A stretch of 60,978 nucleotides of DNA from Marinoscillum sp. (GTDB lineage: Bacteria > Bacteroidota > Bacteroidia > Cytophagales > MED-G16): positions 1 through 60,978 of the forward strand of contig JBELBJ010000002.1 in NCBI GenBank assembly GCA_042095375.1, in the 5' to 3' direction. This document shows positions 1-60,978 of this stretch, piece by piece (positions within the stretch are counted from its first letter, which is position 1; each line of letters opens with the position of its first letter). Under the pieces are notes generated by a model. The model was not told where the DNA came from and did not search any database. It was given only the letters and a program-made list of their open reading frames with translations. A program made the position numbers and the translations under genes.

Positions 1-1
1 A

Positions 2-865
2 GCTGGCGGTGGAGGAAAAGGCATGAGAATAGTTAATGAAGAAAAAGGTTTTAAAAAATCATGGGATGAAGCGACTAATGAGTCTAGTGCAGCTTTTGGA
101 AATTCAGGTTTATATATTGAAAAGTACATTGAAGAACCAAGACATATTGAGATACAAATAGTTGGAGATAAATACGGTAATGTTAGTCATTTATCAGAAA
201 GAGACTGCTCAATACAAAGAAGACATCAAAAACTCATTGAAGAAACACCTTCCCCATTTGTTGATGAAGAACTAAGAGAAAGAATGGGTCAAACTGCGAT
301 AAAAGCAGGCAAAGCTATAGATTATGAGGGCGCCGGTACAATAGAATTCATTGTAGATAAAAATAAAAACTTTTATTTTATGGAAATGAATACCAGAATT
401 CAAGTTGAACATGGAGTTACAGAAGAAGTTACTGATTTCGATTTAATAAAAGAACAAATAAAAGTAACCGATGGAGCGAAAGTATCTGGAAAAAATTATT
501 ATCCAAAACTTCATGCAATCGAATGTAGGATTAATGCTGAAGATCCTAAAAGAAATTTTATTCCTTCTCCAGGAAAAATCACAAATCTTCATATTCCTGG
601 AGGTCATGGTGTTAGGGTTGATACTCATGTTTATGCTGGATATACTATTCCACCGAATTATGATTCTATGATTGCTAAGATAATTACCACTCATCAGTCA
701 AGAGATGAGGCTATTGTTAGAATGAAAAGAGCGCTTGAGGAATTTGTTATAGAGGGGATTAAAACAACAATCCCATTACAGCTTAAATTAATGAATAATA
801 AGTCATTTTGTGATGGAAATTTTACAACTAAATTTCTAGATAATTATGATTTTAAATCCATTTAA
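2..865 (+). CDS. accC: Acetyl-CoA carboxylase biotin carboxylase subunit, 5' end outside the window
   Basis: The frame is open from base 2 ([11 protein letters not shown]). ATP-grasp and BC motifs [30 protein letters not shown] and YDSMIAK are present. Confidence 0.95.
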
Positions 866-2184
866 TAATTAATTTCTTTAAAATTTATTCCAAAGCTGTT
901 TAATTCATTTAATATTGGATTATAGATTTCTTTTTTGATTGGTAGATGAACACCTTTTAAATTTACTTTATTCATCAAAAATAATTTTATAAAAATCCCT
1001 ATTGGAAGACCAACTGAATGAGCCATAGCGGTTTCATTTTGATTTTTACCATCCATATAAAAATAAGACATTAAGCTTTTTAATTTTTTATTTTTAAAAT
1101 ATTTAAATCTATGAACCATAATTACTCTATCTTTTTCATTTTTTTTCATCTTCCATTTTTTGGATAAAATATTCTCGAGAACATCTGCATAAGTTCCCCT
1201 TTTTATTTTAATCAATTTATCAGAAAATAAATGTAACCAATCTAAACACTTCATTTCTAATGAACTTTTTTTAATATTAAACTTTGAAGATAATAATTGT
1301 TTTATCTCCAGTTCATCATTTTTAAAAACTTTAGATTTTAAAAAATTATTATAAGTCATATTGTAAGGTTTTTGAACAAATACTTTATCATCTGTTAATC
1401 CTAGTTTAATAAATAAATCCCAAGCAGAACAAAATCCTCTATTTCTAAGTGTTCCTCTAAATATTGTTTTTATCTTTTTAAGATTATATATATCAATATA
1501 TTTTAGTGAATCCCTATTAGCATAACCTTCAAAAAAACCTAATTTAGGAATCTCAATTAAATTTATTTTCTTAAATATTTCATCATAAGAAAGTTTAACT
1601 TCTTTATTGTTTTCAAGATATGTAGAACCCTGAGATCCAGCTAAAACTACATTTTTAGAGTTCCAAGTAAATTTATAATTCCAAGGATTATATGATTTAG
1701 AATTTGGTGTTAATAGACCACCAGTATAAGATTCAAAACTTTTAATATCATAATTACTATCTAATTTATCAATAATTTTCATAGCTGACATATGATCAAT
1801 ACCTGGATCTAATCCCATTTCCATCAATAAAAAAGCATTTTTTTTCAAAAATTCAGGATTTAGTTTTTTTATTTCGGGAGTTAAATAGGATGCTGTTATT
1901 AAATTTCTCCCAATATTTGAACAAATTTTTGCAATTTTAAAATGCATAAAACTTGGGAGCATACTCACAACTAAATAAGAATCAATTATATTTTTATTTA
2001 ACTGATCTAAATTATTAATATTAAGAACTATAGGCAATACATTATTAAAAGGATTGTTTAAAAAATAAGACACATCAAGTGCAGCGACCTTTATTTTTAA
2101 ATTAAACTTTTCGGATAAATTTGATAAATACTTAATTAATACTATAGATGACTTCCCTGCACCTAAAATCAAAATATTTTTCAT
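862..2184 (-). CDS. Saccharopine dehydrogenase family protein (Lys9/AASS SDH-like)
   Basis: N-terminal Rossmann motif ILGAGKS, plus [36 protein letters not shown] and RGTLR. Confidence 0.9.
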
Positions 2185-2189
2185 TAAAA

Positions 2190-2939
2190 TTAATCTCTAT
2201 TTATAACTGTTGATGATGCTTGATTCTTTGGAAACATAGTAATATCACTAATATTCACATTATCTGGTCTATTAATAATAAAATATATTACCTCAGCAAC
2301 ATCATCTGGTGTTAATGGTTTGATTCCATCATAAACTAAATTTGCTTTTTCTTTGTCCCCCTTGAATCTTACTAGTGCAAATTCTGTTTCAACTAATCCA
2401 GGATTTACTGAAGAAACTTTAATATTATAATTATTTAAATCTACTTGCATTCCTTTTGTTATTGCATCTACAGCATATTTTGAAGCACAATAAACATTTC
2501 CTTTAGGGTAAATCTCCTTTCCTGCTATTGATCCTATATTAATTATTATTCCTTGATTTAATTTAATCATAATTGGGATAATCAATTTACTTACATAGAG
2601 TAGTCCTTTAACATTTATATCAATCATTGCATCCCAATCAGTAACATTTCCTTCATGAATTAAATCCATTCCATGAGCATTTCCTGCATTATTAACTAAT
2701 ATGTAAATCTTTTTCCATTTATTTGGTAAAGAATTAAAACTTTTTTTTAAACTTTCATTATCTCTAATATCATAGCATAATGTATAAACATCAGTGAGTT
2801 TTGATAATTCATCTTTTATTTTATTTAATCTTTTTTCACGTCTTCCGCATAAAATAAGTGCATAATCTTTAGCAAGAACTTTAGATATAGAATAACCAAT
2901 CCCTGATGTTGAGCCCGTTATAAAAGCAATCTTTTTCAT
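2190..2939 (-). CDS. Short-chain dehydrogenase/reductase (YdfG-like NADP-dependent 3-hydroxy acid dehydrogenase family)
   Basis: TGSTSGIG, LVNNAG, catalytic YCASK, PGLVETEF and a LTPDDVAE tail. Confidence 0.9.
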   Translation of the reverse strand: MKKIAFITGSTSGIGYSISKVLAKDYALILCGRREKRLNKIKDELSKLTDVYTLCYDIRDNESLKKSFNSLPNKWKKIYILVNNAGNAHGMDLIHEGNVTDWDAMIDINVKGLLYVSKLIIPIMIKLNQGIIINIGSIAGKEIYPKGNVYCASKYAVDAITKGMQVDLNNYNIKVSSVNPGLVETEFALVRFKGDKEKANLVYDGIKPLTPDDVAEVIYFIINRPDNVNISDITMFPKNQASSTVINRD

Positions 2940-2945
2940 AATAAT

Positions 2946-3680
2946 TTAATTAGGTCCTCCCTCGAAGGTAAAGAAAATTGATAAATTATGAGGAATTATT
3001 TTTTCAATTGGATCTGAATAAATATTAGCGATACCATTTTCTGATTTTTTAATCATATTAATTAAACCCCGAGAATATCTGATTTCAGGAGATAATTTAA
3101 AAAGTTCAAAAAAAATATCAGCACCAAATCCTAATTCAAAAGATATATCATATGCTTTTAAACCTAGTATATCTTTACCAGCCTCATCTTTGTTTTTGGC
3201 GCCCACTTCAATCCCAGGCTTCAGTCCAGAAACTATATACATCCTAAAATTTTTTCTTCTTTGAGATTTATATTTAATTAAAATAGGTAATTCTACTAAA
3301 GTTGCTGCTCTAGTGTCCGAAAAGATATCACCATTTAGATATTTGTAATCTAAAGAAAATTCATAAAAAGAAACTTGTAATAAGGTTCTTAAGTCAAATG
3401 GATAAATAATATTTATATCTGAAACAAAACCTAATTTAAACCCAGGTTTTGATACTGGAACAATAGAATGTAGATTAGAAAATTCAGGAGAAGCATATTT
3501 TTCAGAGTAATTTATTCTATAGTAGGACGAATGCAAACCAATTAAAAAGCCAAAATGGATCCATGCTTCATCGTAATTTGGTAAATTAATAGCAGAATTC
3601 TTTGACATCAAAATATTCTGAGATTTTAAATTACATGAGAAAATCAAAATAAATAATAATACAATTAAATTGTTTTTCAT
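2946..3680 (-). CDS. porT: PorT-family outer-membrane beta-barrel (type IX secretion system)
   Basis: Signal peptide ending LKS|Q, alternating beta-strand pattern, ELPILIKYKSQRRKN, ELGFGADIFFELFKLSPEIRYSRG. Confidence 0.75.
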   Translation of the reverse strand: MKNNLIVLLFILIFSCNLKSQNILMSKNSAINLPNYDEAWIHFGFLIGLHSSYYRINYSEKYASPEFSNLHSIVPVSKPGFKLGFVSDINIIYPFDLRTLLQVSFYEFSLDYKYLNGDIFSDTRAATLVELPILIKYKSQRRKNFRMYIVSGLKPGIEVGAKNKDEAGKDILGLKAYDISFELGFGADIFFELFKLSPEIRYSRGLINMIKKSENGIANIYSDPIEKIIPHNLSIFFTFEGGPN

Positions 3681-3772
3681 TATAATGATAATAATATAAT
3701 ATGATAACTATTAAAATGAATATAAATTGCATATTAAAGTTAACATTGATCAATTAGTTTTTTAATATAAAA

Positions 3773-4378
3773 ATGGAAGTTTTTAATTCTGAATTTATAA
3801 AAAGTAGTGATAATTACAAAGATTGTCCTAAAGATCCTATACCAGAATATGCATTCATAGGAAGATCAAATGTAGGCAAATCATCGCTACTAAATATGCT
3901 AGTGAATAATAAAAAGCTATCGAAAATCTCATCTAAACCTGGAAAAACAAAACTAATAAATCATTTTAAAATTAATAAAAGCTATTTTTTAGTAGATCTT
4001 CCAGGTTATGGTTGGGCAAAATCAAGTAAAATTGAAAGAGAAAAATGGTTAAAAATGACAAAATCATATTTAAAAAATAGTAACAAATTATCTTTAGTTT
4101 TTCAACTTATTGATTCAAGAATTAAACCTCAAAATTCTGATATTGATTTTACACTTTTTTTAGGAATAAATAAAATTCCTTTAAGCATTATTTTTACAAA
4201 AATTGATAAAATAAAAGAAAAAATAGTTGAGAAAAATATTGAATTATATAAAATAGAACTTTTAAAAAATTGGAAAAAATTACCAGAAATATTTATAACC
4301 TCATCTAAAAAACAAATAGGTAGAAAAAAAATTTTAACCTATATATCTGAAATAAATAATTCTTTACTAAAACAATGA
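3773..4378 (+). CDS. yihA: Ribosome biogenesis GTPase YihA/EngB
   Basis: G1 GRSNVGKSS, PGKT, DLPGYG, and G4 TKID. Confidence 0.95.
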   Translation: MEVFNSEFIKSSDNYKDCPKDPIPEYAFIGRSNVGKSSLLNMLVNNKKLSKISSKPGKTKLINHFKINKSYFLVDLPGYGWAKSSKIEREKWLKMTKSYLKNSNKLSLVFQLIDSRIKPQNSDIDFTLFLGINKIPLSIIFTKIDKIKEKIVEKNIELYKIELLKNWKKLPEIFITSSKKQIGRKKILTYISEINNSLLKQ

Positions 4379-5595
4379 TATCACTCTATAATATAATTAT
4401 TTTTTTAAGCTCTATTTTAATATTTATTGGATCATTTTTTTCAAAAAAATTAAATCTATTGTATAACGGCAGGAAAAAAATAAAAAAGTATTTTAAAATA
4501 ATAAATATTACAAATGAAAAAAAAATATGGATACATGTTTCCTCTGTTGGAGAATTTGAACAAGCTAAATCAATTATTTATTATTTTAAAAATAAATCAA
4601 AACTTAAAATTTTTATAACTTTTTTTTCTCCTTCAGCAGAAAAAGTAATTAAAAAATTCAAACTAGTTGATTACTCATGTTATTTGCCTGAAGATTCAAA
4701 AAATAAAATTTCATATTTATATAAAAAAATTAATCCAAAAATTTTATTATTAATCAAATATGAATTTTGGTATCACTTGATCAATGAAGGGAATAAAATA
4801 AATATTCCGGTGGTTTCCATTTCATCAATTTTTAGAAAAAATCAAATTTATTTTAATGCATTTAGTTTTTTTTCTAAACCGTTAAAAAAAATAAATTATT
4901 ATTATGTTCAAAATGAAGAATCTAAATCATTATTAAAATCAATAGATATAATTAATGTAATAGTAGTAGGAGACACAAGATTTGATAGGGTATATGATAT
5001 TTATAAAGAATCAAAAGACTATCCTAAGATTGAAAAGTTTGTAAAGAAAAGTAAAACTCTAATTATTGGTAGTTCTTGGAAATCAGATATAAATATTTTA
5101 AAAAATGGGATTTTAAATAGTAATAAATTAAAATTCATCATTGCCCCCCATAATGTCAATGAAAATGAAATCGTTTTTATTGAAAATTTGTTTCTAAATA
5201 ATACAATTAGATATTCAAATTTAGAACTTGATAATTCTTATGATAAAAACATTTTAATTATTGATAATATCGGAATGTTGTCATCAATATATAGATATGG
5301 AAATATTGCATACATTGGAGGAGGTTTTGAAGGAACTCTTCATAATAGTTTAGAAGCTGCAATCTGGGATTTACCAATCTTATATGGTAATCATAAAAAC
5401 AATCAAAAATTTAATGAAATTAGGAATATGGAAAAATTAGAATTGACATTTCCTATTAATTCAACCATTGAATATGAAAAAAAAATAAATGAATTATTAA
5501 ATAAGAAAAATACCTATGGTACTAAAAAATATGTCTTAAATAATATAGGTGCAACAAAATTAATTTTCAAATCATTAAATAAATTATTAAAATGA
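4375..5595 (+). CDS. waaA: 3-deoxy-D-manno-octulosonic acid transferase
   Basis: IWIHVSSVGEFEQ, KYEFW, GDTRFDRV, IIAPH, IDNIGMLSSIY and AYIGGGF...HNSLEAA. Confidence 0.9.
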   Translation: MISLYNIIIFLSSILIFIGSFFSKKLNLLYNGRKKIKKYFKIINITNEKKIWIHVSSVGEFEQAKSIIYYFKNKSKLKIFITFFSPSAEKVIKKFKLVDYSCYLPEDSKNKISYLYKKINPKILLLIKYEFWYHLINEGNKINIPVVSISSIFRKNQIYFNAFSFFSKPLKKINYYYVQNEESKSLLKSIDIINVIVVGDTRFDRVYDIYKESKDYPKIEKFVKKSKTLIIGSSWKSDINILKNGILNSNKLKFIIAPHNVNENEIVFIENLFLNNTIRYSNLELDNSYDKNILIIDNIGMLSSIYRYGNIAYIGGGFEGTLHNSLEAAIWDLPILYGNHKNNQKFNEIRNMEKLELTFPINSTIEYEKKINELLNKKNTYGTKKYVLNNIGATKLIFKSLNKLLK

Positions 5596-6503
5596 TTGGA
5601 AATATAATTAAATCAACTGGCTCATGGTATCTTATTAGAAATGATAAGGGGGAAATTTTCAATTCAAGACTTAGAGGTAAATTTAAATTAAGTAATCATA
5701 AGTTATCTAACCCTATTGCAACAGGAGATAAAGTTGAATTTGATGAAGACAAAAATAATTTAGGTAATTATATAATTAATAAAATTGCACCTAGGAATAA
5801 CTATTTGATAAGACAATCCATCAAAAAAAAAAATAATGGGCATATGATTGCATCAAATATTAATCAAGCGATTATAATATCATCATTAAAAAGTCCATTC
5901 ACTAAATCTGGATTTATTGATAGATTTTTAATTTCATGTTTTGCTTATAGAATCCCTGCATTAGTAATTTATAATAAGGAAGATATTTTAAATAATAAAG
6001 AAAAAACTAGACTTAATCAGGAAATTGATTATTATAAAAAAATTGGTTTCAATTCGTTATCAATCTCAGCTAAGTTTGGTAAAAAAATTAAAAATTTAAA
6101 ATCTATATTAAAAAATAAAACATCATTATTTATGGGAAATTCTGGAGTCGGAAAGTCAACTTTAATTAATAGATTAAGTGATAACGCAAATCAAAAAACA
6201 TCAGAAATTTCAAAAAAAAGTAATAAAGGAAAGCATAGAACAACTTTTTCCCAAATTTTTGATGTTGATGAAAAAACAAAAATTATAGATACACCAGGAA
6301 TTAAAACTTTTGAATTGTTTGATATTCAAAAAAATGAAATTAAAAATTATTTTCCAGAGTTTATAAAAATTAATGATAAATGTAAGTTTAATAATTGTTT
6401 ACATATAAATGAACCAAATTGCGAAATAAAGAAAGAAATAGATAAATCAATTTGGAAAAGAAGATATAACAATTACTTATCCATAATTCAAGACTTTAAA
6501 TAA
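5592..6503 (+). CDS. rsgA: Ribosome small subunit-dependent GTPase A
   Basis: Circularly permuted GTPase (NKED before GNSGVGKST, then HRTT and DTPG) with a C-terminal CKFNNCLHINEPNC zinc site. Confidence 0.95.
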   Translation: MIGNIIKSTGSWYLIRNDKGEIFNSRLRGKFKLSNHKLSNPIATGDKVEFDEDKNNLGNYIINKIAPRNNYLIRQSIKKKNNGHMIASNINQAIIISSLKSPFTKSGFIDRFLISCFAYRIPALVIYNKEDILNNKEKTRLNQEIDYYKKIGFNSLSISAKFGKKIKNLKSILKNKTSLFMGNSGVGKSTLINRLSDNANQKTSEISKKSNKGKHRTTFSQIFDVDEKTKIIDTPGIKTFELFDIQKNEIKNYFPEFIKINDKCKFNNCLHINEPNCEIKKEIDKSIWKRRYNNYLSIIQDFK

Positions 6504-6512
6504 TAGTTAAAT

Positions 6513-7952
6513 TTATTTTAATTTTTTTATTCTTATTTTCATGTATGCAAATAGTATAGTCATCAAAGGACTTATTATACTAAAGAAACAATAAGGTAGA
6601 TAGGTTAATGTACCTACATTTAAAACAGAAGCATGGTATGCGCCGCATGTATTCCACGGAACGAGAACTGAAGTCACTGTACCGCCATCTTCAAGAGTTC
6701 TACTTAAATTAACTGGATCTAATCCATTTTTTTTATACGTTTCGGAAAACATTCTTCCAGGAACTACTATTGAAAGATATTGATCCGAAGCTGTAAGATT
6801 AAAAAATACACATGTTCCTACCGTAGAAGTAACTAAAGAACCTGTTGATTTAACTGAGGTAAGAATGGTATTTACAATTTTTTTTAAAAAACCAGAAATT
6901 TCCATCACTCCACCAAAGATCATAGCTGAAAAAATTAACCATATTGTACTTAACATTCCAAACATTCCTCCTGAAGTTAATAATTCATTAACTATTTCAT
7001 TAGAGGTAGAGATAGAAATGGTTCCATATAATGATTTCATAATTCCAACAAAAAGACTTTCAAAGTTAGAATCACTAATCCCAGATACTTCCCGAACAAG
7101 ATCAGGTTGAAAAATAAGTGAAAAAATTACACCTAAAAAGGTGCCACAAAATAAGGCAGGAAGAGCTTTTGTTTTTTTATAAATTAAAAATATTACAAAT
7201 AATGGAACTAAAAATAGTACAGGAGATAAGTAAAATTTTTCGGAAATTGCATTAGAAATTAAAGTAGAATTAGTTTGATTAATATTAGTATAATTGGTTA
7301 ATCCTAAAAATAAAAATAAAACCAAACAAATTAAAATTGATGGTAAAGAAGTATAAGATAAGTATCTAATATGAGAAAATAGATCACTTCCAGCAACAGC
7401 AGGTGATAAATTAGTTGTATCTGACAACGGAGACATTTTATCTCCAAAATATGCTCCACTCAAAATTGACCCAGCTATTAAACCTTCAGAAATTCCTAAT
7501 GCTTTTCCTATTCCAATCAATGCAATTCCAATAGTAGCAGATGTTGTCCAAGAACTACCAGTAGCTAGAGAAACAATAATACAAATGAGACAAGAAGCTA
7601 TCAAAAATATTTTTGGATTTAGCAATTGAATTCCATAATAAATCATTGCAGGAACAATTCCACTTAACATCCATGAACCAGCCAATGATCCTACTAGAAA
7701 TAAAATAAGTATTGAAGGTATTGCTGAACTAATACTATTTACAATTCCTTTTTGTAATTCACTCCATTTGAATCCTATATTTAAAGCAATTGCCGATGCA
7801 ATTGAAGCAGAAACAATTAAAACTATTTGATTACTTCCATCTAAAGATGAATCTTTAAAAATAAAAACATTAATTGATAAAAAAACAATCAAAAAAAGTA
7901 TTGGAAATATAGATTCTAAAAAAGTAGGGTCTCTTAATTTATTTTTTTTCAT
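6513..7952 (-). CDS. nhaC: NhaC-family Na+/H+ antiporter or transporter
   Basis: Polytopic membrane protein with TGSSWTT, GAYFGDKMSPLSDTTNL, SDQYLSIVVPG and SRTLEDGGTVTSVLVPWNTCG. Confidence 0.9.
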   Translation of the reverse strand: MKKNKLRDPTFLESIFPILFLIVFLSINVFIFKDSSLDGSNQIVLIVSASIASAIALNIGFKWSELQKGIVNSISSAIPSILILFLVGSLAGSWMLSGIVPAMIYYGIQLLNPKIFLIASCLICIIVSLATGSSWTTSATIGIALIGIGKALGISEGLIAGSILSGAYFGDKMSPLSDTTNLSPAVAGSDLFSHIRYLSYTSLPSILICLVLFLFLGLTNYTNINQTNSTLISNAISEKFYLSPVLFLVPLFVIFLIYKKTKALPALFCGTFLGVIFSLIFQPDLVREVSGISDSNFESLFVGIMKSLYGTISISTSNEIVNELLTSGGMFGMLSTIWLIFSAMIFGGVMEISGFLKKIVNTILTSVKSTGSLVTSTVGTCVFFNLTASDQYLSIVVPGRMFSETYKKNGLDPVNLSRTLEDGGTVTSVLVPWNTCGAYHASVLNVGTLTYLPYCFFSIISPLMTILFAYMKIRIKKLK

Positions 7953-8031
7953 AAATCAAATTAATAATATTTATTATAAAAAACTGGAAAACTTAATTAA
8001 ATAAAACTATAATAGCTATTGAAATAATAGT

Positions 8032-9273
8032 ATGAAAAAAAATAATTCTTTCTTATTAGATTTGATTAAATCACAAAAAGATAATTTTAGTCTAGATCAG
8101 TCTTTTTATACTAGCAAAAACATCTTTGAAATAGATCTTAAAACATTTTTTTTTAATCAGTGGGTTTTTGTTGGTCATATATCAAGAATAAAAAATAAAG
8201 GAGATTATTTTTTATTTAAAATTGGGAATGAATCAATTATATTAATTAGAGAAAATGAAGATAAAATTAATGCATTCTATAATGTATGCAGACATAGAGG
8301 CTCACACATATGTTTAGAAGAGGAAGGAAGACTAAGAAAATTTATATGTCCTTATCATGCATGGAATTATGATTTATCTGGAAAACTTTTGAAAGCAAGA
8401 ATGATGGATAATGATTTCAAACCTGAAAATTGGAGTTTAAAAAAATGTAATTCTTTAGTTTTTGAAGGACTAATTTTTATAAATTTATCAGATAAGCCTT
8501 CTGATTTTGAAAATTTCATCAATCCTATTAAAGACTTTATTAAACTACATGGATTAGGTAAAGCTAAAATAGCAGCAAAAAAAACATATCCAACCAAAGG
8601 AAACTGGAAACTTGCATTAGATAATTTTCATGAGTGTTATCATTGTCAACCTTCTCATCCTGAATATTGTCATGTTCACAGCAAAGAATATATTCAAGCA
8701 TATGGTGCTGGAAGTAATACAGGGCCAGAATCAAAAATGTTTAATAAAAAGTTAGAAATTTGGAATAAAAAAGTAAAAAAAATGGGTTATTTAACCGGTG
8801 AGTATTCAGAAAAAAAATTTTCTAATTTTTTTAGAAGTGCAGAAAGAACACCATTTAGTAATGGAAAACTATCCGAAACAAAATCAGGAAAACCTGCTTC
8901 TATTTTGATGGGTGATTTCAATGAGTTTGATGGCGGGTATACAACTATAGGGCCATCACCTTTTAATAGTATTATAATGACAAATGATTTTGCAACTTTA
9001 TTTACATTTATTCCTAAAAGTCCTACACATACAGAAGTTGAATTGATTTGGTTAGTAAATGAAAATGCTGTTGAAGGAATTGACTATGATATAAATGAAA
9101 TAATGTGGATGTGGGATGAAACAACAAAAGCAGATAAAAGAATAATAGAAAATAATCAAAAAGGAGTTTTATCATCTAAATACGAACCAGGACCATTATC
9201 AAAAATGGAGGTCGGTTTAGATAAACTAAAAAAATGGTATTTAAAACATCTTGAATTAGAAATAACCAAATAA
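8032..9273 (+). CDS. Rieske non-heme iron oxygenase alpha subunit (GbcA/Stc2/CntA-like quaternary-amine group)
   Basis: Rieske ligands CRHRG and CPYHAW; mononuclear Fe motif NWKLALDNFHECYHCQPSHPE; C-terminal D..IIENNQKG. Confidence 0.9.
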   Translation: MKKNNSFLLDLIKSQKDNFSLDQSFYTSKNIFEIDLKTFFFNQWVFVGHISRIKNKGDYFLFKIGNESIILIRENEDKINAFYNVCRHRGSHICLEEEGRLRKFICPYHAWNYDLSGKLLKARMMDNDFKPENWSLKKCNSLVFEGLIFINLSDKPSDFENFINPIKDFIKLHGLGKAKIAAKKTYPTKGNWKLALDNFHECYHCQPSHPEYCHVHSKEYIQAYGAGSNTGPESKMFNKKLEIWNKKVKKMGYLTGEYSEKKFSNFFRSAERTPFSNGKLSETKSGKPASILMGDFNEFDGGYTTIGPSPFNSIIMTNDFATLFTFIPKSPTHTEVELIWLVNENAVEGIDYDINEIMWMWDETTKADKRIIENNQKGVLSSKYEPGPLSKMEVGLDKLKKWYLKHLELEITK

Positions 9274-9279
9274 GATATC

Positions 9280-10851
9280 TTACTTGGTTATTTCATTTAT
9301 CATATTAATAGCATTTGCTCCGTGAAGACCACCACCAGGATGAGTGGATGGGCTACAAATAAAAAGATTCTTGATATGAGTTCTATATTGTGATGAAGAA
9401 ATTGTTGGTCTCATAAATAAAAATTGATCTAGAGTCATTTCACCATGATTGAAACTACCTTCAGTATTATTTAAAGTTGACTCAAAATCAAGAGGTGTAG
9501 AAATAGAAGAGTCAATGATATCGTTAGAAAAGTTTGTAATATACTTATCTAATATAGAGGTCACATTATTAATTATATCTTTTTTTAATTTATCTGACCA
9601 TTTATTATTTTTTAATGCGTAGGGTATATATTGAATTGAAGCAGAAAGAACATGATTATTATCTTTTGCAAAAGAGGGGTTACTAATACTAGGAATACAA
9701 AATTCTATATATGGAGATGATGAAAAACCTCCATATTTAACTTCATCATATGCTTTTTCTAAATAATTTATTGAAGGAGAAATAGAAAATACAGTTTGTA
9801 ATTGATCGTCATTAATACCTTTAATTTTTGGCAAACTTTTTAAGGCAAAATGTAATCTTGCAGTACTTCCTCTATATTTAATATTATTTAATTGTGTTCT
9901 TACATTTGGATATAAATTTTTCGTTTCTAACAATTTAATACAAGTATTTTCTTGATCTAACCCTGATATTATATTTTTAGAAAAAAATATTTCACCATCT
10001 GCTAAAGTAACTCCGTCACAGTTACCATTATTACAATTTATTTTTATAACCTCAGAGTTATTTTTAATTTCAACTCCATAATCCTTTGCTTTTTTTGAAA
10101 AAACACTTGAGAGTGAACTAGTACCTCCCTTAATAAATTTAGCATCTAAAATATTTGTATCTGAATATATATTATGGTGCAAAAAATTAAGAACTGTAGC
10201 TGCAGAATATGGACCTTGATTCAAATGATGTATTCCACTAGCAGCAAGAGTTCCTCTTAATAATTTAGACTCAAACCATTCATCTAATAACTCCGGCATC
10301 ATCATTGGTAATGTTCTCAAAATATCTGCTATACCTCTAGTCCCATGGCTTAAAATCGGATTAAGTAAATTTTTCATGGAAATTGCATCACTTAAACCCA
10401 TTTTTTGAATATTAGGTGGAGTTATTTTATAAAGTGGTTTCAAAAAAGAGGAGATTTTTGATATAAATGAAGTAAAATCATTCCATTTATCTGCATCAGA
10501 TTTTGAAATTTTGGAAATAGATTCAATAGTTTTTTTATTATTTCTATGAAAAAAAATATGATTACCATCTAAATCTAAAGAAACCCTATATAGATCATTA
10601 ATTATCAACTCAATATCATCTTTTTGAATATTTAATTCCTTCAAAACTCTTTCATCTAACCATTTTATATAATCATAAACTAAATTACATCTGAAACCAG
10701 ATGAGAATTCAGATGTAGATGCCATACCTCCTAATGAATCATTAGACTCGAATAACATTACAGACTTTTTCTTTTTAGCCAAAAGAGCAGCAGCAATTAA
10801 TGAGTTTATTCCTCCACCAATAACAATAAAATCATATTTCTTATTTACCAT
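9280..10851 (-). CDS. Phytoene-dehydrogenase-like (PYROXD2-like) FAD oxidoreductase, divergent copy
   Basis: Altered dinucleotide motif GGGINS, LDEWFE, FIKGG, NHGEMTLDQ and THPGGG. Paralogous to the adjacent gene. Confidence 0.8.
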   Translation of the reverse strand: MVNKKYDFIVIGGGINSLIAAALLAKKKKSVMLFESNDSLGGMASTSEFSSGFRCNLVYDYIKWLDERVLKELNIQKDDIELIINDLYRVSLDLDGNHIFFHRNNKKTIESISKISKSDADKWNDFTSFISKISSFLKPLYKITPPNIQKMGLSDAISMKNLLNPILSHGTRGIADILRTLPMMMPELLDEWFESKLLRGTLAASGIHHLNQGPYSAATVLNFLHHNIYSDTNILDAKFIKGGTSSLSSVFSKKAKDYGVEIKNNSEVIKINCNNGNCDGVTLADGEIFFSKNIISGLDQENTCIKLLETKNLYPNVRTQLNNIKYRGSTARLHFALKSLPKIKGINDDQLQTVFSISPSINYLEKAYDEVKYGGFSSSPYIEFCIPSISNPSFAKDNNHVLSASIQYIPYALKNNKWSDKLKKDIINNVTSILDKYITNFSNDIIDSSISTPLDFESTLNNTEGSFNHGEMTLDQFLFMRPTISSSQYRTHIKNLFICSPSTHPGGGLHGANAINMINEITK

Positions 10852-12425
10852 ATTTTAAGAATTTTTTTTGCAGCCATTTCTCCAGGAGACCCAGTTACTC
10901 CTCCACCTGGATGAGTTCCAGACCCACATTGAAAATAATTCTTTATTGGAGTAGTATAATCTGCCCACTTCACCGCAGGTCTAAATGAAAAAAGTTGTTG
11001 TAATGTAAGCTCACCGTGGAAAATATTTCCTTCAGTTAATCCAAAAGTTTTTTCTAAATCTTTTGGTGTTAAAACCTGACGATGTAAGATTAAATCTTTG
11101 ATATTTGGAGCAAACCTGGCTAGGGTATTGACCACTGCATCTCCAAAAGCTTCTCTCTTAGTATCATCCCATCCTCCATTAATATTATATGGGGCATATT
11201 GAACAAAACAAGACATAACATGTTTACCTGGAGGTGCCATTTCAGGATCTATTACAGAAGGTAAGATAATATCCATATATGGTTCTTTAGAAAAATTTCC
11301 ATATTTGGCATCATCATATGCTTTTTCAAGGTGATCATAACTTGGACTAATTGAGATAGCTCCCCTTAAATGAGGGCCATTACCTGGTAAAGAAGTGAAA
11401 TTTGGTAATCCATCTAAAGCTAAATTTACTTTTCCAGATGAACCTCTGATTCTAAAATTTTTTATATCATTAACAAAATCTTCAGGTAAATCACTTTCAT
11501 CTAACATTTTCAAAAAAGTTAGCTTTGGATCTAATCCTGATATTACTATATCTGATTTGTATTCATCACCATTTTCCAAAGCTACTCCTATGGCACTTCC
11601 ATTTTTAACTATTACTTTATTTACGGATGCCTCTGTTAATATTTTTGCACCAAAATGCATTGCAGAACGAGCTATAGTCATACTTAATTCACCAGTTCCT
11701 CCTCTTTGAAAACCCCAGGCACGAAATGAACCATCGATGTCACCCATATAATGATGTAACATAACATATGCTGAACCAGGTGATCTAGGACCCATAAATG
11801 TACCAATAATTCCACTAGCTGCCATTGTTGACTTTAAAGGTTCAAATTCAAACCATTCATCAAGAAAGTCTGCGGAACTCATAGTCATAAGTTTACATAA
11901 ATATTCAAAAGTTTCGTTATTAAGTCCTTTCACATGATTAAATAAGCTTTTTAATGACATTAAATCCTTAAAACTTGGTCTTATAGCATTAGGAGCAATA
12001 GTCTCTAAAATTGGTCTTACCCCCATTCCAACTTGTCCCATCAATGGACCAAATCTCATATAATTCTCAGCATCTTTTGGAGAATGTCTATAAATTTCCT
12101 TGTAAGTTTGATCATAATCAGATGTTCTAAATAAATAATCATTATCAAGTGGAGTAAAAGTACTTTCAAGAGGTAAAATTTCAAGACCAAAACGAGGTAA
12201 CATTAGTTCCCTTATTACATTCGCTTTTAATAAGCTTACTACATATGAACAAACAGAAAATTTAAAACCAGGAAAAATTTCTTCAGTAACAGCTGCACCA
12301 CCTAATACGTGTCTTCTTTCTAATACTAAAACTTTTTTTCCAGCTTTTGATAAATATGCTGCTGCTGTCAATCCATTATGACCCCCACCTATAATTATAA
12401 CGTCATATTTATCTATTTTGGACAT
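10845..12425 (-). CDS. Phytoene-dehydrogenase-like (PYROXD2-like) FAD oxidoreductase
   Basis: IGGGHNGLTAAAYL, LERRHVLGGAAVTEE, DPEMAPPGKHVMS, GLTEGNIFHGEL and CGSGTHPGGGVTG. Confidence 0.9.
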   Translation of the reverse strand: MSKIDKYDVIIIGGGHNGLTAAAYLSKAGKKVLVLERRHVLGGAAVTEEIFPGFKFSVCSYVVSLLKANVIRELMLPRFGLEILPLESTFTPLDNDYLFRTSDYDQTYKEIYRHSPKDAENYMRFGPLMGQVGMGVRPILETIAPNAIRPSFKDLMSLKSLFNHVKGLNNETFEYLCKLMTMSSADFLDEWFEFEPLKSTMAASGIIGTFMGPRSPGSAYVMLHHYMGDIDGSFRAWGFQRGGTGELSMTIARSAMHFGAKILTEASVNKVIVKNGSAIGVALENGDEYKSDIVISGLDPKLTFLKMLDESDLPEDFVNDIKNFRIRGSSGKVNLALDGLPNFTSLPGNGPHLRGAISISPSYDHLEKAYDDAKYGNFSKEPYMDIILPSVIDPEMAPPGKHVMSCFVQYAPYNINGGWDDTKREAFGDAVVNTLARFAPNIKDLILHRQVLTPKDLEKTFGLTEGNIFHGELTLQQLFSFRPAVKWADYTTPIKNYFQCGSGTHPGGGVTGSPGEMAAKKILKIW

Positions 12426-13651
12426 GATATTTTTCTATTAGGGTTATAAAAAGGTGTTTTGACAATTTTAGCTGGAGTTAAATGTCTAAAATGTTCTACT
12501 TTAATTTCAAAATCAAGAACAGTATCCAAACTGGCAAATTTAGAATTTACGTGAGCAAGTGCAATATATTTTTTTAAAATAGGTGACCAACAACCACTAG
12601 ACGCATAACCAACTTGATTTTTTCTATAATATAAAGGTACACTATCCCTCCATGCACCATGAGGAAGCTCAGGAGCAAGTCCAACATTTTTATACAATTT
12701 TTCAAGGTTATCCCACAAAATCTCAATACCAACAAATCTCCATTCTGATGGGTTTTTTTTTTCTAATCTTAGAGCTTCAGATCCAACAAAACTTTCATCA
12801 TTTAACTTTACTGACCATCCCAAGCCTAATTCAAATGGGGATGATTTTCTATCTTCAATTAATGCATTTCTAGAAGATATATAATCTACATCTAATAGAA
12901 TAAGTGAAGCTTCAATCCTTGATATATCAAGGGCATCTAATCCTACTGGAGTTATTCCATAGTTCTTACCAAACTTAATCAATAGATCCCAAACCTTTAA
13001 TGAATCATCTGGGCTAATCCAAATTTCATATCCTAAATCACCTGTATAGCCTGTTCGAGAAATTGAAACCTTAATACCTTTTAACTTGGTTTCAATAATT
13101 TCGAAAAACTTTAGAGTATTAATAGATTTTGTAGAAATAGAATTAATAATATCTCTTGAGTTTGGACCTTGAAGAGCTAAAGCAGCAATTTTATTTGATT
13201 CATCGTATATGTTTACATCCATACCATAAGAATTTAATTCTAACCATGATAAATTGGGTTCGGCACTGGTAAGTCTAAAGTCATTTTTAGCCAATCTTTG
13301 AATAGTACCATCATCAATTACTTTTCCATTTTCATCACACCAAGTAGAATACATAACTTGACCTATTTTACAAATTTTAATATTTCTTGTAACCAATCTA
13401 TTTAAAAATACACTTGAATCTTTTCCACTAATTCTATACTTGTAAAGAGGTGAAATATCTAATAGTGCAGCTTTAGTTCTAATTGCAAAGTATTCATTAT
13501 CATGATTAAGATCATACTTAGTAGCAGATAGATAGCCACCCCATCTTTTCCATTCTTGGGACATATTTAATATACTTGTTCTTTCAAAAAAAGGGGATGT
13601 TTTCATCTGCGTATTAGCAGTAAAATTCATTGAATTTGTAGATTTAAGCAT
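12413..13651 (-). CDS. Stand-alone aminomethyltransferase (GcvT/DmdA-like folate-binding) protein
   Basis: LLDISPLYKY, GKVIDDGT, ALQGP, ISRTGYTGDLGYE, ALDISRIEA and a C-terminal PFYNP. No fused FAD domain. The exact start Met is uncertain. Confidence 0.9.
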   Translation of the reverse strand: MLKSTNSMNFTANTQMKTSPFFERTSILNMSQEWKRWGGYLSATKYDLNHDNEYFAIRTKAALLDISPLYKYRISGKDSSVFLNRLVTRNIKICKIGQVMYSTWCDENGKVIDDGTIQRLAKNDFRLTSAEPNLSWLELNSYGMDVNIYDESNKIAALALQGPNSRDIINSISTKSINTLKFFEIIETKLKGIKVSISRTGYTGDLGYEIWISPDDSLKVWDLLIKFGKNYGITPVGLDALDISRIEASLILLDVDYISSRNALIEDRKSSPFELGLGWSVKLNDESFVGSEALRLEKKNPSEWRFVGIEILWDNLEKLYKNVGLAPELPHGAWRDSVPLYYRKNQVGYASSGCWSPILKKYIALAHVNSKFASLDTVLDFEIKVEHFRHLTPAKIVKTPFYNPNRKISCPK

Positions 13652-13692
13652 AGAAAATTAATAATTAATAATAGAAATGTAATTTTATAGAT

Positions 13693-14776
13693 TTAATTTT
13701 CTTTTTGCAAAAGATATGCTTTAATAAAATCATCAATGTCTCCATTCAAAACATTTGAAACATCACTTCTTTCAATATTTGTTCTTATATCTTTAACTAA
13801 TTTGTATGGATGTAAAATATAATTTCTTATTTGAGACCCAAAATCAATTTGTAACTTTGTGTTTTCAATAGATTCTCTTGACTTTCTTTTTTTTTCTATT
13901 TCTAATTGATAAAGTTTAGATTTTAACATATTCATTGCTTTATCTTTATTTCGTAATTGACTCCTCTCCTGTTGACATTCAATAATTATGCCTGATGGAT
14001 CATGTTTCAATCTAACTGCAGACTCAATTTTATTTACACTTTGACCACCTGCTCCACTTGATCTAAAAGTCTGCCATTCAATATCGGAAGGATTAACAAT
14101 TATATCAATTGTTTCATCAACTTCAGGATAAACAAAAACTGATGCAAAAGAAGTATGTCGCCTTGCTCCAGAATCAAATGGAGATATACGAACAAGTCTA
14201 TGGACTCCAATTTCAGATTTTAAATAACCATATGAAAAAGATCCTTCTATACCTAAAATTGCCGATTTTAAACCAGCTGTTTCTCCTTGTTGAACATTAA
14301 TTTTTTTTACATTAAACTTATGAGATTCAGCCCACATTACATACATCCTCATTAAAATTTCAGCCCAATCTTGACTTTCCGTTCCCCCAGCCCCTGGATT
14401 TATTTCAATTATTGCATTTAACTGGTCTTCTTTTGAAGACAGCATTTTTTGAAATTCAATGCGTTCCAGTTTTTTTATTAATTTATTAAATTCGGACTCA
14501 ATTTCTTCCTTATTAGCTTCTCCAGTAATATAAAACTCATTTAATGTAACTAGATCATCGTACATATTTTGAATTTCAAAATAAGAATCTGTCCAAATTT
14601 TATTTTGATTAATCTTTTTTAAAACAACTTCAGCATTTTTTTTGTCGTTCCAAAAATTTGGTTTCGTAGTAATCGATTCGTTTTCTTTGATAATCTTTAA
14701 TCTATTATCATAGTCAAAGATACCCCCTCAAAGCATCAACTCTTACTTTTAAATCTTTTATTTGATCTGAATTCAT
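13693..14776 (-). CDS. prfB: Peptide chain release factor 2, translated through a programmed +1 frameshift
   Basis: ATG at 14776, then 20 codons ([20 protein letters not shown]) to CTT-TGA-C. The +1 frame (DYDNRL...) is open into the ORF-track frame. [11 protein letters not shown] and GAGGQ motifs are present. Confidence 0.95.
14713..14728 (-). promoter_or_regulatory. prfB autoregulatory +1 frameshift site with internal SD-like element
   Basis: The minus strand reads AGGGGG TAT CTT TGA C, the canonical RF2 shift cassette. Confidence 0.95.
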
Positions 14777-14778
14777 AT

Positions 14779-15831
14779 CTACAATTTAGTTATCCAATTA
14801 TGTTTATCTTCAATTGATCCATACTTTATCCCATCAAGTAAATTCAAAAACTTACTCGAAAACGAAGACGAATTATGATTTGGTAAATCATAATCTTTAT
14901 TTTGATATCCAATAGTTTTAATCGGTGCAATTGTAGCAGCAGTCCCAGCACCAAAAGCTTCTTGCAATGTGTTATCTTTTATTGAACTAATTATCTCATT
15001 AACTGATATTTTCCTTACTTCAGTTGAAATATTTTCAGCTTCCGCAAGAGCTAAAATACTATCTCTGGTAACCCCATCCAAAACAGTATCAGCCAAAGGA
15101 GCAGTTAGTAAAGTATTATTTATTACAAAAAAAAGATTCATGGTCCCAGACTCTTCAACATAATCATGAGTTTTTCCATCAGTCCAAATTAGCTGATCAT
15201 AATTTTCTTTCTTAGCTAAAACAGACGGGTATAAAGAAGCGGCATAATTTGCTGCAGTTTTTGAATATCCTACTCCACCTTTGATAGCTCTGGTAAATTC
15301 TGTTTCAATTTTCACTCTTACAGGTTCAGAATAATAATTACCTGCTGGACAAGTGAATATATAAAATTTAAAATTTTCAGCTGGTTTAATACCAATAAAT
15401 GGATCTAAAGCAATCATCAAAGGCCTAATGTAAAGAGAAGTGTCTTTTTTATTTGGAATCCATTTTTTATCTATCATTAATAATTCAGATATCGCTTTAG
15501 TAAAATATTTTTCTGGAAAACTAGGCATACACATCCTTTCAGCACTTATATTAAATCTTTTAGCATTTTTATCCATCCTAAAAACTAAAATTTTATCTTT
15601 TTTATTTTTATAAGCTTTCAATCCTTCAAAAACTGTTTGACCGTAATGTAAGGTGGTGCAAGCTGGAGAAACTGTAATATCATCAAAAGGAATGATTTTA
15701 AAGTCTTTCCAAGTACCATCTGAAAACTCAGCTTCAAACATATGATCAGAATGAAATTGACCAAATTTAATATTTGAAAAATCAACTTTATCTATATCTG
15801 ATTTTATCTTGTGAGTAACATCTATTTTCAT
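14779..15831 (-). CDS. ilvE: Branched-chain amino acid aminotransferase
   Basis: LHYGQTVFEGLKAY, LYIRP, PLP lysine in GYSKTAANY, EESGTMN, LDGVTRDS and GTAATIAP. Confidence 0.95.
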   Translation of the reverse strand: MKIDVTHKIKSDIDKVDFSNIKFGQFHSDHMFEAEFSDGTWKDFKIIPFDDITVSPACTTLHYGQTVFEGLKAYKNKKDKILVFRMDKNAKRFNISAERMCMPSFPEKYFTKAISELLMIDKKWIPNKKDTSLYIRPLMIALDPFIGIKPAENFKFYIFTCPAGNYYSEPVRVKIETEFTRAIKGGVGYSKTAANYAASLYPSVLAKKENYDQLIWTDGKTHDYVEESGTMNLFFVINNTLLTAPLADTVLDGVTRDSILALAEAENISTEVRKISVNEIISSIKDNTLQEAFGAGTAATIAPIKTIGYQNKDYDLPNHNSSSFSSKFLNLLDGIKYGSIEDKHNWITKL

Positions 15832-15836
15832 TAAAC

Positions 15837-16526
15837 TTATTTAGTGTTCTTTTTATCAGATTCAACATCTCCATCCATTAGTCTTACAATTCTTTTAGAA
15901 TAAGCAGCAATATCATTTTCATGAGTAACCATAATTATAGTATTTCCAGCATCATGAAGTTTAGAAAATAAATCCATAATTCCCTCTGAGGTTTTACTAT
16001 CCAAATTACCAGTTGGTTCATCTGCTAAAATAATACTAGGATTATTTACTAGAGCCCTTGCTATAGCAACCCTCTGTCTTTGTCCTCCAGATAATTCATT
16101 TGGTTTATGAGTAGCTCTATTTGTTAAATCAACACTTTTCAATGCTTTCATTGCCATAGTATCTCTGATATCTTTTTTGTAACCAGCATATACTAGAGGT
16201 AGTGCTACATTATCAAGTGCAGAAGCTCTAGGTAATAAATTAAATGTTTGAAAAACAAAACCAATTTCTTTATTTCTAACATCTGCTAATTCACTTTCTG
16301 ACATCGAGCTAACATTTTTACCATTAAGTATATATTCACCACCTGTTGGGGTGTCTAAACATCCAACAATATTCATAAGTGTTGATTTTCCTGAACCTGA
16401 TGGTCCCATAAATGAAACATACTCGTTTTTATTTATAGAAATTGAAATAGATTTTAAAGCTTTAACTACTTGTTTTCCTACTTGAAAATGTCTAGATATT
16501 TTAGATACACTAATTATTTTTTTCAT
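15837..16526 (-). CDS. ABC transporter ATP-binding protein (MacB/LolD-type), no adjacent permease
   Basis: [42 protein letters not shown] and MVTHE. Confidence 0.9.
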
Positions 16527-16569
16527 CTGTTAAAATAAAATATTTGATATTAAATCTATAAATTTTCAT

Positions 16570-16577
16570 CAAATTTA
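16570..16577 (-). promoter_or_regulatory. Bacteroidota sigma70 -7 element (TAAATTTG), probably driving the ABC ATPase-ilvE-prfB run
   Basis: TAnnTTTG match on the minus strand about 45 nt upstream of the ATG at 16526. The -33 element was not identified. Confidence 0.4.
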
Positions 16578-16609
16578 ATATTTTTATATTCTATAATAAA
16601 CATTTAATT

Positions 16610-17365
16610 ATGGAAATATTTTTTCAATTCGAAACCTATATTGCGCTTGGTACACTCACTTTTCTTGAAATTGTATTAGGTGTTGATAATATTATTTTTA
16701 TTTCTATAGTTTCAAACAAAGTAGATAAAGAATTTAGACAAAGAATTAGAACAATCGGTTTGTTTTTAGCAATGATATTAAGAATAATTATGTTACTTGG
16801 ATTGACATGGTTTATTGGATTAACTGAACCAATATTTGAATCAGCTGATATTTTTAACACTGGAATAAATTTAAGTGTAAGTTGGAAAGATATAATTCTT
16901 GCTGCTGGAGGAATGTTTCTTATTTTAAAAAGCTCGATGGAAATAACACATAAAATAGATAGTAATTTTGATACCAATTCAACAAAATCATTAAAAGTAT
17001 CATCATTATATACAGTTGTTTGGCAAATAGTTGCTATAGATTTTATTTTTTCTGTAGATTCTATTCTAACGGCTATAGGACTTACTGAGCAAGTTCTGCT
17101 AATGATAATAGCAGTGGTGATATCAATTATTGTAATGATGATTTATGCATCAAAAATAAGTAATATAATTGAGAGATACCCTTCTTTAGAAATTCTTGCG
17201 TTATCATTTTTAATCCTAATAGGATTTAATCTAATTGTAGAAGCAGCTCATTACAGCATCCCTAAAGGATATATATATTTTGCACTATTTTTTACATTAG
17301 GTGTGGAGTATGTCAACATTATTTTTAGGAATGTAAGTAAGAAAAAAATAAAAATTAAGGAATAG
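16610..17365 (+). CDS. TerC-family membrane protein
   Basis: LEIVLGVDNIIFISI, GGMFLILKS, DFIFSVDSILTAIG and PKGYIYFA. Confidence 0.92.
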   Translation: MEIFFQFETYIALGTLTFLEIVLGVDNIIFISIVSNKVDKEFRQRIRTIGLFLAMILRIIMLLGLTWFIGLTEPIFESADIFNTGINLSVSWKDIILAAGGMFLILKSSMEITHKIDSNFDTNSTKSLKVSSLYTVVWQIVAIDFIFSVDSILTAIGLTEQVLLMIIAVVISIIVMMIYASKISNIIERYPSLEILALSFLILIGFNLIVEAAHYSIPKGYIYFALFFTLGVEYVNIIFRNVSKKKIKIKE

Positions 17366-17372
17366 AATTATA

Positions 17373-20300
17373 TTACTTTATAATTATTTTCTTATGTAAT
17401 TTTTTCTCATTATGATTCAATTCTAATATATAGATACCTTGAGAATTTTTTGAAAAGTCTACCTTATGAGTATTATAGCCAGATTTATTATTAAAAATAG
17501 TTTGATATTTAGATCTACCAAAAATATCTAATACATTAATTCCAACATCACCTTTTAATTCGCCATTAAATTTGATATTAAATATTCCATTAGAAGGGTT
17601 TGGATAAACATTGATTTTTTTAAGAGAAGAAAGATCTTCTAATCCTGAAACAACTGGTTTATCCATTTGAACATACAAATCATCAATTGCCCATCCCCAT
17701 CCAACAGTATATGGATCAGAATGTAATTTAAATCTAACCTTAACTGTATCTCCAACAGAAAATGTAGGTGTAAATTCTATTTCTCTGTCTTTTAACATGG
17801 ATGATGATGCAGAAATATCAGCAGCATAAGCAGATAACCAATCTGAATGGGTTCTTGAATCATAGCCATCAACTATAGGTTTCCAATTGTCTTCATTATG
17901 TTTTGATGCTTCTACAATAACATAATCCCAAAACTCTGAGTCTCCATAAGAAGTCCCTGCTTCTCCTATTTCAACAATAGCAACTTCTCTAAATTTAATT
18001 GAAGGAGTATAATTTGATACAACAATTGGAGTATTGAGTATAGCAAATAACTCTATGTATTGACCAGAACCTGCATTCTGATATGGATGTGGTTGAGTAT
18101 GTAAAATATTACCAGAAAAACCACTATATGAACTTATAGTAAACCCATCAAGCGTAAATTCATTTCCCAGTAAATCAGAAAAATCTGTACCAAACTCATT
18201 TGAGATATCAAGAGTTACACCAACTATAACATCCAAAGTATTTGAAGGGTAATTTAATCCATTTTTATATCCAGTTGCAATAATAGAAAATGTGCCTGCA
18301 TCATTAAAAGTTATATTAACAGTATCAATTCCTATTGAATTCTGATTAGAAATAGTATGTAATGTAGTTGATCCCGTTTTAAAAAGAACTGAATCAAATT
18401 CTGATTTAAAGTTAATTCTAACATCTACCTTAAACTCTGATCCTGGTTGATTATAGCCAATTAATTCTGGCTGAAGTGTAGCTGTTTTTGGAATGAAAGA
18501 AGATAATGCAGGAATTGATGCTGTCCACACCCCTCTTCCATGAGTTGCAATAACAATCTCACCTTGATCTTTAATTTTCATATCCCAAATGCTAACATTT
18601 GGTAAATTACTTACAACTAAATTCCAGGTTGCTCCTCCGTCTATAGATTCTACTAGTCCAATATCAGTTCCAGCCCAAATTACATCACTATCAAAAGGCA
18701 TTACTAACAAACTATGTACAGGTACGTTAGGGAAACCATTAGAAGACACTCCTGTAACATTATTAGCAGGAAACCCAGTAATATCATTCCATGTAGCTCC
18801 TAAATTTTTCGTTTCAATAATTTTTGCTTTACCAAAAGCTGAAAAAAGAACGTATGAAGTTGAATCTTCAGTTGGATGTGAATATAGCCCAGAAATAGAG
18901 CCAATTTCTTCAAAAATTGATGTAGGTAAAAAAGTTTCACCCCAATCCTTTGAAACAAAAATTTTACCAGGAAGAGATGTTCCAGTTAATATCATCCTAC
19001 CTCCTGCCCAAACAAATCTTGGATTTGCTTGAGAAACCTCAACATCTGAGCCAGACCAGAATCCCCAGTTATCAATAATTTCAGATTTTTTCCATGAACC
19101 TCCAAAATTTGTTGATTTATGTACACCTTTCTGACTTATTGCATAAAGAACATCTGGATCTTGATAAGAAGTTGATAATCTCGTTATAAATGGACCAAAT
19201 TCCCTCATCTCATTAGTAGGAACATAATACCATTCAGTCCCGCCATCTAGCGTTCTAAAAAGATAATTATTTTGTGCACCACCGATCATAGTATCAGAGT
19301 TATTCCAATGAGTTATAACCTCAAAACCATCACCGCCAATTTCAAATGAATAATCCGTTGAAGATGACGCTACTTCACTTGAAGGCGAAAGCCAGGTTCC
19401 ATTGTCTTGAAACCCACTTATATAACGATGAGAACCTTTTACTTTATCTGCTCCATATGCTTGAGAAGTGTTGTAACCAGAAGTTCTGCCAAGTATAAAA
19501 TCACCTTCAGCTTCACCTGGAGAAGTACTAGATTTAGTAACAGCTACGCCACCGTCATTACCATTCAATATTCTGAATTTTCCAGCTCCATCTTTAATTA
19601 CAGTTAAAAAATGATGGTCAACATGAACATTATCATTTAATGAATCAATTTCATTATAACCATCTGTTAAGTGAATAGAATTTTTATATAATAAATTTGT
19701 AAGCTTAGACTTATATATATCAACAGATCCTGTATAAAAGATACTGTCATTATATGGATGAACAGCGATAGTATTTGCATACCAACCAAATATTTGAAGG
19801 TAACCTTCTAAAGTACCGTCCTGGTTAGCAGCTTCAGTCCATGTAGAGCCTCCATCAAATGAAACAAATACATGTGATTTTGATGAAGTTCCTTCTAATG
19901 CGGAATATAAAATATTGGAAGTATTATGAGATACAGCTATTTCAGCTCGATTAAATTGCCCTGATACAGAGCTACTATATATAGGCAGATCATTCCAAGT
20001 TGTACCGGCGTCAACAGATTTTAAAGCATTACCCCCTCTAACAGCAGCATAAATTGTATCAAAACTTGTTGGAGCTGCAATAACTTGTTGTAATCTTTTA
20101 GTACTTTTTTTTGCTTCAACCCAAGTTGAACCTCCATCTGTGGATTTAAAAATATATGAATATAAATCAGGACCCATAGTGGTTGCAATAACAATATCAG
20201 AATTTGAAGGACTAGCTATTATTCTACTTACTTGAAAGAATTTATCATCAATTATACCAGATGTTTGAGGAGAAACATTAGACCAATTCAAACCTCCATC

Positions 20301-20915
20301 GGTAGACTTGAAAACACCACTTCCATCAATAGCATCAATATTTCCTACCCAACTTTCTCCAGTACCAGCATACAATACAGAAGGATTAGCTGCAGACTGT
20401 GCTAAACTTGATACGGCAATATTTTCTAAATCCTGAGATAATGAAATCCACGAAGTACCAGAATTAGAAGTTTTCCATACCCCTCCACCAACTGCAGCAG
20501 CATACCATGTATTTCCAGTATTATCAGCTGCATCTACAACAATCGCTCTTGTTCTTCCAGGAACATTGTTTGGACCTCTTTCAGTAAAAGTTGCTGTTGC
20601 TGCAGCAGAAGTTCCAAAATTTGGATTGTTGTTATCTCTTTGAACAATAGATGAACGTAATAAAGATTTATTATATAAATTTTCTTTCATCTTAATAAGT
20701 TCTTTCTCCTTATATCCTATTGGATAAAGATTTTCATTTGACTCATCACCTTTTTTTATAGAAGAAAAATATTCTTTGAATTTATCTGGACTATCTTTTC
20801 TTTCTCTTTCTGAAACTTGACTCTTTATAGTATTACCATTAAAATAATCAATAGAGAAAAATATAGATATTATAAGTAGTGAAACTATAAATGATATACT
20901 GAAAATCTTCCTCAT
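17373..20915 (-). CDS. T9SS-secreted VPS10/BNR-repeat beta-propeller protein (paralogue 1) with Ig-like and beta-sandwich C-terminal module and type A CTD
   Basis: Many Asp-box repeats (S/T-x-D-G-G-x-T/S-W), ERGPNNVPGRTR, HVDHH, GGDGFE, ATHGRG, ...RFKLHSDPYTVGWGWAIDDL, and CTD VYPNPSNG...GIYILEL...KKIIIK. Confidence 0.85.
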   Translation of the reverse strand: MRKIFSISFIVSLLIISIFFSIDYFNGNTIKSQVSERERKDSPDKFKEYFSSIKKGDESNENLYPIGYKEKELIKMKENLYNKSLLRSSIVQRDNNNPNFGTSAAATATFTERGPNNVPGRTRAIVVDAADNTGNTWYAAAVGGGVWKTSNSGTSWISLSQDLENIAVSSLAQSAANPSVLYAGTGESWVGNIDAIDGSGVFKSTDGGLNWSNVSPQTSGIIDDKFFQVSRIIASPSNSDIVIATTMGPDLYSYIFKSTDGGSTWVEAKKSTKRLQQVIAAPTSFDTIYAAVRGGNALKSVDAGTTWNDLPIYSSSVSGQFNRAEIAVSHNTSNILYSALEGTSSKSHVFVSFDGGSTWTEAANQDGTLEGYLQIFGWYANTIAVHPYNDSIFYTGSVDIYKSKLTNLLYKNSIHLTDGYNEIDSLNDNVHVDHHFLTVIKDGAGKFRILNGNDGGVAVTKSSTSPGEAEGDFILGRTSGYNTSQAYGADKVKGSHRYISGFQDNGTWLSPSSEVASSSTDYSFEIGGDGFEVITHWNNSDTMIGGAQNNYLFRTLDGGTEWYYVPTNEMREFGPFITRLSTSYQDPDVLYAISQKGVHKSTNFGGSWKKSEIIDNWGFWSGSDVEVSQANPRFVWAGGRMILTGTSLPGKIFVSKDWGETFLPTSIFEEIGSISGLYSHPTEDSTSYVLFSAFGKAKIIETKNLGATWNDITGFPANNVTGVSSNGFPNVPVHSLLVMPFDSDVIWAGTDIGLVESIDGGATWNLVVSNLPNVSIWDMKIKDQGEIVIATHGRGVWTASIPALSSFIPKTATLQPELIGYNQPGSEFKVDVRINFKSEFDSVLFKTGSTTLHTISNQNSIGIDTVNITFNDAGTFSIIATGYKNGLNYPSNTLDVIVGVTLDISNEFGTDFSDLLGNEFTLDGFTISSYSGFSGNILHTQPHPYQNAGSGQYIELFAILNTPIVVSNYTPSIKFREVAIVEIGEAGTSYGDSEFWDYVIVEASKHNEDNWKPIVDGYDSRTHSDWLSAYAADISASSSMLKDREIEFTPTFSVGDTVKVRFKLHSDPYTVGWGWAIDDLYVQMDKPVVSGLEDLSSLKKINVYPNPSNGIFNIKFNGELKGDVGINVLDIFGRSKYQTIFNNKSGYNTHKVDFSKNSQGIYILELNHNEKKLHKKIIIK

Positions 20916-20967
20916 AATGTGTAAATAAGAGTATAAATATAGGGATTTTTATAATTATTAATAAAAA

Positions 20968-23900
20968 TTATTGTTTAACAACTTTTTTAATAACTTTTTT
21001 ATTGTCCTTAGTTAATTCTATTACGAAAATTCCATCAGATTTGTTTGATATATCTACTTCATGTTCTACCTGACCAGATGTATTATCAATATTCCTCAGG
21101 TATTGAGATCTACCAAAGATATCCAATACCCTCAGATCAACATTACCTTTCCAGGTATCATTAAATCTTATCTTAAAAATACCAGAACTAGGATTAGGAT
21201 AAATACTAATTGAACCGTCAGATACTTGATCTTCAATTCCAGTTACCGTATCATCATCTGTAATGGTAATGGTTACAGTTGTATCACTAGATAAAGTTGA
21301 ATTGGTAACAGAATCAATTGATATAACTACGGTTTCATCATCTTCATCATCTGAATCCTGAACAGCAGTTACTGTTGCTGTACCAGTGGTTCCTGATGAA
21401 ATTGTTATAGTTTTTGAACTTAAGGTATAATCAGCTGCAACAGCAGTGCCTCCAGCACCAAATTCTTTTAAAGCAACAACTACATCTCCTGAATTTGGAG
21501 CTTTATTTAAAGTTGCAGTAATTGTTGATACACCTGAGTCTTCGATTATAGAAGTATTATCAACAGAAAGAGATACAACTGGCGGAGTATTAGCTCCGTC
21601 ATTATCTTTTACAGTTATTGTAACCTGTTGGGTGCCTGATTCTTTACCGTTTACAACAGTTGAAATATCTACAATGATTGTTTCATCAGACTCTACATCA
21701 TTATCATCAGTCGTGGTAATTATTATATTTCTAGACTTATTAGCAGAATCTAATATTGTATAACTTGGACCTCCTAAAGTATATTCAGGTGCTGAAACAG
21801 TACCGGTTACAGATAGATTAACTGTTATTGGACCATTAGGTGAAACATCCTTTTCTGCTGTAATAGTTAGTTTTGCATCTTGACCCTCAACAATGTTAAC
21901 TGTGTCAACTGATAGTGAAATTAAATTTTCTTTTGGTTCCCAGTTAACAAGATCCGGTATAGTAGCTGTCCAGATTCCTCTTCCATGAGTAGCAAGCACA
22001 ATCTCTCCTTGATCTTTAATTTTCATATCCCAAACTGTTACATGAGGAAAATTGGATGTTGCATAAGGTATAATATTCCAACTTGCTCCCCTATCTGTGG
22101 TTTCTACAATTCCAATATTAGTTCCAACCCAAATAACATCAGGATCATGTGGCATTACAACAAGACTATGAGTTTCTACATCAGGAAAACCAGCAGTTGA
22201 AGTACCTTCAGTAAAATTTGCTGGAAAACCAGTAATATCAGTCCAAGTAGCTCCTAAATCTCTACTTTCTAATACTTTTGATTTTTTTGGTCTTGAGAAT
22301 AATATATAGACTGTGGAATCTTCCGTTGGGTGAGAATAAATTCCTGAAATCGAAGAGCTAACTCCAGCAGGCTTTGTTATAGGATTAAAAGTTTTTCCCC
22401 AATCTTTGGAAAGAAATAAATTATAATCAGATGTTATTGCACCTCCTGCCCAGACAAATCTTGGGTTTGCAATGGATACTTCGACATCGCTCCTACTATA
22501 ATATTTATTGGGAGAAGGATTTAAAATTTCAATGAGCTTAAATCTATCACCACCAAAATCTTTAGATCTCCATACACCACTATCTTTATGCACAGCATAT
22601 ACAACATCAGGATCTTGATATGAAGTAGATAACCTTGTTATAAATGGAGCAATAGTATTACCTTTGGTGTTTTGTCCAATAGAACTAAACCATTGGCCAT
22701 TAGTCATTCTTGCAAATCCATTATATTGAGATCCTGTCATCATTGAATCTTTATTTTCCCAGTGAGTAATAACCTCAAAACCATCACCACCCCAAACTCT
22801 TGCATGAGGAGTAGTTTCTTTGGCTACAGAGTCTTTAGGAGATAGATAAGTACCATTGTCCTGAGTTCCTCCAAGATATTGTTTTCTGCCTACGACTTTA
22901 TCTGCTCCATAAAATTGAGTAGATCTATAACCAACATCTGTGGGTAAATATGGAACATTGGCATATGCCCACTTATATTTTGTAGCTATCCAGTCGCCCT
23001 CATTTACTCCTGGGTCTGAAGAAGAATTTGAAATAGCCAAACCACCATCATTTCCAACTATAAGTCTAAACTTTCCACCACCATCTGATACTGTTGTAAT
23101 GGTATGTTGATCTGGATGGACATAACCATTTTTTTGGGATATTCCATCTGATCCAACATCTTCATATACATCCGTCAAATGAACTGAATTTTTTGTATTA
23201 TCTGCTAAAACAGTAAACTTAAAAAGGTCTATACCACCAACATAAACTACATCGTCATTTAATGGATTTAAGGCAATACAATTATCATAATACCCTTGTT
23301 TATCTAACCAAAAATCTGTTGAATATCTAGGATCACCTGAGGTTCCATTCTCTTGAATATGCGTCCAAGTAGAACCACCATCAAGGGTTCTGTATAAATA
23401 CGAAGGGCCACTAGATGGCTTTCGTATACCAGCATATACTTTATTAGGATCCGTATGAGAAACAGCTATTTCATAACGACCATAGCTTCCAGATATTCCA
23501 AAAGGTGTAGTAGCTACCCATGTATCTCCGGCATCAGTAGATTTTAATACAGGCTTACCTTTAGACACTGCATATTGAGTGTTAAAATCTGATGGTGCAG
23601 CTACAATTTGAGTATAAGTATGACAGCTATTAAAATTATGAACTTTTGTCCATGAAGTACCTCCATTAGAGGTCTTGTAGATATAAGTATTACAATAGTA
23701 ATTATGTCCAGCTGTAATAACTACAATATCTGGATTAGTTGGATCAACAATTATTCTATGAACTGTTCCAAAATCAGAAATAACCTTTCCTCCTGATTTT
23801 TTAGATACATTTGTCCAACTACTACCTCCATCTGTTGATTTAAAGATACCATCGCCCCATCCACCTGATCCACCAATATGACTTTCTCCTGAACCAGCAT

Positions 23901-24423
23901 AAATTATATCTGTATTTGATTGAGATTGAGCAAGAGAATTAAAATTAATATTTGGCAGTCCAGATGTAAGATTAGTCCAAGACACTTTCTCTGTAGCACC
24001 AGCACCACTGTGAATACCTTTCCATATTCCACCGCCAGGACTAGCAGCATAAAATGTTTTTCCAGATGCATCAGCAGCATCAACAATTAAACCCCTTGTT
24101 CTCCCTGAAACATTCCCGGGCCCTCTTTCAGTAAAAGTAGCAACCGCAGCAGCAGAACTTCCAAAATTAGGATTATCTTGATCACTAGAAGCACTTAGAG
24201 TAGGGCCACTTAATCTAGTAAGCATTTTATCAAGCTCAACCTGTTTGTATCCTGGATAATAATTTGATCCAATTTCATTATAGGTAATGTCTCTAAAGTA
24301 TTTTTCAAATTCATCAGAATATTCAAGCTTAGAGTCTACAATAAGCCTCTCCTCTTGATTATAGGAAACAAAAATTAAAAACGAAAAAAAGAATATAGGT
24401 ATAAGAAAGTAATATTTTTTCAT
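20968..24423 (-). CDS. T9SS-secreted VPS10/BNR-repeat beta-propeller protein (paralogue 2) with two Calx-beta domains and type A CTD
   Basis: Asp-box repeats, HPDQH, GGDGFE and ATHGRG. Two Calx-beta-like units end DDNDVESDETIIV and QDSDDEDDETVVI...TITDDD. CTD IYPNPSSG...KKVVKQ. Confidence 0.85.
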   Translation of the reverse strand: MKKYYFLIPIFFFSFLIFVSYNQEERLIVDSKLEYSDEFEKYFRDITYNEIGSNYYPGYKQVELDKMLTRLSGPTLSASSDQDNPNFGSSAAAVATFTERGPGNVSGRTRGLIVDAADASGKTFYAASPGGGIWKGIHSGAGATEKVSWTNLTSGLPNINFNSLAQSQSNTDIIYAGSGESHIGGSGGWGDGIFKSTDGGSSWTNVSKKSGGKVISDFGTVHRIIVDPTNPDIVVITAGHNYYCNTYIYKTSNGGTSWTKVHNFNSCHTYTQIVAAPSDFNTQYAVSKGKPVLKSTDAGDTWVATTPFGISGSYGRYEIAVSHTDPNKVYAGIRKPSSGPSYLYRTLDGGSTWTHIQENGTSGDPRYSTDFWLDKQGYYDNCIALNPLNDDVVYVGGIDLFKFTVLADNTKNSVHLTDVYEDVGSDGISQKNGYVHPDQHTITTVSDGGGKFRLIVGNDGGLAISNSSSDPGVNEGDWIATKYKWAYANVPYLPTDVGYRSTQFYGADKVVGRKQYLGGTQDNGTYLSPKDSVAKETTPHARVWGGDGFEVITHWENKDSMMTGSQYNGFARMTNGQWFSSIGQNTKGNTIAPFITRLSTSYQDPDVVYAVHKDSGVWRSKDFGGDRFKLIEILNPSPNKYYSRSDVEVSIANPRFVWAGGAITSDYNLFLSKDWGKTFNPITKPAGVSSSISGIYSHPTEDSTVYILFSRPKKSKVLESRDLGATWTDITGFPANFTEGTSTAGFPDVETHSLVVMPHDPDVIWVGTNIGIVETTDRGASWNIIPYATSNFPHVTVWDMKIKDQGEIVLATHGRGIWTATIPDLVNWEPKENLISLSVDTVNIVEGQDAKLTITAEKDVSPNGPITVNLSVTGTVSAPEYTLGGPSYTILDSANKSRNIIITTTDDNDVESDETIIVDISTVVNGKESGTQQVTITVKDNDGANTPPVVSLSVDNTSIIEDSGVSTITATLNKAPNSGDVVVALKEFGAGGTAVAADYTLSSKTITISSGTTGTATVTAVQDSDDEDDETVVISIDSVTNSTLSSDTTVTITITDDDTVTGIEDQVSDGSISIYPNPSSGIFKIRFNDTWKGNVDLRVLDIFGRSQYLRNIDNTSGQVEHEVDISNKSDGIFVIELTKDNKKVIKKVVKQ

Positions 24424-24486
24424 AAAGTGGATTATAAATATAAATCTAAAAAATTTAATTTAATTTATATAGTAAATAAGAAGAGT

Positions 24487-27400
24487 TTATTGTTTAATTA
24501 TCTTCTTTATCACTCTTCTATCCTCTTGTGATAACTCTACAAAGAAAATACCATCAGATTTGTTTGAAATATCCACTTCATGTTCTAGCTGACCAGATGA
24601 ATTATCAATATTTCTCAAGTATTGTGATCTTCCAAAAATATCAAGTACTCTAAGATCTACATTACCTTTCCAAGTATCATTAAATCTTATCTTAAAGATT
24701 CCAGAAGTAGGATTCGGATAAATACTAATCAAGCCACCAGATCCTTGATCTTCAATTCCAGTAACAGCATCATCATCTGTAATGGTAATAGTTACTTGTT
24801 GAGTAGCATTCTCAGTTCCATTACTAACTGATGAAATAGCAATAACTACAGTTTCATCATTTTCATTATCAGAGTCTTGTACAGCGGTTACAGTTGCTGT
24901 ACCAGTTGTTCCAGATGATATTGTTATAGAAGTTGAACTTAAAGTATAATCAGATGCAGATGCAGTACCTCCAGCGCTTAGAGAAACAACCACATTTCCT
25001 AAATTTGGTGCTTTATCTAAAGTTGCAGTAATTGTAGATACACCAGAATCTTCAGTTATAGAAGAATTATCAACAGATAAAGTTGCAACAGGAGGAGTAT
25101 TATCTCCATCATCGTCTTTAAGTGTTATTGTCACTTGTTGGGTACCTGATTCTTTACCGTTTACAACAGAATTGATAGAAACAATTATATTTTCATCACT
25201 CTCTTGATCAGTATCATCTACTCCAGTTATAGTAATAGTTTTCGTAGTACTTGTAGAATCAAGAGTAACAGAAGTTGCGCTTACTGTGAATTGACCAAGA
25301 GCTAATGAACTACTAACTCCTAAATTCACTGTAATTGGTCCATCTGGAGAAACATCTTTTCCAGCAGTAACAGTGAATGTGGCAACACCTCCATTTTCAA
25401 CAATATTTATTGTGTCAACTGTTAATGTAATTAAATTTTCTTTTGGTTCCCAACTAACAAGATCAGGGATGGTAGCTGTCCAGATTCCTCTCCCATGAGT
25501 TGCCAATACAACCTCTCCTTGGTCTCTAACTTTCATATCCCAAACACTAACATGAGGAAAATTAGTTACTAAATTCCAACTAGCACCTCTATCAGTAGTT
25601 TCTACAATTCCTATATCTGTTCCAGCCCAAATTACATCAGAATCATAAGGCATAACAGCAAGACTAGTTACTGCTACATTTGGAAATCCAGTTGAAGAAA
25701 CTCCAACGCCCCAACCTGATGGAAATCCTGAAATGTCAGACCAAGAGTCTCCTAAATCTTTGGATTCAAGTATTTTACCTCTTCCAAAAGAAGATAAAAG
25801 AATATACACTGTTGAATCTTCTTTTGGGTGGGAGTATATACCTGAAATACCTGCTGCTACCCCTCCGGGTTTATTCGTAATTGCTTGAAAAGTATTACCC
25901 CAATCTTTAGATAAATAAAGATTTCCTGAACCAGAGATAAAACCAGAAGCCCAAACAAACCTTGGATTTCCCATTGAAACTTCAACATCACCAGCACTCC
26001 AACCCCCAATATCAGGTGGAACTTTTAATTTCCAATTAGCTCCAAAATCTTTTGTTTTATATATACCATCATCACCTATTACATATGCTACATCAGAATC
26101 TTGATAAGAACCAGTAATTCTACTTATAAATGGCCCACCACCAGTTCCATTATGAGGAGACCAAGTCGTTCCAATATATGACCAATTCGTACCTCCATTA
26201 AGACTTCTATGAAGTCCATTATACTGATACCCACCCATCATCGAATCTGCATTATCCCAATGAGTAAGAACTTCAAGTCCATCTCCACCAACACCCCTTG
26301 TATAGTCAGTATTACTTAAAGCTGTAGAAGCTGGATCGGAATACCATGTACCATTATCTTGAGCTCCTGCAAGATAAGCATGAACTCCTTTAACTTTATC
26401 AGCACCATAAAATTGAGTAGTTCTGTAACCATCTGTCGATGCAAAAAAATCATTGTGATTGATACCTGGATCAGCAGCAGAATTTGAAACCGCAATACCA
26501 CCATCACTACCATTTAATATTCTAAAGTTACCTCCTCCATCATTAATAGTCGTCAAAAAGTGATGATCTACATGAACATGATAATTTTTATATCTACTTA
26601 CAAAATCTGGAGCATCTGCTTCACCATAACCATCCGTTAAATGTATGGAATTTTTTGTATTATCTCCTAAAACAGTAAATTTAAAAAGCTGAACACCACC
26701 AGTATAAACCACGTTATCATCTAATGGACTAACTGTAATACAATTATCATACCACCCCTGGCCATCTAACCAAAAATCTTTTGGTGAATACCTAGCATCT
26801 CCTGAAACACCATTTTCTTGGATATGAGTCCATGAAGTACCACCATCAAGACTTCTATATAGGTAGGATTGATCACCAGATTTTCTAACTCCGGCATAAA
26901 CTTTGTTAGGATCAGTATGAGAAACAGCCAATTCGTAGCGACCATATCCTGCAGCTGAAAAGTCAGTAACTGCCGACCAATTATCACCAGCATCTGTAGA
27001 TTTTAACATTGGGTTTGCCCTAACAGCAGCATATTGTATATTAAAGTTACTTGGAGAAGCAACAATTTGTTGAATATTACCACTGCCTTGTTTCATTTGA
27101 GTCCATGAGGTTCCTCCATTGGTAGTCTTAAAAATATAAGAAGAACCACTGGCAATTTTTAGTGTACTTGCTAATACAATATTTTTATTTGCAGGGTCAA
27201 CAATTATTCTACTTACATTACCATACTTAGAGTCAATTACCCCGCCAGAAGTTGGAGTTATATTTGTCCATGTAGCTGGTGTGCCAGTACCAGGATTATA
27301 GGTACTAAGATCAACTTTATATATTCCATCTCCAGTAATTGCATCTACATTATAAGACCAGTCCTCACCAGTTCCTATATACAGAATGGTAGGATCATTA

Positions 27401-27918
27401 GCAGATTGTGCAATCGTTGAAACTGCAATATTTGATACAGTTGTTGGTGTTAAATTAGTCCATGTAACACTTTCTCCAGAACCATCACTAACATAGACAC
27501 CTTTCCATAAACCACCTCCCACGGCACCTGCATACCATGTGTTTCCAGTAGCATCAGCTGCATCTACAACTATAGCTCTAGTCCTCCCTGGAACATTATT
27601 AGGTCCTCTCTCTGTGAAAGTGGCAGCAGCAGCAGCAGAAGCTCCATAGCGTATAGAATTATCACCTTCTTGAACATTACTTTGACCTAATCTAACAACA
27701 TCCAACCTAGAAATCATTTTATCGAGCTCAACCTGTCTATATCCAGGATAATAACCATCACCTAATATTTCACTTTTATATTTATGAAATTTTTCTGGAC
27801 CCTTATATTTTGGAGTTTCTAAACTATTTTTCTTAAGAAAATAAAAAACGCAAACGGAAATAAATATTATAGAAAAAAAATATTTTAAACTATTTTGAAT
27901 TTTTGTAAGTGAAATCAT
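24487..27918 (-). CDS. T9SS-secreted VPS10/BNR-repeat beta-propeller protein (paralogue 3) with two Calx-beta domains and type A CTD
   Basis: Same architecture as paralogue 2: HVDHH, GGDGLE, ATHGRG, Calx-beta pair, IYPNPTSG...KKIIKQ. Confidence 0.85.
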   Translation of the reverse strand: MISLTKIQNSLKYFFSIIFISVCVFYFLKKNSLETPKYKGPEKFHKYKSEILGDGYYPGYRQVELDKMISRLDVVRLGQSNVQEGDNSIRYGASAAAAATFTERGPNNVPGRTRAIVVDAADATGNTWYAGAVGGGLWKGVYVSDGSGESVTWTNLTPTTVSNIAVSTIAQSANDPTILYIGTGEDWSYNVDAITGDGIYKVDLSTYNPGTGTPATWTNITPTSGGVIDSKYGNVSRIIVDPANKNIVLASTLKIASGSSYIFKTTNGGTSWTQMKQGSGNIQQIVASPSNFNIQYAAVRANPMLKSTDAGDNWSAVTDFSAAGYGRYELAVSHTDPNKVYAGVRKSGDQSYLYRSLDGGTSWTHIQENGVSGDARYSPKDFWLDGQGWYDNCITVSPLDDNVVYTGGVQLFKFTVLGDNTKNSIHLTDGYGEADAPDFVSRYKNYHVHVDHHFLTTINDGGGNFRILNGSDGGIAVSNSAADPGINHNDFFASTDGYRTTQFYGADKVKGVHAYLAGAQDNGTWYSDPASTALSNTDYTRGVGGDGLEVLTHWDNADSMMGGYQYNGLHRSLNGGTNWSYIGTTWSPHNGTGGGPFISRITGSYQDSDVAYVIGDDGIYKTKDFGANWKLKVPPDIGGWSAGDVEVSMGNPRFVWASGFISGSGNLYLSKDWGNTFQAITNKPGGVAAGISGIYSHPKEDSTVYILLSSFGRGKILESKDLGDSWSDISGFPSGWGVGVSSTGFPNVAVTSLAVMPYDSDVIWAGTDIGIVETTDRGASWNLVTNFPHVSVWDMKVRDQGEVVLATHGRGIWTATIPDLVSWEPKENLITLTVDTINIVENGGVATFTVTAGKDVSPDGPITVNLGVSSSLALGQFTVSATSVTLDSTSTTKTITITGVDDTDQESDENIIVSINSVVNGKESGTQQVTITLKDDDGDNTPPVATLSVDNSSITEDSGVSTITATLDKAPNLGNVVVSLSAGGTASASDYTLSSTSITISSGTTGTATVTAVQDSDNENDETVVIAISSVSNGTENATQQVTITITDDDAVTGIEDQGSGGLISIYPNPTSGIFKIRFNDTWKGNVDLRVLDIFGRSQYLRNIDNSSGQLEHEVDISNKSDGIFFVELSQEDRRVIKKIIKQ

Positions 27919-27949
27919 ATTTGATATAAGTTATAAGTTATCAAATATA
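27917..27949 (-). promoter_or_regulatory. -7 promoter box (TATATTTG, 27949-27942) inside a 10-bp inverted repeat that reaches the start codon of paralogue 3
   Basis: ATATTTGATA (27917-27926), a 12-nt spacer, then TATCAAATAT (27939-27948). Confidence 0.45.
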
Positions 27950-27982
27950 TAGATTTTTATTCAGTGAATGAAGCTATTAAAA

Positions 27983-28855
27983 TTAATTTGCAGTGAATTC
28001 TTTCAACCTCATATTTTTTCCTGGCTCTCTTAATTTTTGTAAAGCTTTTTCTCTAATTTGCCTTACTCTTTCTCTTGTTAATCCCATAACATCTCCAATC
28101 TCTTCTAAAGTGTAAGGATTATCAAAGCCAATCCCAAAACTCATAACTATAACATCTCTTTCTCGAGGAGTTAGTGTAGACAAAGCTCTCATTGTCTCAA
28201 CTTTTAAGGAATCATTAAAAACTAAACCAGAATCTGTTGGATCTTCAGCATCATTTTCTAAAACATCTAATAAAGAACCTGAATCATCTTCACCAAATGG
28301 AGCATCCATTGACATTTGTTTAACCTCGGCCCCGAGCGTACTTCTTACTTCACTTGGTTTAATATCTAAATTTTTAGCTAATTCCTCTTCTGTTGGTTCT
28401 CTTTCAAATTTTTGTTCTAATTCAGCGTAAGCTCTTCTTATTTGATTGATAGCCCCTGACTTATTCATTGGAAGCCTAACAATTCTAGATTGTTCAGCTA
28501 AAGCTTGCATAATTGATTGTCTTATCCACCAAACTGCATATGAAATAAATTTAAAACCTTTAGTCTCATCAAACTTTTTTGCAGCTTTAATTAAACCAAG
28601 GTTTCCTTCATTTATAAGATCATTAAGAGGCAAACTCCTATTTTGATATTGTTTAGCAACTGAAACAACAAACCTAAGATTTGCTTGAACAAGTCTATCA
28701 AGTGCACTTTGGCTTCCCTTCTTAATTTGCTTGGCTAGCTTTACTTCTTCTTCAGGTGTAATCATCGGAACACCACTAACCTCAGTAAAATATTTTTCAA
28801 GAGTATGACTCTCTCTTCTATTTGTTATTGATTGTGTTATTTTGAGTTGTCTCAT
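27983..28855 (-). CDS. Bacteroidota-type RpoD/SigA-family sigma factor (lacks region 1.1), possibly a secondary paralogue
   Basis: MRQLKIT...LEKYF, ANLRFVVSVAKQY, DLINEGNLGLIKAA, FKFISYAVWWIRQSI, and region 4 TLEEIG...LTRERVRQIREKAL. Confidence 0.9.
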   Translation of the reverse strand: MRQLKITQSITNRRESHTLEKYFTEVSGVPMITPEEEVKLAKQIKKGSQSALDRLVQANLRFVVSVAKQYQNRSLPLNDLINEGNLGLIKAAKKFDETKGFKFISYAVWWIRQSIMQALAEQSRIVRLPMNKSGAINQIRRAYAELEQKFEREPTEEELAKNLDIKPSEVRSTLGAEVKQMSMDAPFGEDDSGSLLDVLENDAEDPTDSGLVFNDSLKVETMRALSTLTPRERDVIVMSFGIGFDNPYTLEEIGDVMGLTRERVRQIREKALQKLREPGKNMRLKEFTAN

Positions 28856-28891
28856 GCTGAATAAGGTGGTTTTGAGAAGTTAAACAATTGA

Positions 28892-28899
28892 CAAATGTA
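28892..28899 (-). promoter_or_regulatory. Bacteroidota -7 element (TACATTTG) upstream of the sigma gene
   Basis: TAnnTTTG match 37 nt upstream of the ATG at 28855. Confidence 0.55.
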
Positions 28900-28986
28900 T
28901 TATATTATTGCATATATGTCAAGATTAAATACGAAAGAAATCGATTAATGTTCCTCTTAATCAATGAAATCAATTTTTTTGATTAT

Positions 28987-29259
28987 TTAATCAATTTCAA
29001 TAGTTATTTTTTCAGATCTAGGAAAAGACTGACAACATAAAACATACCCATCTTTTAACTCTTCATCAGAAAGACCATCGTTCACTTCCATTTCAACATC
29101 ACCTTCAACTAATTTACCTATGCAAGATGTACATACCCCACTTTGACAAGAAAATGGTATATCAATATCTTCATCCATAGCTTTTTCAAGTATTGTGGTA
29201 TCTTTATCTACTTCCATTTCAAAAGTTTCACCATCCATAAATACTTTTACGATACTCAT
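28987..29259 (-). CDS. Plant-type [2Fe-2S] ferredoxin
   Basis: PFSCQSGVCTSC and a distal VLCCQS cysteine; acidic 90-aa protein. Confidence 0.92.
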   Translation of the reverse strand: MSIVKVFMDGETFEMEVDKDTTILEKAMDEDIDIPFSCQSGVCTSCIGKLVEGDVEMEVNDGLSDEELKDGYVLCCQSFPRSEKITIEID

Positions 29260-29282
29260 ATGTATAAATTTTAATTGACGCG

Positions 29283-29342
29283 CAAATATAATTTAATGAT
29301 TTGTTTTAAAATATCTCTTTCGTTAAATATTTCTTAATTTTG
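29283..29342. promoter_or_regulatory. Divergent -7 promoter boxes for ferredoxin (minus, TATATTTG 29290-29283) and purB (plus, TAATTTTG 29335-29342)
   Basis: Two TAnnTTTG matches, each oriented toward and close to its start codon. Confidence 0.6.
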
Positions 29343-29356
29343 CAAAAATCATAAAA

Positions 29357-30709
29357 ATGAATACATTTAATCTATCAGCAATAAGCCCCATAGACGGAAG
29401 ATATAGTAAGGTTACTGAAGACATATCTAAATACTTTTCAGAGTTTGCATTGATAAGATATAGGGTTTATGTTGAAATCGAATATTTTATTGCCCTATAT
29501 GAATTTAAATTGCCTGAATTAAAAAATATTAAAAAAAGTAAAATAAAAGATTTACGTGAAATTGTAAATAACTTTTCTATAAACGATGCTAAAAAAATAA
29601 AAAAAATTGAAGATAAAATCAATCATGATTTAAAAGCAGTAGAATATTTTATTAAAGAAAAATTCAAAAAATTAGGATTAGAAGAATATAAAGAATTTGT
29701 ACATTATGGACTTACTTCACAAGATATTAATAACACTGCGATACCTTTAATGCTAAAAGATTGTCTTAAAAAGACTATTATTCCTTCAATTAAAATTATT
29801 CAAAAATCAATAAATATTAAGTCAAAAAAATTCAAAAATATACCTATGGTCAGTAGAACACATGGACAACCGGCTACACCTACTACTTTTGGAAAAGAAT
29901 TAAAAGTTTTTCATGAAAGAATTAGTGTTCAACTTGATTCTCTTATTAGAATTCCTAATAATGGAAAATTTGGTGGTGCATCTGGAAACCTAAATGCCCA
30001 TTATGTATCCTATCCAAAAATTAATTGGGATTCATTTTCAGATAAATTTTTAAAAAAAATCGGATTAATTAGAAGTAATCCAACAACTCAAATTGAACAT
30101 TATGATAATATGGCAGCTATTTTTCATTGCTTATCAAGAATTAATACAATTTTAATTGATTTTTCTAAAGATATTTGGCATTATGTATCTATAAATTATC
30201 TAAAACAAAAAGTGAAAAAAAATGAGGTAGGTTCATCTGCAATGCCACATAAGGTTAACCCAATAGATTTTGAAAATGCTGAAGGAAATTTAATGATGGC
30301 TAATCAAATATTTCAATTTCTCTCAGAAAAACTTCCAGTATCAAGACTTCAAAGAGATTTGACAGATTCAACTGTATCAAGAAATATTGGCATTCCAATT
30401 TCGCATACAAAAATTGCTTTAAATTCTTTATCAAAAGGGTTAGAAAAAATAGAAATCAATAAAAAAGAAATAGAGAATGATTTAGAAAATAATTGGTCAA
30501 TAATTGCTGAGGCAATTCAAACGATATTGAGAAGAGAAAAAGTGCCTAATCCATATGAAACACTTAAAAAAATCACTAGAGGAAATTCAAAAATTGATAA
30601 AAAATTATTTTTAGAATTCATAGATAAACTTCCTGTAAGTAATAAAGTGAAAAAGGAATTATATAATATATCTCCAAAAAATTATTTAGGAAATAGTCAA
30701 AATCAATAA
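29357..30709 (+). CDS. purB: Adenylosuccinate lyase
   Basis: AISPIDGRY, NHDLKAVEY, HYGLTSQDIN, RTHGQPATPTT, GSSAMPHKVNPIDFENAEGN and SRLQRDLTDS. Confidence 0.97.
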   Translation: MNTFNLSAISPIDGRYSKVTEDISKYFSEFALIRYRVYVEIEYFIALYEFKLPELKNIKKSKIKDLREIVNNFSINDAKKIKKIEDKINHDLKAVEYFIKEKFKKLGLEEYKEFVHYGLTSQDINNTAIPLMLKDCLKKTIIPSIKIIQKSINIKSKKFKNIPMVSRTHGQPATPTTFGKELKVFHERISVQLDSLIRIPNNGKFGGASGNLNAHYVSYPKINWDSFSDKFLKKIGLIRSNPTTQIEHYDNMAAIFHCLSRINTILIDFSKDIWHYVSINYLKQKVKKNEVGSSAMPHKVNPIDFENAEGNLMMANQIFQFLSEKLPVSRLQRDLTDSTVSRNIGIPISHTKIALNSLSKGLEKIEINKKEIENDLENNWSIIAEAIQTILRREKVPNPYETLKKITRGNSKIDKKLFLEFIDKLPVSNKVKKELYNISPKNYLGNSQNQ

Positions 30710-30711
30710 AA

Positions 30712-31479
30712 ATGTTGAGTAAAATTATTGGAGTTTTGTTAAAAAAATTTCCTAGATCTTTTTTACAAAGAATTAGCAAACCTATTTTTACAATTATCAA
30801 ATTATTTTATTTAGGAGATAAAGTTCTTTGTTCTATTTGTAAGAAAAAATTTATTAAGTTTTTCCCTTATGGAAGAAAAATTAGACAGAATGCTTTATGT
30901 CCTAACTGTTTATCTCTTGAAAGACATAGACTTTTATACCTTTTCCTAAAAAAAAAAACTGATTTTTTTAAAAAAAATATTAAACTATTACATATTGCTC
31001 CTGAACAATGTTTAATTAAAGTTTTTAGCAATTTAAAAAACATAGAGTATGTAACAGGAGATTTATTTTCACCATTAGCAAAAATAAAAATGGATATCCA
31101 TAACATTCCATTTGAAAATAATTCATTTGATGTCATATTATGTAATCATGTCCTTGAACATGTTGAAGACGACAAAAAAGCAATTAAAGAAATAAATAGA
31201 GTAATGAAAAAAGATGGTTTTGCTATTCTCCAAGTTCCTTTTTATTATCCAATTCCAGAAAAAACTATTGAAGATAAATCAATAGTATCTAAAAAAGAAA
31301 GAGAGAAAATTTACGGTCAATCAGATCATTTAAGAAAATATGGTGAAGATTATGATAAAAGAATATTATCTCAAGGACTTAAATTAAAAAAATCAAATTT
31401 TATTGATTCATTCTCCAAGAAAGAAAAAAAATATTATGGATTACAAGAAAAAGAAGTAATATATTATTGCTACAAATAA
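30712..31479 (+). CDS. Class I SAM-dependent methyltransferase with N-terminal zinc ribbon
   Basis: CSIC...CPNCLSLERHR, LLHIAPE, MDIHNIPF, DVILCNHVLEHV and GQSDHLRKYG. Confidence 0.85.
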   Translation: MLSKIIGVLLKKFPRSFLQRISKPIFTIIKLFYLGDKVLCSICKKKFIKFFPYGRKIRQNALCPNCLSLERHRLLYLFLKKKTDFFKKNIKLLHIAPEQCLIKVFSNLKNIEYVTGDLFSPLAKIKMDIHNIPFENNSFDVILCNHVLEHVEDDKKAIKEINRVMKKDGFAILQVPFYYPIPEKTIEDKSIVSKKEREKIYGQSDHLRKYGEDYDKRILSQGLKLKKSNFIDSFSKKEKKYYGLQEKEVIYYCYK

Positions 31480-32435
31480 TTTTTAATCCAAGCCCTCAAA
31501 TAGCCACTTCCGTAAGCAAAAAATTGAATAAATGTAGTTACTACTGATAAAAAGCCAACTACCAGGTTTTTATTTAAAATACTTGATTCTAAAAATATTA
31601 ACATAAAATAAATACCATAGATAAACTGAAGCAATAAAAATAAATTAAAATCAATTTTAAATAATAAAAGTAAATATGTGAGAATAAAAAATATAATAAA
31701 TAAAGAAGGTAATAAATGAAAAATTCTAAATGTTCCTTTATGCTTTTGGTTTAATATAACTCTAGCAGTACCAGAAGAAAAAATTTGATTATAAAATGCA
31801 AATAAATTATTTCTTCTTTTATGATAAACATATGCATTTTTTATAAAACTTGATTTTGCTCTTGAAGATAATAATCTATATGTCAAATCTAGATCTTCAC
31901 CAAATCTCATTGAGGAAAATCCTTCTATCTCCAAAAATTTGTTTTTTTTCACACCCATATTAAATGATCTTGGCAAAAATTTATCAACTGAATATTTAGA
32001 TCCTCTAATGCCACCTGTTGTTAACATGGATGTCATTGAATGATTTATTGACTTTTGTAAAAAGCTAAAATTTTTTTTTGATTTATCTGGACCACCAAAA
32101 AAATGAATATCTTCATTAGATTTTAAAAACTTATTAATCTCATAAAAATAATTTTCAGGAATAGTACAATCGGAATCAAAAAATATTATCCATTCAGCAT
32201 TTGCAAATTTTACACCATAATTTCTTGCAAGACCAGGACCTTTATTTGATATTTCATGATATTGCAAATTAATTTTACTTTTAAAGCTATCAATAATTTT
32301 TTTTGATGAAATAGATGATCCATCTTCAATAACTATAATTTCTAGATCTCTATATTTTTGATCTACTATACTTTGAATTAAATCATTAATTTCATCAGGC
32401 CTGTTAAATACAGGTATAATTACTGAAAATTTCAT
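31470..32435 (-). CDS. Glycosyltransferase family 2
   Basis: SVIIPVFNR, IEDGS, FFDSDC, RFGEDLDL, VYHKRR and a C-terminal TM segment. Confidence 0.9.
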   Translation of the reverse strand: MKFSVIIPVFNRPDEINDLIQSIVDQKYRDLEIIVIEDGSSISSKKIIDSFKSKINLQYHEISNKGPGLARNYGVKFANAEWIIFFDSDCTIPENYFYEINKFLKSNEDIHFFGGPDKSKKNFSFLQKSINHSMTSMLTTGGIRGSKYSVDKFLPRSFNMGVKKNKFLEIEGFSSMRFGEDLDLTYRLLSSRAKSSFIKNAYVYHKRRNNLFAFYNQIFSSGTARVILNQKHKGTFRIFHLLPSLFIIFFILTYLLLLFKIDFNLFLLLQFIYGIYFMLIFLESSILNKNLVVGFLSVVTTFIQFFAYGSGYLRAWIKNYL

Positions 32436-33403
32436 TAATCAAAACCTTTCTTATCACTAACAATCTGATCATCATTTTTAGAACTAACTTTTACAACTAT
32501 TTCTGCTAAAAAGCCTGCTAAAAATAGTTGAACACCAATAATTATTGATACAAGAGCTATAAAAAAAAGCGGCTGATCTGTTACAGGTCTAATTTCATCA
32601 ATTGGAATCCCTTCATATATTTTTGAAACTTTATCATAAATTATTATAAAAGAACCCATTAATCCAAATAGAAAAGAAAAAACCCCCATTGTTCCAAAAA
32701 AATGCATGGGTTTTTTCTTAAACTTATAAACGAAACTAACAGATATCAAATCTAAAAATCCGTTGATAAATCTTTCTATCCCAAATTTTGTCTTACCGTA
32801 TTTTCTTGGATTATGATTCACTATTTTTTCTCCTATTTTATTAAAACCATTCCATTTTGCTATTAAAGGAATATATCTATGCATTTCACCATATATAGAA
32901 ATATTTTTTATAACAGAATTTTTATATGCTTTAATACCGCAATTAAAATCATTTAATTTAATTCCTGAAAAAAGTCTAGTAACAAAATTAAAAAATTTTG
33001 AAGGTAAAGTTTTAGTAATAGGATCAAATCTCATTTTTTTCCAACCAGAAATTAAATCATAGTCTTGATCAATAATCATTTTGTAAAGAGGCATAATCTC
33101 TTTTGGATCATCCTGTAAATCAGCGTCCATAGTAATAACTACTTTGCCAGATGAATGTTTAAATCCAATATCTAATGCTGCTGATTTTCCATTATTTTTA
33201 TTAAATCGAATACCTTTTACAGATGAATTTTTTAAAGCTTCATTTTTAATAAATCTCCATGAGTTATCAGAACTACCATCATCAATGATAATAATTTCAT
33301 ATAAAATGGATGAAGAAATAGTATCATTAATTGAAGTAACTAACTCTGGGATAGACTCTTCTTCATTATATGCAGGAATTATAATTGATAAATCCATATG
33401 CAA
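32435..33403 (-). CDS. Glycosyltransferase family 2 (ArnC/DPM-synthase-like, membrane-anchored)
   Basis: IIPAYNEEES, IDDGSSD, TMDADLQDDP, DFNCGIKAY, GEMHRYIP and two C-terminal TM helices. Confidence 0.9.
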   Translation of the reverse strand: MHMDLSIIIPAYNEEESIPELVTSINDTISSSILYEIIIIDDGSSDNSWRFIKNEALKNSSVKGIRFNKNNGKSAALDIGFKHSSGKVVITMDADLQDDPKEIMPLYKMIIDQDYDLISGWKKMRFDPITKTLPSKFFNFVTRLFSGIKLNDFNCGIKAYKNSVIKNISIYGEMHRYIPLIAKWNGFNKIGEKIVNHNPRKYGKTKFGIERFINGFLDLISVSFVYKFKKKPMHFFGTMGVFSFLFGLMGSFIIIYDKVSKIYEGIPIDEIRPVTDQPLFFIALVSIIIGVQLFLAGFLAEIVVKVSSKNDDQIVSDKKGFD

Positions 33404-33410
33404 ATTTAGT

Positions 33411-34688
33411 TTAATAATTAAATTTTGAATTTTTAGAGTTTATAATACCAAAGATTTTACCTTTCAAGGACCAATTTAACCAAGGGGAATTGAAAGATTT
33501 GGAAATATTATTATCTAAAGAATAATCCCATGATCCATTAATATCAAAAATAGTCAAAGAAGCATTTGATCCAACTTTTATAGATTTATCTTCAAGATTA
33601 AGAATTTTCCTTGGGTTCGAAGTAAATTTTGTAATCAAAGACTCTAAAGAAATTTTTGAAGATAAAATTAATATATTACTAAAAAATGTTTGAAGAGAAA
33701 TCATTCCATTTTCAGCATTATTAAATTCAACTGATTTATTTTCAATGTTTTGAGGTTGATGATAAGAAGAAATCACATCTATGGTGCCATCCTCTAATCC
33801 TTTTATTAAAGCATCAATATCATCTTTTGTTCTTAATGGAGGATCCAATTTATAATTGGTATCAAAATTTATGATATGGCTATCATCTAATATTAAATTA
33901 TAAATAGAAACATCACAAGTAACATTTAATCCATCCTGTTTTGCTTTCCTTATTATATCGACAGAAGATTTAGTAGATATTCCTGAAAAATGTAATTTTC
34001 CTCCAGAGTATCTCAAAATTGATAAATCTCTATTTAACATTATTTCCTCAGCGATATTTGGGATACCTTTTAAACCAGATATGGTACTATTATGTCCTTC
34101 ATTTACAATACCTAACCTTGATAAACTAAAGTCCTTAGGTTTATTTATTAATAGGCCATCAAATTGTTTAATATAAAGTAAAGCTTTATACATCATATCT
34201 GAATTTTGTAATTCTTTTTCGCCATCAGTAAATGCAACTGCTCCAGCTTTATTTAAATCTAAAATTTCATTTAATTCAATTCCATCAGTATTTTTAGTAA
34301 TAGCAGCAGTTGGATGAATAGTTGAAAGGTCATTTTCAGTTTTATTTTTTACATAATAAATATCATTTTTAGATTGTAAAATAGGATTTGTATTAGGCAT
34401 TAATAAAATATCAGTAAAACCTGAAAAAGAAGCTAATTTAGAGCCTGAAGTTAAATCTTCTTTATGTTCAAATCCAGGATCACAAAAATTTGATCTAAAA
34501 TCAAACCAACCAGGAGATACCATCATTCCATCGCAATCGATAACCTTAGTAGTTGAAGTTTTTACATTTATTCTAGATAAACTAATCTTATCTATGACAC
34601 CACTATTATCAATTAAAATATTTACTTTTTTAGAATTATACTCAGAGTTTAAATCAACAACTATAACAGATTTTAAAATTAATGACAT
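33411..34688 (-). CDS. Dihydroorotase-family protein, probably the catalytically inactive PyrC'-type
   Basis: DHOase fold motifs (PGW.D...DPG.EHKED, LMPNT, KLDPPLR) are present, but the metal-binding HxH is replaced by RSN and the catalytic DHAP by YHQP. Confidence 0.8.
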   Translation of the reverse strand: MSLILKSVIVVDLNSEYNSKKVNILIDNSGVIDKISLSRINVKTSTTKVIDCDGMMVSPGWFDFRSNFCDPGFEHKEDLTSGSKLASFSGFTDILLMPNTNPILQSKNDIYYVKNKTENDLSTIHPTAAITKNTDGIELNEILDLNKAGAVAFTDGEKELQNSDMMYKALLYIKQFDGLLINKPKDFSLSRLGIVNEGHNSTISGLKGIPNIAEEIMLNRDLSILRYSGGKLHFSGISTKSSVDIIRKAKQDGLNVTCDVSIYNLILDDSHIINFDTNYKLDPPLRTKDDIDALIKGLEDGTIDVISSYHQPQNIENKSVEFNNAENGMISLQTFFSNILILSSKISLESLITKFTSNPRKILNLEDKSIKVGSNASLTIFDINGSWDYSLDNNISKSFNSPWLNWSLKGKIFGIINSKNSKFNY

Positions 34689-34710
34689 TTACAGATAGAA
34701 AATATTTCCA

Positions 34711-34718
34711 CAAAAATA
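34711..34718 (-). promoter_or_regulatory. -7 element (TATTTTTG) upstream of the dihydroorotase-like gene
   Basis: TAnnTTTG match 23 nt upstream of the ATG. Confidence 0.45.
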
Positions 34719-34766
34719 TAATATATTTTTATATTACATAATTAGTTTCCAAAATCGTATTGAAAT

Positions 34767-35543
34767 TTATTTTTTAAAAGGTGAGGCTGCAAGATGTTCC
34801 AAAATTGCCATTCTAGCAAAAAGAATTGCAACACCTAAGGTAGCAATGCCACCTAACCAAATTCCAGGCACAAAATCTAAGAATAAAAAATAATCATAAA
34901 ATGCATGCATAATTATTGAGACGAAAAGCGATAAAAATACATAAAGCCATTTTTTTCCAAGTTTACAAGTTTTTGCTTTACCCAAATAATACCCCATTAT
35001 GACTGCAAAAGCAAAGTGAGCAGGAACTGCTGTCAACATTCTAAAAAATGCAACTGATGAAGATCCTTGTAAAACATAGGTGATATTTTCAGCAGTAGCA
35101 AAACCCATGCCAACAAATACTGAATAAACAATTCCATCAAATGGTTCATCAAAATTTTTATTAGGAAAAATAATTAAGAATACAACAATAAATTTTAACA
35201 CCTCTTCAGTTATGGAAACAGTTAATGCTTCACCTCCCACTCTTAAAAAGTTATTTTCAACATTTATATATGAAAAAACAAATTCAAGAATATCTATATC
35301 AAAATGTAAATTTATTGCTCCAAGAATAAAACAAGTTGCTAGAAGCCATACCGGCTCTTTATCATATTCATCAGAATGATAAATAAAAAACATTATGAAA
35401 ATTCCAGGTGAAATAGAAAGAGTAACGAGTAACATATCGTACAAATCAAATCTATGAATTAGTACCAATGGATAAAATAAAACAAGATAAAGAAGTGTAG
35501 CCATTACACTTCCATAGAAACTGTTTAAAAATATCTTTTTCAT
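34767..35543 (-). CDS. prsW: PrsW-family intramembrane glutamic protease
   Basis: DEYDKEP, ITEEVLKF, FDEPFDGIVY, GMGFATAEN, VPAH and HAFYD motifs; polytopic. Confidence 0.88.
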   Translation of the reverse strand: MKKIFLNSFYGSVMATLLYLVLFYPLVLIHRFDLYDMLLVTLSISPGIFIMFFIYHSDEYDKEPVWLLATCFILGAINLHFDIDILEFVFSYINVENNFLRVGGEALTVSITEEVLKFIVVFLIIFPNKNFDEPFDGIVYSVFVGMGFATAENITYVLQGSSSVAFFRMLTAVPAHFAFAVIMGYYLGKAKTCKLGKKWLYVFLSLFVSIIMHAFYDYFLFLDFVPGIWLGGIATLGVAILFARMAILEHLAASPFKK

Positions 35544-35547
35544 TTAT

Positions 35548-38500
35548 TTAAAATTTTAAAGAAACCATCCATTCATCATAAGTCAAATTACTATTATCTA
35601 AATCATATGCCTTAGCCCAACCAACGGACAAAGTGGCTGCTAAGTGAGAAAACATTACGAGTCTTGTATCCAATTGAAATCCTATATTATAAAAGTTCTG
35701 ACTAACATCATTACCAGAAACGTTAATATCTTTAGCTGTAAGAAACCCTGCAAATATTGTTGGGTGAGACCATGAAGCAAAAAAGTTAAAAAATCCTACT
35801 TTTCTATATCTTAATGGAGGCAGTAATAATTCAGCAGTAGTTTTGAAGAAAGTTTTTGCTATAATATTTCTACCTGAATCAAAGCTTACTCCAGGAAAAG
35901 AATAAGTCCCTCTGTATCTTTTTGGAGATAAATAGTCTATATAATTATTACCAAAAGCAGCAAAACCAAATCTAGAAAATGGATTTACTTTTTTACTAAA
36001 TGAATTTCCCGAGGAAGTTCTAAACCAAAGAGAGGTATGGTTAACTGGTAGTTGAATCCCAAAATCAAAATTTCCAGTAAAAGTTGGATAAAAATTTCCT
36101 TCTGTAATTGAAGAAGAAGCATTTAATGACATATTCACTCCTTTTTCTCCATCAACTGCGCCTACCGATTTTCTAATATTTCTATAAGTTAATGAAGAAA
36201 AAATGTCATAAAATAAATTTGTGTCATAATCCTTATCAAAATTATCAATTTGCTGGAAATCTGGTGATTGATCTAAACCATAGAAGCCTCTAAAACCAGT
36301 TGTTAAATCAACGTTTTTCGGATTATCAAATACCAAAGATTTTTTATTATTAAAACCAAACAACAATCCTTTTCTTGATCTTTTAGTAGGACCAAATAAA
36401 TCATAAAAATTGTCTTTATTATAATGAGCAAAGAAATTATAACTTCCAGATAGAAAGCCACCAATTTTACTTGTTGAAAAGTTTAAAGAACCATGAAATT
36501 GTTCGTCATCATCAATAGTTGCATTACCATCACTTAATTGATTCTTCCATTGTTTTGGTGTGAAAGAAAAAGACAAATCAAATGATCTAAAGCTAAATGG
36601 ATCTTCAAAATTGAATTTATAACCTATTCCGATATTATCTTTATAACCTACTACTATGGGATAAGCATAATTTAATTTCATTTCCTTTCTGGGAAGATAA
36701 ATACCGTCTTTTTCAATAGTTATTTCATCTAAATTGACTGTCTGAGGAGTAGGCAATTTATTCCTCCATTCTTTAAGTTCAGGATGTTTTTTGATAGTTT
36801 CATCTCCTAAATATTTAATAGTTTCAATTTCTAGAACAGTATTATTAGATATGTAAACAGGTAGAAAACCATCACTAGTATATCTAAAAGCAAAAATTCT
36901 ATCTTTATCTATTTGAATAGGTCGAAAATATCCAGTAATTGCATTTGACATTAAATCAATATCATCCGCTTCATAAGTATTAGCATCTACTCTCCATATA
37001 TTACTTACACCTGAATAATAAGAAGAACCAAAAAGATAATTACCATCATCAGTAAATCTAAAACTTTGAGGTGAAGAAACATCAAAATTAAAAACTTCCT
37101 TATAAACTATATCTTCTTTACCTCCTTTGTCAAAGGATTCTATATCATATATATGAAGGTATTGATTGCCAAAGTAATCAGCAACTGCTGCACTTAAACT
37201 TTTACCATCAGGTGATACATCTATATCAAAAATATCATGACCAAATGGCAATGTGTATTTTTGATTCCAATCTCTATAATAATCATTTGGAGACTCAGAA
37301 TTATATTTTGGTATTTTAACGATTGTATTGTAACCATTTAGATGTCTAATACCCCATAAAGATTCGTCTTTTTTGTTAAATGCAAGATCACCAATATGTT
37401 CATTTTTTTGTAACAATTTTGTTTCACCAGTTTTTAAATTGTAACTATTTAAATCTCTATTTGCATTGTTATCAGTTGAATATATAAGAAGATCATTTTT
37501 TTCATCGTAGGTAAGTGAAGTTACATTAAATAAAGCGGGTCCCTTTACATCTTTAAGTCTATCAATCTCACCTGTTTCTAAATCAATGCTAGCAATATGA
37601 GGAACTTTGCCAGGATAATTAACACCTACATAAATTTTATTTCTTTTTTTATCATGAAATGCATGAGAAACACCACCTAATACTTTTTCAGTAATAGGTT
37701 CATATTGAGTAATAGGAAACTTTTTAAGTCCATTAATATTTTCATCCTGAAAAGAACGTTCAAAATCAATCCAAGTATCCCAAGCTTTACTAATTGATAA
37801 ACCAAATACGTTTTTAAAATTGGAAGCAAATCCACGTTTGCTTTGATCTTTTCTTTTTATCCATTCAATTAAATTAGTAGGTCCATATTGGTGAGCTACA
37901 TAACTCATAAATCTTGTTCCATAGTAATATGAATTAGCTTTAGACATAAAATCTGCAGAAGTACCTTCTGATTCCAATCCTTGTGCTGAATAAATCCTAG
38001 AATTTTCAAGTGTTCTAGTTCTAAAAAACATTTCATCATAACTACCTAAAGCATTTCCCTTTCCACCATCCATCCAAGTTTCAATAAATACAGCAATACC
38101 TTCATGGAACCATCTAGGAGAATAATATCTTGGATTAGTGAGATAGCTATAAAACATAGAAACAGGATGATCGTTTGTATTTCTAACTTTTCCAGCAAAA
38201 AGTTTTCTATAAAAAACATCTGTTTTTGAATAATTATCGAGCGCAACTATATGTACAAGTTCATGATTCATGATAGCAAATACTCTTTCCCCAGCAATAC
38301 TTGACTCAAAAGAATAATTCATAGGTGAAATACAAGTTGAAACCATGTTATTAGGAATTGAGGTTGCTCCTCCATTTCCATAATCTCCAAAATCTTGAAT
38401 CATAACATGAATTTTTTCTCTTGGTTCGTAATCAAATAACTTTTTATGAAAATTAAGGGCGCTATGAGCACATCTTGCTGCATGGGGTAAAACGAAGGCT

Positions 38501-38619
38501 TCACCAATTCCCATAGAAACAATATCAAAATTTTCTATTTCTAATTTATCCATTTGAGAAAAAGAGGTATTAAAATAAAAAAAGAAAATAAATGATAATG
38601 GAATAGCTATTTTTTTCAT
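35548..38619 (-). CDS. Large outer-membrane protein: signal peptide, HExxH zinc-metallopeptidase-like (MA-type) domain, TolB/WD40-like propeller, probable Omp85-like C-terminal beta-barrel
   Basis: SFS|Q signal; HELVH (aa 119-123, nt 38265-38251) with PRWFHEGIA and YYYGTRF; propeller repeats (DVSPDGK, FRFTDDG); amphipathic strands ending WMVSLKF (terminal Phe). Confidence 0.7.
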   Translation of the reverse strand: MKKIAIPLSFIFFFYFNTSFSQMDKLEIENFDIVSMGIGEAFVLPHAARCAHSALNFHKKLFDYEPREKIHVMIQDFGDYGNGGATSIPNNMVSTCISPMNYSFESSIAGERVFAIMNHELVHIVALDNYSKTDVFYRKLFAGKVRNTNDHPVSMFYSYLTNPRYYSPRWFHEGIAVFIETWMDGGKGNALGSYDEMFFRTRTLENSRIYSAQGLESEGTSADFMSKANSYYYGTRFMSYVAHQYGPTNLIEWIKRKDQSKRGFASNFKNVFGLSISKAWDTWIDFERSFQDENINGLKKFPITQYEPITEKVLGGVSHAFHDKKRNKIYVGVNYPGKVPHIASIDLETGEIDRLKDVKGPALFNVTSLTYDEKNDLLIYSTDNNANRDLNSYNLKTGETKLLQKNEHIGDLAFNKKDESLWGIRHLNGYNTIVKIPKYNSESPNDYYRDWNQKYTLPFGHDIFDIDVSPDGKSLSAAVADYFGNQYLHIYDIESFDKGGKEDIVYKEVFNFDVSSPQSFRFTDDGNYLFGSSYYSGVSNIWRVDANTYEADDIDLMSNAITGYFRPIQIDKDRIFAFRYTSDGFLPVYISNNTVLEIETIKYLGDETIKKHPELKEWRNKLPTPQTVNLDEITIEKDGIYLPRKEMKLNYAYPIVVGYKDNIGIGYKFNFEDPFSFRSFDLSFSFTPKQWKNQLSDGNATIDDDEQFHGSLNFSTSKIGGFLSGSYNFFAHYNKDNFYDLFGPTKRSRKGLLFGFNNKKSLVFDNPKNVDLTTGFRGFYGLDQSPDFQQIDNFDKDYDTNLFYDIFSSLTYRNIRKSVGAVDGEKGVNMSLNASSSITEGNFYPTFTGNFDFGIQLPVNHTSLWFRTSSGNSFSKKVNPFSRFGFAAFGNNYIDYLSPKRYRGTYSFPGVSFDSGRNIIAKTFFKTTAELLLPPLRYRKVGFFNFFASWSHPTIFAGFLTAKDINVSGNDVSQNFYNIGFQLDTRLVMFSHLAATLSVGWAKAYDLDNSNLTYDEWMVSLKF

Positions 38620-38643
38620 GAGATAATTTTTATTGAATATAAA

Positions 38644-38680
38644 AAAAAAAGGAGAAAAATTAATGTTTTCTCCTTTTTTT
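38644..38680 (-). terminator. Intrinsic terminator between the repeat-protein gene and the peptidase-barrel gene
   Basis: Perfect 15-bp stem A7-GGAG-AAAA / TTTT-CTCC-T7 with a 7-nt loop. On the minus strand the GC core is followed by 10 U. It lies 22 nt past the stop at 38703. Confidence 0.8.
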
Positions 38681-38702
38681 AAATTGTAGATTAATATTAA
38701 TA

Positions 38703-39755
38703 CTAATTTACAGCACCTTTAGCAAATTTTTGAAATTCAGCGCCTTTCATAAACTTCTGAAAATCAGCACCTTTCATGAACTTCTGAAAAGATGAACCTT
38801 TTGCAAATTTAGAATAAGCACCACTTTTCATGAACTTTTGAAAATTAGCGCCTTTCATAAACTTCATAAAGTCTCCATTTTTAGCAAACTTTGCAAAGTC
38901 AGCACCTTTAGCAAACTTCTGAAGATCAGCACCTTTAGCAAACTTCTGAAGATCGGCACCTTTCATGAACTTTTGTAAAGTAGCATCTTTCATAAACTTC
39001 TGAAAATCAGCACCTTTCATGAACTTTTGAAAGTCAGCACCTTTCATGAACTTTTGAAAAGCAGCATCTTTAGCAAATTTTTGAAAATCACCACCGCTTT
39101 TCATAAACTTTTGAAATTCAGCACCTTTCATGAACTTTTGAAAATCAGCACCTTTCATGAACTTTTGAAATTCACCTAATTTCATAAGAAGCTTTCCAGG
39201 AGTACCTCTACTATCTGAAGTTTTATTGTCATTATCACCTAATTCTATTCCACCACTTGATGAAACTGATCTTCCAGCTCCACCATCTTGATTAAAATTA
39301 GATAAACTAGAAGCACCTTGTCTCAAATCATCAGCACCAATACCTCCACCTCCAGAGCCTCCTCCAGATTTACCATCTCTTTGTGTATATGGTTCTTGTT
39401 CATTTGAAGTCATCAAATCATCATTTCCCATAACATCAGCAACGATACTAAACACAGGATCATCAAGAACCTTTAAGAACTCATCGCTCTCAACAAGTTT
39501 AGCAAATTCAGGAGATGCAATCATTCTCATGAAGTCTTCATTTTGTAAAACTTCTTGGATCTCCTCACCTTCCAATTCAACAGCAATAGTATTTTTCTCA
39601 GAATACTTCTGAGCTTTCTTAATACTAGTTATACCAGAACCAGATGCCATTGACGGATCAATAGTACCAGTTTGAATAAGAAGATAACCTACAGCAGCAA
39701 TTGCTACTACAGTACAAACAATCAAAATATTTAATTTATCATGTACTCTTTTCAT
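38703..39755 (-). CDS. Uncharacterised membrane-anchored protein with tandem 9-residue amphipathic repeats
   Basis: N-terminal hydrophobic helix (about aa 9-27), acidic 9-mer block (aa 66-102), G/S/D/N-rich linker, then 17 x FQKFMKGAD-type units (aa 196-349). Confidence 0.85.
   Translation of the reverse strand: MKRVHDKLNILIVCTVVAIAAVGYLLIQTGTIDPSMASGSGITSIKKAQKYSEKNTIAVELEGEEIQEVLQNEDFMRMIASPEFAKLVESDEFLKVLDDPVFSIVADVMGNDDLMTSNEQEPYTQRDGKSGGGSGGGGIGADDLRQGASSLSNFNQDGGAGRSVSSSGGIELGDNDNKTSDSRGTPGKLLMKLGEFQKFMKGADFQKFMKGAEFQKFMKSGGDFQKFAKDAAFQKFMKGADFQKFMKGADFQKFMKDATLQKFMKGADLQKFAKGADLQKFAKGADFAKFAKNGDFMKFMKGANFQKFMKSGAYSKFAKGSSFQKFMKGADFQKFMKGAEFQKFAKGAVN
38706..39170 (-). repeat. In-frame 27-bp tandem repeat (17 units, one of 30 bp) encoding (F/L)-Q-K-F-(M/A)-K-G-A-(D/E)
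   Basis: Units counted directly from the translation. Synonymous positions vary between units (TTT/TTC, CAA/CAG, AAA/AAG, GGT/GGC). Confidence 0.95.
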
Positions 39756-39798
39756 AATATTTAAAATTTATAATTAATTAAATTGTTAAAAATTTAAA

Positions 39799-39856
39799 AA
39801 ATTATTTTATAATGGAGTTGTATGAAATAAGACATAGTTCAATTATAAAATAATTT
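39799..39856 (-). promoter_or_regulatory. 15-bp perfect inverted repeat in the predicted 5' UTR of the repeat-protein gene
   Basis: AAATTATTTTATAAT (39799-39813) pairs with ATTATAAAATAATTT (39842-39856). An inner TATG/CATA pair could extend the hairpin. Confidence 0.55.
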
Positions 39857-39868
39857 AAAAAACGTAGG

Positions 39869-39876
39869 CAAAGATA
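39869..39876 (-). promoter_or_regulatory. -7 element (TATCTTTG) for the repeat-protein gene
   Basis: TAnnTTTG match 30 nt downstream of the purA stop and just upstream of the hairpin. Confidence 0.6.
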
Positions 39877-39905
39877 ATAAAAAATTTCTACTTATTTCGA
39901 TTTGA

Positions 39906-41171
39906 TTATACTAATACTGTTTGATTTCTGTCTGGACCTACTGAAACTAATTTAATGGGTATTTTAAGTTTATTTTCAATAAACTGAATATAATTTACTA
40001 ATTCTTTAGGGAAATTAGATTTTTCCTTACAATTAGATATATCATTCTGCCAACCATCAAATGATTCATAAATAGGTTCAATTCTGGAATCACCAATAGT
40101 AGATGGAAAATAATCGATTTCTTTTCCTTCAAATAAATATTTGGTACAAATAAAAATTTTATCAAACCCAGATAAAACATCTGCTTTCATCATAAACAAT
40201 TCTGTAACACCATTTAACATTACAGCATACTTAAGTGCTAATAAATCTAACCATCCACATCTTCTTGCTCTTCCGGTAGTAGAACCAAACTCATTTCCTT
40301 TTTTGGCTATTTTATCACCTTCTTTATTAAATAGTTCAGTAGGAAAAGGTCCTTTACCTACTCTTGTGCAATATGCCTTAAATACTCCATATACTTTTTG
40401 TACTTTTTTTGGTGAAACTCCTAATCCTATACAAGCTCCTGCAGTAGTTGTATTTGAAGAGGTGACAAAAGGATAACTACCAAAATCAATATCCAATAAT
40501 GTTCCCTGAGCTCCTTCAGCTAAAACACTTTTTTCTTTATTTAAATTTTTATTGATTAAATATTCAGTATCTGTTAAATTAAATTTTTTTAAAAAATTTA
40601 TTGAATCAAAAAATTGTTTTTCTTCATAATTAAATTCTTTTAAATTAATATCCTTAAATAAATATGAGTGCATTTTTTTTTGTTTTTCATATTTATTTTT
40701 AAAATTATCATATTTGATATCACCCACCCTTAAACCATGCCTGCCTATCTTATCTTGATATGTGGGGCCTATTCCTCTTAAAGTTGAGCCTATTTTTTTA
40801 TCCCCCTTTTTTTTTTCTAAAATTTTATCAATAAATCTATGAGATGGAGTTATCAATTGAACTTTATTAGAAATAAAAAGATTATCAAATAATTTTATTC
40901 CAAATTTTAATTCTATTTTTTCTATTTCATTCTTAAAAATTACAGGATCAAGAACAACACCATTTCCAATAATATTCAAAGAATTTTTACTAAATATTCC
41001 AGATGGAATTTGATGAAGAACATGCTTTTTATTATCAAACTCAAGAGTATGGCCCGCATTTGGCCCTCCTTGAAATCTGGCTACCAAATCATATTTATTT
41101 GAAAGATAGTCAACTACCTTACCTTTTCCTTCATCACCCCATTGTAGACCTAGCAAAACATCTAAAGACAT
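39906..41171 (-). CDS. purA: Adenylosuccinate synthetase
   Basis: GLQWGDEGKGK, GPNAGHT, AEGAQGTLLDIDFGSYPFVTSS and EFGSTTGRARRCGW. Start placed at MSLDVLLG (41171), not 41204, to avoid overlapping fur. Confidence 0.97.
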   Translation of the reverse strand: MSLDVLLGLQWGDEGKGKVVDYLSNKYDLVARFQGGPNAGHTLEFDNKKHVLHQIPSGIFSKNSLNIIGNGVVLDPVIFKNEIEKIELKFGIKLFDNLFISNKVQLITPSHRFIDKILEKKKGDKKIGSTLRGIGPTYQDKIGRHGLRVGDIKYDNFKNKYEKQKKMHSYLFKDINLKEFNYEEKQFFDSINFLKKFNLTDTEYLINKNLNKEKSVLAEGAQGTLLDIDFGSYPFVTSSNTTTAGACIGLGVSPKKVQKVYGVFKAYCTRVGKGPFPTELFNKEGDKIAKKGNEFGSTTGRARRCGWLDLLALKYAVMLNGVTELFMMKADVLSGFDKIFICTKYLFEGKEIDYFPSTIGDSRIEPIYESFDGWQNDISNCKEKSNFPKELVNYIQFIENKLKIPIKLVSVGPDRNQTVLV

Positions 41172-41175
41172 TATC

Positions 41176-41619
41176 TTAACTTTTCTTTTTCTTTTTCTTA
41201 CCAAAAAAATATAGAGAATGATTTTCTATTTCTACATCATAAATTTTCTCTATTGAATTTTTTATTAGTTGTATTCTAGGATCACAAAATTCTAATATTT
41301 CATCATTATCTAAAATCAAATGATCATGTTGTGTGTACCCAAAAGACTTTTCATATTTAAATGTATTATTCTTAAATATATGTTTAGTTACAAGATCAAG
41401 CTCAACAAGTAAATCAAGTGTATTATAAATAGTAGCTCTACTTACGCTGAATTTACTTTTCTTCATTTTATTATATAACTCATCGGCATCAAAATGATGA
41501 TTAAAACCATAAACTTCTTCTAGTATCGCATATCTCTCTGGAGTCTTCCTCTGTTTTTTTAATTCTATGTGATTATCAAGAATCTTTTTAATTTGATCCA
41601 TTATTTTACTCTGATCCAT
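41176..41619 (-). CDS. fur: Fur-family transcriptional regulator (Bacteroidota type)
   Basis: RKTPERYAIL, HFDADEL, SRATIYNTL, QHDHLI and EFCDPRI. Confidence 0.85.
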   Translation of the reverse strand: MDQSKIMDQIKKILDNHIELKKQRKTPERYAILEEVYGFNHHFDADELYNKMKKSKFSVSRATIYNTLDLLVELDLVTKHIFKNNTFKYEKSFGYTQHDHLILDNDEILEFCDPRIQLIKNSIEKIYDVEIENHSLYFFGKKKKKKS

Positions 41620-41640
41620 TTCTTTAAATACTAAAATGTT

Positions 41641-43836
41641 TTATTCCTCAAATCTAGATACTTTAATTACATTTCTTACCTTTTGAAGTTTTTTTATTAG
41701 TCTTAAAAGATGAATTGTATTATTTACATATAATTGTATCTTTCCTTCAAAAACACCAGTATTAGAATTAATAGATATTGATTTCATGTTAACTTTTAAC
41801 TCAGATGAAATAATCTTTGAAATATCATCAATAATACCAACCCTATCAGTACCTTTAATTTTTAGTGAACTTAAAAAAGAAATTTCATTTTTTGAATACC
41901 ACTTTGCTTTTAAAATTCTATAAGCATACTTTGATAATAATTCTGGTGAATTTTTACAATTTGTCCTATGAATTTTGACACCATCTTTTATTGTTATAAA
42001 ACCAAATACATCATCACCTGGTATTGGATTACAACATTCAGAAAATTTATAATCCATCAAACCAACTCTATCGTCTAGTACAATGTAATTATCATTATCA
42101 AATTTTTTTGGAGTTTTCTTAGATTTATTATTTGACTTTATTTTAGTTTTTTTCTTTTCCAGACCAATTGATTCTTTATAGTTCTTTAAAGCTTTTAAAG
42201 CAATTTTATCTTTTCCAATATCAAAATAAAAATCAACAACATTTTTATAACCAAAATAATTAGCAATTGGAGAAATATTTTTTTCAAAATCAATATTTAA
42301 ATTATTCAATTTTCTTTTTAAGATCTCTTTACCATATGAAAAGAAGTTTTTTTGATTTTTATTAAAACTTTGTTTAATAGCTGATTTAGATTTAGAACTT
42401 ACAACAATATTCAACCAATCTTCTGAGGGTTTTTGATTTTTAGATGTTAAAATATTAATTTGATCACCATTCTTAACTATATGGTTTAATGGAACTAATT
42501 TTTGATTAATTTTACCACCTATACACTTGAAGCCTATTTCAGAATGAATTGCAAATGCGAAGTCTAAAACAGTTGAATTAAAAGGAAGGGTTATTAAATC
42601 TCCCTTAGGAGTAAATACAAATACCTCATCATTATAAAGTTCACCTTTAAAATCTTCCAGTAGCTCTAGTGCATTTGAATCATTTTGATCTAGGAATTCT
42701 CTAACATTATTAATCCATTTTTCTAACTTACTATCAATTTTCAAGTTTTCTTTATACTTCCAGTGAGCTGCAAATCCCTTTTCAGCAATATCATCCATTC
42801 TTTGAGTTCTAATCTGAACTTCAACCCATTTCCCTGTATTACTCATAACTGTAGTATGAAGAGATTCATATCCATTACTTTTAGGAGTTGAAACCCAATC
42901 CTTTAATCTATCGGGATTTGGTTGGTAGCAATCAGTAACTATTGAATAAATCTTCCAGCAAACGGACTTTTCTTCAACTAATGGAGCGTCTATTATTATT
43001 CTGATTGCAAATAAATCATAAACTTCTTCAAAAGTAATATCTTGCTTTTTCATTTTATTATAAATTGAAAATATAGATTTAGGGCGACCAAAAATTTTGA
43101 TTTTTTTATCTAAATCTTGAGTTCTTTTTTTAATTGGTCTTATAAATGATTTTATGAATTTATCTCTTTTTTCTTTAGATGAACTAAGTTTTTTAACAAT
43201 AGAAATATAATCTTTGTTATTAGTATACTTTAAATATAAATCTTCCAATTCAGTCTTAATTGAAAAAATTCCTAATCTATGAGCGAGTGGAGCATAGATA
43301 TATATACTTTCTGATGCAATTTTAATTTGAGATTTTCTATTCATACTATCCAACGTTCTCATGTTATGAAGTCTATCGGCCAATTTTATTAAAATAACTC
43401 TTAGATCATCTGAAATTGTAAGAATCATTTTTTTAAAATTTTCAGCCTGTTTTGAGATTTCAGGACTAAAAAACCCAGATATTTTTGTCAATCCATCACA
43501 AATTTTAGAAACTGGCTTACCAAATTCCTTTTCTAAGTACTCAAGCGATAGGTCGGTATCTTCTACTACATCATGTAATAATGCGCAAATTATAGATGTA
43601 GAATCTAAACCTAATTCTTTAATACAAATTTGAGCAACAGTTAAAGGATGTAAAATATATGGTTCTCCAGATTTTCTTCTCATATTTTTGTGAGCTTCTA
43701 AAGAAATTTTAAATGCTTTTTTAATAAGAACCAAGTCATCTTTATTAATTACATTTTGAGAATATCTAAGTAATTTTCTATAATCACGTAGAATAAGTTT
43801 TTTGTCTAGCTCCTCACTAATATTATTAGATTTCAT
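41641..43836 (-). CDS. spoT: Long RelA/SpoT homologue ((p)ppGpp synthetase/hydrolase)
   Basis: RKSGEPY..HP, LLHDVVED (HD domain), KLADRLHNMRTL, GRPKSIFSI, YESLHTT, EVQIRT, and TGS and ACT domains. Confidence 0.95.
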   Translation of the reverse strand: MKSNNISEELDKKLILRDYRKLLRYSQNVINKDDLVLIKKAFKISLEAHKNMRRKSGEPYILHPLTVAQICIKELGLDSTSIICALLHDVVEDTDLSLEYLEKEFGKPVSKICDGLTKISGFFSPEISKQAENFKKMILTISDDLRVILIKLADRLHNMRTLDSMNRKSQIKIASESIYIYAPLAHRLGIFSIKTELEDLYLKYTNNKDYISIVKKLSSSKEKRDKFIKSFIRPIKKRTQDLDKKIKIFGRPKSIFSIYNKMKKQDITFEEVYDLFAIRIIIDAPLVEEKSVCWKIYSIVTDCYQPNPDRLKDWVSTPKSNGYESLHTTVMSNTGKWVEVQIRTQRMDDIAEKGFAAHWKYKENLKIDSKLEKWINNVREFLDQNDSNALELLEDFKGELYNDEVFVFTPKGDLITLPFNSTVLDFAFAIHSEIGFKCIGGKINQKLVPLNHIVKNGDQINILTSKNQKPSEDWLNIVVSSKSKSAIKQSFNKNQKNFFSYGKEILKRKLNNLNIDFEKNISPIANYFGYKNVVDFYFDIGKDKIALKALKNYKESIGLEKKKTKIKSNNKSKKTPKKFDNDNYIVLDDRVGLMDYKFSECCNPIPGDDVFGFITIKDGVKIHRTNCKNSPELLSKYAYRILKAKWYSKNEISFLSSLKIKGTDRVGIIDDISKIISSELKVNMKSISINSNTGVFEGKIQLYVNNTIHLLRLIKKLQKVRNVIKVSRFEE

Positions 43837-43894
43837 TGAAAAAAATTTCTAATTGAAATTTAATCTAATTTTTTTCATTAAAATAATTTATTTC

Positions 43895-43902
43895 TACATT
43901 TG
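43895..43902 (+). promoter_or_regulatory. -7 element (TACATTTG) for tRNA-Leu-tig-clpP
   Basis: TAnnTTTG match 13 nt upstream of the tRNA 5' end. Confidence 0.7.
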
Positions 43903-43915
43903 CTGTCCAATAAAA

Positions 43916-43997
43916 GCGGATGTGGCGAAATTGGTAGACGCACTAGACTTAGGATCTAGCGCCGAAAGGCATGGGGGTTCGAGTCCCTCCATCCGCA
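43916..43997 (+). tRNA. tRNA-Leu (anticodon TAG), CCA not encoded
   Basis: Acceptor stem GCGGATG/CATCCGC, D-loop TGGTAGAC, anticodon arm CTAGA-CTTAGGA-TCTAG, long variable arm, and T-loop GGTTCGAGTCC. Confidence 0.97.
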
Positions 43998-44014
43998 CTA
44001 TAAAATTTTAATAT

Positions 44015-45361
44015 ATGAATATTTCTATTACTAAAAAATCAACAACTGAGTCAATTATTAAAATAAAAATTGTTCCAAGTGATTATTTAAATAAAATTGA
44101 TAATAAGATTAATGAGATAAAACCAAAACTTAATTTAAAGGGCTTTAGACCTGGAAAAGTCCCAGCACAACTTATAAAAAAAATGTATGGAAAAAGCATA
44201 TTAATTGAAGAGATTAATAAATTAACAAGTCATGAATTAACAAATTATATAAGAGAAAAGAAAATTAATATGATAGGCGAACCAGTTCCAGATAAATCAG
44301 ATGAAACAAAAATAAATTGGGAAAAAGAAACCGATTTTGAATTCAAATTTAGAATTGGCATGGTAAGCGAATTTAAATTAGAAAAATTTTCTAAAAGTAT
44401 AAAATTTAATAAATATGATATTAAAATTGATAAAAAAATAATGAATGAAACTATAGAAAATTTACAAAATCAATTTCCAGTATTTGTTGATATAAAAGAA
44501 GTTAAAAATGATTCTATAGTTGAAGGGAAAATTATTAATTCTAAAGAATATCAAAAACAAAATTTAAAATTGTTTTTAAAATCATTAAATCAAAATGAAA
44601 TTAAAAAAATTTTAAAGAAAAAAATTGGTAATAAAGTTGATCTTTCATTGTACAAATTGTGTGATTCAAATATCCATCAGCTAAATCAAATGTTTCAAAC
44701 AAACCTTAAATCAATTAATGAATTTGAGGATAAGATAGGTTTTCAAATTGATAAAATTTCTACACAAAAACCTTCAGATATCAATAATGAATTATTTGAA
44801 AAAGTATTTGGAAAAGGAAACATCAAAAATAAAACAGAATTTGAGAATAAAATTAAAGAATCTATAAAATCAAATTACGATAGAGAGAGTGAAATGCTTT
44901 TGAATAGATCTATTCAAAAGCAAATTACAAATAAACATAGTATCTCGATCCCTGATGAATTTTTAAAAAATTGGATTCAAAAGAATAATGATAAAAAATC
45001 ATCAGATGAAATAATTAATAAAAATTATAAAAATTATTGCCAGGAATTAAAATGGACATTTATTGTTGATAAAATTGTAGAAAAAGAAAGCATTAAAGTA
45101 GAAAATAATGAAATTGAAGAAGCTGCTAAAAATCAAATAAGATATCAACTAGCGTCCTCAGGAATTCAAAACCCAGAAAAGGAGTTAGATAAATTTGTAA
45201 AAAGTTATTTAGGTCAAAAAAATGGTGACAACTATTTTAAAATACAAAATCAATTAAAATCAGATAAAGCAATGAATGCGATTAAAAAAAGAATATCTAT
45301 CTCAAATAAAAATATTACTTTTGATAAATTTAAATCTTTATCAATAAAAGAATTAAAATAA
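44015..45361 (+). CDS. tig: Trigger factor
   Basis: Ribosome-binding motif KGFRPGKVP; position between tRNA-Leu and clpP. Confidence 0.9.
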   Translation: MNISITKKSTTESIIKIKIVPSDYLNKIDNKINEIKPKLNLKGFRPGKVPAQLIKKMYGKSILIEEINKLTSHELTNYIREKKINMIGEPVPDKSDETKINWEKETDFEFKFRIGMVSEFKLEKFSKSIKFNKYDIKIDKKIMNETIENLQNQFPVFVDIKEVKNDSIVEGKIINSKEYQKQNLKLFLKSLNQNEIKKILKKKIGNKVDLSLYKLCDSNIHQLNQMFQTNLKSINEFEDKIGFQIDKISTQKPSDINNELFEKVFGKGNIKNKTEFENKIKESIKSNYDRESEMLLNRSIQKQITNKHSISIPDEFLKNWIQKNNDKKSSDEIINKNYKNYCQELKWTFIVDKIVEKESIKVENNEIEEAAKNQIRYQLASSGIQNPEKELDKFVKSYLGQKNGDNYFKIQNQLKSDKAMNAIKKRISISNKNITFDKFKSLSIKELK

Positions 45362-45388
45362 TTTATCTTTAACATTAAATTTTAGTAA

Positions 45389-46063
45389 ATGAATATCAAA
45401 AAAGAGTTTAGGGATTATGTTGTAAAAGACAAAAATATTAGTGGTCATGTATTTGATTCATATGTTGAAAAAGTTGAAAATATGACAAGAGCGGTAATTG
45501 AAGAAAGACCAACTAATTTTAGAGAAATTGATGTTTTTTCTAGACTAATTATGGATCGAATTATTTTTTTAGGTATGCAAGTAGAAGAAAATATATCAAA
45601 TATAATTACAGCCCAATTACTATTTTTAGAATCAGTAGATTCAAAAAAAGATATTTTATTATATATAAATAGCCCAGGTGGTTCTGTTTATGCAGGCCTA
45701 GGTATATATGATACTATGCAATATGTATCGCCAGATGTGGCAACTATTTGTACTGGAATGGCAGCTTCAATGGGTGCAGTTTTACTTGCAGGAGGTGCTA
45801 AAAATAAAAGATCTGCTTTAAAACATTCTAGAATTATGATCCATCAACCAAGTGGAGGAATGCATGGCCAATCAAAAGATATGGAAATCAGTCTAAAACA
45901 AATGCAAGAACTAAGAAAAGATATATACACAATTTTATCTGACCATACTGGTAAGACATATAATCAAATTGAAAAGGATTCTGATAGGGATAAATGGATG
46001 CGGGCTGAAGAAGCTAAAAAGTATGGATTAATTGATGAAATTTTAATTAGAAAGGTAAAGTAA
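45389..46063 (+). CDS. clpP: ATP-dependent Clp protease proteolytic subunit
   Basis: DVFSRLIMDRIIFLG, YINSPGGSV, catalytic Ser in AASMGA, His in MIHQP, and DRDKW. Confidence 0.97.
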   Translation: MNIKKEFRDYVVKDKNISGHVFDSYVEKVENMTRAVIEERPTNFREIDVFSRLIMDRIIFLGMQVEENISNIITAQLLFLESVDSKKDILLYINSPGGSVYAGLGIYDTMQYVSPDVATICTGMAASMGAVLLAGGAKNKRSALKHSRIMIHQPSGGMHGQSKDMEISLKQMQELRKDIYTILSDHTGKTYNQIEKDSDRDKWMRAEEAKKYGLIDEILIRKVK

Positions 46064-46065
46064 AT

Positions 46066-47172
46066 TTATTTTTCCATAATATGTGAAGCAATTTTAGAAA
46101 TCACATTTCTTTTATTTAAAGTTCTAATTATCTCTTTATATCCATTTTTAATTCTTTTATTATAACTATTATCTGAAACTATCTTAATTATTTCCTTTTT
46201 GACTGTTTTTGAATTAAAGTCTTTTTGAATAAACTCTTTTATTAATGGTTTATTAAGTATCAGGTTAACTAAAGAAATATATTTAACTTTTACTAACATT
46301 CTAGCAATAAGATATGTTATATAAGAGGTTTTGTAAACTACTATTTGAGGAACATTTAATAAGGCAACTTCTAAACTAGCTGTTCCAGAAACAGTAACTG
46401 TAACATCAGATTGTTTTACTAGATCATAAGTTCTACCAGTAATTAGTTTAACATTTTTTAAATTTTTAATAGGTTCATAAAGTTTACTATCAATATGATC
46501 AACATATGAAACAAAAAATAAATTATCTGGCATTGAACAAATTATTTTTTTGAAAATTGGAATCGAATTATAAACTTCAGAAACTCTACTTCCAGGCAAT
46601 AATGATATAGTATTTTTATAGTTAGATTTAAATTCAATTATTTTGAATTTATGTTCATCAATTATTGAATATAATGGGTTGCCATAATAAAAAATTTTTA
46701 AATTGTAATTTTTATAAAAATCCATTTCAAATGGTAATATTGAAAATGTGATATCTACATATTTTTTAATTTGATAAATTCTTTTTGTGTTCCATGCCCA
46801 AACTTTTGGAGGTATTAAATAAATCACTTTCATACCTTTTTTTTTACAATATTTTGCAAGTCTCAAATTAAAACCAGGAAAGTCAATCAATATTACAACA
46901 CTTGGTTTAGTTTCATCCAAATGTTTTTTAAATAAATTTATCTTATTTAAAAAAATATGAAAATTTTTAATTACCTCATAAAAACCCATAAAATTATAGG
47001 ATCTGTAATGCTGTAAAAGTTTTCCTCCAGCTTTTTTCATTTTATCACCACCCCAATAATTTATTATTGCATTTGGATTAATATTCAGTATTTCCTTGAT
47101 TAATTTACCACCATATAGATCTCCAGATTTTTCACCAGCAATTAAAAAAAATTTATTAGCGCTCTGGTCCAT
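46066..47172 (-). CDS. lpxB: Lipid-A-disaccharide synthase
   Basis: IAGEKSGDLYG, LIDFPGFNL, PPKVWAW, LLPGSRVSE, SGTASLE and ISLVNLI. Start placed at MDQSANKF. Confidence 0.93.
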   Translation of the reverse strand: MDQSANKFFLIAGEKSGDLYGGKLIKEILNINPNAIINYWGGDKMKKAGGKLLQHYRSYNFMGFYEVIKNFHIFLNKINLFKKHLDETKPSVVILIDFPGFNLRLAKYCKKKGMKVIYLIPPKVWAWNTKRIYQIKKYVDITFSILPFEMDFYKNYNLKIFYYGNPLYSIIDEHKFKIIEFKSNYKNTISLLPGSRVSEVYNSIPIFKKIICSMPDNLFFVSYVDHIDSKLYEPIKNLKNVKLITGRTYDLVKQSDVTVTVSGTASLEVALLNVPQIVVYKTSYITYLIARMLVKVKYISLVNLILNKPLIKEFIQKDFNSKTVKKEIIKIVSDNSYNKRIKNGYKEIIRTLNKRNVISKIASHIMEK

Positions 47173-47584
47173 AATATTCAACTGAATTTTTTGGAGTTTC
47201 ATAAAGTTTAATACAATGTAAAAAACAATTGCAATCTTCTAAAGATGAAATTTTTTTATCTAAAATATTCCAAAACTCTATAACAACATTTTCGGTAGAT
47301 GTAATTTTATTTTTTAAAAACGGGACATCTAAATTTAGATTTTTATGATCAACTTTACTTATTATTTCATCATTAATTATTTCAGATAAAAGCTTTAAGT
47401 TAATAACCATTCCATCATCATTGTTAAGTTTTCCTTTTATTGTAACAAACAATTCATAATTATGACCATGCCAATTTTCATTCGAACAATCACCGTATAC
47501 TTGAAAATTTTTTTCTTTTGACCACGATGGATTATATAGTTTATGGGCTGCGTTAAAATGCTCTTTTCTAGTTAAATAAATCAT
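47156..47584 (-). CDS. queD: 6-carboxytetrahydropterin / 6-pyruvoyltetrahydropterin synthase
   Basis: FNAAHKL, C..ENWHGHNY, DHKNLN, STENVV and LYETPKN. Confidence 0.88.
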   Translation of the reverse strand: MIYLTRKEHFNAAHKLYNPSWSKEKNFQVYGDCSNENWHGHNYELFVTIKGKLNNDDGMVINLKLLSEIINDEIISKVDHKNLNLDVPFLKNKITSTENVVIEFWNILDKKISSLEDCNCFLHCIKLYETPKNSVEYYGPER

Positions 47585-48066
47585 AATAAATATCCTTCAT
47601 TTTTTTTAAAATCAATTTTGACATGTTCATTAATTGTAGTATTTAATTTTACTCCACTATATTTTGCGAGAATAGGAAAGTTTTTGTGACTTCTATCTAC
47701 CAAAACTGCTACTTCTATTTTTTTTGGATAAAAAGGTAAAATTAAATTAATTGAATACGCAATTGTTTTACCTGAATTAAGAACGTCATCAACTATAATA
47801 ACAACTTTTTCATTTAAAGAATCTCTTATTAAATCTAATTTGTTGGATTTAGAATTATCAACATCTATCTTAAGTTTATAGGATTCTATATCTGCTGGAA
47901 ATAGATTATCCAAATTTTTTTTAATTCTACTAGACAAAATATTTCCATTAGAATTTATCCCAAATAATACAACTTTTTTTTCTTCTAAATTGTTTTCATA
48001 TAATTCATATGAAAGCCTTTTTATTTTTTGACTTATTTGATTTGAATTTAGGATTATATTCGACAT
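47581..48066 (-). CDS. PyrR-like type I phosphoribosyltransferase
   Basis: PRPP loop IVDDVLNSGKT and AVLVDRSHKNFPI. Confidence 0.85.
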   Translation of the reverse strand: MSNIILNSNQISQKIKRLSYELYENNLEEKKVVLFGINSNGNILSSRIKKNLDNLFPADIESYKLKIDVDNSKSNKLDLIRDSLNEKVVIIVDDVLNSGKTIAYSINLILPFYPKKIEVAVLVDRSHKNFPILAKYSGVKLNTTINEHVKIDFKKNEGYLL

Positions 48067-48136
48067 GAAACTAAAATATTAAATATATAATTATTGATTG
48101 GCAAATATTATTATAATAGTATAAAGAACTATATAG

Positions 48137-49321
48137 TTACCTCATTTTTTTTAGAAAAATCCGTGAATCAGCATTTATTTTTTCACTTCTCTTGGTCAAT
48201 TTCATAACTTTATTAAAATATCTCTTTGCAGAGTAATAGTTCTTTTCATCATAAGCAAATTTTCCTAAAGAAAAGTATGAATGTAAAGTGTAACCCATTT
48301 TTTCAGCATTAATTATTTTAGCCATTTCAATGGATTCATTATAAAATTTTTTTGATAAATTGATTTCTGATTTACTATTATATATTTCTCCTAAAAAAAA
48401 GGCAGCTTGTCTTACTAAATTATGTTTATATCCGTATTTATTTTTTTTAAAATTTTCAATAATAATTAATGACTCTTTCTCACACTCATTAAATCTTCCT
48501 GATCGATATAGCAGTGAATTATTAACACCATGAAAAATAGAGTTGTTTGGAAATAAATCAGACAAATAATTAGATAATTGAAAAGACTTAGAAATACTAT
48601 TCTCTTGAGACAAAATTTTCATTAAAAAAAATTGAGCTTCAGTCCTTGTATAAAAAGAATTTTTTGCTGCATTATCTAATTGAGAAATTCCCTTTTTCTT
48701 ATCACCTTTTGGAAATAATCTAATTATCGGTTTTAATAATGGATATTCTTCTGCTACCCATATTGAATAGTAATTAAAGAGCCCATTTCCAAATGAAATT
48801 TCTGGAATAAAATTTTCTTCACCTTTCACCTCTTTTAGAAATTTGAGAGCGTTCCTTCCTGAAAATGCAGCTTTTCTCCATTTTTTTCTCTCTGAAAGTA
48901 ATCTTCCTTTAAATCCATAAGATGCAGCTAAAAAAAAAGCGCCTTCTATTTCATTGTAATCTTCATAAATTTTCTTCGACAAAATTATTGAAGTATCCAT
49001 TAAAAATAAAAACTGATTATCTAAACTTTTATTTTCTAAATCTGGAGCAATTTTCCACCATGTGCTTAATCCAAGTAGAAAATATGGAAGTGGGTGCCAA
49101 CCAAATTCTTGGATTAACCAATTAAATTGTTTGTCCGATTTTTCAAATTGAAAATCATACATTAAATTGATAGCTTCAGTAGTTTCTATCTGAATATCAA
49201 TATTTAATAAAAGTGGTATAGAATCATAATCAGCTTTTGTTGCGTATATATTTTTTTCTATTGAAAAGAATAAAAATAATATCAATATGAAAAAAAAAGA
49301 TTTAAATTTTCTAAAAAACAT
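48137..49321 (-). CDS. Exported TPR-like helical-repeat protein of unknown function
   Basis: N-terminal hydrophobic segment and TPR-like helices (AAFFLGEIY...A..FY, SYFSLGKFAY...AKRYF). Confidence 0.6.
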   Translation of the reverse strand: MFFRKFKSFFFILILFLFFSIEKNIYATKADYDSIPLLLNIDIQIETTEAINLMYDFQFEKSDKQFNWLIQEFGWHPLPYFLLGLSTWWKIAPDLENKSLDNQFLFLMDTSIILSKKIYEDYNEIEGAFFLAASYGFKGRLLSERKKWRKAAFSGRNALKFLKEVKGEENFIPEISFGNGLFNYYSIWVAEEYPLLKPIIRLFPKGDKKKGISQLDNAAKNSFYTRTEAQFFLMKILSQENSISKSFQLSNYLSDLFPNNSIFHGVNNSLLYRSGRFNECEKESLIIIENFKKNKYGYKHNLVRQAAFFLGEIYNSKSEINLSKKFYNESIEMAKIINAEKMGYTLHSYFSLGKFAYDEKNYYSAKRYFNKVMKLTKRSEKINADSRIFLKKMR

Positions 49322-49398
49322 ATTTTTCGCAAATTAAGTCAAACAATAGATTATCATTAATATAATTTGTATTATTTTCGTCCATAAAAATAAAAAAA

Positions 49399-52344
49399 TT
49401 GAATTTTCAGAAAATAAATGATATAACTGGATGGATAATGTTTGTTATATCTTTTATTGTCTATTCAATAACTGTAGAAGATACAGCAAGTTTTTGGGAT
49501 TGTGGTGAGTTTATCGCTGTATCCTATAAGCTAGAAGTACCACATCCTCCAGGAGCTCCATTTTATCTATTGTTAGGTAGAATTTTCTCATTCCTGGCTT
49601 TAGGTAATGTTGAAAAGGTATCTTTAGCAATCAATTTTCTTAGCGTTATAACAAGTGCTTTTACTATATTATTTCTATTTTGGACTATAACTCATTTTTC
49701 TAAAAAACTCTTTGAAACTAATAATAATATTAATCTTATTTTAGTAATCTCATCAGGTATTATTGGTTCACTCTCATACACTTTTACGGATTCATTTTGG
49801 TTTTCAGCTGTCGAAGCTGAAGTTTATGCTATGTCATCTTTTTTTACCGCATTTGTTTTTTGGGCTATATTAAAATGGGAAAATATTGAAGATGAAAAGA
49901 AAAAAAATAGATGGATAATATTAATCGCCTATATGATGGGATTATCTATAGGGGTACATTTATTAAATTTAGTTACTATCCCAGCACTTGCTCTAATAAT
50001 ATATTTCAATAAAACAAAAACAATTAACTTATTAGGAATTTTTTATACCCTAATTATAAGTGTATTTTTAATTGGGTTTATAATGATAGGAATTATTCCT
50101 GGATTGCCCACTTTAGCCAGCAATTTTGAAATATTTTTTGTAAACAGTCTTAACCTTCCATTTGGATCTGGAATAATATTTTTTTCAATTTCTTTACTTT
50201 TAGGATTGGTATATTCAATAATATATTCTCAACAAAAACAAATTGTTTGGTTAAATACTTCATTGATTGCTCTAAGTTTTGTACTAATTGGTTATTCATC
50301 ATATTCTTTAGTATTAATTAGGTCAAGCTTTAATCCTCCAATAGATGAAAACAATCCGGAAAATATTTTGAGTTTCATATCTTATTTAAAAAGAGAGCAA
50401 TATGGAAATAGACCACTTTTTCATGGGCAATATTATGATGCAGAAGTTATAGATCAAAAACAAGAAAAAATAGTTTATAAACGAGGAAAAGAAAAATATG
50501 AAATAAAAGATAAAAGCTTTAGTTACGTCTACGATCCTAAAAGAACAACAATATTTCCAAGAATGTACAGTGGATCAAATCCAAACCATAAAGAAAGGTA
50601 TAGAGAGATTGTAGGGCTTGGAAAAAATGAAAAACCAAATTTTTCAGACAATTTGGAGTTCATGTTTAAATATCAAATTGGTCATATGTATTTAAGATAT
50701 CTACTATGGAATTTTTCAGGAAGAGAATCTGATATTCAAGATGCTAATTGGTTAAGCATTAATGATAAATTTAAAAATGTACCTGAAGAAATTCTTAATA
50801 ACAAAGCAAGAAATAATTATTATATGATTCCTCTAATTTTAGCTTTGATTGGTCTTTTTTACCATTATTTTAGAGATAAAAAAAACTTTTCAGTTGTGAT
50901 GGCTCTATTTATACTTACAGGAGTAGCGCTTGTAGTATATTTAAATAGTCCACCATCAGAACCTAGAGAAAGAGATTATATTTATGCAGGTTCCTATTAT
51001 GCATTTTCAATTTGGATAGGAATAGGAGTTTTATCTATTTTTTCATTTCTTTATTCAATTTTAAAAAATAATAAAATCTCTCTATTTATCTCTATTCTAA
51101 TTGGTGTAATAAGTCCAATAATCTTATGTATTGAAAATTGGGATGACCATGATCGGTCAAATAGATATTTATCAGTAGATTCAGCTAAAAATTTACTAGC
51201 TTCCTGTGCTCCAAATTCTATATTATTCACAGGAGGAGATAACGATACATTTCCTCTTTGGTATGTACAAGAGGTAGAAGGTTTTCGAACTGATGTGAGA
51301 GTTATTGTTTTAAGTTATTTCAATACAGATTGGTATATAGACCAAATGAGAAGTAAAAAAAATGATTCTGAAAAATTAAAATTTCTACTCACAGATGAGA
51401 ATTATCAACAAGGAGGACTTAACGACTATTTACCTTTCATTAAAAACCCACAAATAAACAATGCTTCAATTAATTTGAATGCATATCTTAATCTGATAAA
51501 ATCTGAAAATAAAGGGATTCAAGTTCCAGCTGCTCTAAGTAATTATAATATACTTCCATCTAAATCATTATATATAGATATTGATACAAATAATTTAAAT
51601 CTGAATAAAATAATTCCTCAACAATTTTTAAAATTTTTAGTTAATAGATTAATTATAAATCTAAAAGAAAATAAAGGTGGTTTGGAAAAAAAAGATTTAG
51701 CAATATTAGATTTTATTAATTCAAATAACTGGGAAAGACCAATATATTTTAATAATACATCATTAAATGGAACAAATCTTAATTTTAAAAGAAATGTTGT
51801 TCAAGAAGGACTTGCTTATAGATTGTTACCATTGGTAAATCCAAATCCATCTAAAAACTTTATAAATACCGATATAATGTATGATAATATGATTAATAAA
51901 TTTTATTGGAGAGAATTAGATAACGAAAAAACATATTATTCTGAAGATCATAGAGGATTTGTTTTAAATTATAGAGCAACTTTTAATACACTTGCTGCTG
52001 AACTAATCAAAATTGGGGAGACTGAAAAAGCAAAAAATGTAATAAAAACTTGTTTAAAGTTAATACCTGATAAAGCAGTGAATTTTGATCATTTTTCTGT
52101 ACAAAAAGTTGATATGCTTTTATCGATGGGAGAAAATGAAACGGCAAATAATATTGCTGAAATTACAAGTAAAAGATCTGATCAAATGTTAGAATATCTT
52201 ATTAATAATAATGTAAATAACAAATATCAAATTCAAAGAAATCTAGTTTCTCTAAATGCCTTAGCTAGAGCATATAATAAAGATGGTCAATTTGATTTAG
52301 CAACCAAGTACAATGACTTATTTGAAAAACATTATAAAAATTAG
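49399..52344 (+). CDS. DUF2723-family polytopic membrane protein (TMEM260-like GT-C fold), TTG start
   Basis: SFWDCGEFIA, HPPGAP, FWFSAVEAEVY, GLSIGVHLLNL, RERDY and GDNDTFPLWY. The first codon is TTG. Confidence 0.88.
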   Translation: MNFQKINDITGWIMFVISFIVYSITVEDTASFWDCGEFIAVSYKLEVPHPPGAPFYLLLGRIFSFLALGNVEKVSLAINFLSVITSAFTILFLFWTITHFSKKLFETNNNINLILVISSGIIGSLSYTFTDSFWFSAVEAEVYAMSSFFTAFVFWAILKWENIEDEKKKNRWIILIAYMMGLSIGVHLLNLVTIPALALIIYFNKTKTINLLGIFYTLIISVFLIGFIMIGIIPGLPTLASNFEIFFVNSLNLPFGSGIIFFSISLLLGLVYSIIYSQQKQIVWLNTSLIALSFVLIGYSSYSLVLIRSSFNPPIDENNPENILSFISYLKREQYGNRPLFHGQYYDAEVIDQKQEKIVYKRGKEKYEIKDKSFSYVYDPKRTTIFPRMYSGSNPNHKERYREIVGLGKNEKPNFSDNLEFMFKYQIGHMYLRYLLWNFSGRESDIQDANWLSINDKFKNVPEEILNNKARNNYYMIPLILALIGLFYHYFRDKKNFSVVMALFILTGVALVVYLNSPPSEPRERDYIYAGSYYAFSIWIGIGVLSIFSFLYSILKNNKISLFISILIGVISPIILCIENWDDHDRSNRYLSVDSAKNLLASCAPNSILFTGGDNDTFPLWYVQEVEGFRTDVRVIVLSYFNTDWYIDQMRSKKNDSEKLKFLLTDENYQQGGLNDYLPFIKNPQINNASINLNAYLNLIKSENKGIQVPAALSNYNILPSKSLYIDIDTNNLNLNKIIPQQFLKFLVNRLIINLKENKGGLEKKDLAILDFINSNNWERPIYFNNTSLNGTNLNFKRNVVQEGLAYRLLPLVNPNPSKNFINTDIMYDNMINKFYWRELDNEKTYYSEDHRGFVLNYRATFNTLAAELIKIGETEKAKNVIKTCLKLIPDKAVNFDHFSVQKVDMLLSMGENETANNIAEITSKRSDQMLEYLINNNVNNKYQIQRNLVSLNALARAYNKDGQFDLATKYNDLFEKHYKN

Positions 52345-52351
52345 ATTATTT

Positions 52352-52675
52352 CTATTTCTTTAAAAATTTTAAAGCTTTTTTATACTTCGATTTATCATTA
52401 GCTACAATTATAAAATAATAACCGCTAGATATTTCCTTAACTGAAAATTTAATTTTATTATTTGAAACAATATTACTTGAAACATTGATTCTATTACCTA
52501 TTATACTATGAATTTGAAAATTGAAATCTTGGATATTTTTAGTATTAGATTCGAGAATTACAAACTCTGAAGCGGGGTTTGGATATATATCAAATTTAAA
52601 TTCATTTTTTAATTCTTGAGCATTTACTAGAATTGGTAATAAAAAAAATAAAAAAAATAAGAGATGTTGTTTCAT
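52352..52675 (-). CDS. Small protein made of a signal peptide plus a T9SS type A sorting-domain-like fold only
   Basis: VNA|Q signal, then IYPNPAS...FQIHSIIG...ISSGYYFI...KFLKK, with about 8 residues between signal and CTD. Confidence 0.7.
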   Translation of the reverse strand: MKQHLLFFLFFLLPILVNAQELKNEFKFDIYPNPASEFVILESNTKNIQDFNFQIHSIIGNRINVSSNIVSNNKIKFSVKEISSGYYFIIVANDKSKYKKALKFLKK

Positions 52676-52714
52676 TAAAAAAAATTAATCAATCATAAAA
52701 TTAGATAAAAAAGA

Positions 52715-54211
52715 TTAATTATCTATTTTTTTAAATGCTTTTGGTAAAGAATCAATTAAATCTGTGGCCATCAAAGATTCTTCACCTAAATGTTTTGTAG
52801 TAATATCACCTGATAATCCATGAATGTATACACCCATAATCATTGCATCAAAAGGTTTATAGCCTCGACCAATTAAACCGGTAATAATTCCAGTTAATAC
52901 ATCTCCACTTCCACCTGTTGCCATTCCTGGATTTCCAGTTGTATTAATAAATAATTCACCATTAATATCTGTCATCATAGAAAAAGGACCTTTTATTAAA
53001 ATATTTAATTTAAATTTTTTACTTAGTTTTTTCTGAAGTTTGATTCGTTGATTAGAATCTTTATATGTCCCCACTAATCTTTTGAATTCCTTTGGATGTG
53101 GAGTTAATATAGAGTGGTTGGGTAAAAATTTTAAAATATTTTTATTTCTTGCTATAATGTTAATTGCATCAGCATCTATAACTAAAGGAATTTTTGCTAT
53201 TTTAATTAATTTTATAATAGCCTTCTCGGTATCCCTATGAAGCCCTATTCCTGGACCTATACCAATTGAATTAAAAACTTCTAATTTAGGAATTGCAGAT
53301 ATATGATTTTTTTTAGTATCGGTGATGGTCATTGCTTCAGGAACTGAAGTTTGAATTATTGATTCACCAATTTTTGGAACATATACAGAAAGAAGGCCTA
53401 TACCTGATTTTAAGGAAGCTTTACATGACATGATACAAGCACCCATTTTACCCCTACTACCAGAAATAATAAGACCATGCCCAAAGGTTCCCTTATGAGA
53501 AATTAAACTTCTACTAATTATTCTTTTTTTAATATCATCTTTTTCTATTAAAGATGCTGAAGGCAATAGTTTATCTAATACGTCTTTATCTAAACCAATA
53601 TCTGTTATAAGAACTTTGCCAATAAAATTTATATATTCAGGAAAAAAAAAGGATAATTTTGGCGTTTGGAATGTAAATATGTAATCTGAATTAAAAAAAA
53701 CATTTCCAAGTACTTCATTTGGTGAAATACCAGAAGGAATATCAATAGAAATTTTTTTACCCTTTAAATTATTTAAGTGTTTTATTAAACCCATACATGG
53801 GTCCTCTAATTTTCTAGATAAACCATATCCAAATAAACCATCTATTATAATTTCTGAATCTTTAATTTTAGAAATTATATTTTCATTTATATTAAAAATA
53901 GGAATTTTCTTATTCAAATTATTTAATTGGATTAAACAATCTTTAGATATTTTATTTTGATGATTTAAAAAAAACACTTTTACATTATATCCACTATCAT
54001 AAAGCTTATTTGATATAAGTAATGCATCACCTCCATTATTACCAAAACCGCAAAAAATTTGTAGGTTATTAGATTTAGAAAATTTTGATATAAACCAAGT
54101 TGTAAAACTCTCGCAAGCTCTTTCCATAAGTTTCAAAGAAGATATTCTCTGATTTTCAATGGTTTTAAGATCAAGACTTTTAAGGTTTGAAGAAGACAAA
54201 GCTTTAAGCAT
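52715..54211 (-). CDS. nnr: Bifunctional NAD(P)HX epimerase/dehydratase
   Basis: CGFGNNGGDAL, IIDGLFGYG, SIDIPSG, HKGTFGH, GIGPGIG, VIDADAIN, LTPHPKEF and MATGGSGDVLTG. Confidence 0.93.
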   Translation of the reverse strand: MLKALSSSNLKSLDLKTIENQRISSLKLMERACESFTTWFISKFSKSNNLQIFCGFGNNGGDALLISNKLYDSGYNVKVFFLNHQNKISKDCLIQLNNLNKKIPIFNINENIISKIKDSEIIIDGLFGYGLSRKLEDPCMGLIKHLNNLKGKKISIDIPSGISPNEVLGNVFFNSDYIFTFQTPKLSFFFPEYINFIGKVLITDIGLDKDVLDKLLPSASLIEKDDIKKRIISRSLISHKGTFGHGLIISGSRGKMGACIMSCKASLKSGIGLLSVYVPKIGESIIQTSVPEAMTITDTKKNHISAIPKLEVFNSIGIGPGIGLHRDTEKAIIKLIKIAKIPLVIDADAINIIARNKNILKFLPNHSILTPHPKEFKRLVGTYKDSNQRIKLQKKLSKKFKLNILIKGPFSMMTDINGELFINTTGNPGMATGGSGDVLTGIITGLIGRGYKPFDAMIMGVYIHGLSGDITTKHLGEESLMATDLIDSLPKAFKKIDN

Positions 54212-54215
54212 AAAA

Positions 54216-55286
54216 TTACTTAATCAATTGATCAACTCTATTTGCAATCCAATCACCTACTTCATTGGTTTTATAAAATTTATTATCATTGATATCTTCT
54301 GTAACTATTCCATTATTTAAAGCATCATTTACAGCATCAATAATAATTTTTTCTTCAAATCCCATATTAAAAGAATAATTAATCATCATCGCAGAAGATA
54401 AAATCATTGCCATTGGATTCGCAATATTTTTTCCTGCTACTTGGGGATAAGAACCATGTATTGGTTCAAACAAACTCATATCTTTTCCAACAGAAGCAGA
54501 TGGTAACATTCCTAATGAACCAGTTATTACTGAAGCTTCATCTGTAATTATATCTCCAAACATGTTTTCTGTTAATATAACATCAAAGTCAGAAGGGTTA
54601 GATATAATTTTCATAGCTGCATTATCAACAAATAAATAATCGACTTTCACATCAGAATAATTTTTAGAAATATTTTGAACAACTTGTCTCCATAATCTCG
54701 ATGTTGATAATACATTTGCTTTATCTACTAATGTAAGCTTTTTGTTTCTTTTTAAAGCCTCATTAAATGCTAAAAAAGAAATTCTTTCAATTTCACTTTT
54801 TTTATAAACACAAGTATCATAGGCTTTATTACCATCATCCGAAATTCCTTTTTTACCAAAATAAATTCCACCAGTTAACTCTCTAAAAACTATAAAATCT
54901 ACATTTTTAAGAATCTTATTTTTTAAAGGAGAATATTCAATTAAAGAATTATAAGTTTTTACAGGCCTTATATTAGCATATAAACCTAAAAATTTTCTCA
55001 TTTCTAACAATCCATCCTCTGGTCTAATTTTAGCTTTTGGATCATTATCATATTTTGGATCACCTATCGCTCCAAACAAGATTGCATCAGATGATTTACA
55101 AATATCTTTTGTATCATCTGGAAAAGGATTACCTTTTTTGTTTATTGCTGATGCCCCGACTAAAGCTTTAGAATAGTTAAATTTTATTTTACTTTTTTTT
55201 GAAATAATATCCAAAACTTTAATAGCTTCTTTCATTACCTCAGGACCAATACCATCTCCTTCTAATACAGCAATATTTTTTATCAT
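54216..55286 (-). CDS. leuB: 3-isopropylmalate dehydrogenase
   Basis: GDGIGPE, RELTGGIYFG, VDKANVL, NMFGDIITDEAS and EPIHGSYP. Confidence 0.95.
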   Translation of the reverse strand: MIKNIAVLEGDGIGPEVMKEAIKVLDIISKKSKIKFNYSKALVGASAINKKGNPFPDDTKDICKSSDAILFGAIGDPKYDNDPKAKIRPEDGLLEMRKFLGLYANIRPVKTYNSLIEYSPLKNKILKNVDFIVFRELTGGIYFGKKGISDDGNKAYDTCVYKKSEIERISFLAFNEALKRNKKLTLVDKANVLSTSRLWRQVVQNISKNYSDVKVDYLFVDNAAMKIISNPSDFDVILTENMFGDIITDEASVITGSLGMLPSASVGKDMSLFEPIHGSYPQVAGKNIANPMAMILSSAMMINYSFNMGFEEKIIIDAVNDALNNGIVTEDINDNKFYKTNEVGDWIANRVDQLIK

Positions 55287-55879
55287 ACTTTATTTAATTT
55301 TTCAAACTCTAAAATTGAATCTTTCTTATTATTCAAATAATCGATGTTATCATATCCATTAATTAGGCATGTTTTATTAAAACTATTAATACTAAATGAC
55401 TCATTGAATGATCCATTATTAGTAAAAAATGCTTGATTCTCCAAATCAACATTAAATTCAATTTTTTCATTATCTCTAATTAATTCAAAAACTTTACTTA
55501 AAGATTTTTCATTTAATTTTATGGTCAATAGACCATTATTTAATGCGTTATTGTTGAATATATCTGCAAAAAAACTACTAACTACTACTCTAAATCCAAA
55601 ATCATAAATTGCCCATGCAGCATGCTCTCTACTTGAACCACATCCGAAATTTCTTCCTGAAACCAATATTTTATTTTGATTATCTGATCTATTTAATATA
55701 AAATCAGTAATAGGTTTATTCATGTTATCATATCTCCAATCCCTAAATAAATTATCTCCAAAACCTTCCCTAGATATAGCTTTCAAAAATCTTGCTGGTA
55801 TAATTTGATCAGTATCGATATTCTCAATAGAAATCGGTGTTGCCTTAGATAAAATATTTTTAAATTTTTCCATAATCAA
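55283..55879 (-). CDS. leuD: 3-isopropylmalate dehydratase small subunit
   Basis: [20 protein letters not shown] and [11 protein letters not shown]. Confidence 0.96.
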
Positions 55880-57273
55880 ATATAGTCTCTAACATCCGTT
55901 ACATATCCATTTACTGCTGTTGCAGCAGCAGTTAAAGGACTAGCTAGCATTGTTCTAGAGCCTGGTCCTTGCCTTCCTTCAAAATTTCTGTTTGAAGTAG
56001 AAACACAAAATTTACTTTTAGGTATCTTATCTTCGTTCATTGCAAGACAAGCAGAACAACCTGGTTGTCTAAATTCAAAACCTGCATTTTTAAATATCTT
56101 ATCTATTCCTTCTTCGACAGCCATCTTTTCTACTTGTTTAGATCCAGGAATAACCCATGCACTCACGCCAGATGCTTTTTGTTTTCCATCAATAAATTTT
56201 GCTGCTATTCTTAAATCCTCCATTCTTGAATTTGTACAACTACCTATAAAAACATAATCTATTTTTTTGTTTAATAAATGAGTTCCAGATTTTAAACCCA
56301 TATAATTCAAAGATTTATCAAATGAATCTTTAGATCCCTCCATTGGTAATTCAGGTATTTTATCTCTTATTTTCATTCCCATTCCAGGATTTGTTCCATA
56401 TGTTATCATTGGTTCAATATCTTTAGCATCAAATTTCATAACCTTATCATATTTAGCATTGCTATCAGAAACCAAAGTTTTCCAATACTTTACTTTATTA
56501 TCAAAATCAATACCATCAGGTGAAAATTTTTTATTTTTAACATAGTCAAAAGTTTTTTGATCAGGAGCAATCATACCTCCCCTAGCACCCATCTCAATAC
56601 TCATATTACAAATAGTCATTCTAGCTTCCATTGATAGAGAAGAAATTGTAGAACCAGAATATTCTACAAAATACCCTGTTCCACCTGAAGAGGAAATTTT
56701 TGAAATAATATATAATATTATATCCTTAGAAAAAACACCATTTTGTAATTCTCCATTTATTTCAATCAACATAGTTTTAGGTTTTTTTTGAAGTAAACAT
56801 TGAGTTGCTAATACCATTTCTACCTCACTTGTTCCTATTCCAAAAGCAATAGAACCAAATGCTCCATGTGTTGAAGTATGACTATCTCCACATACAATTG
56901 TCATCCCTGGTTGAGTTATACCAAGTTCTGGACCAATAACATGGACTATTCCTTGATATTTATGGCCAAGTCCATATAATTCAATTCCAAAATCTTTACA
57001 GTTTTTTGAAAGTTGGTTTAACTGATTTCTTGATAATTCTTCTTTAATTGGTAAATGTTGATTTAATGTGGGAACATTGTGATCAGCAGTTGCAATAGTT
57101 TTTTCAGGACGAAAAACCTTAATTCCTCTTTTTCTTAACCCTAAAAAAGCTTGAGGACTAGTTACCTCATGAATCAAATGCTTATCTATATACAGAATAC
57201 TTGGACCATCAGGAATTTCATCTACCACATGAGATTCCCATACTTTATCAAATAAGGTTTTAGGATGATTCAT
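55876..57273 (-). CDS. leuC: 3-isopropylmalate dehydratase large subunit
   Basis: [49 protein letters not shown] and [12 protein letters not shown]. Confidence 0.97.
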
Positions 57274-57282
57274 TTAAGTGAA

Positions 57283-58437
57283 TTATTTTTTTTTCTTAAC
57301 TAATTCATATAAATCTTCATCATGAATTAATTTCTTTCTATCTGCCATCTCAAGAAATTTTGTATAAATTGTTTCCAACTCAATTTTACTTAGTTTAATG
57401 CCCAATAAAGAAAGCCTATGTGATAATGCTGCTCTTCCACTTCTGGCGGTTAAGTCTATAGAAGAAGAGTCAACACCTACAACTTCAGGATCGATAATTT
57501 CATATGTTTCTCTATGCTTAAGAAAACCATCTTGATGTATTCCAGATGAATGAGCAAATGCATTAGCTCCTACTATTGCTTTATTTCTCTGAACAGGCAT
57601 ATTCATTAGTTTACTAACTTTTTTACTCAATGGAACAATTTTTTTTGTGTTAATACCAGTTCTAAAATTTAAATGTTTGTGAGCATGAATAGCCATTACT
57701 ACTTCCTCAAGAGAAGTATTTCCAGCTCTTTCTCCAATACCATTCATTGTTACTTCAACTTGTCGTGCACCGTTTTGTAATCCAGCTATTGAATTAGCTG
57801 TAGCCAATCCTAAATCATTATGACAATGAACTGAAATTGTAGCTTTATCAATATTAGGGACATTGTTTTTCAAAAACTTGATTTTTTCACCATACATATC
57901 AGGCAAATTATAACCAGTTGTATCAGCAATATTTATTACAGTAACACCTGCTTTAATTACTTCTTCAACCATTTTACATAAAAAACCTTGATCGGCTCTT
58001 CCAGCATCTTCAGGATAAAATTCAATATCATCAAAATATTTTGTAGCATATTTTACAGCTGATACAGCTTGATCTAAAACTTTTTCTCTTGTAGATTTAA
58101 ATTTATATTTGATATGAATATCTGAAGCGCCAATGCCTGTGTGAAGTCTTTTTCTTTTAGCATCCTTGAGAGATAAATTTGCCATATCGATATCCATTAC
58201 AACTGCTCTGCTAAGAGCACAAATAATAGGTTTTTTTACGTTTTTAGATATTTCTACAATAGAATTAAAATCCCCAGGACTTGAAATTGGAAAACCAGCT
58301 TCTAAAACATCAACTCCAAGATCCTCTAGATCTTTAGCAATCTCAACTTTTTCTTTTGAATTAAGCTGGCATCCAGGAACTTGTTCTCCATCCCTTAGCG
58401 TAGTATCAAAAACTATTATTTTTTCTTTTTTAGCCAC
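57283..58437 (-). CDS. leuA: 2-isopropylmalate synthase, short form without the C-terminal regulatory domain
   Basis: [31 protein letters not shown] and HSSGIHQDG; ends at 384 aa. Confidence 0.9.
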
Positions 58438-58440
58438 AGA

Positions 58441-59667
58441 TTACATGTTTTTTATAATTTCTTCACCAAATTCGGAACATGATAGTAAAGTTGCTTCATC
58501 CATTAATCTTTCAAAGTCATAAGTAACTTTTTTACTAGATATAGATTTTGTTATACCCTTATGAATAAGATTTTTAGCTTCGACCCATCCTAAATACTCT
58601 AACATCATAGCACCAGATAAAATAACTGAACCTGGGTTTACCTTATTTTTTCCTGCATATTTTGGTGCAGTTCCATGTGTAGCTTCAAAAATAGCATGAC
58701 CAGTTTCATAATTGATATTTGCTCCTGGAGCTATTCCAATTCCACCAACTATCGCAGCTAGAGCATCTGAAATATAATCTCCATTTAGGTTCATGGTTGC
58801 AACTACAGAATATTCTTTTGGCCTTAAAAGAATTTGTTGTAAAAAGGCATCAGCAATAACATCTTTAATAATTATTTTTCTATTTTCAATATTTATTTCT
58901 TGCCATGGCCCACCATCTAAATCATTAGCTCCAAATTCTTCTTTTGCTATTTTATACCCCCAATCTCTGAAAGAACCCTCCGTATATTTCATAATATTTC
59001 CTTTGTGGACAAAGGTGACTGAAGCTCTTTTATTTTTAATAGCGTAATCAATAGCAGATCTAACTAACCTTGAAGTTCCCTCTTCTGAAATTGGTTTTAA
59101 ACCTATTCCACTTGATTCTGGAAATCTTATTTTATCAAATTTTTGTTCAAAATTTTCTTTTAATAAAGATTTGATTTTTTCATTTTCTTTTGTGCCGTTC
59201 TCAAATTCAATTCCAGCATAAATATCTTCAGTATTTTCTCTAAAAATAACCATATCAGTAGTGCTTGGATCTTTAACAGGAGATGGGGTACCATCAAACC
59301 ATCTAACAGGTCTTACACATGCAAAAAGATCTAGCTTCTGTCTTAAAGCTACATTTAATGAAGTGATTCCACCTCCAACAGGTGTAGTAAGAGGACCTTT
59401 TATTCCAACTAAATATTTATTAAATGAATCAAGGGTTTCTTGAGGAAGCCATTCCCCAGTTTGATTAAATGCTTTTTCTCCAGCTAATACTTCTAACCAC
59501 TCAATTTTTTTTGAACCTGAATAAGCTTTTTCAACTGCATTGTCAATAACTTTTTTACTTGTAGACCAAATATCAATACCAATACCATCCCCTTCTATAA
59601 AGGGTATAATTGGATTGTTTCCAACAATTAGATTTTTATCTTTAATTGTAATAATATTTCCGTTCAT
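58441..59667 (-). CDS. icd: NADP-dependent isocitrate dehydrogenase (dimeric, E. coli type)
   Basis: [50 protein letters not shown] and [12 protein letters not shown]. Confidence 0.96.
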
Positions 59668-59753
59668 ATTTTTACTTTAAATTAAGGCATGTAATTTAGA
59701 TATTTTTTAAGAAAATGATACCTTATTTATAAATTTTAGAAACTTAGGTTGAT

Positions 59754-60308
59754 TTATTTCCATTTTATGTTACACCCCATACTTGGAAGTTGATTGTCAT
59801 CAATTTCATTTTCTGAAATAAAATTATCAATTGCAAATCTTAAATCTTTACCGGTTGATATTTTTCCGCTACCAGGTGAAGAATCATCCATTCTTCCACG
59901 ATATATAAGTGAATTATTTTTATCAAAAAAATAAAATTCCGGGGTACACTCAGCCATATATTTTTTTGCAATTTCTTGTGATTCGTCATATAGGTATGGA
60001 ATTGAAAGGCCAAGATCTTTAAAAAGAATTTTCATATTTTCAGGAGAATCTTGAGGATAATTTTCTACATCATTAGAACTTATTGCAACAAACTCAATTT
60101 TCTTTTTAACATATTCATTAATTAACTTCACAAGCTGATCATGATAATGGATAACATATGGACAATGATTACATATAAACATTATAACCTTACCACATTC
60201 ATCAGATAAATTATTTGAAGAAAATTTTTCGCCTGTAATAACATTAGGAAGATCAAAACTTGGAAGTTTTGTAGTTAATGGAAGCATTTTTGAATAAGTT
60301 AATGACAT
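59754..60308 (-). CDS. Thioredoxin-fold protein (AhpC/TSA-like)
   Basis: FICNHCPYV, AISSND, YLYDESQ, ACTPEF-like ECTPEF, YRGRMDDS and SMGCNIKW. Confidence 0.88.
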   Translation of the reverse strand: MSLTYSKMLPLTTKLPSFDLPNVITGEKFSSNNLSDECGKVIMFICNHCPYVIHYHDQLVKLINEYVKKKIEFVAISSNDVENYPQDSPENMKILFKDLGLSIPYLYDESQEIAKKYMAECTPEFYFFDKNNSLIYRGRMDDSSPGSGKISTGKDLRFAIDNFISENEIDDNQLPSMGCNIKWK

Positions 60309-60412
60309 ATCAAATAATGTTTTTTTAAAGCTTAAATATAATATTTCAAATTAAAATTAATTTGTAATCTTTATTAAATTTTCTATATTCATCTAAATAA
60401 ATCAATACAAAA

Positions 60413-60978
60413 ATGAAAATCAGTATATTTTTTACCACAATTCTATTACTTTCTTATAATATTTTACTTGGTCAAATCAAAGAACCCCCCGAAAGATTTA
60501 GAGGAGAAGGACCCTTTGATCAACTAATAATTAGAGGGGCCACGTTAATAAATGGAAATGGAGCACCGCCATCAGGGCCTGTAGATGTGATAGTAGAAGA
60601 TAATAAAATAATAAGCATAAGAAACGTTGGATATCCAGGTTTAAAAATAAAAGAAGAAAGAAGGCCTAAAGCGAAAGAGGGAGCAAAAGAAATAGATGCT
60701 CATGGTATGTATCTTTTACCAGGATTCATTGATATGCATGGGCATATTGGAGAAACAACTAAAGGAAGAGCTGACTATGTATATAAACTTTGGATGGCAC
60801 ACGGGATAACAACAATAAGAGACCCTAGCTGTGGAAATGGATTAAAGTGGGTTTTAAAACAAAAAGAAGACAGTAAAAAAAATAAGATTACTGCACCAAG
60901 AATTCTAGCCTATACTGGATTTGGACAAGGATCAAAAAATGGAATTAATTCACCTGAAGAAGCGAGAGAATGGGTAAG
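60413..60978 (+). CDS. Exported amidohydrolase-family protein, 3' end outside the window (absent from the ORF track)
   Basis: ATG at 60413 gives MKISIFF...LLG|QIKE..GEGPF..LIIRGATLINGNG...IDAHGMYLLPGFIDMHGH...GITTIRDP; the frame is open to the window end. Confidence 0.88.
   Translation, partial: MKISIFFTTILLLSYNILLGQIKEPPERFRGEGPFDQLIIRGATLINGNGAPPSGPVDVIVEDNKIISIRNVGYPGLKIKEERRPKAKEGAKEIDAHGMYLLPGFIDMHGHIGETTKGRADYVYKLWMAHGITTIRDPSCGNGLKWVLKQKEDSKKNKITAPRILAYTGFGQGSKNGINSPEEAREWV

Follow-up and report, generated by a model that had tools for sequence, protein, structure and literature searches.

A conserved trio of one GcvT-like and two paralogous flavoprotein genes in a small marine Bacteroidota genome: a putative folate-linked module for N-methyl amine oxidation

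In dimethylglycine oxidase and dehydrogenase (DMGO/DMGDH), sarcosine dehydrogenase (SARDH) and 4-methylaminobutyrate oxidase (MABO), a flavin domain of the DAO family (PF01266) oxidizes the C-N bond of an N-methyl group, and a GcvT-fold domain fused to it yields 5,10-methylene-THF. The same logic is proposed here for a set of proteins in which the flavoprotein is instead of the CrtI/PYROXD2 type (PF01593), occurs as an A/B pair (FlavA and FlavB), and has its folate protein (P0003) as a separate polypeptide. Among the matches of P0003 are the folate domains of DMGO and DMGDH, but Pfam detects no FAD domain in it, so that the fused DMGO-type architecture is absent. Stand-alone or appended GcvT-fold THF-binding modules are found in DmmD of dimethylamine monooxygenase (dmmDABC) and in the C-terminal domain of TMAO demethylase (Tdm); DmmD is the stand-alone partner of an N-demethylase, and both modules are thought to conjugate the formaldehyde from N-demethylation (PMC5520151). 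Compared by gene layout, the DmmD-type architecture fits the trio, which has a free GcvT-fold gene overlapping putative oxidoreductase genes, though the partners of DmmD and Tdm are DmmABC or a Zn/Fe DUF1989 domain rather than a PYROXD2-type flavoprotein pair.

A GcvT-like folate site is likewise part of two multi-subunit flavoprotein N-demethylases, heterotetrameric sarcosine oxidase (SoxBDAG) and N-methylglutamate dehydrogenase. P0003 has a match to the C-terminal region of SoxA (soxA model 158, cut-off 1164), but the SoxBDAG subunit families are unlike those of the trio, and no homologs of SoxB (DAO), SoxD or SoxG were detected in the window (the whole 60,978-nt stretch of DNA analyzed) around it. 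The amine-oxidase fold is common to LSD1/KDM1 and the polyamine oxidases, and in LSD1 a flavin-driven oxidation of N-methyl-lysine removes the methyl group as formaldehyde; these enzymes differ in their distant sequence relation, in their protein or polyamine substrates and in having no dedicated GcvT-fold partner. No published description of the present module was found in the literature. The reading favored here, which we hold to be reasonably probable, is that the trio acts on N-methyl amines as an FAD-dependent dehydrogenase or oxidase and hands the C1 product to tetrahydrofolate.

The trio lies at 9280-13651 of a tiny marine Bacteroidota genome, on the minus strand, with all three genes co-oriented: a GcvT-family folate protein and two paralogous flavoproteins of the CrtI/amine-oxidase fold (Table 1). 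The ORF positions are exactly those given in the first-pass annotation, and the overlaps that it described, 13 nt between GcvT and FlavA (ATGTCCAAAATAG) and 7 nt between FlavA and FlavB (ATGGTAA), can be read from the sequence. These stop/start overlaps suggest translational coupling of GcvT-FlavA-FlavB and are counted in favor of N-methyl oxidation linked to folate. The split that it drew between GGGHNG and GGGINS also holds, the fuller motifs being IIIGGGHNGL in FlavA and VIGGGINSL in FlavB; the Ser is a trait of the marine FlavB clade (Marinimicrobia and Marinoscillaceae), and most FlavB proteins from other phyla have GAGHNG. To call the C-terminal motif of FlavB "degenerate" was an overstatement, since its STHPGGGLHG still has THPGGG, a core found without variation in the two paralogs.

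Table 1. Genes of the trio and its neighbors, with positions in the window.
Feature	Position	Strand	Details
GcvT-family tetrahydrofolate-binding protein (P0003)	12413..13651	-	412 aa; PF01571 199.2 bits and PF08669 44.9 bits
FlavA, PYROXD2-type FAD flavoprotein (P0002)	10845..12425	-	526 aa; PF01593 and PF13450; GGGHNG
FlavB, divergent FlavA paralog (P0001)	9280..10851	-	523 aa; Amino_oxidase/NAD_binding_8 (Pfam); GGGINS
Rieske non-heme iron oxygenase alpha subunit, Stc2/GbcA/CntA type	8032..9273	+	PF00355 and PF00848; convergent neighbor
NhaC-family transporter	6513..7952	-	TIGR00931 404 bits, above cut-off; ArcD model 352 bits

Conservation of the three genes as a unit, on which the first-pass annotation had made its proposal depend, was found among 85 related loci where FlavA is flanked on each side by 3.5 kb or more: the second flavoprotein is encoded in 84 and a GcvT gene in 81, and together the loci span seven phyla (Bacteroidota, Marinimicrobia, Gemmatimonadota, Acidobacteriota, Chloroflexota, Pseudomonadota and Eisenbacteria). 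The commonest spacings, -13/-10 and -7, match those at this locus, and the GcvT association is retained even where that gene is divergently transcribed; judged by gene order, the three-gene arrangement is not down to chance. All three genes are under purifying selection, with dN/dS of 0.03-0.05 for FlavA (the lowest in the neighborhood), 0.07-0.14 for the GcvT-like gene and 0.13-0.21 for FlavB, a value that still places FlavB under such selection. Conservation and selection together are evidence that the trio is a functional unit, maintained in seven or more bacterial phyla. In the tree, one branch (support 100) separates the FlavA from the FlavB proteins, a topology by which their duplication is older than the spread of the module. 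Amine or amino-acid genes also recur in the neighborhood of the module, namely those for an APC permease, a DDAH/ADI-like hydrolase and an ArgE/DapE deacylase, and this is counted in favor of the N-methyl reading. Two observations count against the proposed function: no DDAH-like, M20 or APC genes and no BCCT transporter, neighbors that hint at a substrate in other loci, were found in this genome, and the sole fusion hinting at formaldehyde production, of GFA with a FlavA-like domain, is a singleton.

Both flavoproteins had been called PYROXD2-like. This stands for FlavA, which is 41% identical to oyster PYROXD2 over its full length (residues 7-523 against 43-578, E 3e-142), but not for FlavB, a distant paralog with 26% identity to PYROXD2 (E 3e-55) and 33.5% to FlavA. 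In a rapidly built tree whose outgroup branch is long, the FlavA clade (support 97) is sister to the clade holding eukaryotic PYROXD2, which is not nested within the FlavA clade; the joint group has support of 98 and the FlavB lineages fall outside it. PYROXD2 retains about 70% of 154 FlavA-invariant columns. FlavB keeps G12, G14, E35, G41-G42 and THPGGG, and binding of a dinucleotide cofactor has probably been preserved; ten residues shared without exception by FlavA, PYROXD2 and the solo relatives, including Y61, Y220, W237 and F407, are gone from it. FlavA is the proposed catalytic subunit and FlavB a proposed auxiliary or second subunit. AF2 models of the two have pLDDT of 88.7 (FlavA) and 89.2 (FlavB). 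The folds nearest to the FlavA model are CrtD/CrtI, followed by flavin amine oxidases, and it counts against the N-methyl reading that the nearest solved ones, 4rep and 4dgk, are carotenoid desaturases.

Animal PYROXD2 is an orphan mitochondrial flavoprotein; PMC8777681 describes its biochemical function as unknown. The human PYROXD2 locus, tied to N-methylated amines in metabolomic GWAS, is a very strong mQTL for N-epsilon-dimethyl-lysine, which is counted in favor of the proposed function, and is also linked to trimethylamine, dimethylamine and asymmetric dimethylarginine. The association cited in the first-pass annotation is real, but for trimethylamine the causal gene at HPS1/PYROXD2 is disputed (PMC9286311). 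PYROXD2 and its nearest bacterial relatives also differ from the trio in being single genes: in the clade nearest to the eukaryotic protein, the bacterial genes were found to have no GcvT or FlavB partner nearby (0 of 4 informative contigs, 0-1 of 80 loci). This counts against the proposed function, and the folate link may therefore be specific to the FlavA clade.

The GcvT-like identity assigned to the first gene is borne out by Pfam matches of 199 bits to GCV_T and 45 bits to GCV_T_C, both above their cut-offs, which place P0003 in the superfamily. It aligns over its full length with Bacillus subtilis GcvT (1yx2) and with the Tdm C-terminal domain, retaining in these alignments the DD and SRTGYTG(D/E)LGYEI motifs. 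In NCBIfam it scores highest against the folate domain at the C terminus of TMAO demethylase (270 bits), and it misses the two curated GcvT cut-offs (184.6 against 235.85 and 218.8 against 300, TIGR00528 / PRK00389). This greatest likeness to a formaldehyde-capturing domain is counted toward the favored reading, in which P0003 is the proposed C1 acceptor that forms 5,10-methylene-THF.

FlavA is 83-86% identical to its Marinimicrobia counterparts and 61-66% identical to copies from five further phyla, and the trio as a whole groups with the Marinimicrobia copies, which points to transfer between phyla. The module had been considered unusual for a streamlined Bacteroidota, and it is indeed patchy in the family as well as clustering outside it. 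It occupies a variable slot, filled in relatives by a saccharopine-dehydrogenase-like or a different amine-oxidase-like protein, beside a Rieske oxygenase whose best PDB match is the stachydrine demethylase Stc2 (3vca, E 1e-78, full length) and whose best NCBIfam match is GbcA, at 327 bits against a cut-off of 670, with no match at the equivalog level. Its CxH...CxxH (C86/H88...C106/H109) and DxxHxxxH (D197/H200/H204) motifs are intact; on these matches it is a member of the Stc2/GbcA/CntA family with no assigned substrate specificity. Its identity to the Rieske protein of the Marinimicrobia modules is only about 30%, and outside Bacteroidota its nearest relatives are those of HIMB59/SAR11 (64-67%), where the orthologous gene is located in a polyamine/agmatine catabolic cluster. 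Relatives without the trio (G009, G010) also have it, which counts against the favored reading and means that Rieske and trio are not obligately linked; the gene here is a resident one, belongs to a different lineage and lies outside the transferred trio. A betaine-demethylase-type Rieske oxygenase is nevertheless nearby in 56 of the 85 loci (modules of Marinimicrobia, Gemmatimonadota and Acidobacteriota), the other 29, all well flanked, having none within 6 kb of the trio, and in 26 of 80 Steroidobacteraceae-type loci a solo PYROXD2-clade gene has a CntA-like one immediately upstream. Rieske genes of the quaternary-amine demethylase type are associated with this family of flavoproteins in three or more separate cases, which is counted for the N-methyl reading, and the one here is probably the first step of the pathway. 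The NhaC-family transporter, which also resembles the ArcD arginine/ornithine antiporter, is at the same position in all relatives with or without the trio and is therefore not part of the acquired module; it is a possible carrier of the substrate.

The same Rieske neighbor gives rise to an alternative that seems unlikely to us, namely that the GcvT-like protein serves the oxygenase in the manner of DmmD by trapping the formaldehyde set free on hydroxylation of an N-methyl group, while FlavA and FlavB act on the demethylated product (for example by oxidative deamination, or by secondary-amine cleavage as in polyamine oxidase) and do not supply the C1 unit. An oxygenase with a free GcvT partner has a precedent in DmmD, the Rieske gene is adjacent here as in the 56 loci, and both the other amine-oxidizing enzymes in the slot and the polyamine/agmatine setting in HIMB59/SAR11 would suit such a division of labor. 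The overlaps, however, couple GcvT to FlavA and FlavB and not to the Rieske gene, which is convergent here, of another lineage and kept in relatives without GcvT; moreover, the trio does without a Rieske gene in the 29 loci, and the solo PYROXD2-clade genes adjoin Rieske genes with no GcvT at all.

One may also suppose that the substrate of FlavA and FlavB has no N-methyl group, the reaction being a C-C desaturation or involving a glycine-like N-CH2 moiety of another small molecule, and that the GcvT-fold protein handles an aminomethyl-type or other intermediate new to its family. The CrtI/RetSat/CRTISO superfamily has varied redox chemistry, desaturases are the nearest folds, and this genome names no substrate; but to our knowledge every characterized GcvT-fold partner acts on a C1 unit borne by N, S or O, and the neighbors include amine and amino-acid genes and N-demethylase-type Rieske genes, which makes this quite improbable. 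That the flavoproteins are carotenoid enzymes (a CrtO-like ketolase or CrtI/CrtD-like desaturase) beside GcvT by accident is the reading of automatic annotation and is suggested by the shared fold superfamily, by a best NCBIfam match to the CrtO model (FlavA 336 bits, FlavB 203) and by homologs named 'beta-carotene ketolase' or 'phytoene dehydrogenase-like' in databases. These scores are far under the cut-off of 1000 for CrtO (NF045689), as are those for crtI_fam (TIGR02734; FlavA 101-105 bits, FlavB 88-90, cut-off 238), and identity to CrtI/CrtD/CrtO is 15-18%. A bona fide CrtI (412 bits) is found elsewhere, 2 kb from phytoene synthase (crtB) on contig C16 of the same genome, no crt genes occur in any of roughly 150 module loci, and the GcvT linkage is maintained across seven phyla; a carotenoid role is very hard to credit. 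Equally implausible is that P0003 is the organism's own glycine-cleavage T-protein, a candidate raised by its being the only strong GCV_T match in a genome with gcvH and gcvP and rejected because it is under both equivalog cut-offs and has a higher score with the Tdm folate domain, because the assembly is 91% complete, and because same-genus and same-family relatives have a separate canonical gcvT (about 305 bits, about 361 aa) alongside the P0003 type (about 200 bits, 413-423 aa), several having the canonical gene only.

The interpretation of the first-pass annotation is thus supported in part: the three genes are conserved as a unit, carotenoid and housekeeping roles look unlikely and a Rieske gene is a recurrent neighbor, but FlavB drops out as a truly PYROXD2-like protein. 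In the N-methyl oxidation that we favor, the Stc2/GbcA-type Rieske oxygenase would probably take the first methyl off a quaternary (betaine-type) precursor, a step proposed for it because a flavin cannot oxidize a nitrogen without a lone pair, as a quaternary one is. FlavA, probably in a complex with FlavB that we infer, would then dehydrogenate the C-N bond of an N-methyl secondary or tertiary amine to an iminium, with O2, a quinone or ETF (for which genes exist) as candidate electron acceptors. Candidate substrates are dimethylglycine/sarcosine, N-methylproline, N-methylated lysine or arginine, dimethylamine and N-methylated polyamines. The free-standing GcvT-fold protein would trap the C1 unit, as iminium or formaldehyde, on tetrahydrofolate as 5,10-methylene-THF, and this capture would both spare the cell free formaldehyde and supply its C1 metabolism.

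The module consists of three co-oriented genes (table below), with a 13-nt overlap at the junction of the GcvT-like gene P0003 and the first flavoprotein gene, FlavA (ATGTCCAAAATAG), and a 7-nt overlap between FlavA and the second flavoprotein gene, FlavB (ATGGTAA); ORF positions and junctions read from the sequence bear out the arrangement described in the first-pass annotation. The N-terminal dinucleotide motifs that it had named, GGGHNG in FlavA and GGGINS in the paralogue, were both found; the serine of the latter characterises the marine FlavB clade, while the FlavB proteins of other phyla mostly carry GAGHNG. The FlavB C-terminal motif, earlier called degenerate, is not so, since STHPGGGLHG retains THPGGG, a core without variation in either paralogue.

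Coordinates of features discussed in the text (positions in the window unless another contig or locus is named)
Feature	Position	Strand	Length	Basis
ORF similar to saccharopine-dehydrogenase-like genes	862-2184	-	440 aa	
NhaC-type transporter	6513-7952	-		
Rieske oxygenase	8032-9273	+		
FlavB	9280-10851	-	523 aa	ORF + Pfam Amino_oxidase/NAD_binding_8
FlavA	10845-12425	-	526 aa	ORF + Pfam Amino_oxidase/NAD_binding_8
GcvT-like P0003	12413-13651	-	412 aa	ORF + Pfam GCV_T + GCV_T_C
prfB, downstream frame	13693-14565		290 aa	Listed ORF
prfB, upstream part	14565-14779	-		
prfB, +1 frameshift site	~14707-14722			
Three tandem Sortilin/VPS10-repeat proteins	17373-27918		~1150 aa each	Pfam (first two of the three)
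Plant-type [2Fe-2S] ferredoxin	29020-29241	-		
gcvH, own genome	C12:12282-12632			
gcvP fragments, own genome	C59			
GFA/FlavA-like fusion	L163:1437-3887		816 aa	One ORF

A first scan with FlavA as query yielded at least 80 loci, with the order GcvT-FlavA-FlavB in essentially all of the sufficiently long contigs; the 80 loci retained from a profile scan (more than 593 loci) add Acidobacteriota, Chloroflexota, Eisenbacteria and Pseudomonadota to the Marinimicrobia and Gemmatimonadota. In a set of 85 loci where FlavA is flanked on both sides by 3.5 kb or more, mapped by tblastn, a second flavoprotein is found in 84 and a GcvT gene in 81, and the three genes are thus conserved as a unit. Other neighbours are a Rieske oxygenase (56 loci), a DDAH/ADI-like hydrolase (31), an APC amino-acid permease (31) and an ArgE/DapE-type M20 deacylase (18). 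The most frequent spacings are -13 or -10 nt for GcvT/FlavA and -7 nt for FlavA/FlavB. In Pyrinomonadaceae, FlavA-FlavB are transcribed divergently from the permease, Rieske and GcvT genes, and the fact that the set is still linked after this rearrangement argues for function.

The Rieske gene of the window is convergent to the trio. Its best profile match is GbcA (327 bits, under the cut-off of 670) and among solved structures it is closest to the stachydrine demethylase Stc2 (E 1e-78) and then to the carnitine monooxygenase CntA; the metal ligands are intact. It shares only some 30% identity with the Rieske proteins of the Marinimicrobia modules; outside Bacteroidota it is most closely related to proteins of HIMB59 and SAR11 (64-67% identity), whose genes lie in a conserved cluster (L189-L219) together with two glutamine-synthetase-like genes, two DAO flavoproteins, an agmatine deiminase and a C-N hydrolase. 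From its gene content this cluster looks like an uncharacterised amine/polyamine catabolic pathway that includes a betaine-demethylase-type oxygenase. On at least three separate occasions, Rieske genes of the quaternary-amine type have come to lie next to PYROXD2-family flavoprotein genes. A quaternary nitrogen cannot be oxidised by flavin, so that removal of the first methyl group needs an oxygenase; this would give a chemical reason for the pairing. The small ferredoxin encoded elsewhere in the window could be the electron donor to the Rieske oxygenase.

We consider it rather probable that the flavoproteins, the GcvT-fold protein and the Rieske enzyme form a sequential, folate-coupled N-demethylation route. 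The Rieske enzyme would act first, on a betaine-type precursor; FlavA, with FlavB, would use FAD to dehydrogenate or oxidise secondary or tertiary N-methyl amines; and the GcvT-fold protein would turn the C1 product into methylene-THF. A precedent for P0003 is DmmD, a free GcvT-fold protein that partners an N-demethylase and probably conjugates formaldehyde to THF, although marine metagenomes seldom contain dmmDABC (PMC5520151). The candidate substrates favoured are basic N-methylated amino acids or amines, because of the permease, DDAH-like and deacylase neighbours in other genomes together with the human data discussed below. The host genome itself contains no DDAH-like, M20 or APC homologues, no BCCT transporter and no PuuA/PuuB/AguA/AguB-like genes; ETF is present, which is not decisive. 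It is unlikely, though worth weighing, that the GcvT-like protein partners the Rieske enzyme and that the flavoproteins carry out other amine chemistry, and a wholly different, non-methyl chemistry appears somewhat less likely again.

P0003 is matched best by the C-terminal folate domain of the TMAO demethylase Tdm (270 bits) and lies under both curated GcvT cut-offs. Its alignments with B. subtilis GcvT and the Tdm domain run from end to end, with conserved folate-site motifs. That it is the housekeeping glycine-cleavage T-protein might be suggested by the own assembly, in which gcvH and gcvP are found and P0003 is the sole strong GCV_T match, no canonical gcvT having been found in the 91% of the genome that is assembled. 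This role was rejected as very improbable, for relatives of the same genus or family have a canonical GcvT (~305 bits, ~361 aa) separate from and alongside the module type (~200 bits, 413-423 aa), and several have the canonical one only; the canonical gcvT of this genome thus probably falls within the 9% missing from the assembly.

The AF2 models of FlavA and FlavB are confident (pLDDT 88.7 and 89.2). The closest solved folds to FlavA are the CrtD-like 4rep (TM 0.76-0.81) and CrtI, followed by putrescine oxidase, MAO and nicotine oxidoreductase, all at 15-18% identity, and the modelled fold by itself cannot tell C-C from C-N oxidation. A carotenoid-related role was rejected as highly improbable, since FlavA and FlavB reach 101 and 88 bits with the CrtI profile (cut-off 238), whereas a true CrtI, at 412 bits, lies on contig C16, 2 kb from phytoene synthase.

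For FlavA, a 584-aa protein of 44% identity ranked 14th when 1.84 billion representative proteins were searched; its cluster includes an oyster protein annotated as PYROXD2. By BLASTP, FlavA is 41% identical to this oyster protein over residues 7-523 (E 3e-142) and FlavB 26%. A rapid tree of 77 sequences, with a long outgroup branch, places the FlavA clade (support 97) as sister to a clade that holds animal and choanoflagellate PYROXD2 along with many bacterial genes, the two together forming a group (support 98) outside which the FlavB lineages fall. Of the two PYROXD2-like flavoproteins proposed earlier, FlavA thus deserves the name and FlavB is a remote paralogue.

The two are 33.5% identical, and in a 96-sequence tree they lie on opposite sides of one branch (support 100), which places their duplication before the spread of the module; the FlavB branches are several times longer than those of FlavA. 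Computed against three relatives, dN/dS is 0.03-0.05 for FlavA (the lowest in the neighbourhood, below prfB), 0.07-0.14 for the GcvT-like gene and 0.13-0.21 for FlavB. FlavB retains the FAD-type motifs (G12, G14, E35, GG41-42, THPGGG) and lacks ten residues conserved throughout FlavA, PYROXD2 and the solo relatives; the aromatics Y61, Y220, W237 and F407 are among those lost. From these sequence features we infer that FlavA is the catalytic subunit and FlavB an auxiliary or otherwise specialised one.

The bacterial genes on the PYROXD2 side are solo, with a GcvT neighbour in none of four informative contigs. In one proteobacterial subclade, none of 80 loci has a GcvT gene, apart from one weak 69-residue match, or a second flavoprotein; one or two co-oriented CntA/GbcA-type Rieske genes lie directly upstream in 26 of them (L270-L304 and others, in Steroidobacteraceae and other Gammaproteobacteria). 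In 14 of the 80 loci a small SET-domain gene (lysine methyltransferase fold) is divergent to the flavoprotein gene (L233-L247, L268, L273 and L305, in Hyphomicrobiales/Xanthobacteraceae, with SET identity down to 55%); the two could be a methyl-lysine writer/eraser pair. A glutathione-dependent formaldehyde-activating (GFA) domain is fused to a FlavA-like flavoprotein in one protein with eukaryote-like neighbours on its contig; a targeted search for further such fusions found this one only, and it has been given little weight.

No reaction has been assigned to PYROXD2 (PMC8777681). Metabolites linked to its locus are urinary trimethylamine, plasma dimethylamine and asymmetric dimethylarginine; for trimethylamine, one study prefers HPS1 as the causal gene (PMC9286311). 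The locus is also the strongest CSF mQTL for N-epsilon-dimethyl-lysine (bioRxiv 10.1101/2023.09.26.559021). We tentatively entertain the possibility that the flavoproteins of the PYROXD2 family, the human enzyme included, oxidatively remove methyl groups from free N-methylated amines (for example N-epsilon-mono- and dimethyl-lysine, methylarginine-derived amines and dimethylamine), and that the trio does so in a split, THF-coupled form. The trio would then represent a third architecture of tetrahydrofolate-coupled N-demethylation, downstream of Rieske quaternary-amine demethylases. Folate-linked N-demethylation by flavoproteins has known precedents; what is new is the family to which the flavoproteins belong, their A/B pairing and the folate partner as a free protein. 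None of these three features was found in the literature, and searches for the module itself or for a function of PYROXD2 gave nothing relevant.

The host assembly is small (1.55 Mb, 27% G+C, 91% complete); public contigs of near-identical sequence and the T9SS sorting domains of neighbouring genes assign the window to an uncultured Marinoscillum/Marinoscillaceae lineage (Cytophagales). The module had been called unusual for a streamlined Bacteroidota, and this agrees with its patchy distribution within the family and with all three gene trees, where a single clade holds the Marinoscillaceae copies and lies within or next to Marinimicrobia, far from the soil phyla. Identities to the Marinimicrobia copies are 83-86% (FlavA), 64-71% (GcvT) and 47-54% (FlavB). 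The FlavB tree nests the Bacteroidota copies within Marinimicrobia, the GcvT tree makes them sister, and the FlavA tree does not resolve their position; transfer was probably from Marinimicrobia, the nesting being seen for FlavB only. It was not recent, since the GC3 of the module is fully ameliorated.

What lies between prfB and the NhaC-type transporter differs from one compared relative to another (L164-L167). This slot holds the trio and Rieske gene in G000 and G006, a saccharopine-dehydrogenase-like gene with the Rieske gene in G009 or alone in G004, and a different 502-aa amine-oxidase-like flavoprotein with the Rieske gene in G010, with NhaC constant at its edge throughout; the acquired unit is thus the three genes only, beside a resident Rieske gene. 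The window also encodes, outside the slot, an ORF with distant similarity (27-29%) to the relatives' saccharopine-dehydrogenase-like genes. prfB (RF2) itself occupies two frames, joined at a classic programmed frameshift site (AGGGGG TAT CTT TGA C), and beyond it the Sortilin/VPS10-repeat proteins carry T9SS C-terminal sorting domains.

PYROXD2 is a human mitochondrial disease gene, and few metabolite QTLs for methyl-lysines are as strong as its locus; if the family reading is true, it gains a testable chemistry and a short substrate list, and folate-linked C1 metabolism a new enzyme architecture. Methylated amines matter for aerosol formation and marine nitrogen cycling. In the abundant marine Marinimicrobia and Marinoscillaceae, the trio could provide methylated-amine demethylation where dmmDABC is rare, which would explain how very abundant uncultured marine bacteria gain carbon, nitrogen and energy from these compounds; here it has been acquired, and retained under strong selection, by a streamlined member of the Bacteroidota.

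Follow-up and report, generated by a model that had tools for sequence, protein, structure and literature searches.

A repeat protein, an Omp85-type peptidase and PrsW encoded together in a Marinoscillum genome: a candidate trans-envelope proteolysis module

The locus raises the question of what three co-oriented genes on the minus strand of the window (the whole stretch of DNA that was analysed, 60,978 nucleotides) do together. They encode a repeat protein, a large outer-membrane protein and a PrsW-family protease (Table 1), and all three ORFs reported by a first-pass annotation were found by ORF calling. That annotation treated the trio as one functional unit and likened it to amyloid and multicore RiPP systems. 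The trio proves to be widespread, yet no study of it was found in the literature searched, and there is in our judgement an even chance that the window holds the sigma-less (Bacteroidia) form of such a module, found across the FCB group and working as proposed below.

Gene layout, distribution and transcription

As the first-pass annotation had it, PrsW is intact (the motifs EE..K, FATAEN and H are all present) and its ATG lies 4 nt past the stop codon of the large gene. It is a short form that lacks the cytoplasmic C-terminal domain, and its NCBIfam PrsW score of 153 bits falls below the equivalog cutoff of 225. Against the large protein 311 clusters (50% identity) reach E<=1e-30, and the survey set comprised 80 named species-level loci from about 12 phylum-level groups of the FCB group. 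PrsW lies downstream of the large gene in 70/74 loci, a periodic protein lies upstream in 59/64 (with lag 9 in 51) and the trio is complete in 54/61, the same arrangement occurring in Flavobacteriaceae, Cyclobacteriaceae and other classes of the phylum. Far from occurring mostly without a neighbouring repeat protein, strong homologues of the large protein nearly always stand beside one and beside PrsW, which supports the view that the trio is a conserved functional unit.

Table 1. Positions of the trio and its features in the window
Feature	Position	Strand	Basis
PrsW-family intramembrane protease, 258 aa	34767..35543	-	PF13367 E=2e-33
1023-aa outer-membrane protein: signal peptide, zincin, propeller, Omp85-type barrel	35548..38619	-	ORF, homologues, models
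Omp85-type beta-barrel, aa 635-1023	35551..36717	-	Domain model pLDDT 85.1; Foldseek
Beta-propeller, aa ~300-595, TolB-like and prolyl-oligopeptidase-like	36835..37722	-	AF2 secondary structure, Foldseek
Gluzincin-like peptidase domain, aa 23-298	37726..38553	-	HELVH 119-123, E173
Intrinsic terminator/attenuator, 15-bp stem and T-run	38644..38680	-	Predicted; ~25 nt before next ATG
Repeat protein gene, 350 aa	38703..39755	-	ORF; orthologues upstream of large gene in 59/64 loci
17 tandem FQKFMKGAD-type units, aa 196-350	38706..39170	-	Unit listing; Tandem Repeats Finder
Conserved head, aa ~36-75, GSGITSIKKAQKY...LEGEEIQEVLQNEDF	39531..39650	-	Heads aligned across phyla
Transmembrane anchor, aa 9-28	39672..39731	-	Sequence; lone N-terminal hydrophobic helix
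Promoter-like site TTGCCT-18-TATAAT, upstream of repeat gene	39842..39871	-	Consensus scan, weak evidence alone

Metatranscriptome contigs extend to 39833-39843 and depth is 0 past 39848. RNA depth falls at the predicted terminator/attenuator, and analogous hairpins of unrelated sequence follow the repeat gene in most loci across phyla; the first-pass annotation did not record this terminator. In eight marine metatranscriptomes from several studies the contig word depth, a rough proxy for expression, was 10-50 over the repeat gene, 0-6 over the peptidase gene and about 0-2 over PrsW. The conserved terminator and these depths support the earlier claim of abundance, with the repeat protein made in excess over both proteases.

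The outer-membrane peptidase

The signal peptide, intact HExxH...E zincin motif and propeller claimed for the 1023-residue protein were each recovered. E173 sits in the motif WFHEGIA, H119, E120, H123 and E173 are invariant among 50 homologues, and at the large-protein loci HExxH is present in 79/80 and W[YLF]HEG[IL]A in 77/80; as with PrsW, the catalytic motif is kept across phyla. Matches of the relatives to Peptidase_MA_2 are sub-threshold and those to Lactonase/PD40 weak. The AlphaFold2 model (pLDDT 80.7, pTM 0.79) comprises an alpha/beta N-domain, a beta-propeller (~300-595) for which TolB and POP propellers were the best Foldseek matches, and a C-terminal all-beta domain (635-1022). Foldseek searches of the PDB with this last domain returned BamA, TamA, Sam50, FhaC or Toc75 as 47 of the top 50 matches, and an L6-like loop with invariant residues is present (aa 874-922, NPFxRFGFxxFGNNxxD), so that the barrel is, as modelled, of the 16-strand Omp85/BamA type. 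Matches of the large protein to the Pfam Omp85 models stay below threshold, and POTRA domains are absent. The terminal Phe attributed to the barrel is found here (...SLKF) but is specific to the window's clade, most relatives ending in SLKLLK, SLKIL or SLRLMR.

To our knowledge, characterised Omp85 barrels all insert or translocate polypeptides, and by analogy this one suggests translocation or insertion rather than mere anchoring, which counts against the proteolysis-module reading. It is possible, if rather doubtful, that the trio instead serves export resembling two-partner secretion (TPS): PrsW would free the array from its anchor and the barrel would move it to the surface or medium, either whole or, in a variant, as peptides that the zincin has cleaved from it, while sigma, where present, would act as feedback replenishing the exported substrate. 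The presence of FhaC and Toc75 among the structural matches argues for this, as does a substrate gene expressed far above its machinery genes (compare subunit/usher or precursor/processing operons). The likeness to TpsA/TpsB (FHA/FhaC) lies in an Omp85 barrel encoded beside one partner protein that is rich in repeats and more highly expressed; here, however, there is neither POTRA nor a TPS-type secretion domain, and the partner, predicted to be helical and not a beta-helix, is held by an uncleaved N-terminal anchor instead of a standard signal peptide. The nearest described barrels are the uncharacterised Omp85 subfamilies 'WD40-Omp85' and 'metallo-Omp85' (Heinz & Lithgow 2014, PMC4104836; again noted as uncharacterised in PMC11116518), which share the BamA-like barrel, in which a long conserved loop follows strand 11, and an N-terminal propeller in place of POTRA. 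The large protein differs in that a zincin, predicted to be active, precedes the propeller, that POTRA is lacking and that it is sub-threshold for Pfam Omp85; no description of an operon with PrsW and a repeat protein was found in the Omp85 subfamily papers or other literature searched.

The repeat protein

The length of 350 residues, the single N-terminal transmembrane helix and the 17 units given by the first-pass annotation were all reproduced: exactly 17 units fit [FLY]xKF[MA]K (one being a 10-mer), and Tandem Repeats Finder reported a period of 27 nt, 16.4 copies and a score of 394. Only 8 residues lie on the cytoplasmic side of the N-in anchor, which is followed by the conserved juxtamembrane head, about four acidic 9-mers (aa ~72-110), a Gly/Ser-rich linker of ~80 aa and the cationic 9-mers; the acidic block and linker were missing from that annotation and are added as a correction. 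Basic residues before the helix predict a periplasmic C-terminal part, and in fused relatives a cytoplasmic anti-sigma domain is N-terminal to a helix homologous with this anchor. The counterpart of the head in other phyla reads GTIGGVxKAxKYR...DVxL...QxLLQxDxF, and its D-x-x-GTIG motif recurs in the anti-sigma factors that the same operons encode as separate proteins.

The repeats change quickly in number and sequence, and among close relatives the apparent copy number can be as low as 3 or as high as 45 (assembly collapse may account for part of this). Period 9 is kept in 51 loci, positions 4, 7 and 8 being hydrophobic. Fast evolution would suit export, but that the period and these positions persist across phyla while the sequence does not is more in keeping with a structural or binding array than with a bioactive product. 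To judge from their sequences, the units look like short N-capped amphipathic helices and not amyloid beta-repeats. With Fap (FapC/FapF/FapD) and curli (CsgA/CsgG) the trio shares the general theme alone of repeat protein, outer-membrane protein and peptidase; its barrel is not FapF- or CsgG-like, and its peptidases are a zincin and PrsW instead of a C39 protease. The barrel type, the helix-like repeats and the lack of anything RiPP-like nearby leave the amyloid, curli and RiPP analogies unsupported.

The units were also said to be cationic and amphipathic. They are cationic in this protein, but that charge is specific to the window's clade: the charge spans -1.2 to +1.2 per unit between lineages and most are neutral or acidic. 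This confinement makes it highly improbable that the zincin excises short cationic amphipathic (antimicrobial-like) peptides from a multicore precursor, for all that 17 near-identical cationic units, high expression and a dedicated adjoining peptidase would suit one; moreover, modification, immunity and ABC-export genes were not found nearby, and the repeats would be membrane-anchored and periplasmic.

Relatives of the repeat protein score on STI1/ubiquilin helical-repeat models and pass the thresholds of the STI1-HOP_DP and UBQLN1 repeat models, P0121 for instance with 44 and 37 bits. Eukaryotic STI1/DP and ubiquilin STI1 repeats are likewise short N-capped helices, (S/N/D)P-x-F-x-x-L/M-M, whereas the Pro is gone from the clade to which the window belongs, and the repeat protein encoded here has no STI1/ubiquilin Pfam match; the score of the relatives is probably convergent or compositional. 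On these grounds a chaperone or quality-control system is conceivable but unlikely. Its Phe/Met-rich helical repeats would form STI1-like hydrophobic grooves that hold lipids, lipoproteins or unfolded OMPs, the clients would be degraded or matured by the zincin on its Omp85 tether (compare BepA at BAM), and PrsW would be limited to turnover of the holdase. The conserved hydrophobic triad, the abundance of the protein and a BamA-like barrel with a TolB/BamB-like propeller are consistent with this, as is the resemblance to a BamA-BamB fusion noted by Heinz & Lithgow (PMC4104836). Against it, the Pfam matches stem from low-complexity repeats, copy number appears to vary as widely as described above, and the anti-sigma fusion and common GTIG motif indicate cleavage of the protein, beyond a holdase role.

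Sigma-factor wiring and the proposed mechanism

An ECF sigma gene (Sigma70_r2 and r4_2) lies upstream in 31/80 loci, one of them in Bacteroidia (L037). Outside Bacteroidia the repeat protein bears, or follows, an RsiW-like anti-sigma domain, with the ECF sigma upstream; the best PDB match for the N-terminal extension of the fused proteins is RsiW (5WUQ, residues 3-78 against 5-79), which at E=1.1e-3 is marginal, and Pfam zf-HC2 matches are weak. Neither this wiring nor the Omp85 type of the barrel appeared in the first-pass annotation. Bacteroidia keep every envelope part, whereas sigma, anti-sigma domain and the cytoplasmic tail of PrsW have been lost from them, a retention that also speaks for export.

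In the window's 1.55-Mb genome (about 91% complete) there is a single ECF-like sigma, whose score of 116 bits falls short of the family's (163 or higher) and whose gene is followed by one resembling rsmG; no anti-sigma adjoins it, and no anti-sigma-domain (ASD) match was found anywhere in the genome, from which a contig may be missing. These findings, together with the few cytoplasmic residues of the repeat protein, make it improbable that the trio is purely a signalling device that still controls transcription through a sigma/anti-sigma pair that has been unlinked or replaced, even though the sigma wiring elsewhere, L037 included, would favour such signalling.

The ties of the module to an ECF sigma and an RsiW-like domain in many other lineages point to regulated proteolysis of the sigma-W/RsiW/PrsW type as its nearest known mechanism. 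RsiW is a substrate of PrsW. For the proteolysis module we infer topology, protease-substrate pairing and physiological output as follows. The repeat protein would be produced in great surplus from a strongly expressed transcript of its own, bounded by the terminator. Anchored in the inner membrane with a cytoplasmic N-terminus, it would expose its head and its helical array of 9-residue repeats to the periplasm. The gluzincin and propeller of the large protein, standing in for POTRA, would hang from the barrel into the periplasm. PrsW would act as an inner-membrane site-1-type protease, cutting at or near the juxtamembrane head (GSGI/GTIG...KxxKY), and the outer-membrane-tethered, propeller-gated zincin would bind and trim the array, a consumable substrate or sensor joining both membranes. 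In ECF-sigma lineages the same cut would free sigma from the RsiW-like domain, whether that is fused to the repeat protein or encoded immediately ahead of it; the window's genome has no cognate sigma or anti-sigma domain and therefore the output would have to lie within the envelope, where the array would be released, turned over or handed on. It should be noted that signalling logic without a sigma has no evident output, so that the core function may be other than regulated proteolysis, and that the marginal RsiW match, the sub-cutoff PrsW score and the rough expression proxy also count against the proteolysis reading.

As in the Bacillus subtilis sigma-W/RsiW/PrsW (then RasP) system, the gene for a PrsW-family protease accompanies that for a protein that spans the membrane once, N-terminus inside, and that in relatives has an RsiW-like domain and follows an ECF sigma. 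The differences are the loss of sigma and anti-sigma domain in the window's genome, the long 9-residue repeat array as ectodomain, the PrsW below the equivalog cutoff and the need, in diderm hosts, for a third partner, the outer-membrane peptidase. FecA-FecR-FecI cell-surface signalling and the sigma-E DegS/RseA pathway differ in another way, since here an Omp85-peptidase stands in the outer membrane in place of a TonB-dependent transducer, PrsW serves as site-1 protease in place of Prc or DegS, and the window's genome lacks the sigma. What they have in common with the module is that an ECF sigma is encoded together with a single-pass protein of the inner membrane and a protein of the outer membrane, and that the signal is probably relayed by proteolysis.

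A conserved three-gene unit

The trio of the Marinoscillum window (repeat protein, 1023-aa large protein and PrsW) is best read as a trans-envelope proteolysis module, an interpretation to which we give about an even chance of being correct. The open reading frames, repeats and motifs ascribed to these genes in the first-pass annotation were all recovered and its description was accurate, except that the genes lie on the minus strand and that the terminal Phe of the large protein is specific to the window's clade.

Features of the Marinoscillum trio and its surroundings
Feature	Positions	Strand	Remarks
purA, Fur-family regulator, RelA/SpoT homologue	39906-43836	minus	upstream of the repeat protein gene
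Repeat protein gene	38703-39755	minus	350-aa ORF
Terminator	38680-38644	minus	15-bp stem and T-run between repeat and large protein genes, ~25 nt before the next ATG
Large protein gene	35548-38619	minus	1023-aa ORF
PrsW gene	34767-35543	minus	258 aa; ATG 4 nt past the stop of the large protein gene

The repeat protein begins with a short, basic N-terminus and a single hydrophobic helix (aa 9-28), followed in order by a juxtamembrane head, about four acidic 9-residue units, a Gly/Ser-rich linker and 17 FQKFMKGAD-type units (aa 196-350); Tandem Repeats Finder reports a period of 27 in the gene (16.4 copies, score 394). As a word-indexed search with the head returned only eight near-identical relatives, the family was traced through gene neighbourhoods. 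The order of a protein without Pfam match, a protein of about 1000 aa and PrsW recurs in a Flavobacteriaceae isolate, a Cyclobacteriaceae MAG and a Flavobacteriaceae MAG, where the gene before the large one encodes a TM-anchored protein of 9-residue repeats whose head is the same as in the window. In a sample of 201 genomes of the phylum the trio is kept down to about 40% identity. Among 80 species-representative loci, PrsW lies downstream in 70 of the 74 with enough flank and a periodic protein lies upstream in 59 of 64 (lag 9 in 51, lags 10-12 in the others). The proposal that the three genes are one unit, which had been set against the possibility that homologues of the outer membrane protein mostly stand without a repeat protein, is upheld by the full trio in 54 of 61 loci, and most of the loci scored as misses still carry a head-bearing protein with degenerate repeats. 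These loci come from Bacteroidia, Balneolales, Rhodothermales, Ignavibacteria, Calditrichia, Marinimicrobia, Latescibacterota, Eisenbacteria, KSB1, Cloacimonadota and others, and PF26550 is precomputed for some homologues.

More distant paralogues, about 30% identical to the large protein (loci L017-L024), have neither the repeat protein nor PrsW as neighbour, and are found instead beside a 434-472-aa protein with GAF and HATPase_c domains (histidine-kinase-like). Some of these paralogous frames are about 1220-1250 aa long, with an extra N-terminal region of about 275 aa.

The large protein: zincin, propeller and barrel

The large protein has no match in Pfam, NCBIfam or the PDB sequences, and a 50-sequence profile run against the PDB sequences gave nothing usable. 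Its homologues fall into more than 2,500 clusters at 90% identity, none of which has a name; at 50% identity, 311 clusters reach E<=1e-30. It carries HELVH (119-123) and E173, and H119, E120, H123 and E173 are invariant in 50 homologues; across the loci HExxH is present in 79 of 80 and W[YLF]HEG[IL]A in 77 of 80. Judged by this conserved HExxH and downstream Glu ligand it is a predicted gluzincin (clan MA). The Peptidase_MA_2 model scores 18-26 bits in relatives (cutoff 32.4) and has no match in the window protein.

An AlphaFold2 model of the full-length protein (50-sequence alignment; pLDDT 80.7, pTM 0.79) consists of a signal peptide, an alpha/beta zincin-like domain (23-298), a propeller (~300-595), two short helices and an all-beta region (635-1022). 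Foldseek with the whole model returned only propellers (for example TolB and prolyl oligopeptidase) and aa 596-1023, which include the barrel, were therefore modelled alone from a 47-sequence cross-phylum alignment, giving about 16-17 strands with a pLDDT of 85.1. With this model 47 of the top 50 PDB matches were Omp85 barrels (E 1.6e-6 to 2e-4, TM 0.4-0.56), among them BamA from many species including Bacteroides and Flavobacterium, TamA, Sam50, FhaC and Toc75. A long loop after the 11th strand (aa 874-922), with the invariant NPF.RF..F.FGNN..D, is a candidate for the lumen loop L6, which in Omp85 proteins lies between strands 11 and 12. At the sequence level Omp85_2 gave weak matches in 18 of 47 relatives (best E=3.3e-4, all below cutoff), the window domain matched neither Bac_surface_Ag nor Omp85_2, and the barrel profile found no match among the PDB sequences. 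No POTRA match was obtained in the large protein, the barrel being preceded by the zincin, the propeller and the two short helices. The models thus predict an Omp85-type barrel with a gluzincin and a propeller in place of the POTRA domains.

Two analogies offered by the first-pass annotation do not survive these results. Fap systems combine a FapF-type barrel, FapC amyloid repeats and the C39 peptidase FapD, none of which is found at the window trio, where the barrel matches Omp85 proteins, there is no Fap-family Pfam match and the peptidases are a zincin and PrsW. Curli are built from a CsgG-type lipoprotein channel and CsgA repeats, whereas the trio is without either, having no CsgG or CsgA Pfam match and an Omp85-like barrel. 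In two-partner secretion TpsB has two POTRA domains and TpsA has an N-terminal TPS domain and a signal peptide; the window trio lacks these, and membership was rejected (no POTRA, a TM anchor on the partner, no TPS match). Looser, TPS-like export of the released array through the barrel is a separate reading and we think it unlikely: it would make use of an Omp85 barrel with FhaC among its matches, set beside a cargo that carries a membrane anchor.

Although both PrsW and the Omp85 proteins are well known, we are aware of no characterised Omp85 barrel with an active peptidase; nor, to our knowledge, do the WD40-like and metalloprotease Omp85 subfamilies have an assigned substrate or partner. 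In literature searches on PrsW with Bacteroidetes or Flavobacterium, bacterial STI1, the ECF-PrsW context and Omp85 with PrsW, no paper was found that describes the operon or the repeat family or that ties PrsW to an Omp85 protein. 'WD40-Omp85' and 'Metallo' are listed as Omp85 subfamilies by Heinz & Lithgow 2014 (PMC4104836), and a 2024 paper describes the subfamilies with N-terminal metalloprotease or WD40-like domains as not well characterised (PMC11116518). The Omp85 subfamily with these domains is known from classification only, and the trio provides it with a concrete set of partners, the repeat protein and PrsW.

PrsW and the link to ECF sigma factors

The window PrsW scores 115.8 bits with PF13367 (cutoff 23.5; E=2.3e-33) and contains TEEVLK, FATAEN, PAH and MHAFYD; EE..K and FxxxEN are kept in 69-71 of 71 neighbouring PrsW proteins. 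Conservation of these motifs and of HExxH and W[YLF]HEG[IL]A indicates that both enzymes are under selection as active proteases. With the equivalog model NF033739 of NCBIfam the score is 153.3 bits, below the cutoff of 225, and the protein is a family member rather than a demonstrated functional equivalent of Bacillus subtilis PrsW.

In B. subtilis the defining substrate of PrsW is the anti-sigma factor RsiW. In about 18 loci the repeat protein has an N-terminal cytoplasmic extension of 100-120 aa, and a profile of 14 of these extensions run against the PDB sequences had anti-sigma-W factor RsiW (5WUQ) as its best match (E=1.1e-3, nearly the whole domain aligned); with Pfam they gave scattered weak matches only, so that the RsiW link is drawn from this profile and from gene order. 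An ECF sigma gene (Sigma70_r2 and Sigma70_r4_2) lies upstream in 31 of the 80 loci, a wiring that the first-pass annotation had overlooked and that is absent at the window. The loci take three forms: a sigma factor, a separate anti-sigma of about 250 aa, the repeat protein, the Omp85-peptidase and PrsW; the same with anti-sigma and repeat protein fused; and the bare trio, to which almost all Bacteroidia and the window belong. In the first form the anti-sigma factor and the repeat protein have in common a D-x-x-GTIG motif 10-15 residues past the TM helix, the corresponding juxtamembrane motif in Bacteroidia being GSGI, and we infer that this is a common determinant of recognition or cleavage by PrsW.

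The sigma-W/RsiW/PrsW system comprises an adjacent ECF sigma and a substrate with a cytoplasmic anti-sigma domain, both absent at the window and present in some relatives. The window repeat protein has only 8 residues before its TM helix, no ECF sigma gene was found near the trio in the window, and a search of the whole 1.55-Mb assembly gave no match to an anti-sigma domain; the window trio is therefore truly sigma-less, with the reservation that the genome is ~91% complete. The assembly contains a single ECF-like sigma, which is unlinked, is followed by an rsmG-like gene and scores 116 bits where members of the family reach at least 163. Signalling by the trio through an unlinked sigma seems to us very improbable. 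Bacteroidia have lost the sigma factor, the anti-sigma domain and the C-terminal tail of PrsW together while keeping all envelope-facing parts. As the sigma-less form shows, the module's envelope half has its own function. In the FCB group the module may relay the state of the envelope to an ECF sigma.

PrsW proteins outside Bacteroidia (L053:5947-6978, L071:5885-6907 and others) are 335-370 aa long and have an extra conserved cytoplasmic C-terminal domain of about 120 aa (…CYLRxYLELSxxAKG…DLWQL…, no Pfam match), which the 230-260-aa form of Bacteroidia, the window's included, lacks. In one relative's predicted protein, P0153 (1365 aa), a long-form PrsW (aa 1-345) is in frame with a signal peptide and a full zincin-propeller-barrel (aa 397-1363), in the reverse of the window's gene order; either this is a Rosetta-stone fusion, which the topology would allow provided that signal peptidase cleaves it, or two adjacent genes have been merged by a lost stop. 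At L037:999-2839 (a Flammeovirgaceae MAG labelled Bacteroidia) an ECF sigma gene abuts the repeat gene, whose product is extended at the N-terminus by 51 aa that lack the usual anti-sigma motif. This locus may represent an intermediate stage in losing the sigma link. Several Balneolales and Ignavibacteriales loci carry genes for a STAS-domain protein and an RsbW-like HATPase_c_2 protein 5' of the ECF sigma gene (L053:309-731, L063:75-416, L069:144-494 and L087:3-368), a partner-switching pair through which the sigma factor may receive a second input.

Repeat array, expression and proposed mechanism

Across lineages the consensus unit is [S/N/D/G]-[P/A]-[D/E/A]-F-x-[K/E/R/Q]-[L/M/F]-[M/A/L]-[A/K], with hydrophobic residues at positions 4, 7 and 8 and a helix N-cap at positions 1-3. 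Both the period and the hydrophobic register are conserved, and the sequence is homogenised within each protein; there is no sign of amyloid-type beta repeats in the array. Net charge per unit runs from -1.2 to +1.2 between lineages, the window's clade having the most cationic units and having lost the Pro. A multicore precursor of cationic peptides, as the first-pass annotation had considered, would suit the units of that clade and not this family-wide spread, and we find it scarcely credible. 'Cationic amphipathic peptide' was dropped as a property of the family, and the RiPP reading was rejected on membership tests.

Two relatives' repeat proteins match STI1-type models, P0121 reaching 44.1 bits on STI1-HOP_DP (cutoff 29.1) and P0121 and P0122 36-37 bits on UBQLN1 (cutoff 27), scores that repeat composition may inflate; the window repeat protein has no match to the STI1/DP Pfam models. 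We take the likeness to STI1 and ubiquilin as a structural analogy (short amphipathic helices forming hydrophobic grooves) and not as homology. An STI1-like holdase or quality-control role resembling that of BepA at BAM would fit such grooves and seems to us quite improbable.

Hairpins similar to the window terminator and of unrelated sequence lie 3' of the repeat gene in most loci across phyla, and the large protein and PrsW genes are tightly coupled across loci, unlike the junction between the repeat and large protein genes. About 14-23% of the region's words are contained in 24 marine metatranscriptomes. Eight of these, which come from several studies, contain contigs identical to the window, and word depth (a rough measure of expression) is 10-50 over 38702-39847, against 0-6 for the peptidase gene, about 0-2 for PrsW and 0 on the purA side. 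The step in depth at the terminator is the same in all eight runs and cannot come from DNA carry-over, whose coverage would be flat; the zero depth beyond 39848 indicates that purA and the Fur-family and RelA/SpoT genes do not share a transcript with the repeat gene. Production of the repeat protein thus far exceeds that of both proteases, which supports its earlier description as an abundant substrate. As its transcript is abundant enough for assembly in many ocean metatranscriptomes, the system is active in situ in streamlined marine Bacteroidota.

Of the proteolysis module, the structures of the genes and their conservation, the folds and motifs, the tie to sigma and anti-sigma factors and the ratio of expression are shown; its topology, the division of cuts between the proteases and the physiological outcome are inferred. 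The abundant repeat protein would be anchored N-in, exposing head and helical array to the periplasm, PrsW would cut near the conserved head, and the propeller-gated zincin, hung from the Omp85 barrel, would bind and trim the array. In sigma-bearing lineages the same cut would free the sigma factor, as in the sigma-W pathway, and in the window genome the output would have to lie in the envelope. Only tentatively do we propose a new Omp85 machine, in which the zincin-propeller, facing the periplasm on its BamA-like barrel, would reel in the abundant array of 9-residue helices, anchored in the inner membrane, after or with the PrsW cut and then either export it via the barrel or consume it as a length-tunable 'fuse' reporting the state of the envelope. 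If this were true, sigma-bearing phyla would have an FCB counterpart of the sigma-E or Rcs envelope sensors, and marine Bacteroidia would run a stand-alone, highly expressed envelope function.

The array varies in period and, to judge from differences on which nothing above relies, perhaps in length. Other periods replace the 9-mer in L090 and L091 (Eisenbacteria), L092, L095, L099, L100 and L102, examples being an 11-mer KLPDADGGRQI block between 9-mers, the 12-mers ATLQEKAxxxER and DANQKAELITAL, and the 7-mer PEAKAIA. Near-identical relatives have 3-6 units against 17 in the window, the repeat proteins of L003 and L004 differ by 126 aa (408 and 282 aa), and in RNA contigs from two runs only 7 letters, different from those of the window, separate 38843 from 39124, which gives an in-frame form 273 nt shorter; these differences may be real copy-number polymorphism or assembler collapse.

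Follow-up and report, generated by a model that had tools for sequence, protein, structure and literature searches.

A cationic nonapeptide array in a predicted periplasmic anchor protein encoded beside two proteases in a marine Marinoscillum lineage

The window, i.e. the complete stretch of 60,978 nucleotides analysed here, encodes a membrane-anchored protein that ends in an array of 17 cationic nonapeptides. In the explanation we favour, whose chances of being right or wrong we hold to be about even, this array forms the periplasmic ectodomain, built of short-helix repeats, of an anti-sigma-type anchor without a sigma factor and acts as the bait or substrate of two proteases encoded next to it. 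The evidence presented covers the anatomy of the sequence, purifying selection, the positional orthology of the units, synteny, the linkage with anti-sigma domains and ECF sigma factors in relatives, and transcription. The features of the locus are compiled in Table 1.

Table 1. Features of the repeat gene and its surroundings, in coordinates of the window.
Feature	Coordinates	Strand	Description	Basis
Whole gene (P0001)	38703..39755	-	350-aa type-II membrane-anchored repeat protein	ORF and translation
17 cationic 9-residue units	38706..39170	-	aa 196–350; C-terminal half of the protein	
N-terminal transmembrane anchor	39672..39734	-	aa 8–28	Hydrophobic stretch LNILIVCTVVAIAAVGYLLIQ in the sequence
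Conserved head motif	39540..39647	-	aa 37–72 (GSGI..KKAxKY..V.LEGEEIQ..LQN)	Alignment of relatives
Acidic block	39432..39539	-	Four 9-mers, aa 73–108 (Phe 75, 84, 93, 102)	
Gly/Ser/Asn/Asp-rich linker	39186..39431	-	aa 109–190; predicted disordered	
Promoter-like site	39842..39871	-	TTGCCT-18-TATAAT; upstream of the repeat gene	
Terminator-like hairpin and T-run	38644..38680	-	Just past the stop codon	
Partner 1	35548..38619	-	1023-aa secreted protein (HELVH...WFHEG; propeller-like repeats; Phe-terminated C-terminus)	Translation
Partner 2	34767..35543	-	PrsW-family intramembrane metalloprotease, 258 aa	Pfam PF13367 at 115.8 bits

The protein proceeds from the N-terminal membrane anchor through the conserved head, four acidic 9-mers and the Gly/Ser-rich linker to the array. 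The anchor is preceded by a basic cytoplasmic tail of 7 residues with a net charge of +2 and is covered by a helix spanning residues 2–28 in the AF2 model. Within the head, S40, I42, A48, K50 and Q67 are invariant among the 11 diverse relatives aligned. Residues 58–115 carry a net charge of –13, and the acidic block, which was modelled by AF2 as four 7-residue helices (64–70, 73–79, 82–88 and 91–97), aligns, in linker-less relatives, with the units that open the array. The linker itself was modelled with a pLDDT of ~20 and no secondary structure; its length and sequence vary among genera, and it is absent from the Flavobacteriaceae, Cyclobacteriaceae and 'Cryomorphaceae' orthologues. Assignment as a lipoprotein was rejected, as the single Cys of the protein sits within the hydrophobic helix and is missing in orthologues. 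A TolA-like domain II, which presumably shares the combination of an anchor with a Lys/Ala-rich helical region, was likewise rejected, given that no tol or pal genes lie nearby and that sequence support is lacking.

Sixteen of the array units comprise 9 residues and one comprises 10 (FQKFMKSGGD), while the last unit extends into the C-terminus (FQKFAKGAVN). At the nucleotide level, TRF reported a period of 27 with 16.4 copies, 75% matches and a score of 394. The unit consensus is F-Q-K-F-M-K-G-A-D, with K3, F4 and K6 found in 17/17 units, F, L or Y at position 1 and M or A at position 5; the inter-helix or turn positions 7–9 are the least conserved. The residues C, H, I, P, R and W are absent, and the net charge amounts to +21 (35 K vs 14 D+E), i.e. 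~+1.25 per unit. The same peptides are encoded by different codons across units (TTC/TTT, CAA/CAG, GAT/GAC and GGT/GGC). The initial annotation, which had placed 17 tandem nonapeptides in this segment, was exact in its coordinates, the coding strand being the minus strand, and its consensus, its Lys residues at positions 3 and 6 with a KF-x-K core, its charge of about +1 per unit, its lack of Pro, Trp and Cys, and its synonymous codon differences between units all agree with these counts.

All 17 units, including the 10-residue one, align gaplessly and collinearly across three genera represented by independent single-cell and MAG assemblies. The dN/dS ratio of the array is ~0.04 and ~0.06 in comparisons with two relatives (L013 and L015, respectively), and between genera synonymous sites are saturated at a pN of only 0.11–0.13. 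The array is old and under purifying selection. Orthologues are present in 16/25 genomes of the family, counting the source genome, and also occur more widely in the phylum. Both recent slippage and a hypervariable contingency locus are excluded, because the 17 units are collinear across the three genera and dS is saturated. The idea that the feature is not real, with a tandem repeat without coding function or an error of assembly mimicking an ORF, is regarded as extremely improbable. Logan unitigs do break within the array and their depth rises at 38970–39060, so the copy number of this segment cannot be read from unitigs alone, and short forms of 3–7 units occur in some metagenome assemblies. 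These forms, like an in-frame skip of 300 nt, may be true alleles or products of assembly and reverse transcription. Against this stand the 350 open codons of the gene, compared with up to 14 stops in the opposite-strand frames, the low dN/dS, the collinear units of independent assemblies, transcription of the gene, and unitigs from four independent marine metagenome studies, which tile the entire array with 0–4 mismatches and no joints. RNA contigs tile it likewise. An allele with a hydrophobic insert (L014) was not seen in the reads of the four runs checked. Coding on the opposite strand was also rejected, as the repeat itself gives rise to the two plus-strand ORFs of 46 and 50 residues within the array, and longer frames there contain up to 14 stops. 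The view, already put forward in the initial annotation, that the units are maintained at the protein level and go beyond recent slippage is thus upheld by selection and collinearity; the joint-free tiling and the 17 collinear units in three genera bear on its points that raw reads might reveal an assembly artefact and that repeat numbers be compared across strains or metagenomic reads, respectively.

Two independent AlphaFold runs returned one 7–8-residue helix per unit, with a break at K-G. When the array was modelled alone with AF2, 17 short helices were obtained with a pLDDT of 63 and a pTM of 0.57, and sub-blocks reached values of 76–82, i.e. moderate confidence. According to these models, each 9-residue unit would be a two-turn amphipathic helix (A-D-F-Q-K-F-M) closed by the K-G break, and the 17 units may form a flexible helix-turn rod or solenoid with the Phe/Met side chains buried or facing a groove and two Lys residues per unit covering the outside. 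The hydrophobic moment calculated for the whole array is 0.02 at 100 degrees vs 0.43 at 120 degrees, with peaks at 120 and 80 degrees. As nine residues correspond to 2.5 alpha-helical turns, the hydrophobic face turns by 180 degrees with each unit, and a continuous amphipathic alpha-helix of the LEA or apolipoprotein type was rejected because the 9-residue period cancels the 100-degree moment over the array. The helical face formed by positions 1, 4, 5 and 8, as initially annotated, consequently holds within a single unit and is lost over the array; the helix-turn solenoid proposed there is the structural reading best supported by both AlphaFold runs, whereas the analogy with LEA/apolipoprotein 11-mers fails, since a period of 9 cannot keep one face. 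When the array model was compared with the PDB by Foldseek, no solved analogue emerged (best TM 0.25, E > 5), nor was a five-helix hand recovered, and searching PDB sequences with the protein or an array profile yielded nothing meaningful. The array would be a clean natural case of helix-turn repeats with a 9-residue period to which no solved structure is analogous. Regarding topology, a single-pass N-in/C-out arrangement in the inner membrane is predicted, with the array facing the periplasm; the orientation is fixed by relatives that possess a cytoplasmic anti-sigma domain ahead of the anchor.

The origin of the units was approached through positional orthologues in other Bacteroidota, whose units are neutral (SPDFKKxMS, NPAFAELAK and SPEFGKMMA); orthologous arrays elsewhere are neutral or acidic, and unit numbers among relatives range from 17 to 36. 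These orthologues pass the thresholds of the Pfam STI1/DP and NCBIfam TPR_END_plus models. One of them (P0293) scored 44.1 bits with PF17830 (GA 29.1), 37.4 with PF23195 (GA 27) and 63.7 with NF047558 (cut-off 32), and an anti-sigma-fused relative (P0062) reached 39.6 bits with PF17830, these Pfam STI1 scores being sums of many short motif matches and never one full-domain stretch. Three further relatives (P0050, P0042 and P0295) exceed the NF047558 cut-off of 32. The window protein aligns with P0293 in BLASTP at 3e-44, head included. It gave no match to PF17830 (STI1-HOP_DP) at E <= 1, nor did a six-frame search of the whole genome, and the Pfam and NCBIfam scans of the protein returned only sub-threshold noise (Ribos_L4_asso_C, ScpA, and NF047558 TPR_END_plus at 11.9 bits, below the cut-off of 32). 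Judged by sequence, the window repeats are a local cationic derivative of the STI1/DP-like [S/N]-P-[D/E]-F-x-K-[L/M] nonapeptides of the positional orthologues, and the cationic charge is restricted to this lineage. According to PMC8010706, STI1 and Sgt2-C domains are flexible helical hands, rich in Met and furnished with a hydrophobic groove, to which hydrophobic helices bind. A 'Cryomorphaceae'-labelled orthologue (L024) contains 49 Met in 35 units. Across lineages the repeats differ completely and include 8-mers, 16-mers and Ala/Glu-rich helices, and those of some cassette partners have no hydrophobic face (QKGEPITM and KDANASLT).

The genomic context is far more constant than the repeats. 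In 15/15 loci and in 3 distant genomes, the repeat gene is immediately followed by the gene for the large peptidase, and the PrsW gene comes next in 14 of the 15 loci, the remaining locus stopping inside the peptidase gene; PrsW also follows the large peptidase in five further loci (L028–L030, L033 and L035). The same order is kept in Flavobacteriaceae and Cyclobacteriaceae genomes with a quite different repeat consensus. With a head HMM, which scored the window protein at E 6e-43, all true matches (4/4) among 150 evenly sampled complete genomes of Bacteroidota were located directly upstream of the large peptidase. The family was defined operationally by a transmembrane helix plus head (GSGI..KKAxKY..L.GEE.Q..LQN), tandem repeats of 8–16 residues, and co-oriented peptidase and then PrsW genes; the window protein has the helix and head, a long repeat array and the co-oriented gene order. 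Its large partner is predicted from sequence to contain an outer-membrane barrel. More than 2365 homologues of this protein exist, every one named hypothetical, and a few have precomputed Pfam matches to Peptidase_MA_2 or a lactonase propeller. Upstream of the repeat gene lie purA, fur and relA, and an operon with purA was rejected, as purA is upstream within this genus only. Literature searches on bacterial or periplasmic STI1 domains and on PrsW in Bacteroidota found no relevant paper, and no description of the cassette turned up in the literature searched. The cassette of repeat anchor, zinc peptidase and PrsW, often accompanied by an ECF sigma factor, is widespread in Bacteroidota and, to judge by the relatives recovered, also outside this phylum.

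In other Bacteroidota, the head-plus-repeat protein bears an anti-sigma domain and is encoded behind an ECF sigma factor. One locus (L035) reads ECF sigma, anti-sigma plus transmembrane helix plus head plus repeats, large peptidase and PrsW; two others (L034 and L033) have similar arrangements, and in a fourth (L031) the ECF sigma gene overlaps the gene for a protein with anti-sigma domain, head and 9-mers. In three relatives (P0050, P0062 and P0065), the anti-sigma matches are weak and sub-threshold. The window protein, with its 7 residues before the transmembrane helix, has no zf-HC2/anti-sigma match, and no sigma gene lies beside its gene; the only ECF-type sigma factor of the genome is on another contig (C48), followed by rsmG, on which grounds a hidden sigma/anti-sigma partner elsewhere in the genome was rejected. 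The genome encodes one M50 site-2 protease. Since it has neither the anti-sigma domain nor an adjacent sigma factor, the classical output of regulated proteolysis is missing.

Transcription was assessed in marine metatranscriptomes over 17 kb. The RNA of the repeat gene is monocistronic and reaches a depth of 16–34, vs <=1.3 for the other protein-coding genes, the only other peak in these 17 kb being a tRNA-Leu, and in several ocean metatranscriptomes it dominates over the transcripts of its surroundings. RNA contigs extend to 39778–39824 and no further on the promoter side, and end at ~38724–38754 on the other, with a depth of 0 over the downstream gene. High monocistronic expression, the membrane anchor, the two-protease partnership and the STI1/DP-like relatives are all points absent from the initial annotation.

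In the bait-or-substrate explanation, the array would be recognised, and probably cut or trimmed, by the neighbouring HExxH/propeller/barrel protein and PrsW, as the conserved gene order and the relatives suggest. PrsW is the site-1 protease of RsiW, and its cleavage of the RsiW ectodomain would serve, by analogy, as the template for the cut; we infer both the proteolytic processing and its signal. In relatives with an anti-sigma domain and an ECF sigma factor, cutting would free the sigma factor. In the streamlined marine lineage, the sigma output is gone, and the protein is produced in quantity and has become polycationic, which suggests that it binds anionic envelope surfaces as a further or substitute role. 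The specific fold may matter less than the repetitiveness, because the repeat sequences differ so completely between lineages. Counter to the explanation, the repeat RNA lies far above that of either protease and has its own terminator, which argues against a simple 1:1 complex, and an abundant structural protein would fit these data no less well than a regulatory substrate. The missing sigma output, the sub-threshold STI1-HOP_DP and TPR_END_plus results of the window protein, the moderate AF2 confidence and the lack of a Foldseek analogue also count against it. A specific form of cutting, which we consider unlikely, would make the array a consumable, length-coded fuse across the periplasm: a rod of capped two-turn helices, rooted in the inner membrane, would reach the zinc peptidase of the outer membrane and be trimmed unit by unit on envelope perturbation, thereby licensing a PrsW cut near the membrane, and the sigma-less output would be the abundant protein itself, as a polycationic coat or as a self-associating STI1-like network in which the acidic block docks into the array of another molecule. 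If true, such a fuse would constitute a bacterial, extracytoplasmic use of STI1-type helix-in-groove interactions.

An RNA level so high relative to all neighbours would be expected of a structural protein, and it is conceivable, though unlikely, that the protein is an abundant envelope tether, spacer or polycationic membrane-binding scaffold instead of a protease substrate. A rod on a flexible linker would then brace or space the two membranes of a streamlined cell, its Lys-rich surface binding anionic phospholipid, LPS or peptidoglycan, which is a modified form of the lipid-binding scaffold of the initial annotation. The array charge of +21, with its lineage-specific cationic character, the long disordered linker gained in this lineage only and the loss of the sigma output are consistent with such a scaffold. 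However, the cancelled moment prevents the array from resting flat on a bilayer as a single amphipathic helix, the gene partnership is identical in orthologues whose arrays are neutral, and the strict adjacency of two proteases over large evolutionary distances would be left needing another explanation.

We rate as quite unlikely a periplasmic STI1-like holdase, whose Phe/Met groove would retain unfolded or hydrophobic stretches, for instance intermediates of outer-membrane proteins or lipoproteins, and pass them on to the neighbouring peptidase/propeller/barrel protein to be degraded or inserted. High expression would suit a chaperone, the arrays are rich in Phe and Met, as exemplified by L024, and orthologues rank above the Pfam thresholds of STI1-HOP_DP and UBQLN1, the former belonging to a class of flexible hands for hydrophobic helices (PMC8010706). 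These Pfam scores nonetheless add up short motif matches with no full-domain stretch, the window protein itself has no match, Foldseek recovered no five-helix hand, some cassette repeats lack a hydrophobic face, and an anti-sigma fusion is unexpected for a chaperone. The remaining candidate, a polyprotein precursor from which the adjacent proteases, cutting between units, would free many copies of short cationic peptides as antimicrobials, signals or envelope modifiers, corresponds to the concatenated library of membrane-active peptides initially suggested and is judged very improbable. It would account for the two proteases encoded beside the gene, the very high mRNA level and the cationic, locally amphipathic units. 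Yet the unit variants, the 10-mer included, occupy fixed orthologous positions across genera, which points to a structured domain and not to interchangeable cargo; orthologous arrays elsewhere are neutral or acidic; positions 7–9, where a conserved processing site would be expected, are the most variable; the relatives are anti-sigma factors; and the helical core spans just 7 residues, which is very short for a membrane-active peptide.

To our knowledge, STI1/DP short-helix repeats have so far been studied as client-binding hands of eukaryotic co-chaperones. If the bait-or-substrate explanation is right, these repeats would gain a large unrecognised bacterial branch of long extracytoplasmic tandem arrays on membrane anchors, and the arrays would be the variable sensor or substrate part of the repeat anchor–zinc peptidase–PrsW cassette, which would itself be a candidate pathway for envelope stress in phyla whose sigma-E-like sensing is little understood. 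As the lineage is abundant, uncultured, genome-streamlined and marine, the function of the array may matter for the envelope of common ocean bacteria.

Among known systems, the 11-mers of LEA proteins, apolipoproteins and alpha-synuclein resemble the array as short tandem repeats in which Lys and hydrophobic residues are spaced in a helical pattern, but a period of 11 (3.67 residues per turn) keeps one face, whereas the period of 9 brings the 100-degree moment down to 0.02, and the prediction is one capped helix of its own for every unit. NF047558 (TPR_END_plus) is a bacterial model that matches the same nonapeptide motif, with 63.7 bits for P0293; the window protein scores 11.9 bits and has no TPR repeats, and the model describes a 56-residue domain and not a long array. 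The closeness to the STI1/HOP DP domains (PF17830, PF23195 and the Sgt2/SGTA C-domain) lies in short amphipathic, Met/Phe/Leu-rich helices with Asp/Pro-type caps, in P0293 and P0062 exceeding Pfam thresholds, and in a flexibility that is predicted for the array and known for STI1 (PMC8010706). The window protein differs in presenting 17 tandem 9-mers instead of one five-helix hand, in being bacterial, membrane-anchored and extracytoplasmic with no preceding TPR domain, in its strongly cationic, proline-free units with G-A-D in place of the S-P-D cap, in falling short of the Pfam score, and in having no structural match.

The RsiW/PrsW/RasP system of Bacillus subtilis likewise comprises a single-pass N-in/C-out protein with an ectodomain, and the gene of the window protein stands beside a PrsW-family gene; relatives have an anti-sigma N-domain behind an ECF sigma gene, and the genome has one M50 site-2 protease. 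Unlike in that system, both an anti-sigma domain and a neighbouring sigma factor are missing from the genome at hand, the ectodomain is a tandem array unrelated to that of RsiW whose cleavage is presumed, and a partner of ~1000 residues, an outer-membrane-type peptidase, is added in a diderm organism. With regard to FecI/FecR/FecA, the outer-membrane partner is a zincin/propeller/barrel protein instead of a TonB-dependent transducer, and a FecR-type domain is lacking; the likeness is one of gene order alone, which in the relatives runs from the sigma factor to a membrane anti-sigma factor with a periplasmic tail and on to an outer-membrane-type barrel protein, and this Fec-like order suggests contact across the envelope.

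The C-terminal array of P0001, the 350-aa repeat protein of the window, was split into 17 tandem units with the consensus F-Q-K-F-M-K-G-A-D, which reproduced the number, position and consensus proposed in the initial annotation. Sixteen units span nine residues and one spans ten (FQKFMKSGGD). K3, F4 and K6 are found in 17/17 units, so that the KF-x-K core described earlier is kept throughout, while position 1 is F, L or Y and position 5 is M or A. C, H, I, P, R and W do not occur in the array; three of these (Pro, Trp and Cys) had already been listed as missing. Its 35 lysines against 14 aspartates plus glutamates result in a net charge of +21, or +1.25 per unit, where about +1 had been estimated. 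Tandem Repeats Finder reported a period of 27, 16.4 copies, 75% nucleotide matches and a score of 394, and the same unit peptides are written with differing codons, as had also been pointed out. Coding on the opposite strand was rejected, as the repeat itself gives rise to the two short ORFs there and longer frames contain up to 14 stops. Ahead of the array, aa 58–115 carry a net charge of −13. An N-in/C-out topology with a periplasm-facing array is predicted for P0001 because relatives have a cytoplasmic anti-sigma domain ahead of the same anchor. Of note, the short cytoplasmic tail shows good conservation between genera (window 39714–39755 and orthologues, aa 1–14; MSKHTNKVHGKLNF, MKRVHDKLN in the window), a hint of some contact in the cytoplasm even where the anti-sigma domain is missing.

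Positions of the elements of P0001, its neighbouring genes and two repeat genes from distant loci
Feature	Position	Strand	Remarks
P0001 ORF	38703..39755	minus	350 aa
Basic tail	aa 1–7
Hydrophobic helix	aa 8–28
Conserved head	about aa 37–72		GSGI..KKAxKY..V.LEGEEIQ..LQN
Four acidic 9-mers	aa 73–108		Phe at 75, 84, 93, 102
Gly/Ser/Asn/Asp-rich linker	aa 109–190		pLDDT about 20
Array, 17 tandem units	nt 39170..38706 (aa 196–350)	minus
Promoter-like site	39871..39842	minus	flanks repeat gene
Hairpin + T-run	38680..38644	minus	flanks repeat gene
~1000-aa protein	35548..38619	minus	signal peptide, HELVH...WFHEG, C-terminal Phe
PrsW gene	34767..35543	minus	PF13367, 115.8 bits
Amidohydrolase	33411–34688	minus
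Family-2 glycosyltransferases (two)	32435–33403, 31470–32435	minus
16-residue repeat protein, L036	869–1585		signal peptide, upstream of peptidase; SNSQLEEMGTRLGFTR
16-residue repeat protein, L040	1233–1658		signal peptide, upstream of peptidase; SNSQLEELGGRWGWTK

Array orthologues were aligned without any gap across three genera of one family, which comprises small (1–1.8 Mb) marine genomes labelled at NCBI as "uncultured Marinoscillum sp." or as Cytophagales SAGs and MAGs. The single 10-residue unit and unit-specific variants such as KDAA, KDAT-L and AY-x-KFAKG are kept in this alignment; therefore, the units are positional orthologues and the number of 17 is stable. Maintenance at the protein level, as originally claimed, was borne out by dN/dS values of ~0.04 and 0.06 within the genus (Nei–Gojobori) and by a pN of only 0.11–0.13 between genera, where synonymous sites are saturated; variation concentrates at unit positions 7–9. 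The array was also confirmed as real in metagenomes, since unitigs from four independent marine studies tile it entirely with 0–4 mismatches and no joints. Unitig depth goes up around 38970–39060, where k-mers repeat, which casts doubt on copy number. Near-identical proteins with only 3–7 units occur in some metagenome assemblies (P0002–P0006), and one RNA contig (run X30; window 38825–39126) omits exactly 300 nt, corresponding to 11 units, in frame. Such forms could reflect either true variation in copy number or artefacts of collapse and template switching. Repeat number is constant in the three genera, with some doubt left by the shorter forms. Alleles with an extra mid-array block were found in two genera (L014:10001–11179 from SAG AG-343-C10, P0008, P0011 and P0018). 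In addition to duplicated units, the block contains a hydrophobic segment of ~20 residues (EFNFAITLGVLVAAPVIRSAFF) that may serve either as another membrane segment or as an intramolecular "client" of the array; coverage of this segment was zero in the four runs searched.

Nine residues equal 2.5 α-helical turns, and a continuous α-helix would therefore flip its hydrophobic face with each unit. The hydrophobic moment of the whole array was 0.02 at 100°, 0.30 at 80° and 0.43 at 120°, and that of single 9-residue windows was 0.44 at 100°. A long amphipathic helix of the LEA or apolipoprotein type was discarded on the basis of this flip and the moment of 0.02, and the initial analogy with 11-mer repeats was abandoned with it. 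AlphaFold2 produced one short helix per unit for both the whole P0001 (15-sequence alignment; pLDDT 41.5, pTM 0.33) and the array alone (gapless 11-sequence alignment; pLDDT 63.3, with two blocks at 76–82, pTM 0.57). The array-only model contains 17 helices, mostly of 7–9 residues (one of 4, the last of 11), which span roughly A-D-F-Q-K-F-M and break at K-G. These models support a flexible helix-turn repeat with one predicted short, capped helix per unit, consistent with the solenoid suggested previously. Neither Foldseek nor PDB sequence searches returned a solved structural analogue of the array.

The repeat gene has a fixed partnership with two proteases. At all 15 related loci, the ~1000-aa protein (the large peptidase) and then a PrsW-family protease come after it on the same strand, the sole exception being a contig that ends early, and three distant genomes keep this order. 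Identity is 61–69% for the two proteases, far above the 31–35% of the repeat protein. Homologues of the large protein number more than 2365, all named "hypothetical", with precomputed Peptidase_MA_2 or propeller matches for a few. Among 150 evenly sampled complete genomes of Bacteroidota, the large peptidase was present in 16, and a head HMM matched in four besides the window's own genome, each time directly upstream of the peptidase. Peptidase-bearing genomes lacking this match were inspected (L033–L040). L035 encodes an ECF sigma factor, an anti-sigma + TM + head + 8-mer-repeat protein, the peptidase and PrsW; L034 has an ECF sigma factor, an anti-sigma + TM + head protein with Ala/Glu-rich repeats, and the peptidase; and L033 has an ECF sigma factor, an anti-sigma-like protein, a NADFLAALA 9-mer protein, the peptidase and PrsW. 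In the anti-sigma-fused relative P0062, an ECF sigma gene overlaps the repeat gene. The peptidases of L036 and L040 are distant (30% identity, ~1219 aa) and preceded by 16-mer proteins, so that the pairing of tandem repeat and peptidase outlasts the particular repeat sequence. L037, L038 and L039 showed no repeat gene ahead of the peptidase, the contigs of the first two ending a few hundred bases beyond it. The window cassette contains no sigma factor, its upstream neighbours being purA, fur and relA. The only clear ECF-type sigma factor of the genome (202 aa; G000:C48:6726–7334, L041:1727–2335) lies on another contig, where rsmG rather than an anti-sigma gene comes next; the genome also encodes one M50 site-2 protease. 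Downstream of PrsW lie an amidohydrolase gene and two family-2 glycosyltransferase genes, whose order is conserved within the genus and which are not linked beyond it; an Amidohydro_3 protein also comes after PrsW in L028.

P0001 matched no Pfam or NCBIfam model. A profile search over 1.84 billion representatives retrieved 202 proteins at E ≤ 0.001, which share a TM helix, a head of the form GTIGAAxRY...DV.L.D..Q.LLQ.D and long 9-mer runs such as NADFNNLVK, SDPKFTELM and ANEDFQxLV; several carry an anti-sigma-like N-terminal domain. Positional orthologues from other Bacteroidota have unit consensuses quite unlike that of the window, namely about 21 × SPDFKKxMS in Flavobacteriaceae MAR_2010_188 (P0293), about 30 × NPAFAELAK in Cyclobacteriaceae (P0294, P0295) and about 35 × SPEFGKMMA in "Cryomorphaceae"-labelled MAGs (L024–L026). 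P0293 scored above threshold with Pfam STI1-HOP_DP (44.1 bits; threshold 29.1) and UBQLN1 (37.4; 27) and NCBIfam TPR_END_plus (63.7; 32), and P0062 with STI1-HOP_DP (39.6; 29.1). These scores are sums over many short motif matches and therefore indicate motif-level kinship, not a full DP domain. STI1/DP and Sgt2-C domains have been described as Met-rich, flexible hands; each has five amphipathic helices, prolines that break the helices, and a hydrophobic groove (PMC8010706). P0001 and P0293 align with an E of 3e-44, including the head at about 50% identity. Each unit carries a net charge of +1.25 in the window, about +1 in the two sister genera, and about 0 in Cyclobacteriaceae, "Cryomorphaceae" and the anti-sigma-fused relatives; a cationic array is therefore peculiar to the window lineage, as are the linker and the change of cap from S-P-D to G-A-D. 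In a PDB sequence search, the P0293 array (L028:4122–4937) matched the B-domain nonapeptide repeats of human coagulation factor V with 69 bits, most likely through convergent low complexity between two 9-residue S-P-D-L/F repeats.

The repeat gene is a separate, abundant transcript. RNA contigs from at least three independent marine metatranscriptomes span only about 38724–39824, with a word depth of 16–34 compared with 1.3 or less for the peptidase, PrsW, purA, relA, tig and clpP; this contrast is large and reproducible, even with a measure as rough as contig depth. Elsewhere in the 17 kb examined, RNA peaked only over a tRNA-Leu gene (window 43916–43998, plus strand) between relA and tig.

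PrsW cuts the ectodomain of RsiW. By analogy, this conserved and expressed array would be the part of the anchor that is recognised and probably cleaved, the sigma output would have been lost in the window lineage, and very strong expression together with a polycationic surface suggests an added structural or surface-binding role; we consider this combined reading evenly balanced. The same expression and surface charge would suit a purely structural tether or membrane binder, which the constant pairing with two proteases makes a rather unlikely sole function. An STI1-like holdase is more doubtful still. A peptide precursor, in which the units would be released as products, is improbable for an array whose units are positional orthologues, and an artefact, despite the depth rise over repeated k-mers, is next to inconceivable given the unitig tiling.

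A literature search found no paper describing the 9-mer repeat family or the cassette. By mechanism, the nearest known system is RsiW/PrsW regulated proteolysis; FecIRA-type systems resemble the cassette in gene order, and STI1/DP is nearest to the array by sequence motif. What is new with respect to all three is a tandem, extracytoplasmic, membrane-anchored 9-mer array, here cationic and without a sigma factor.
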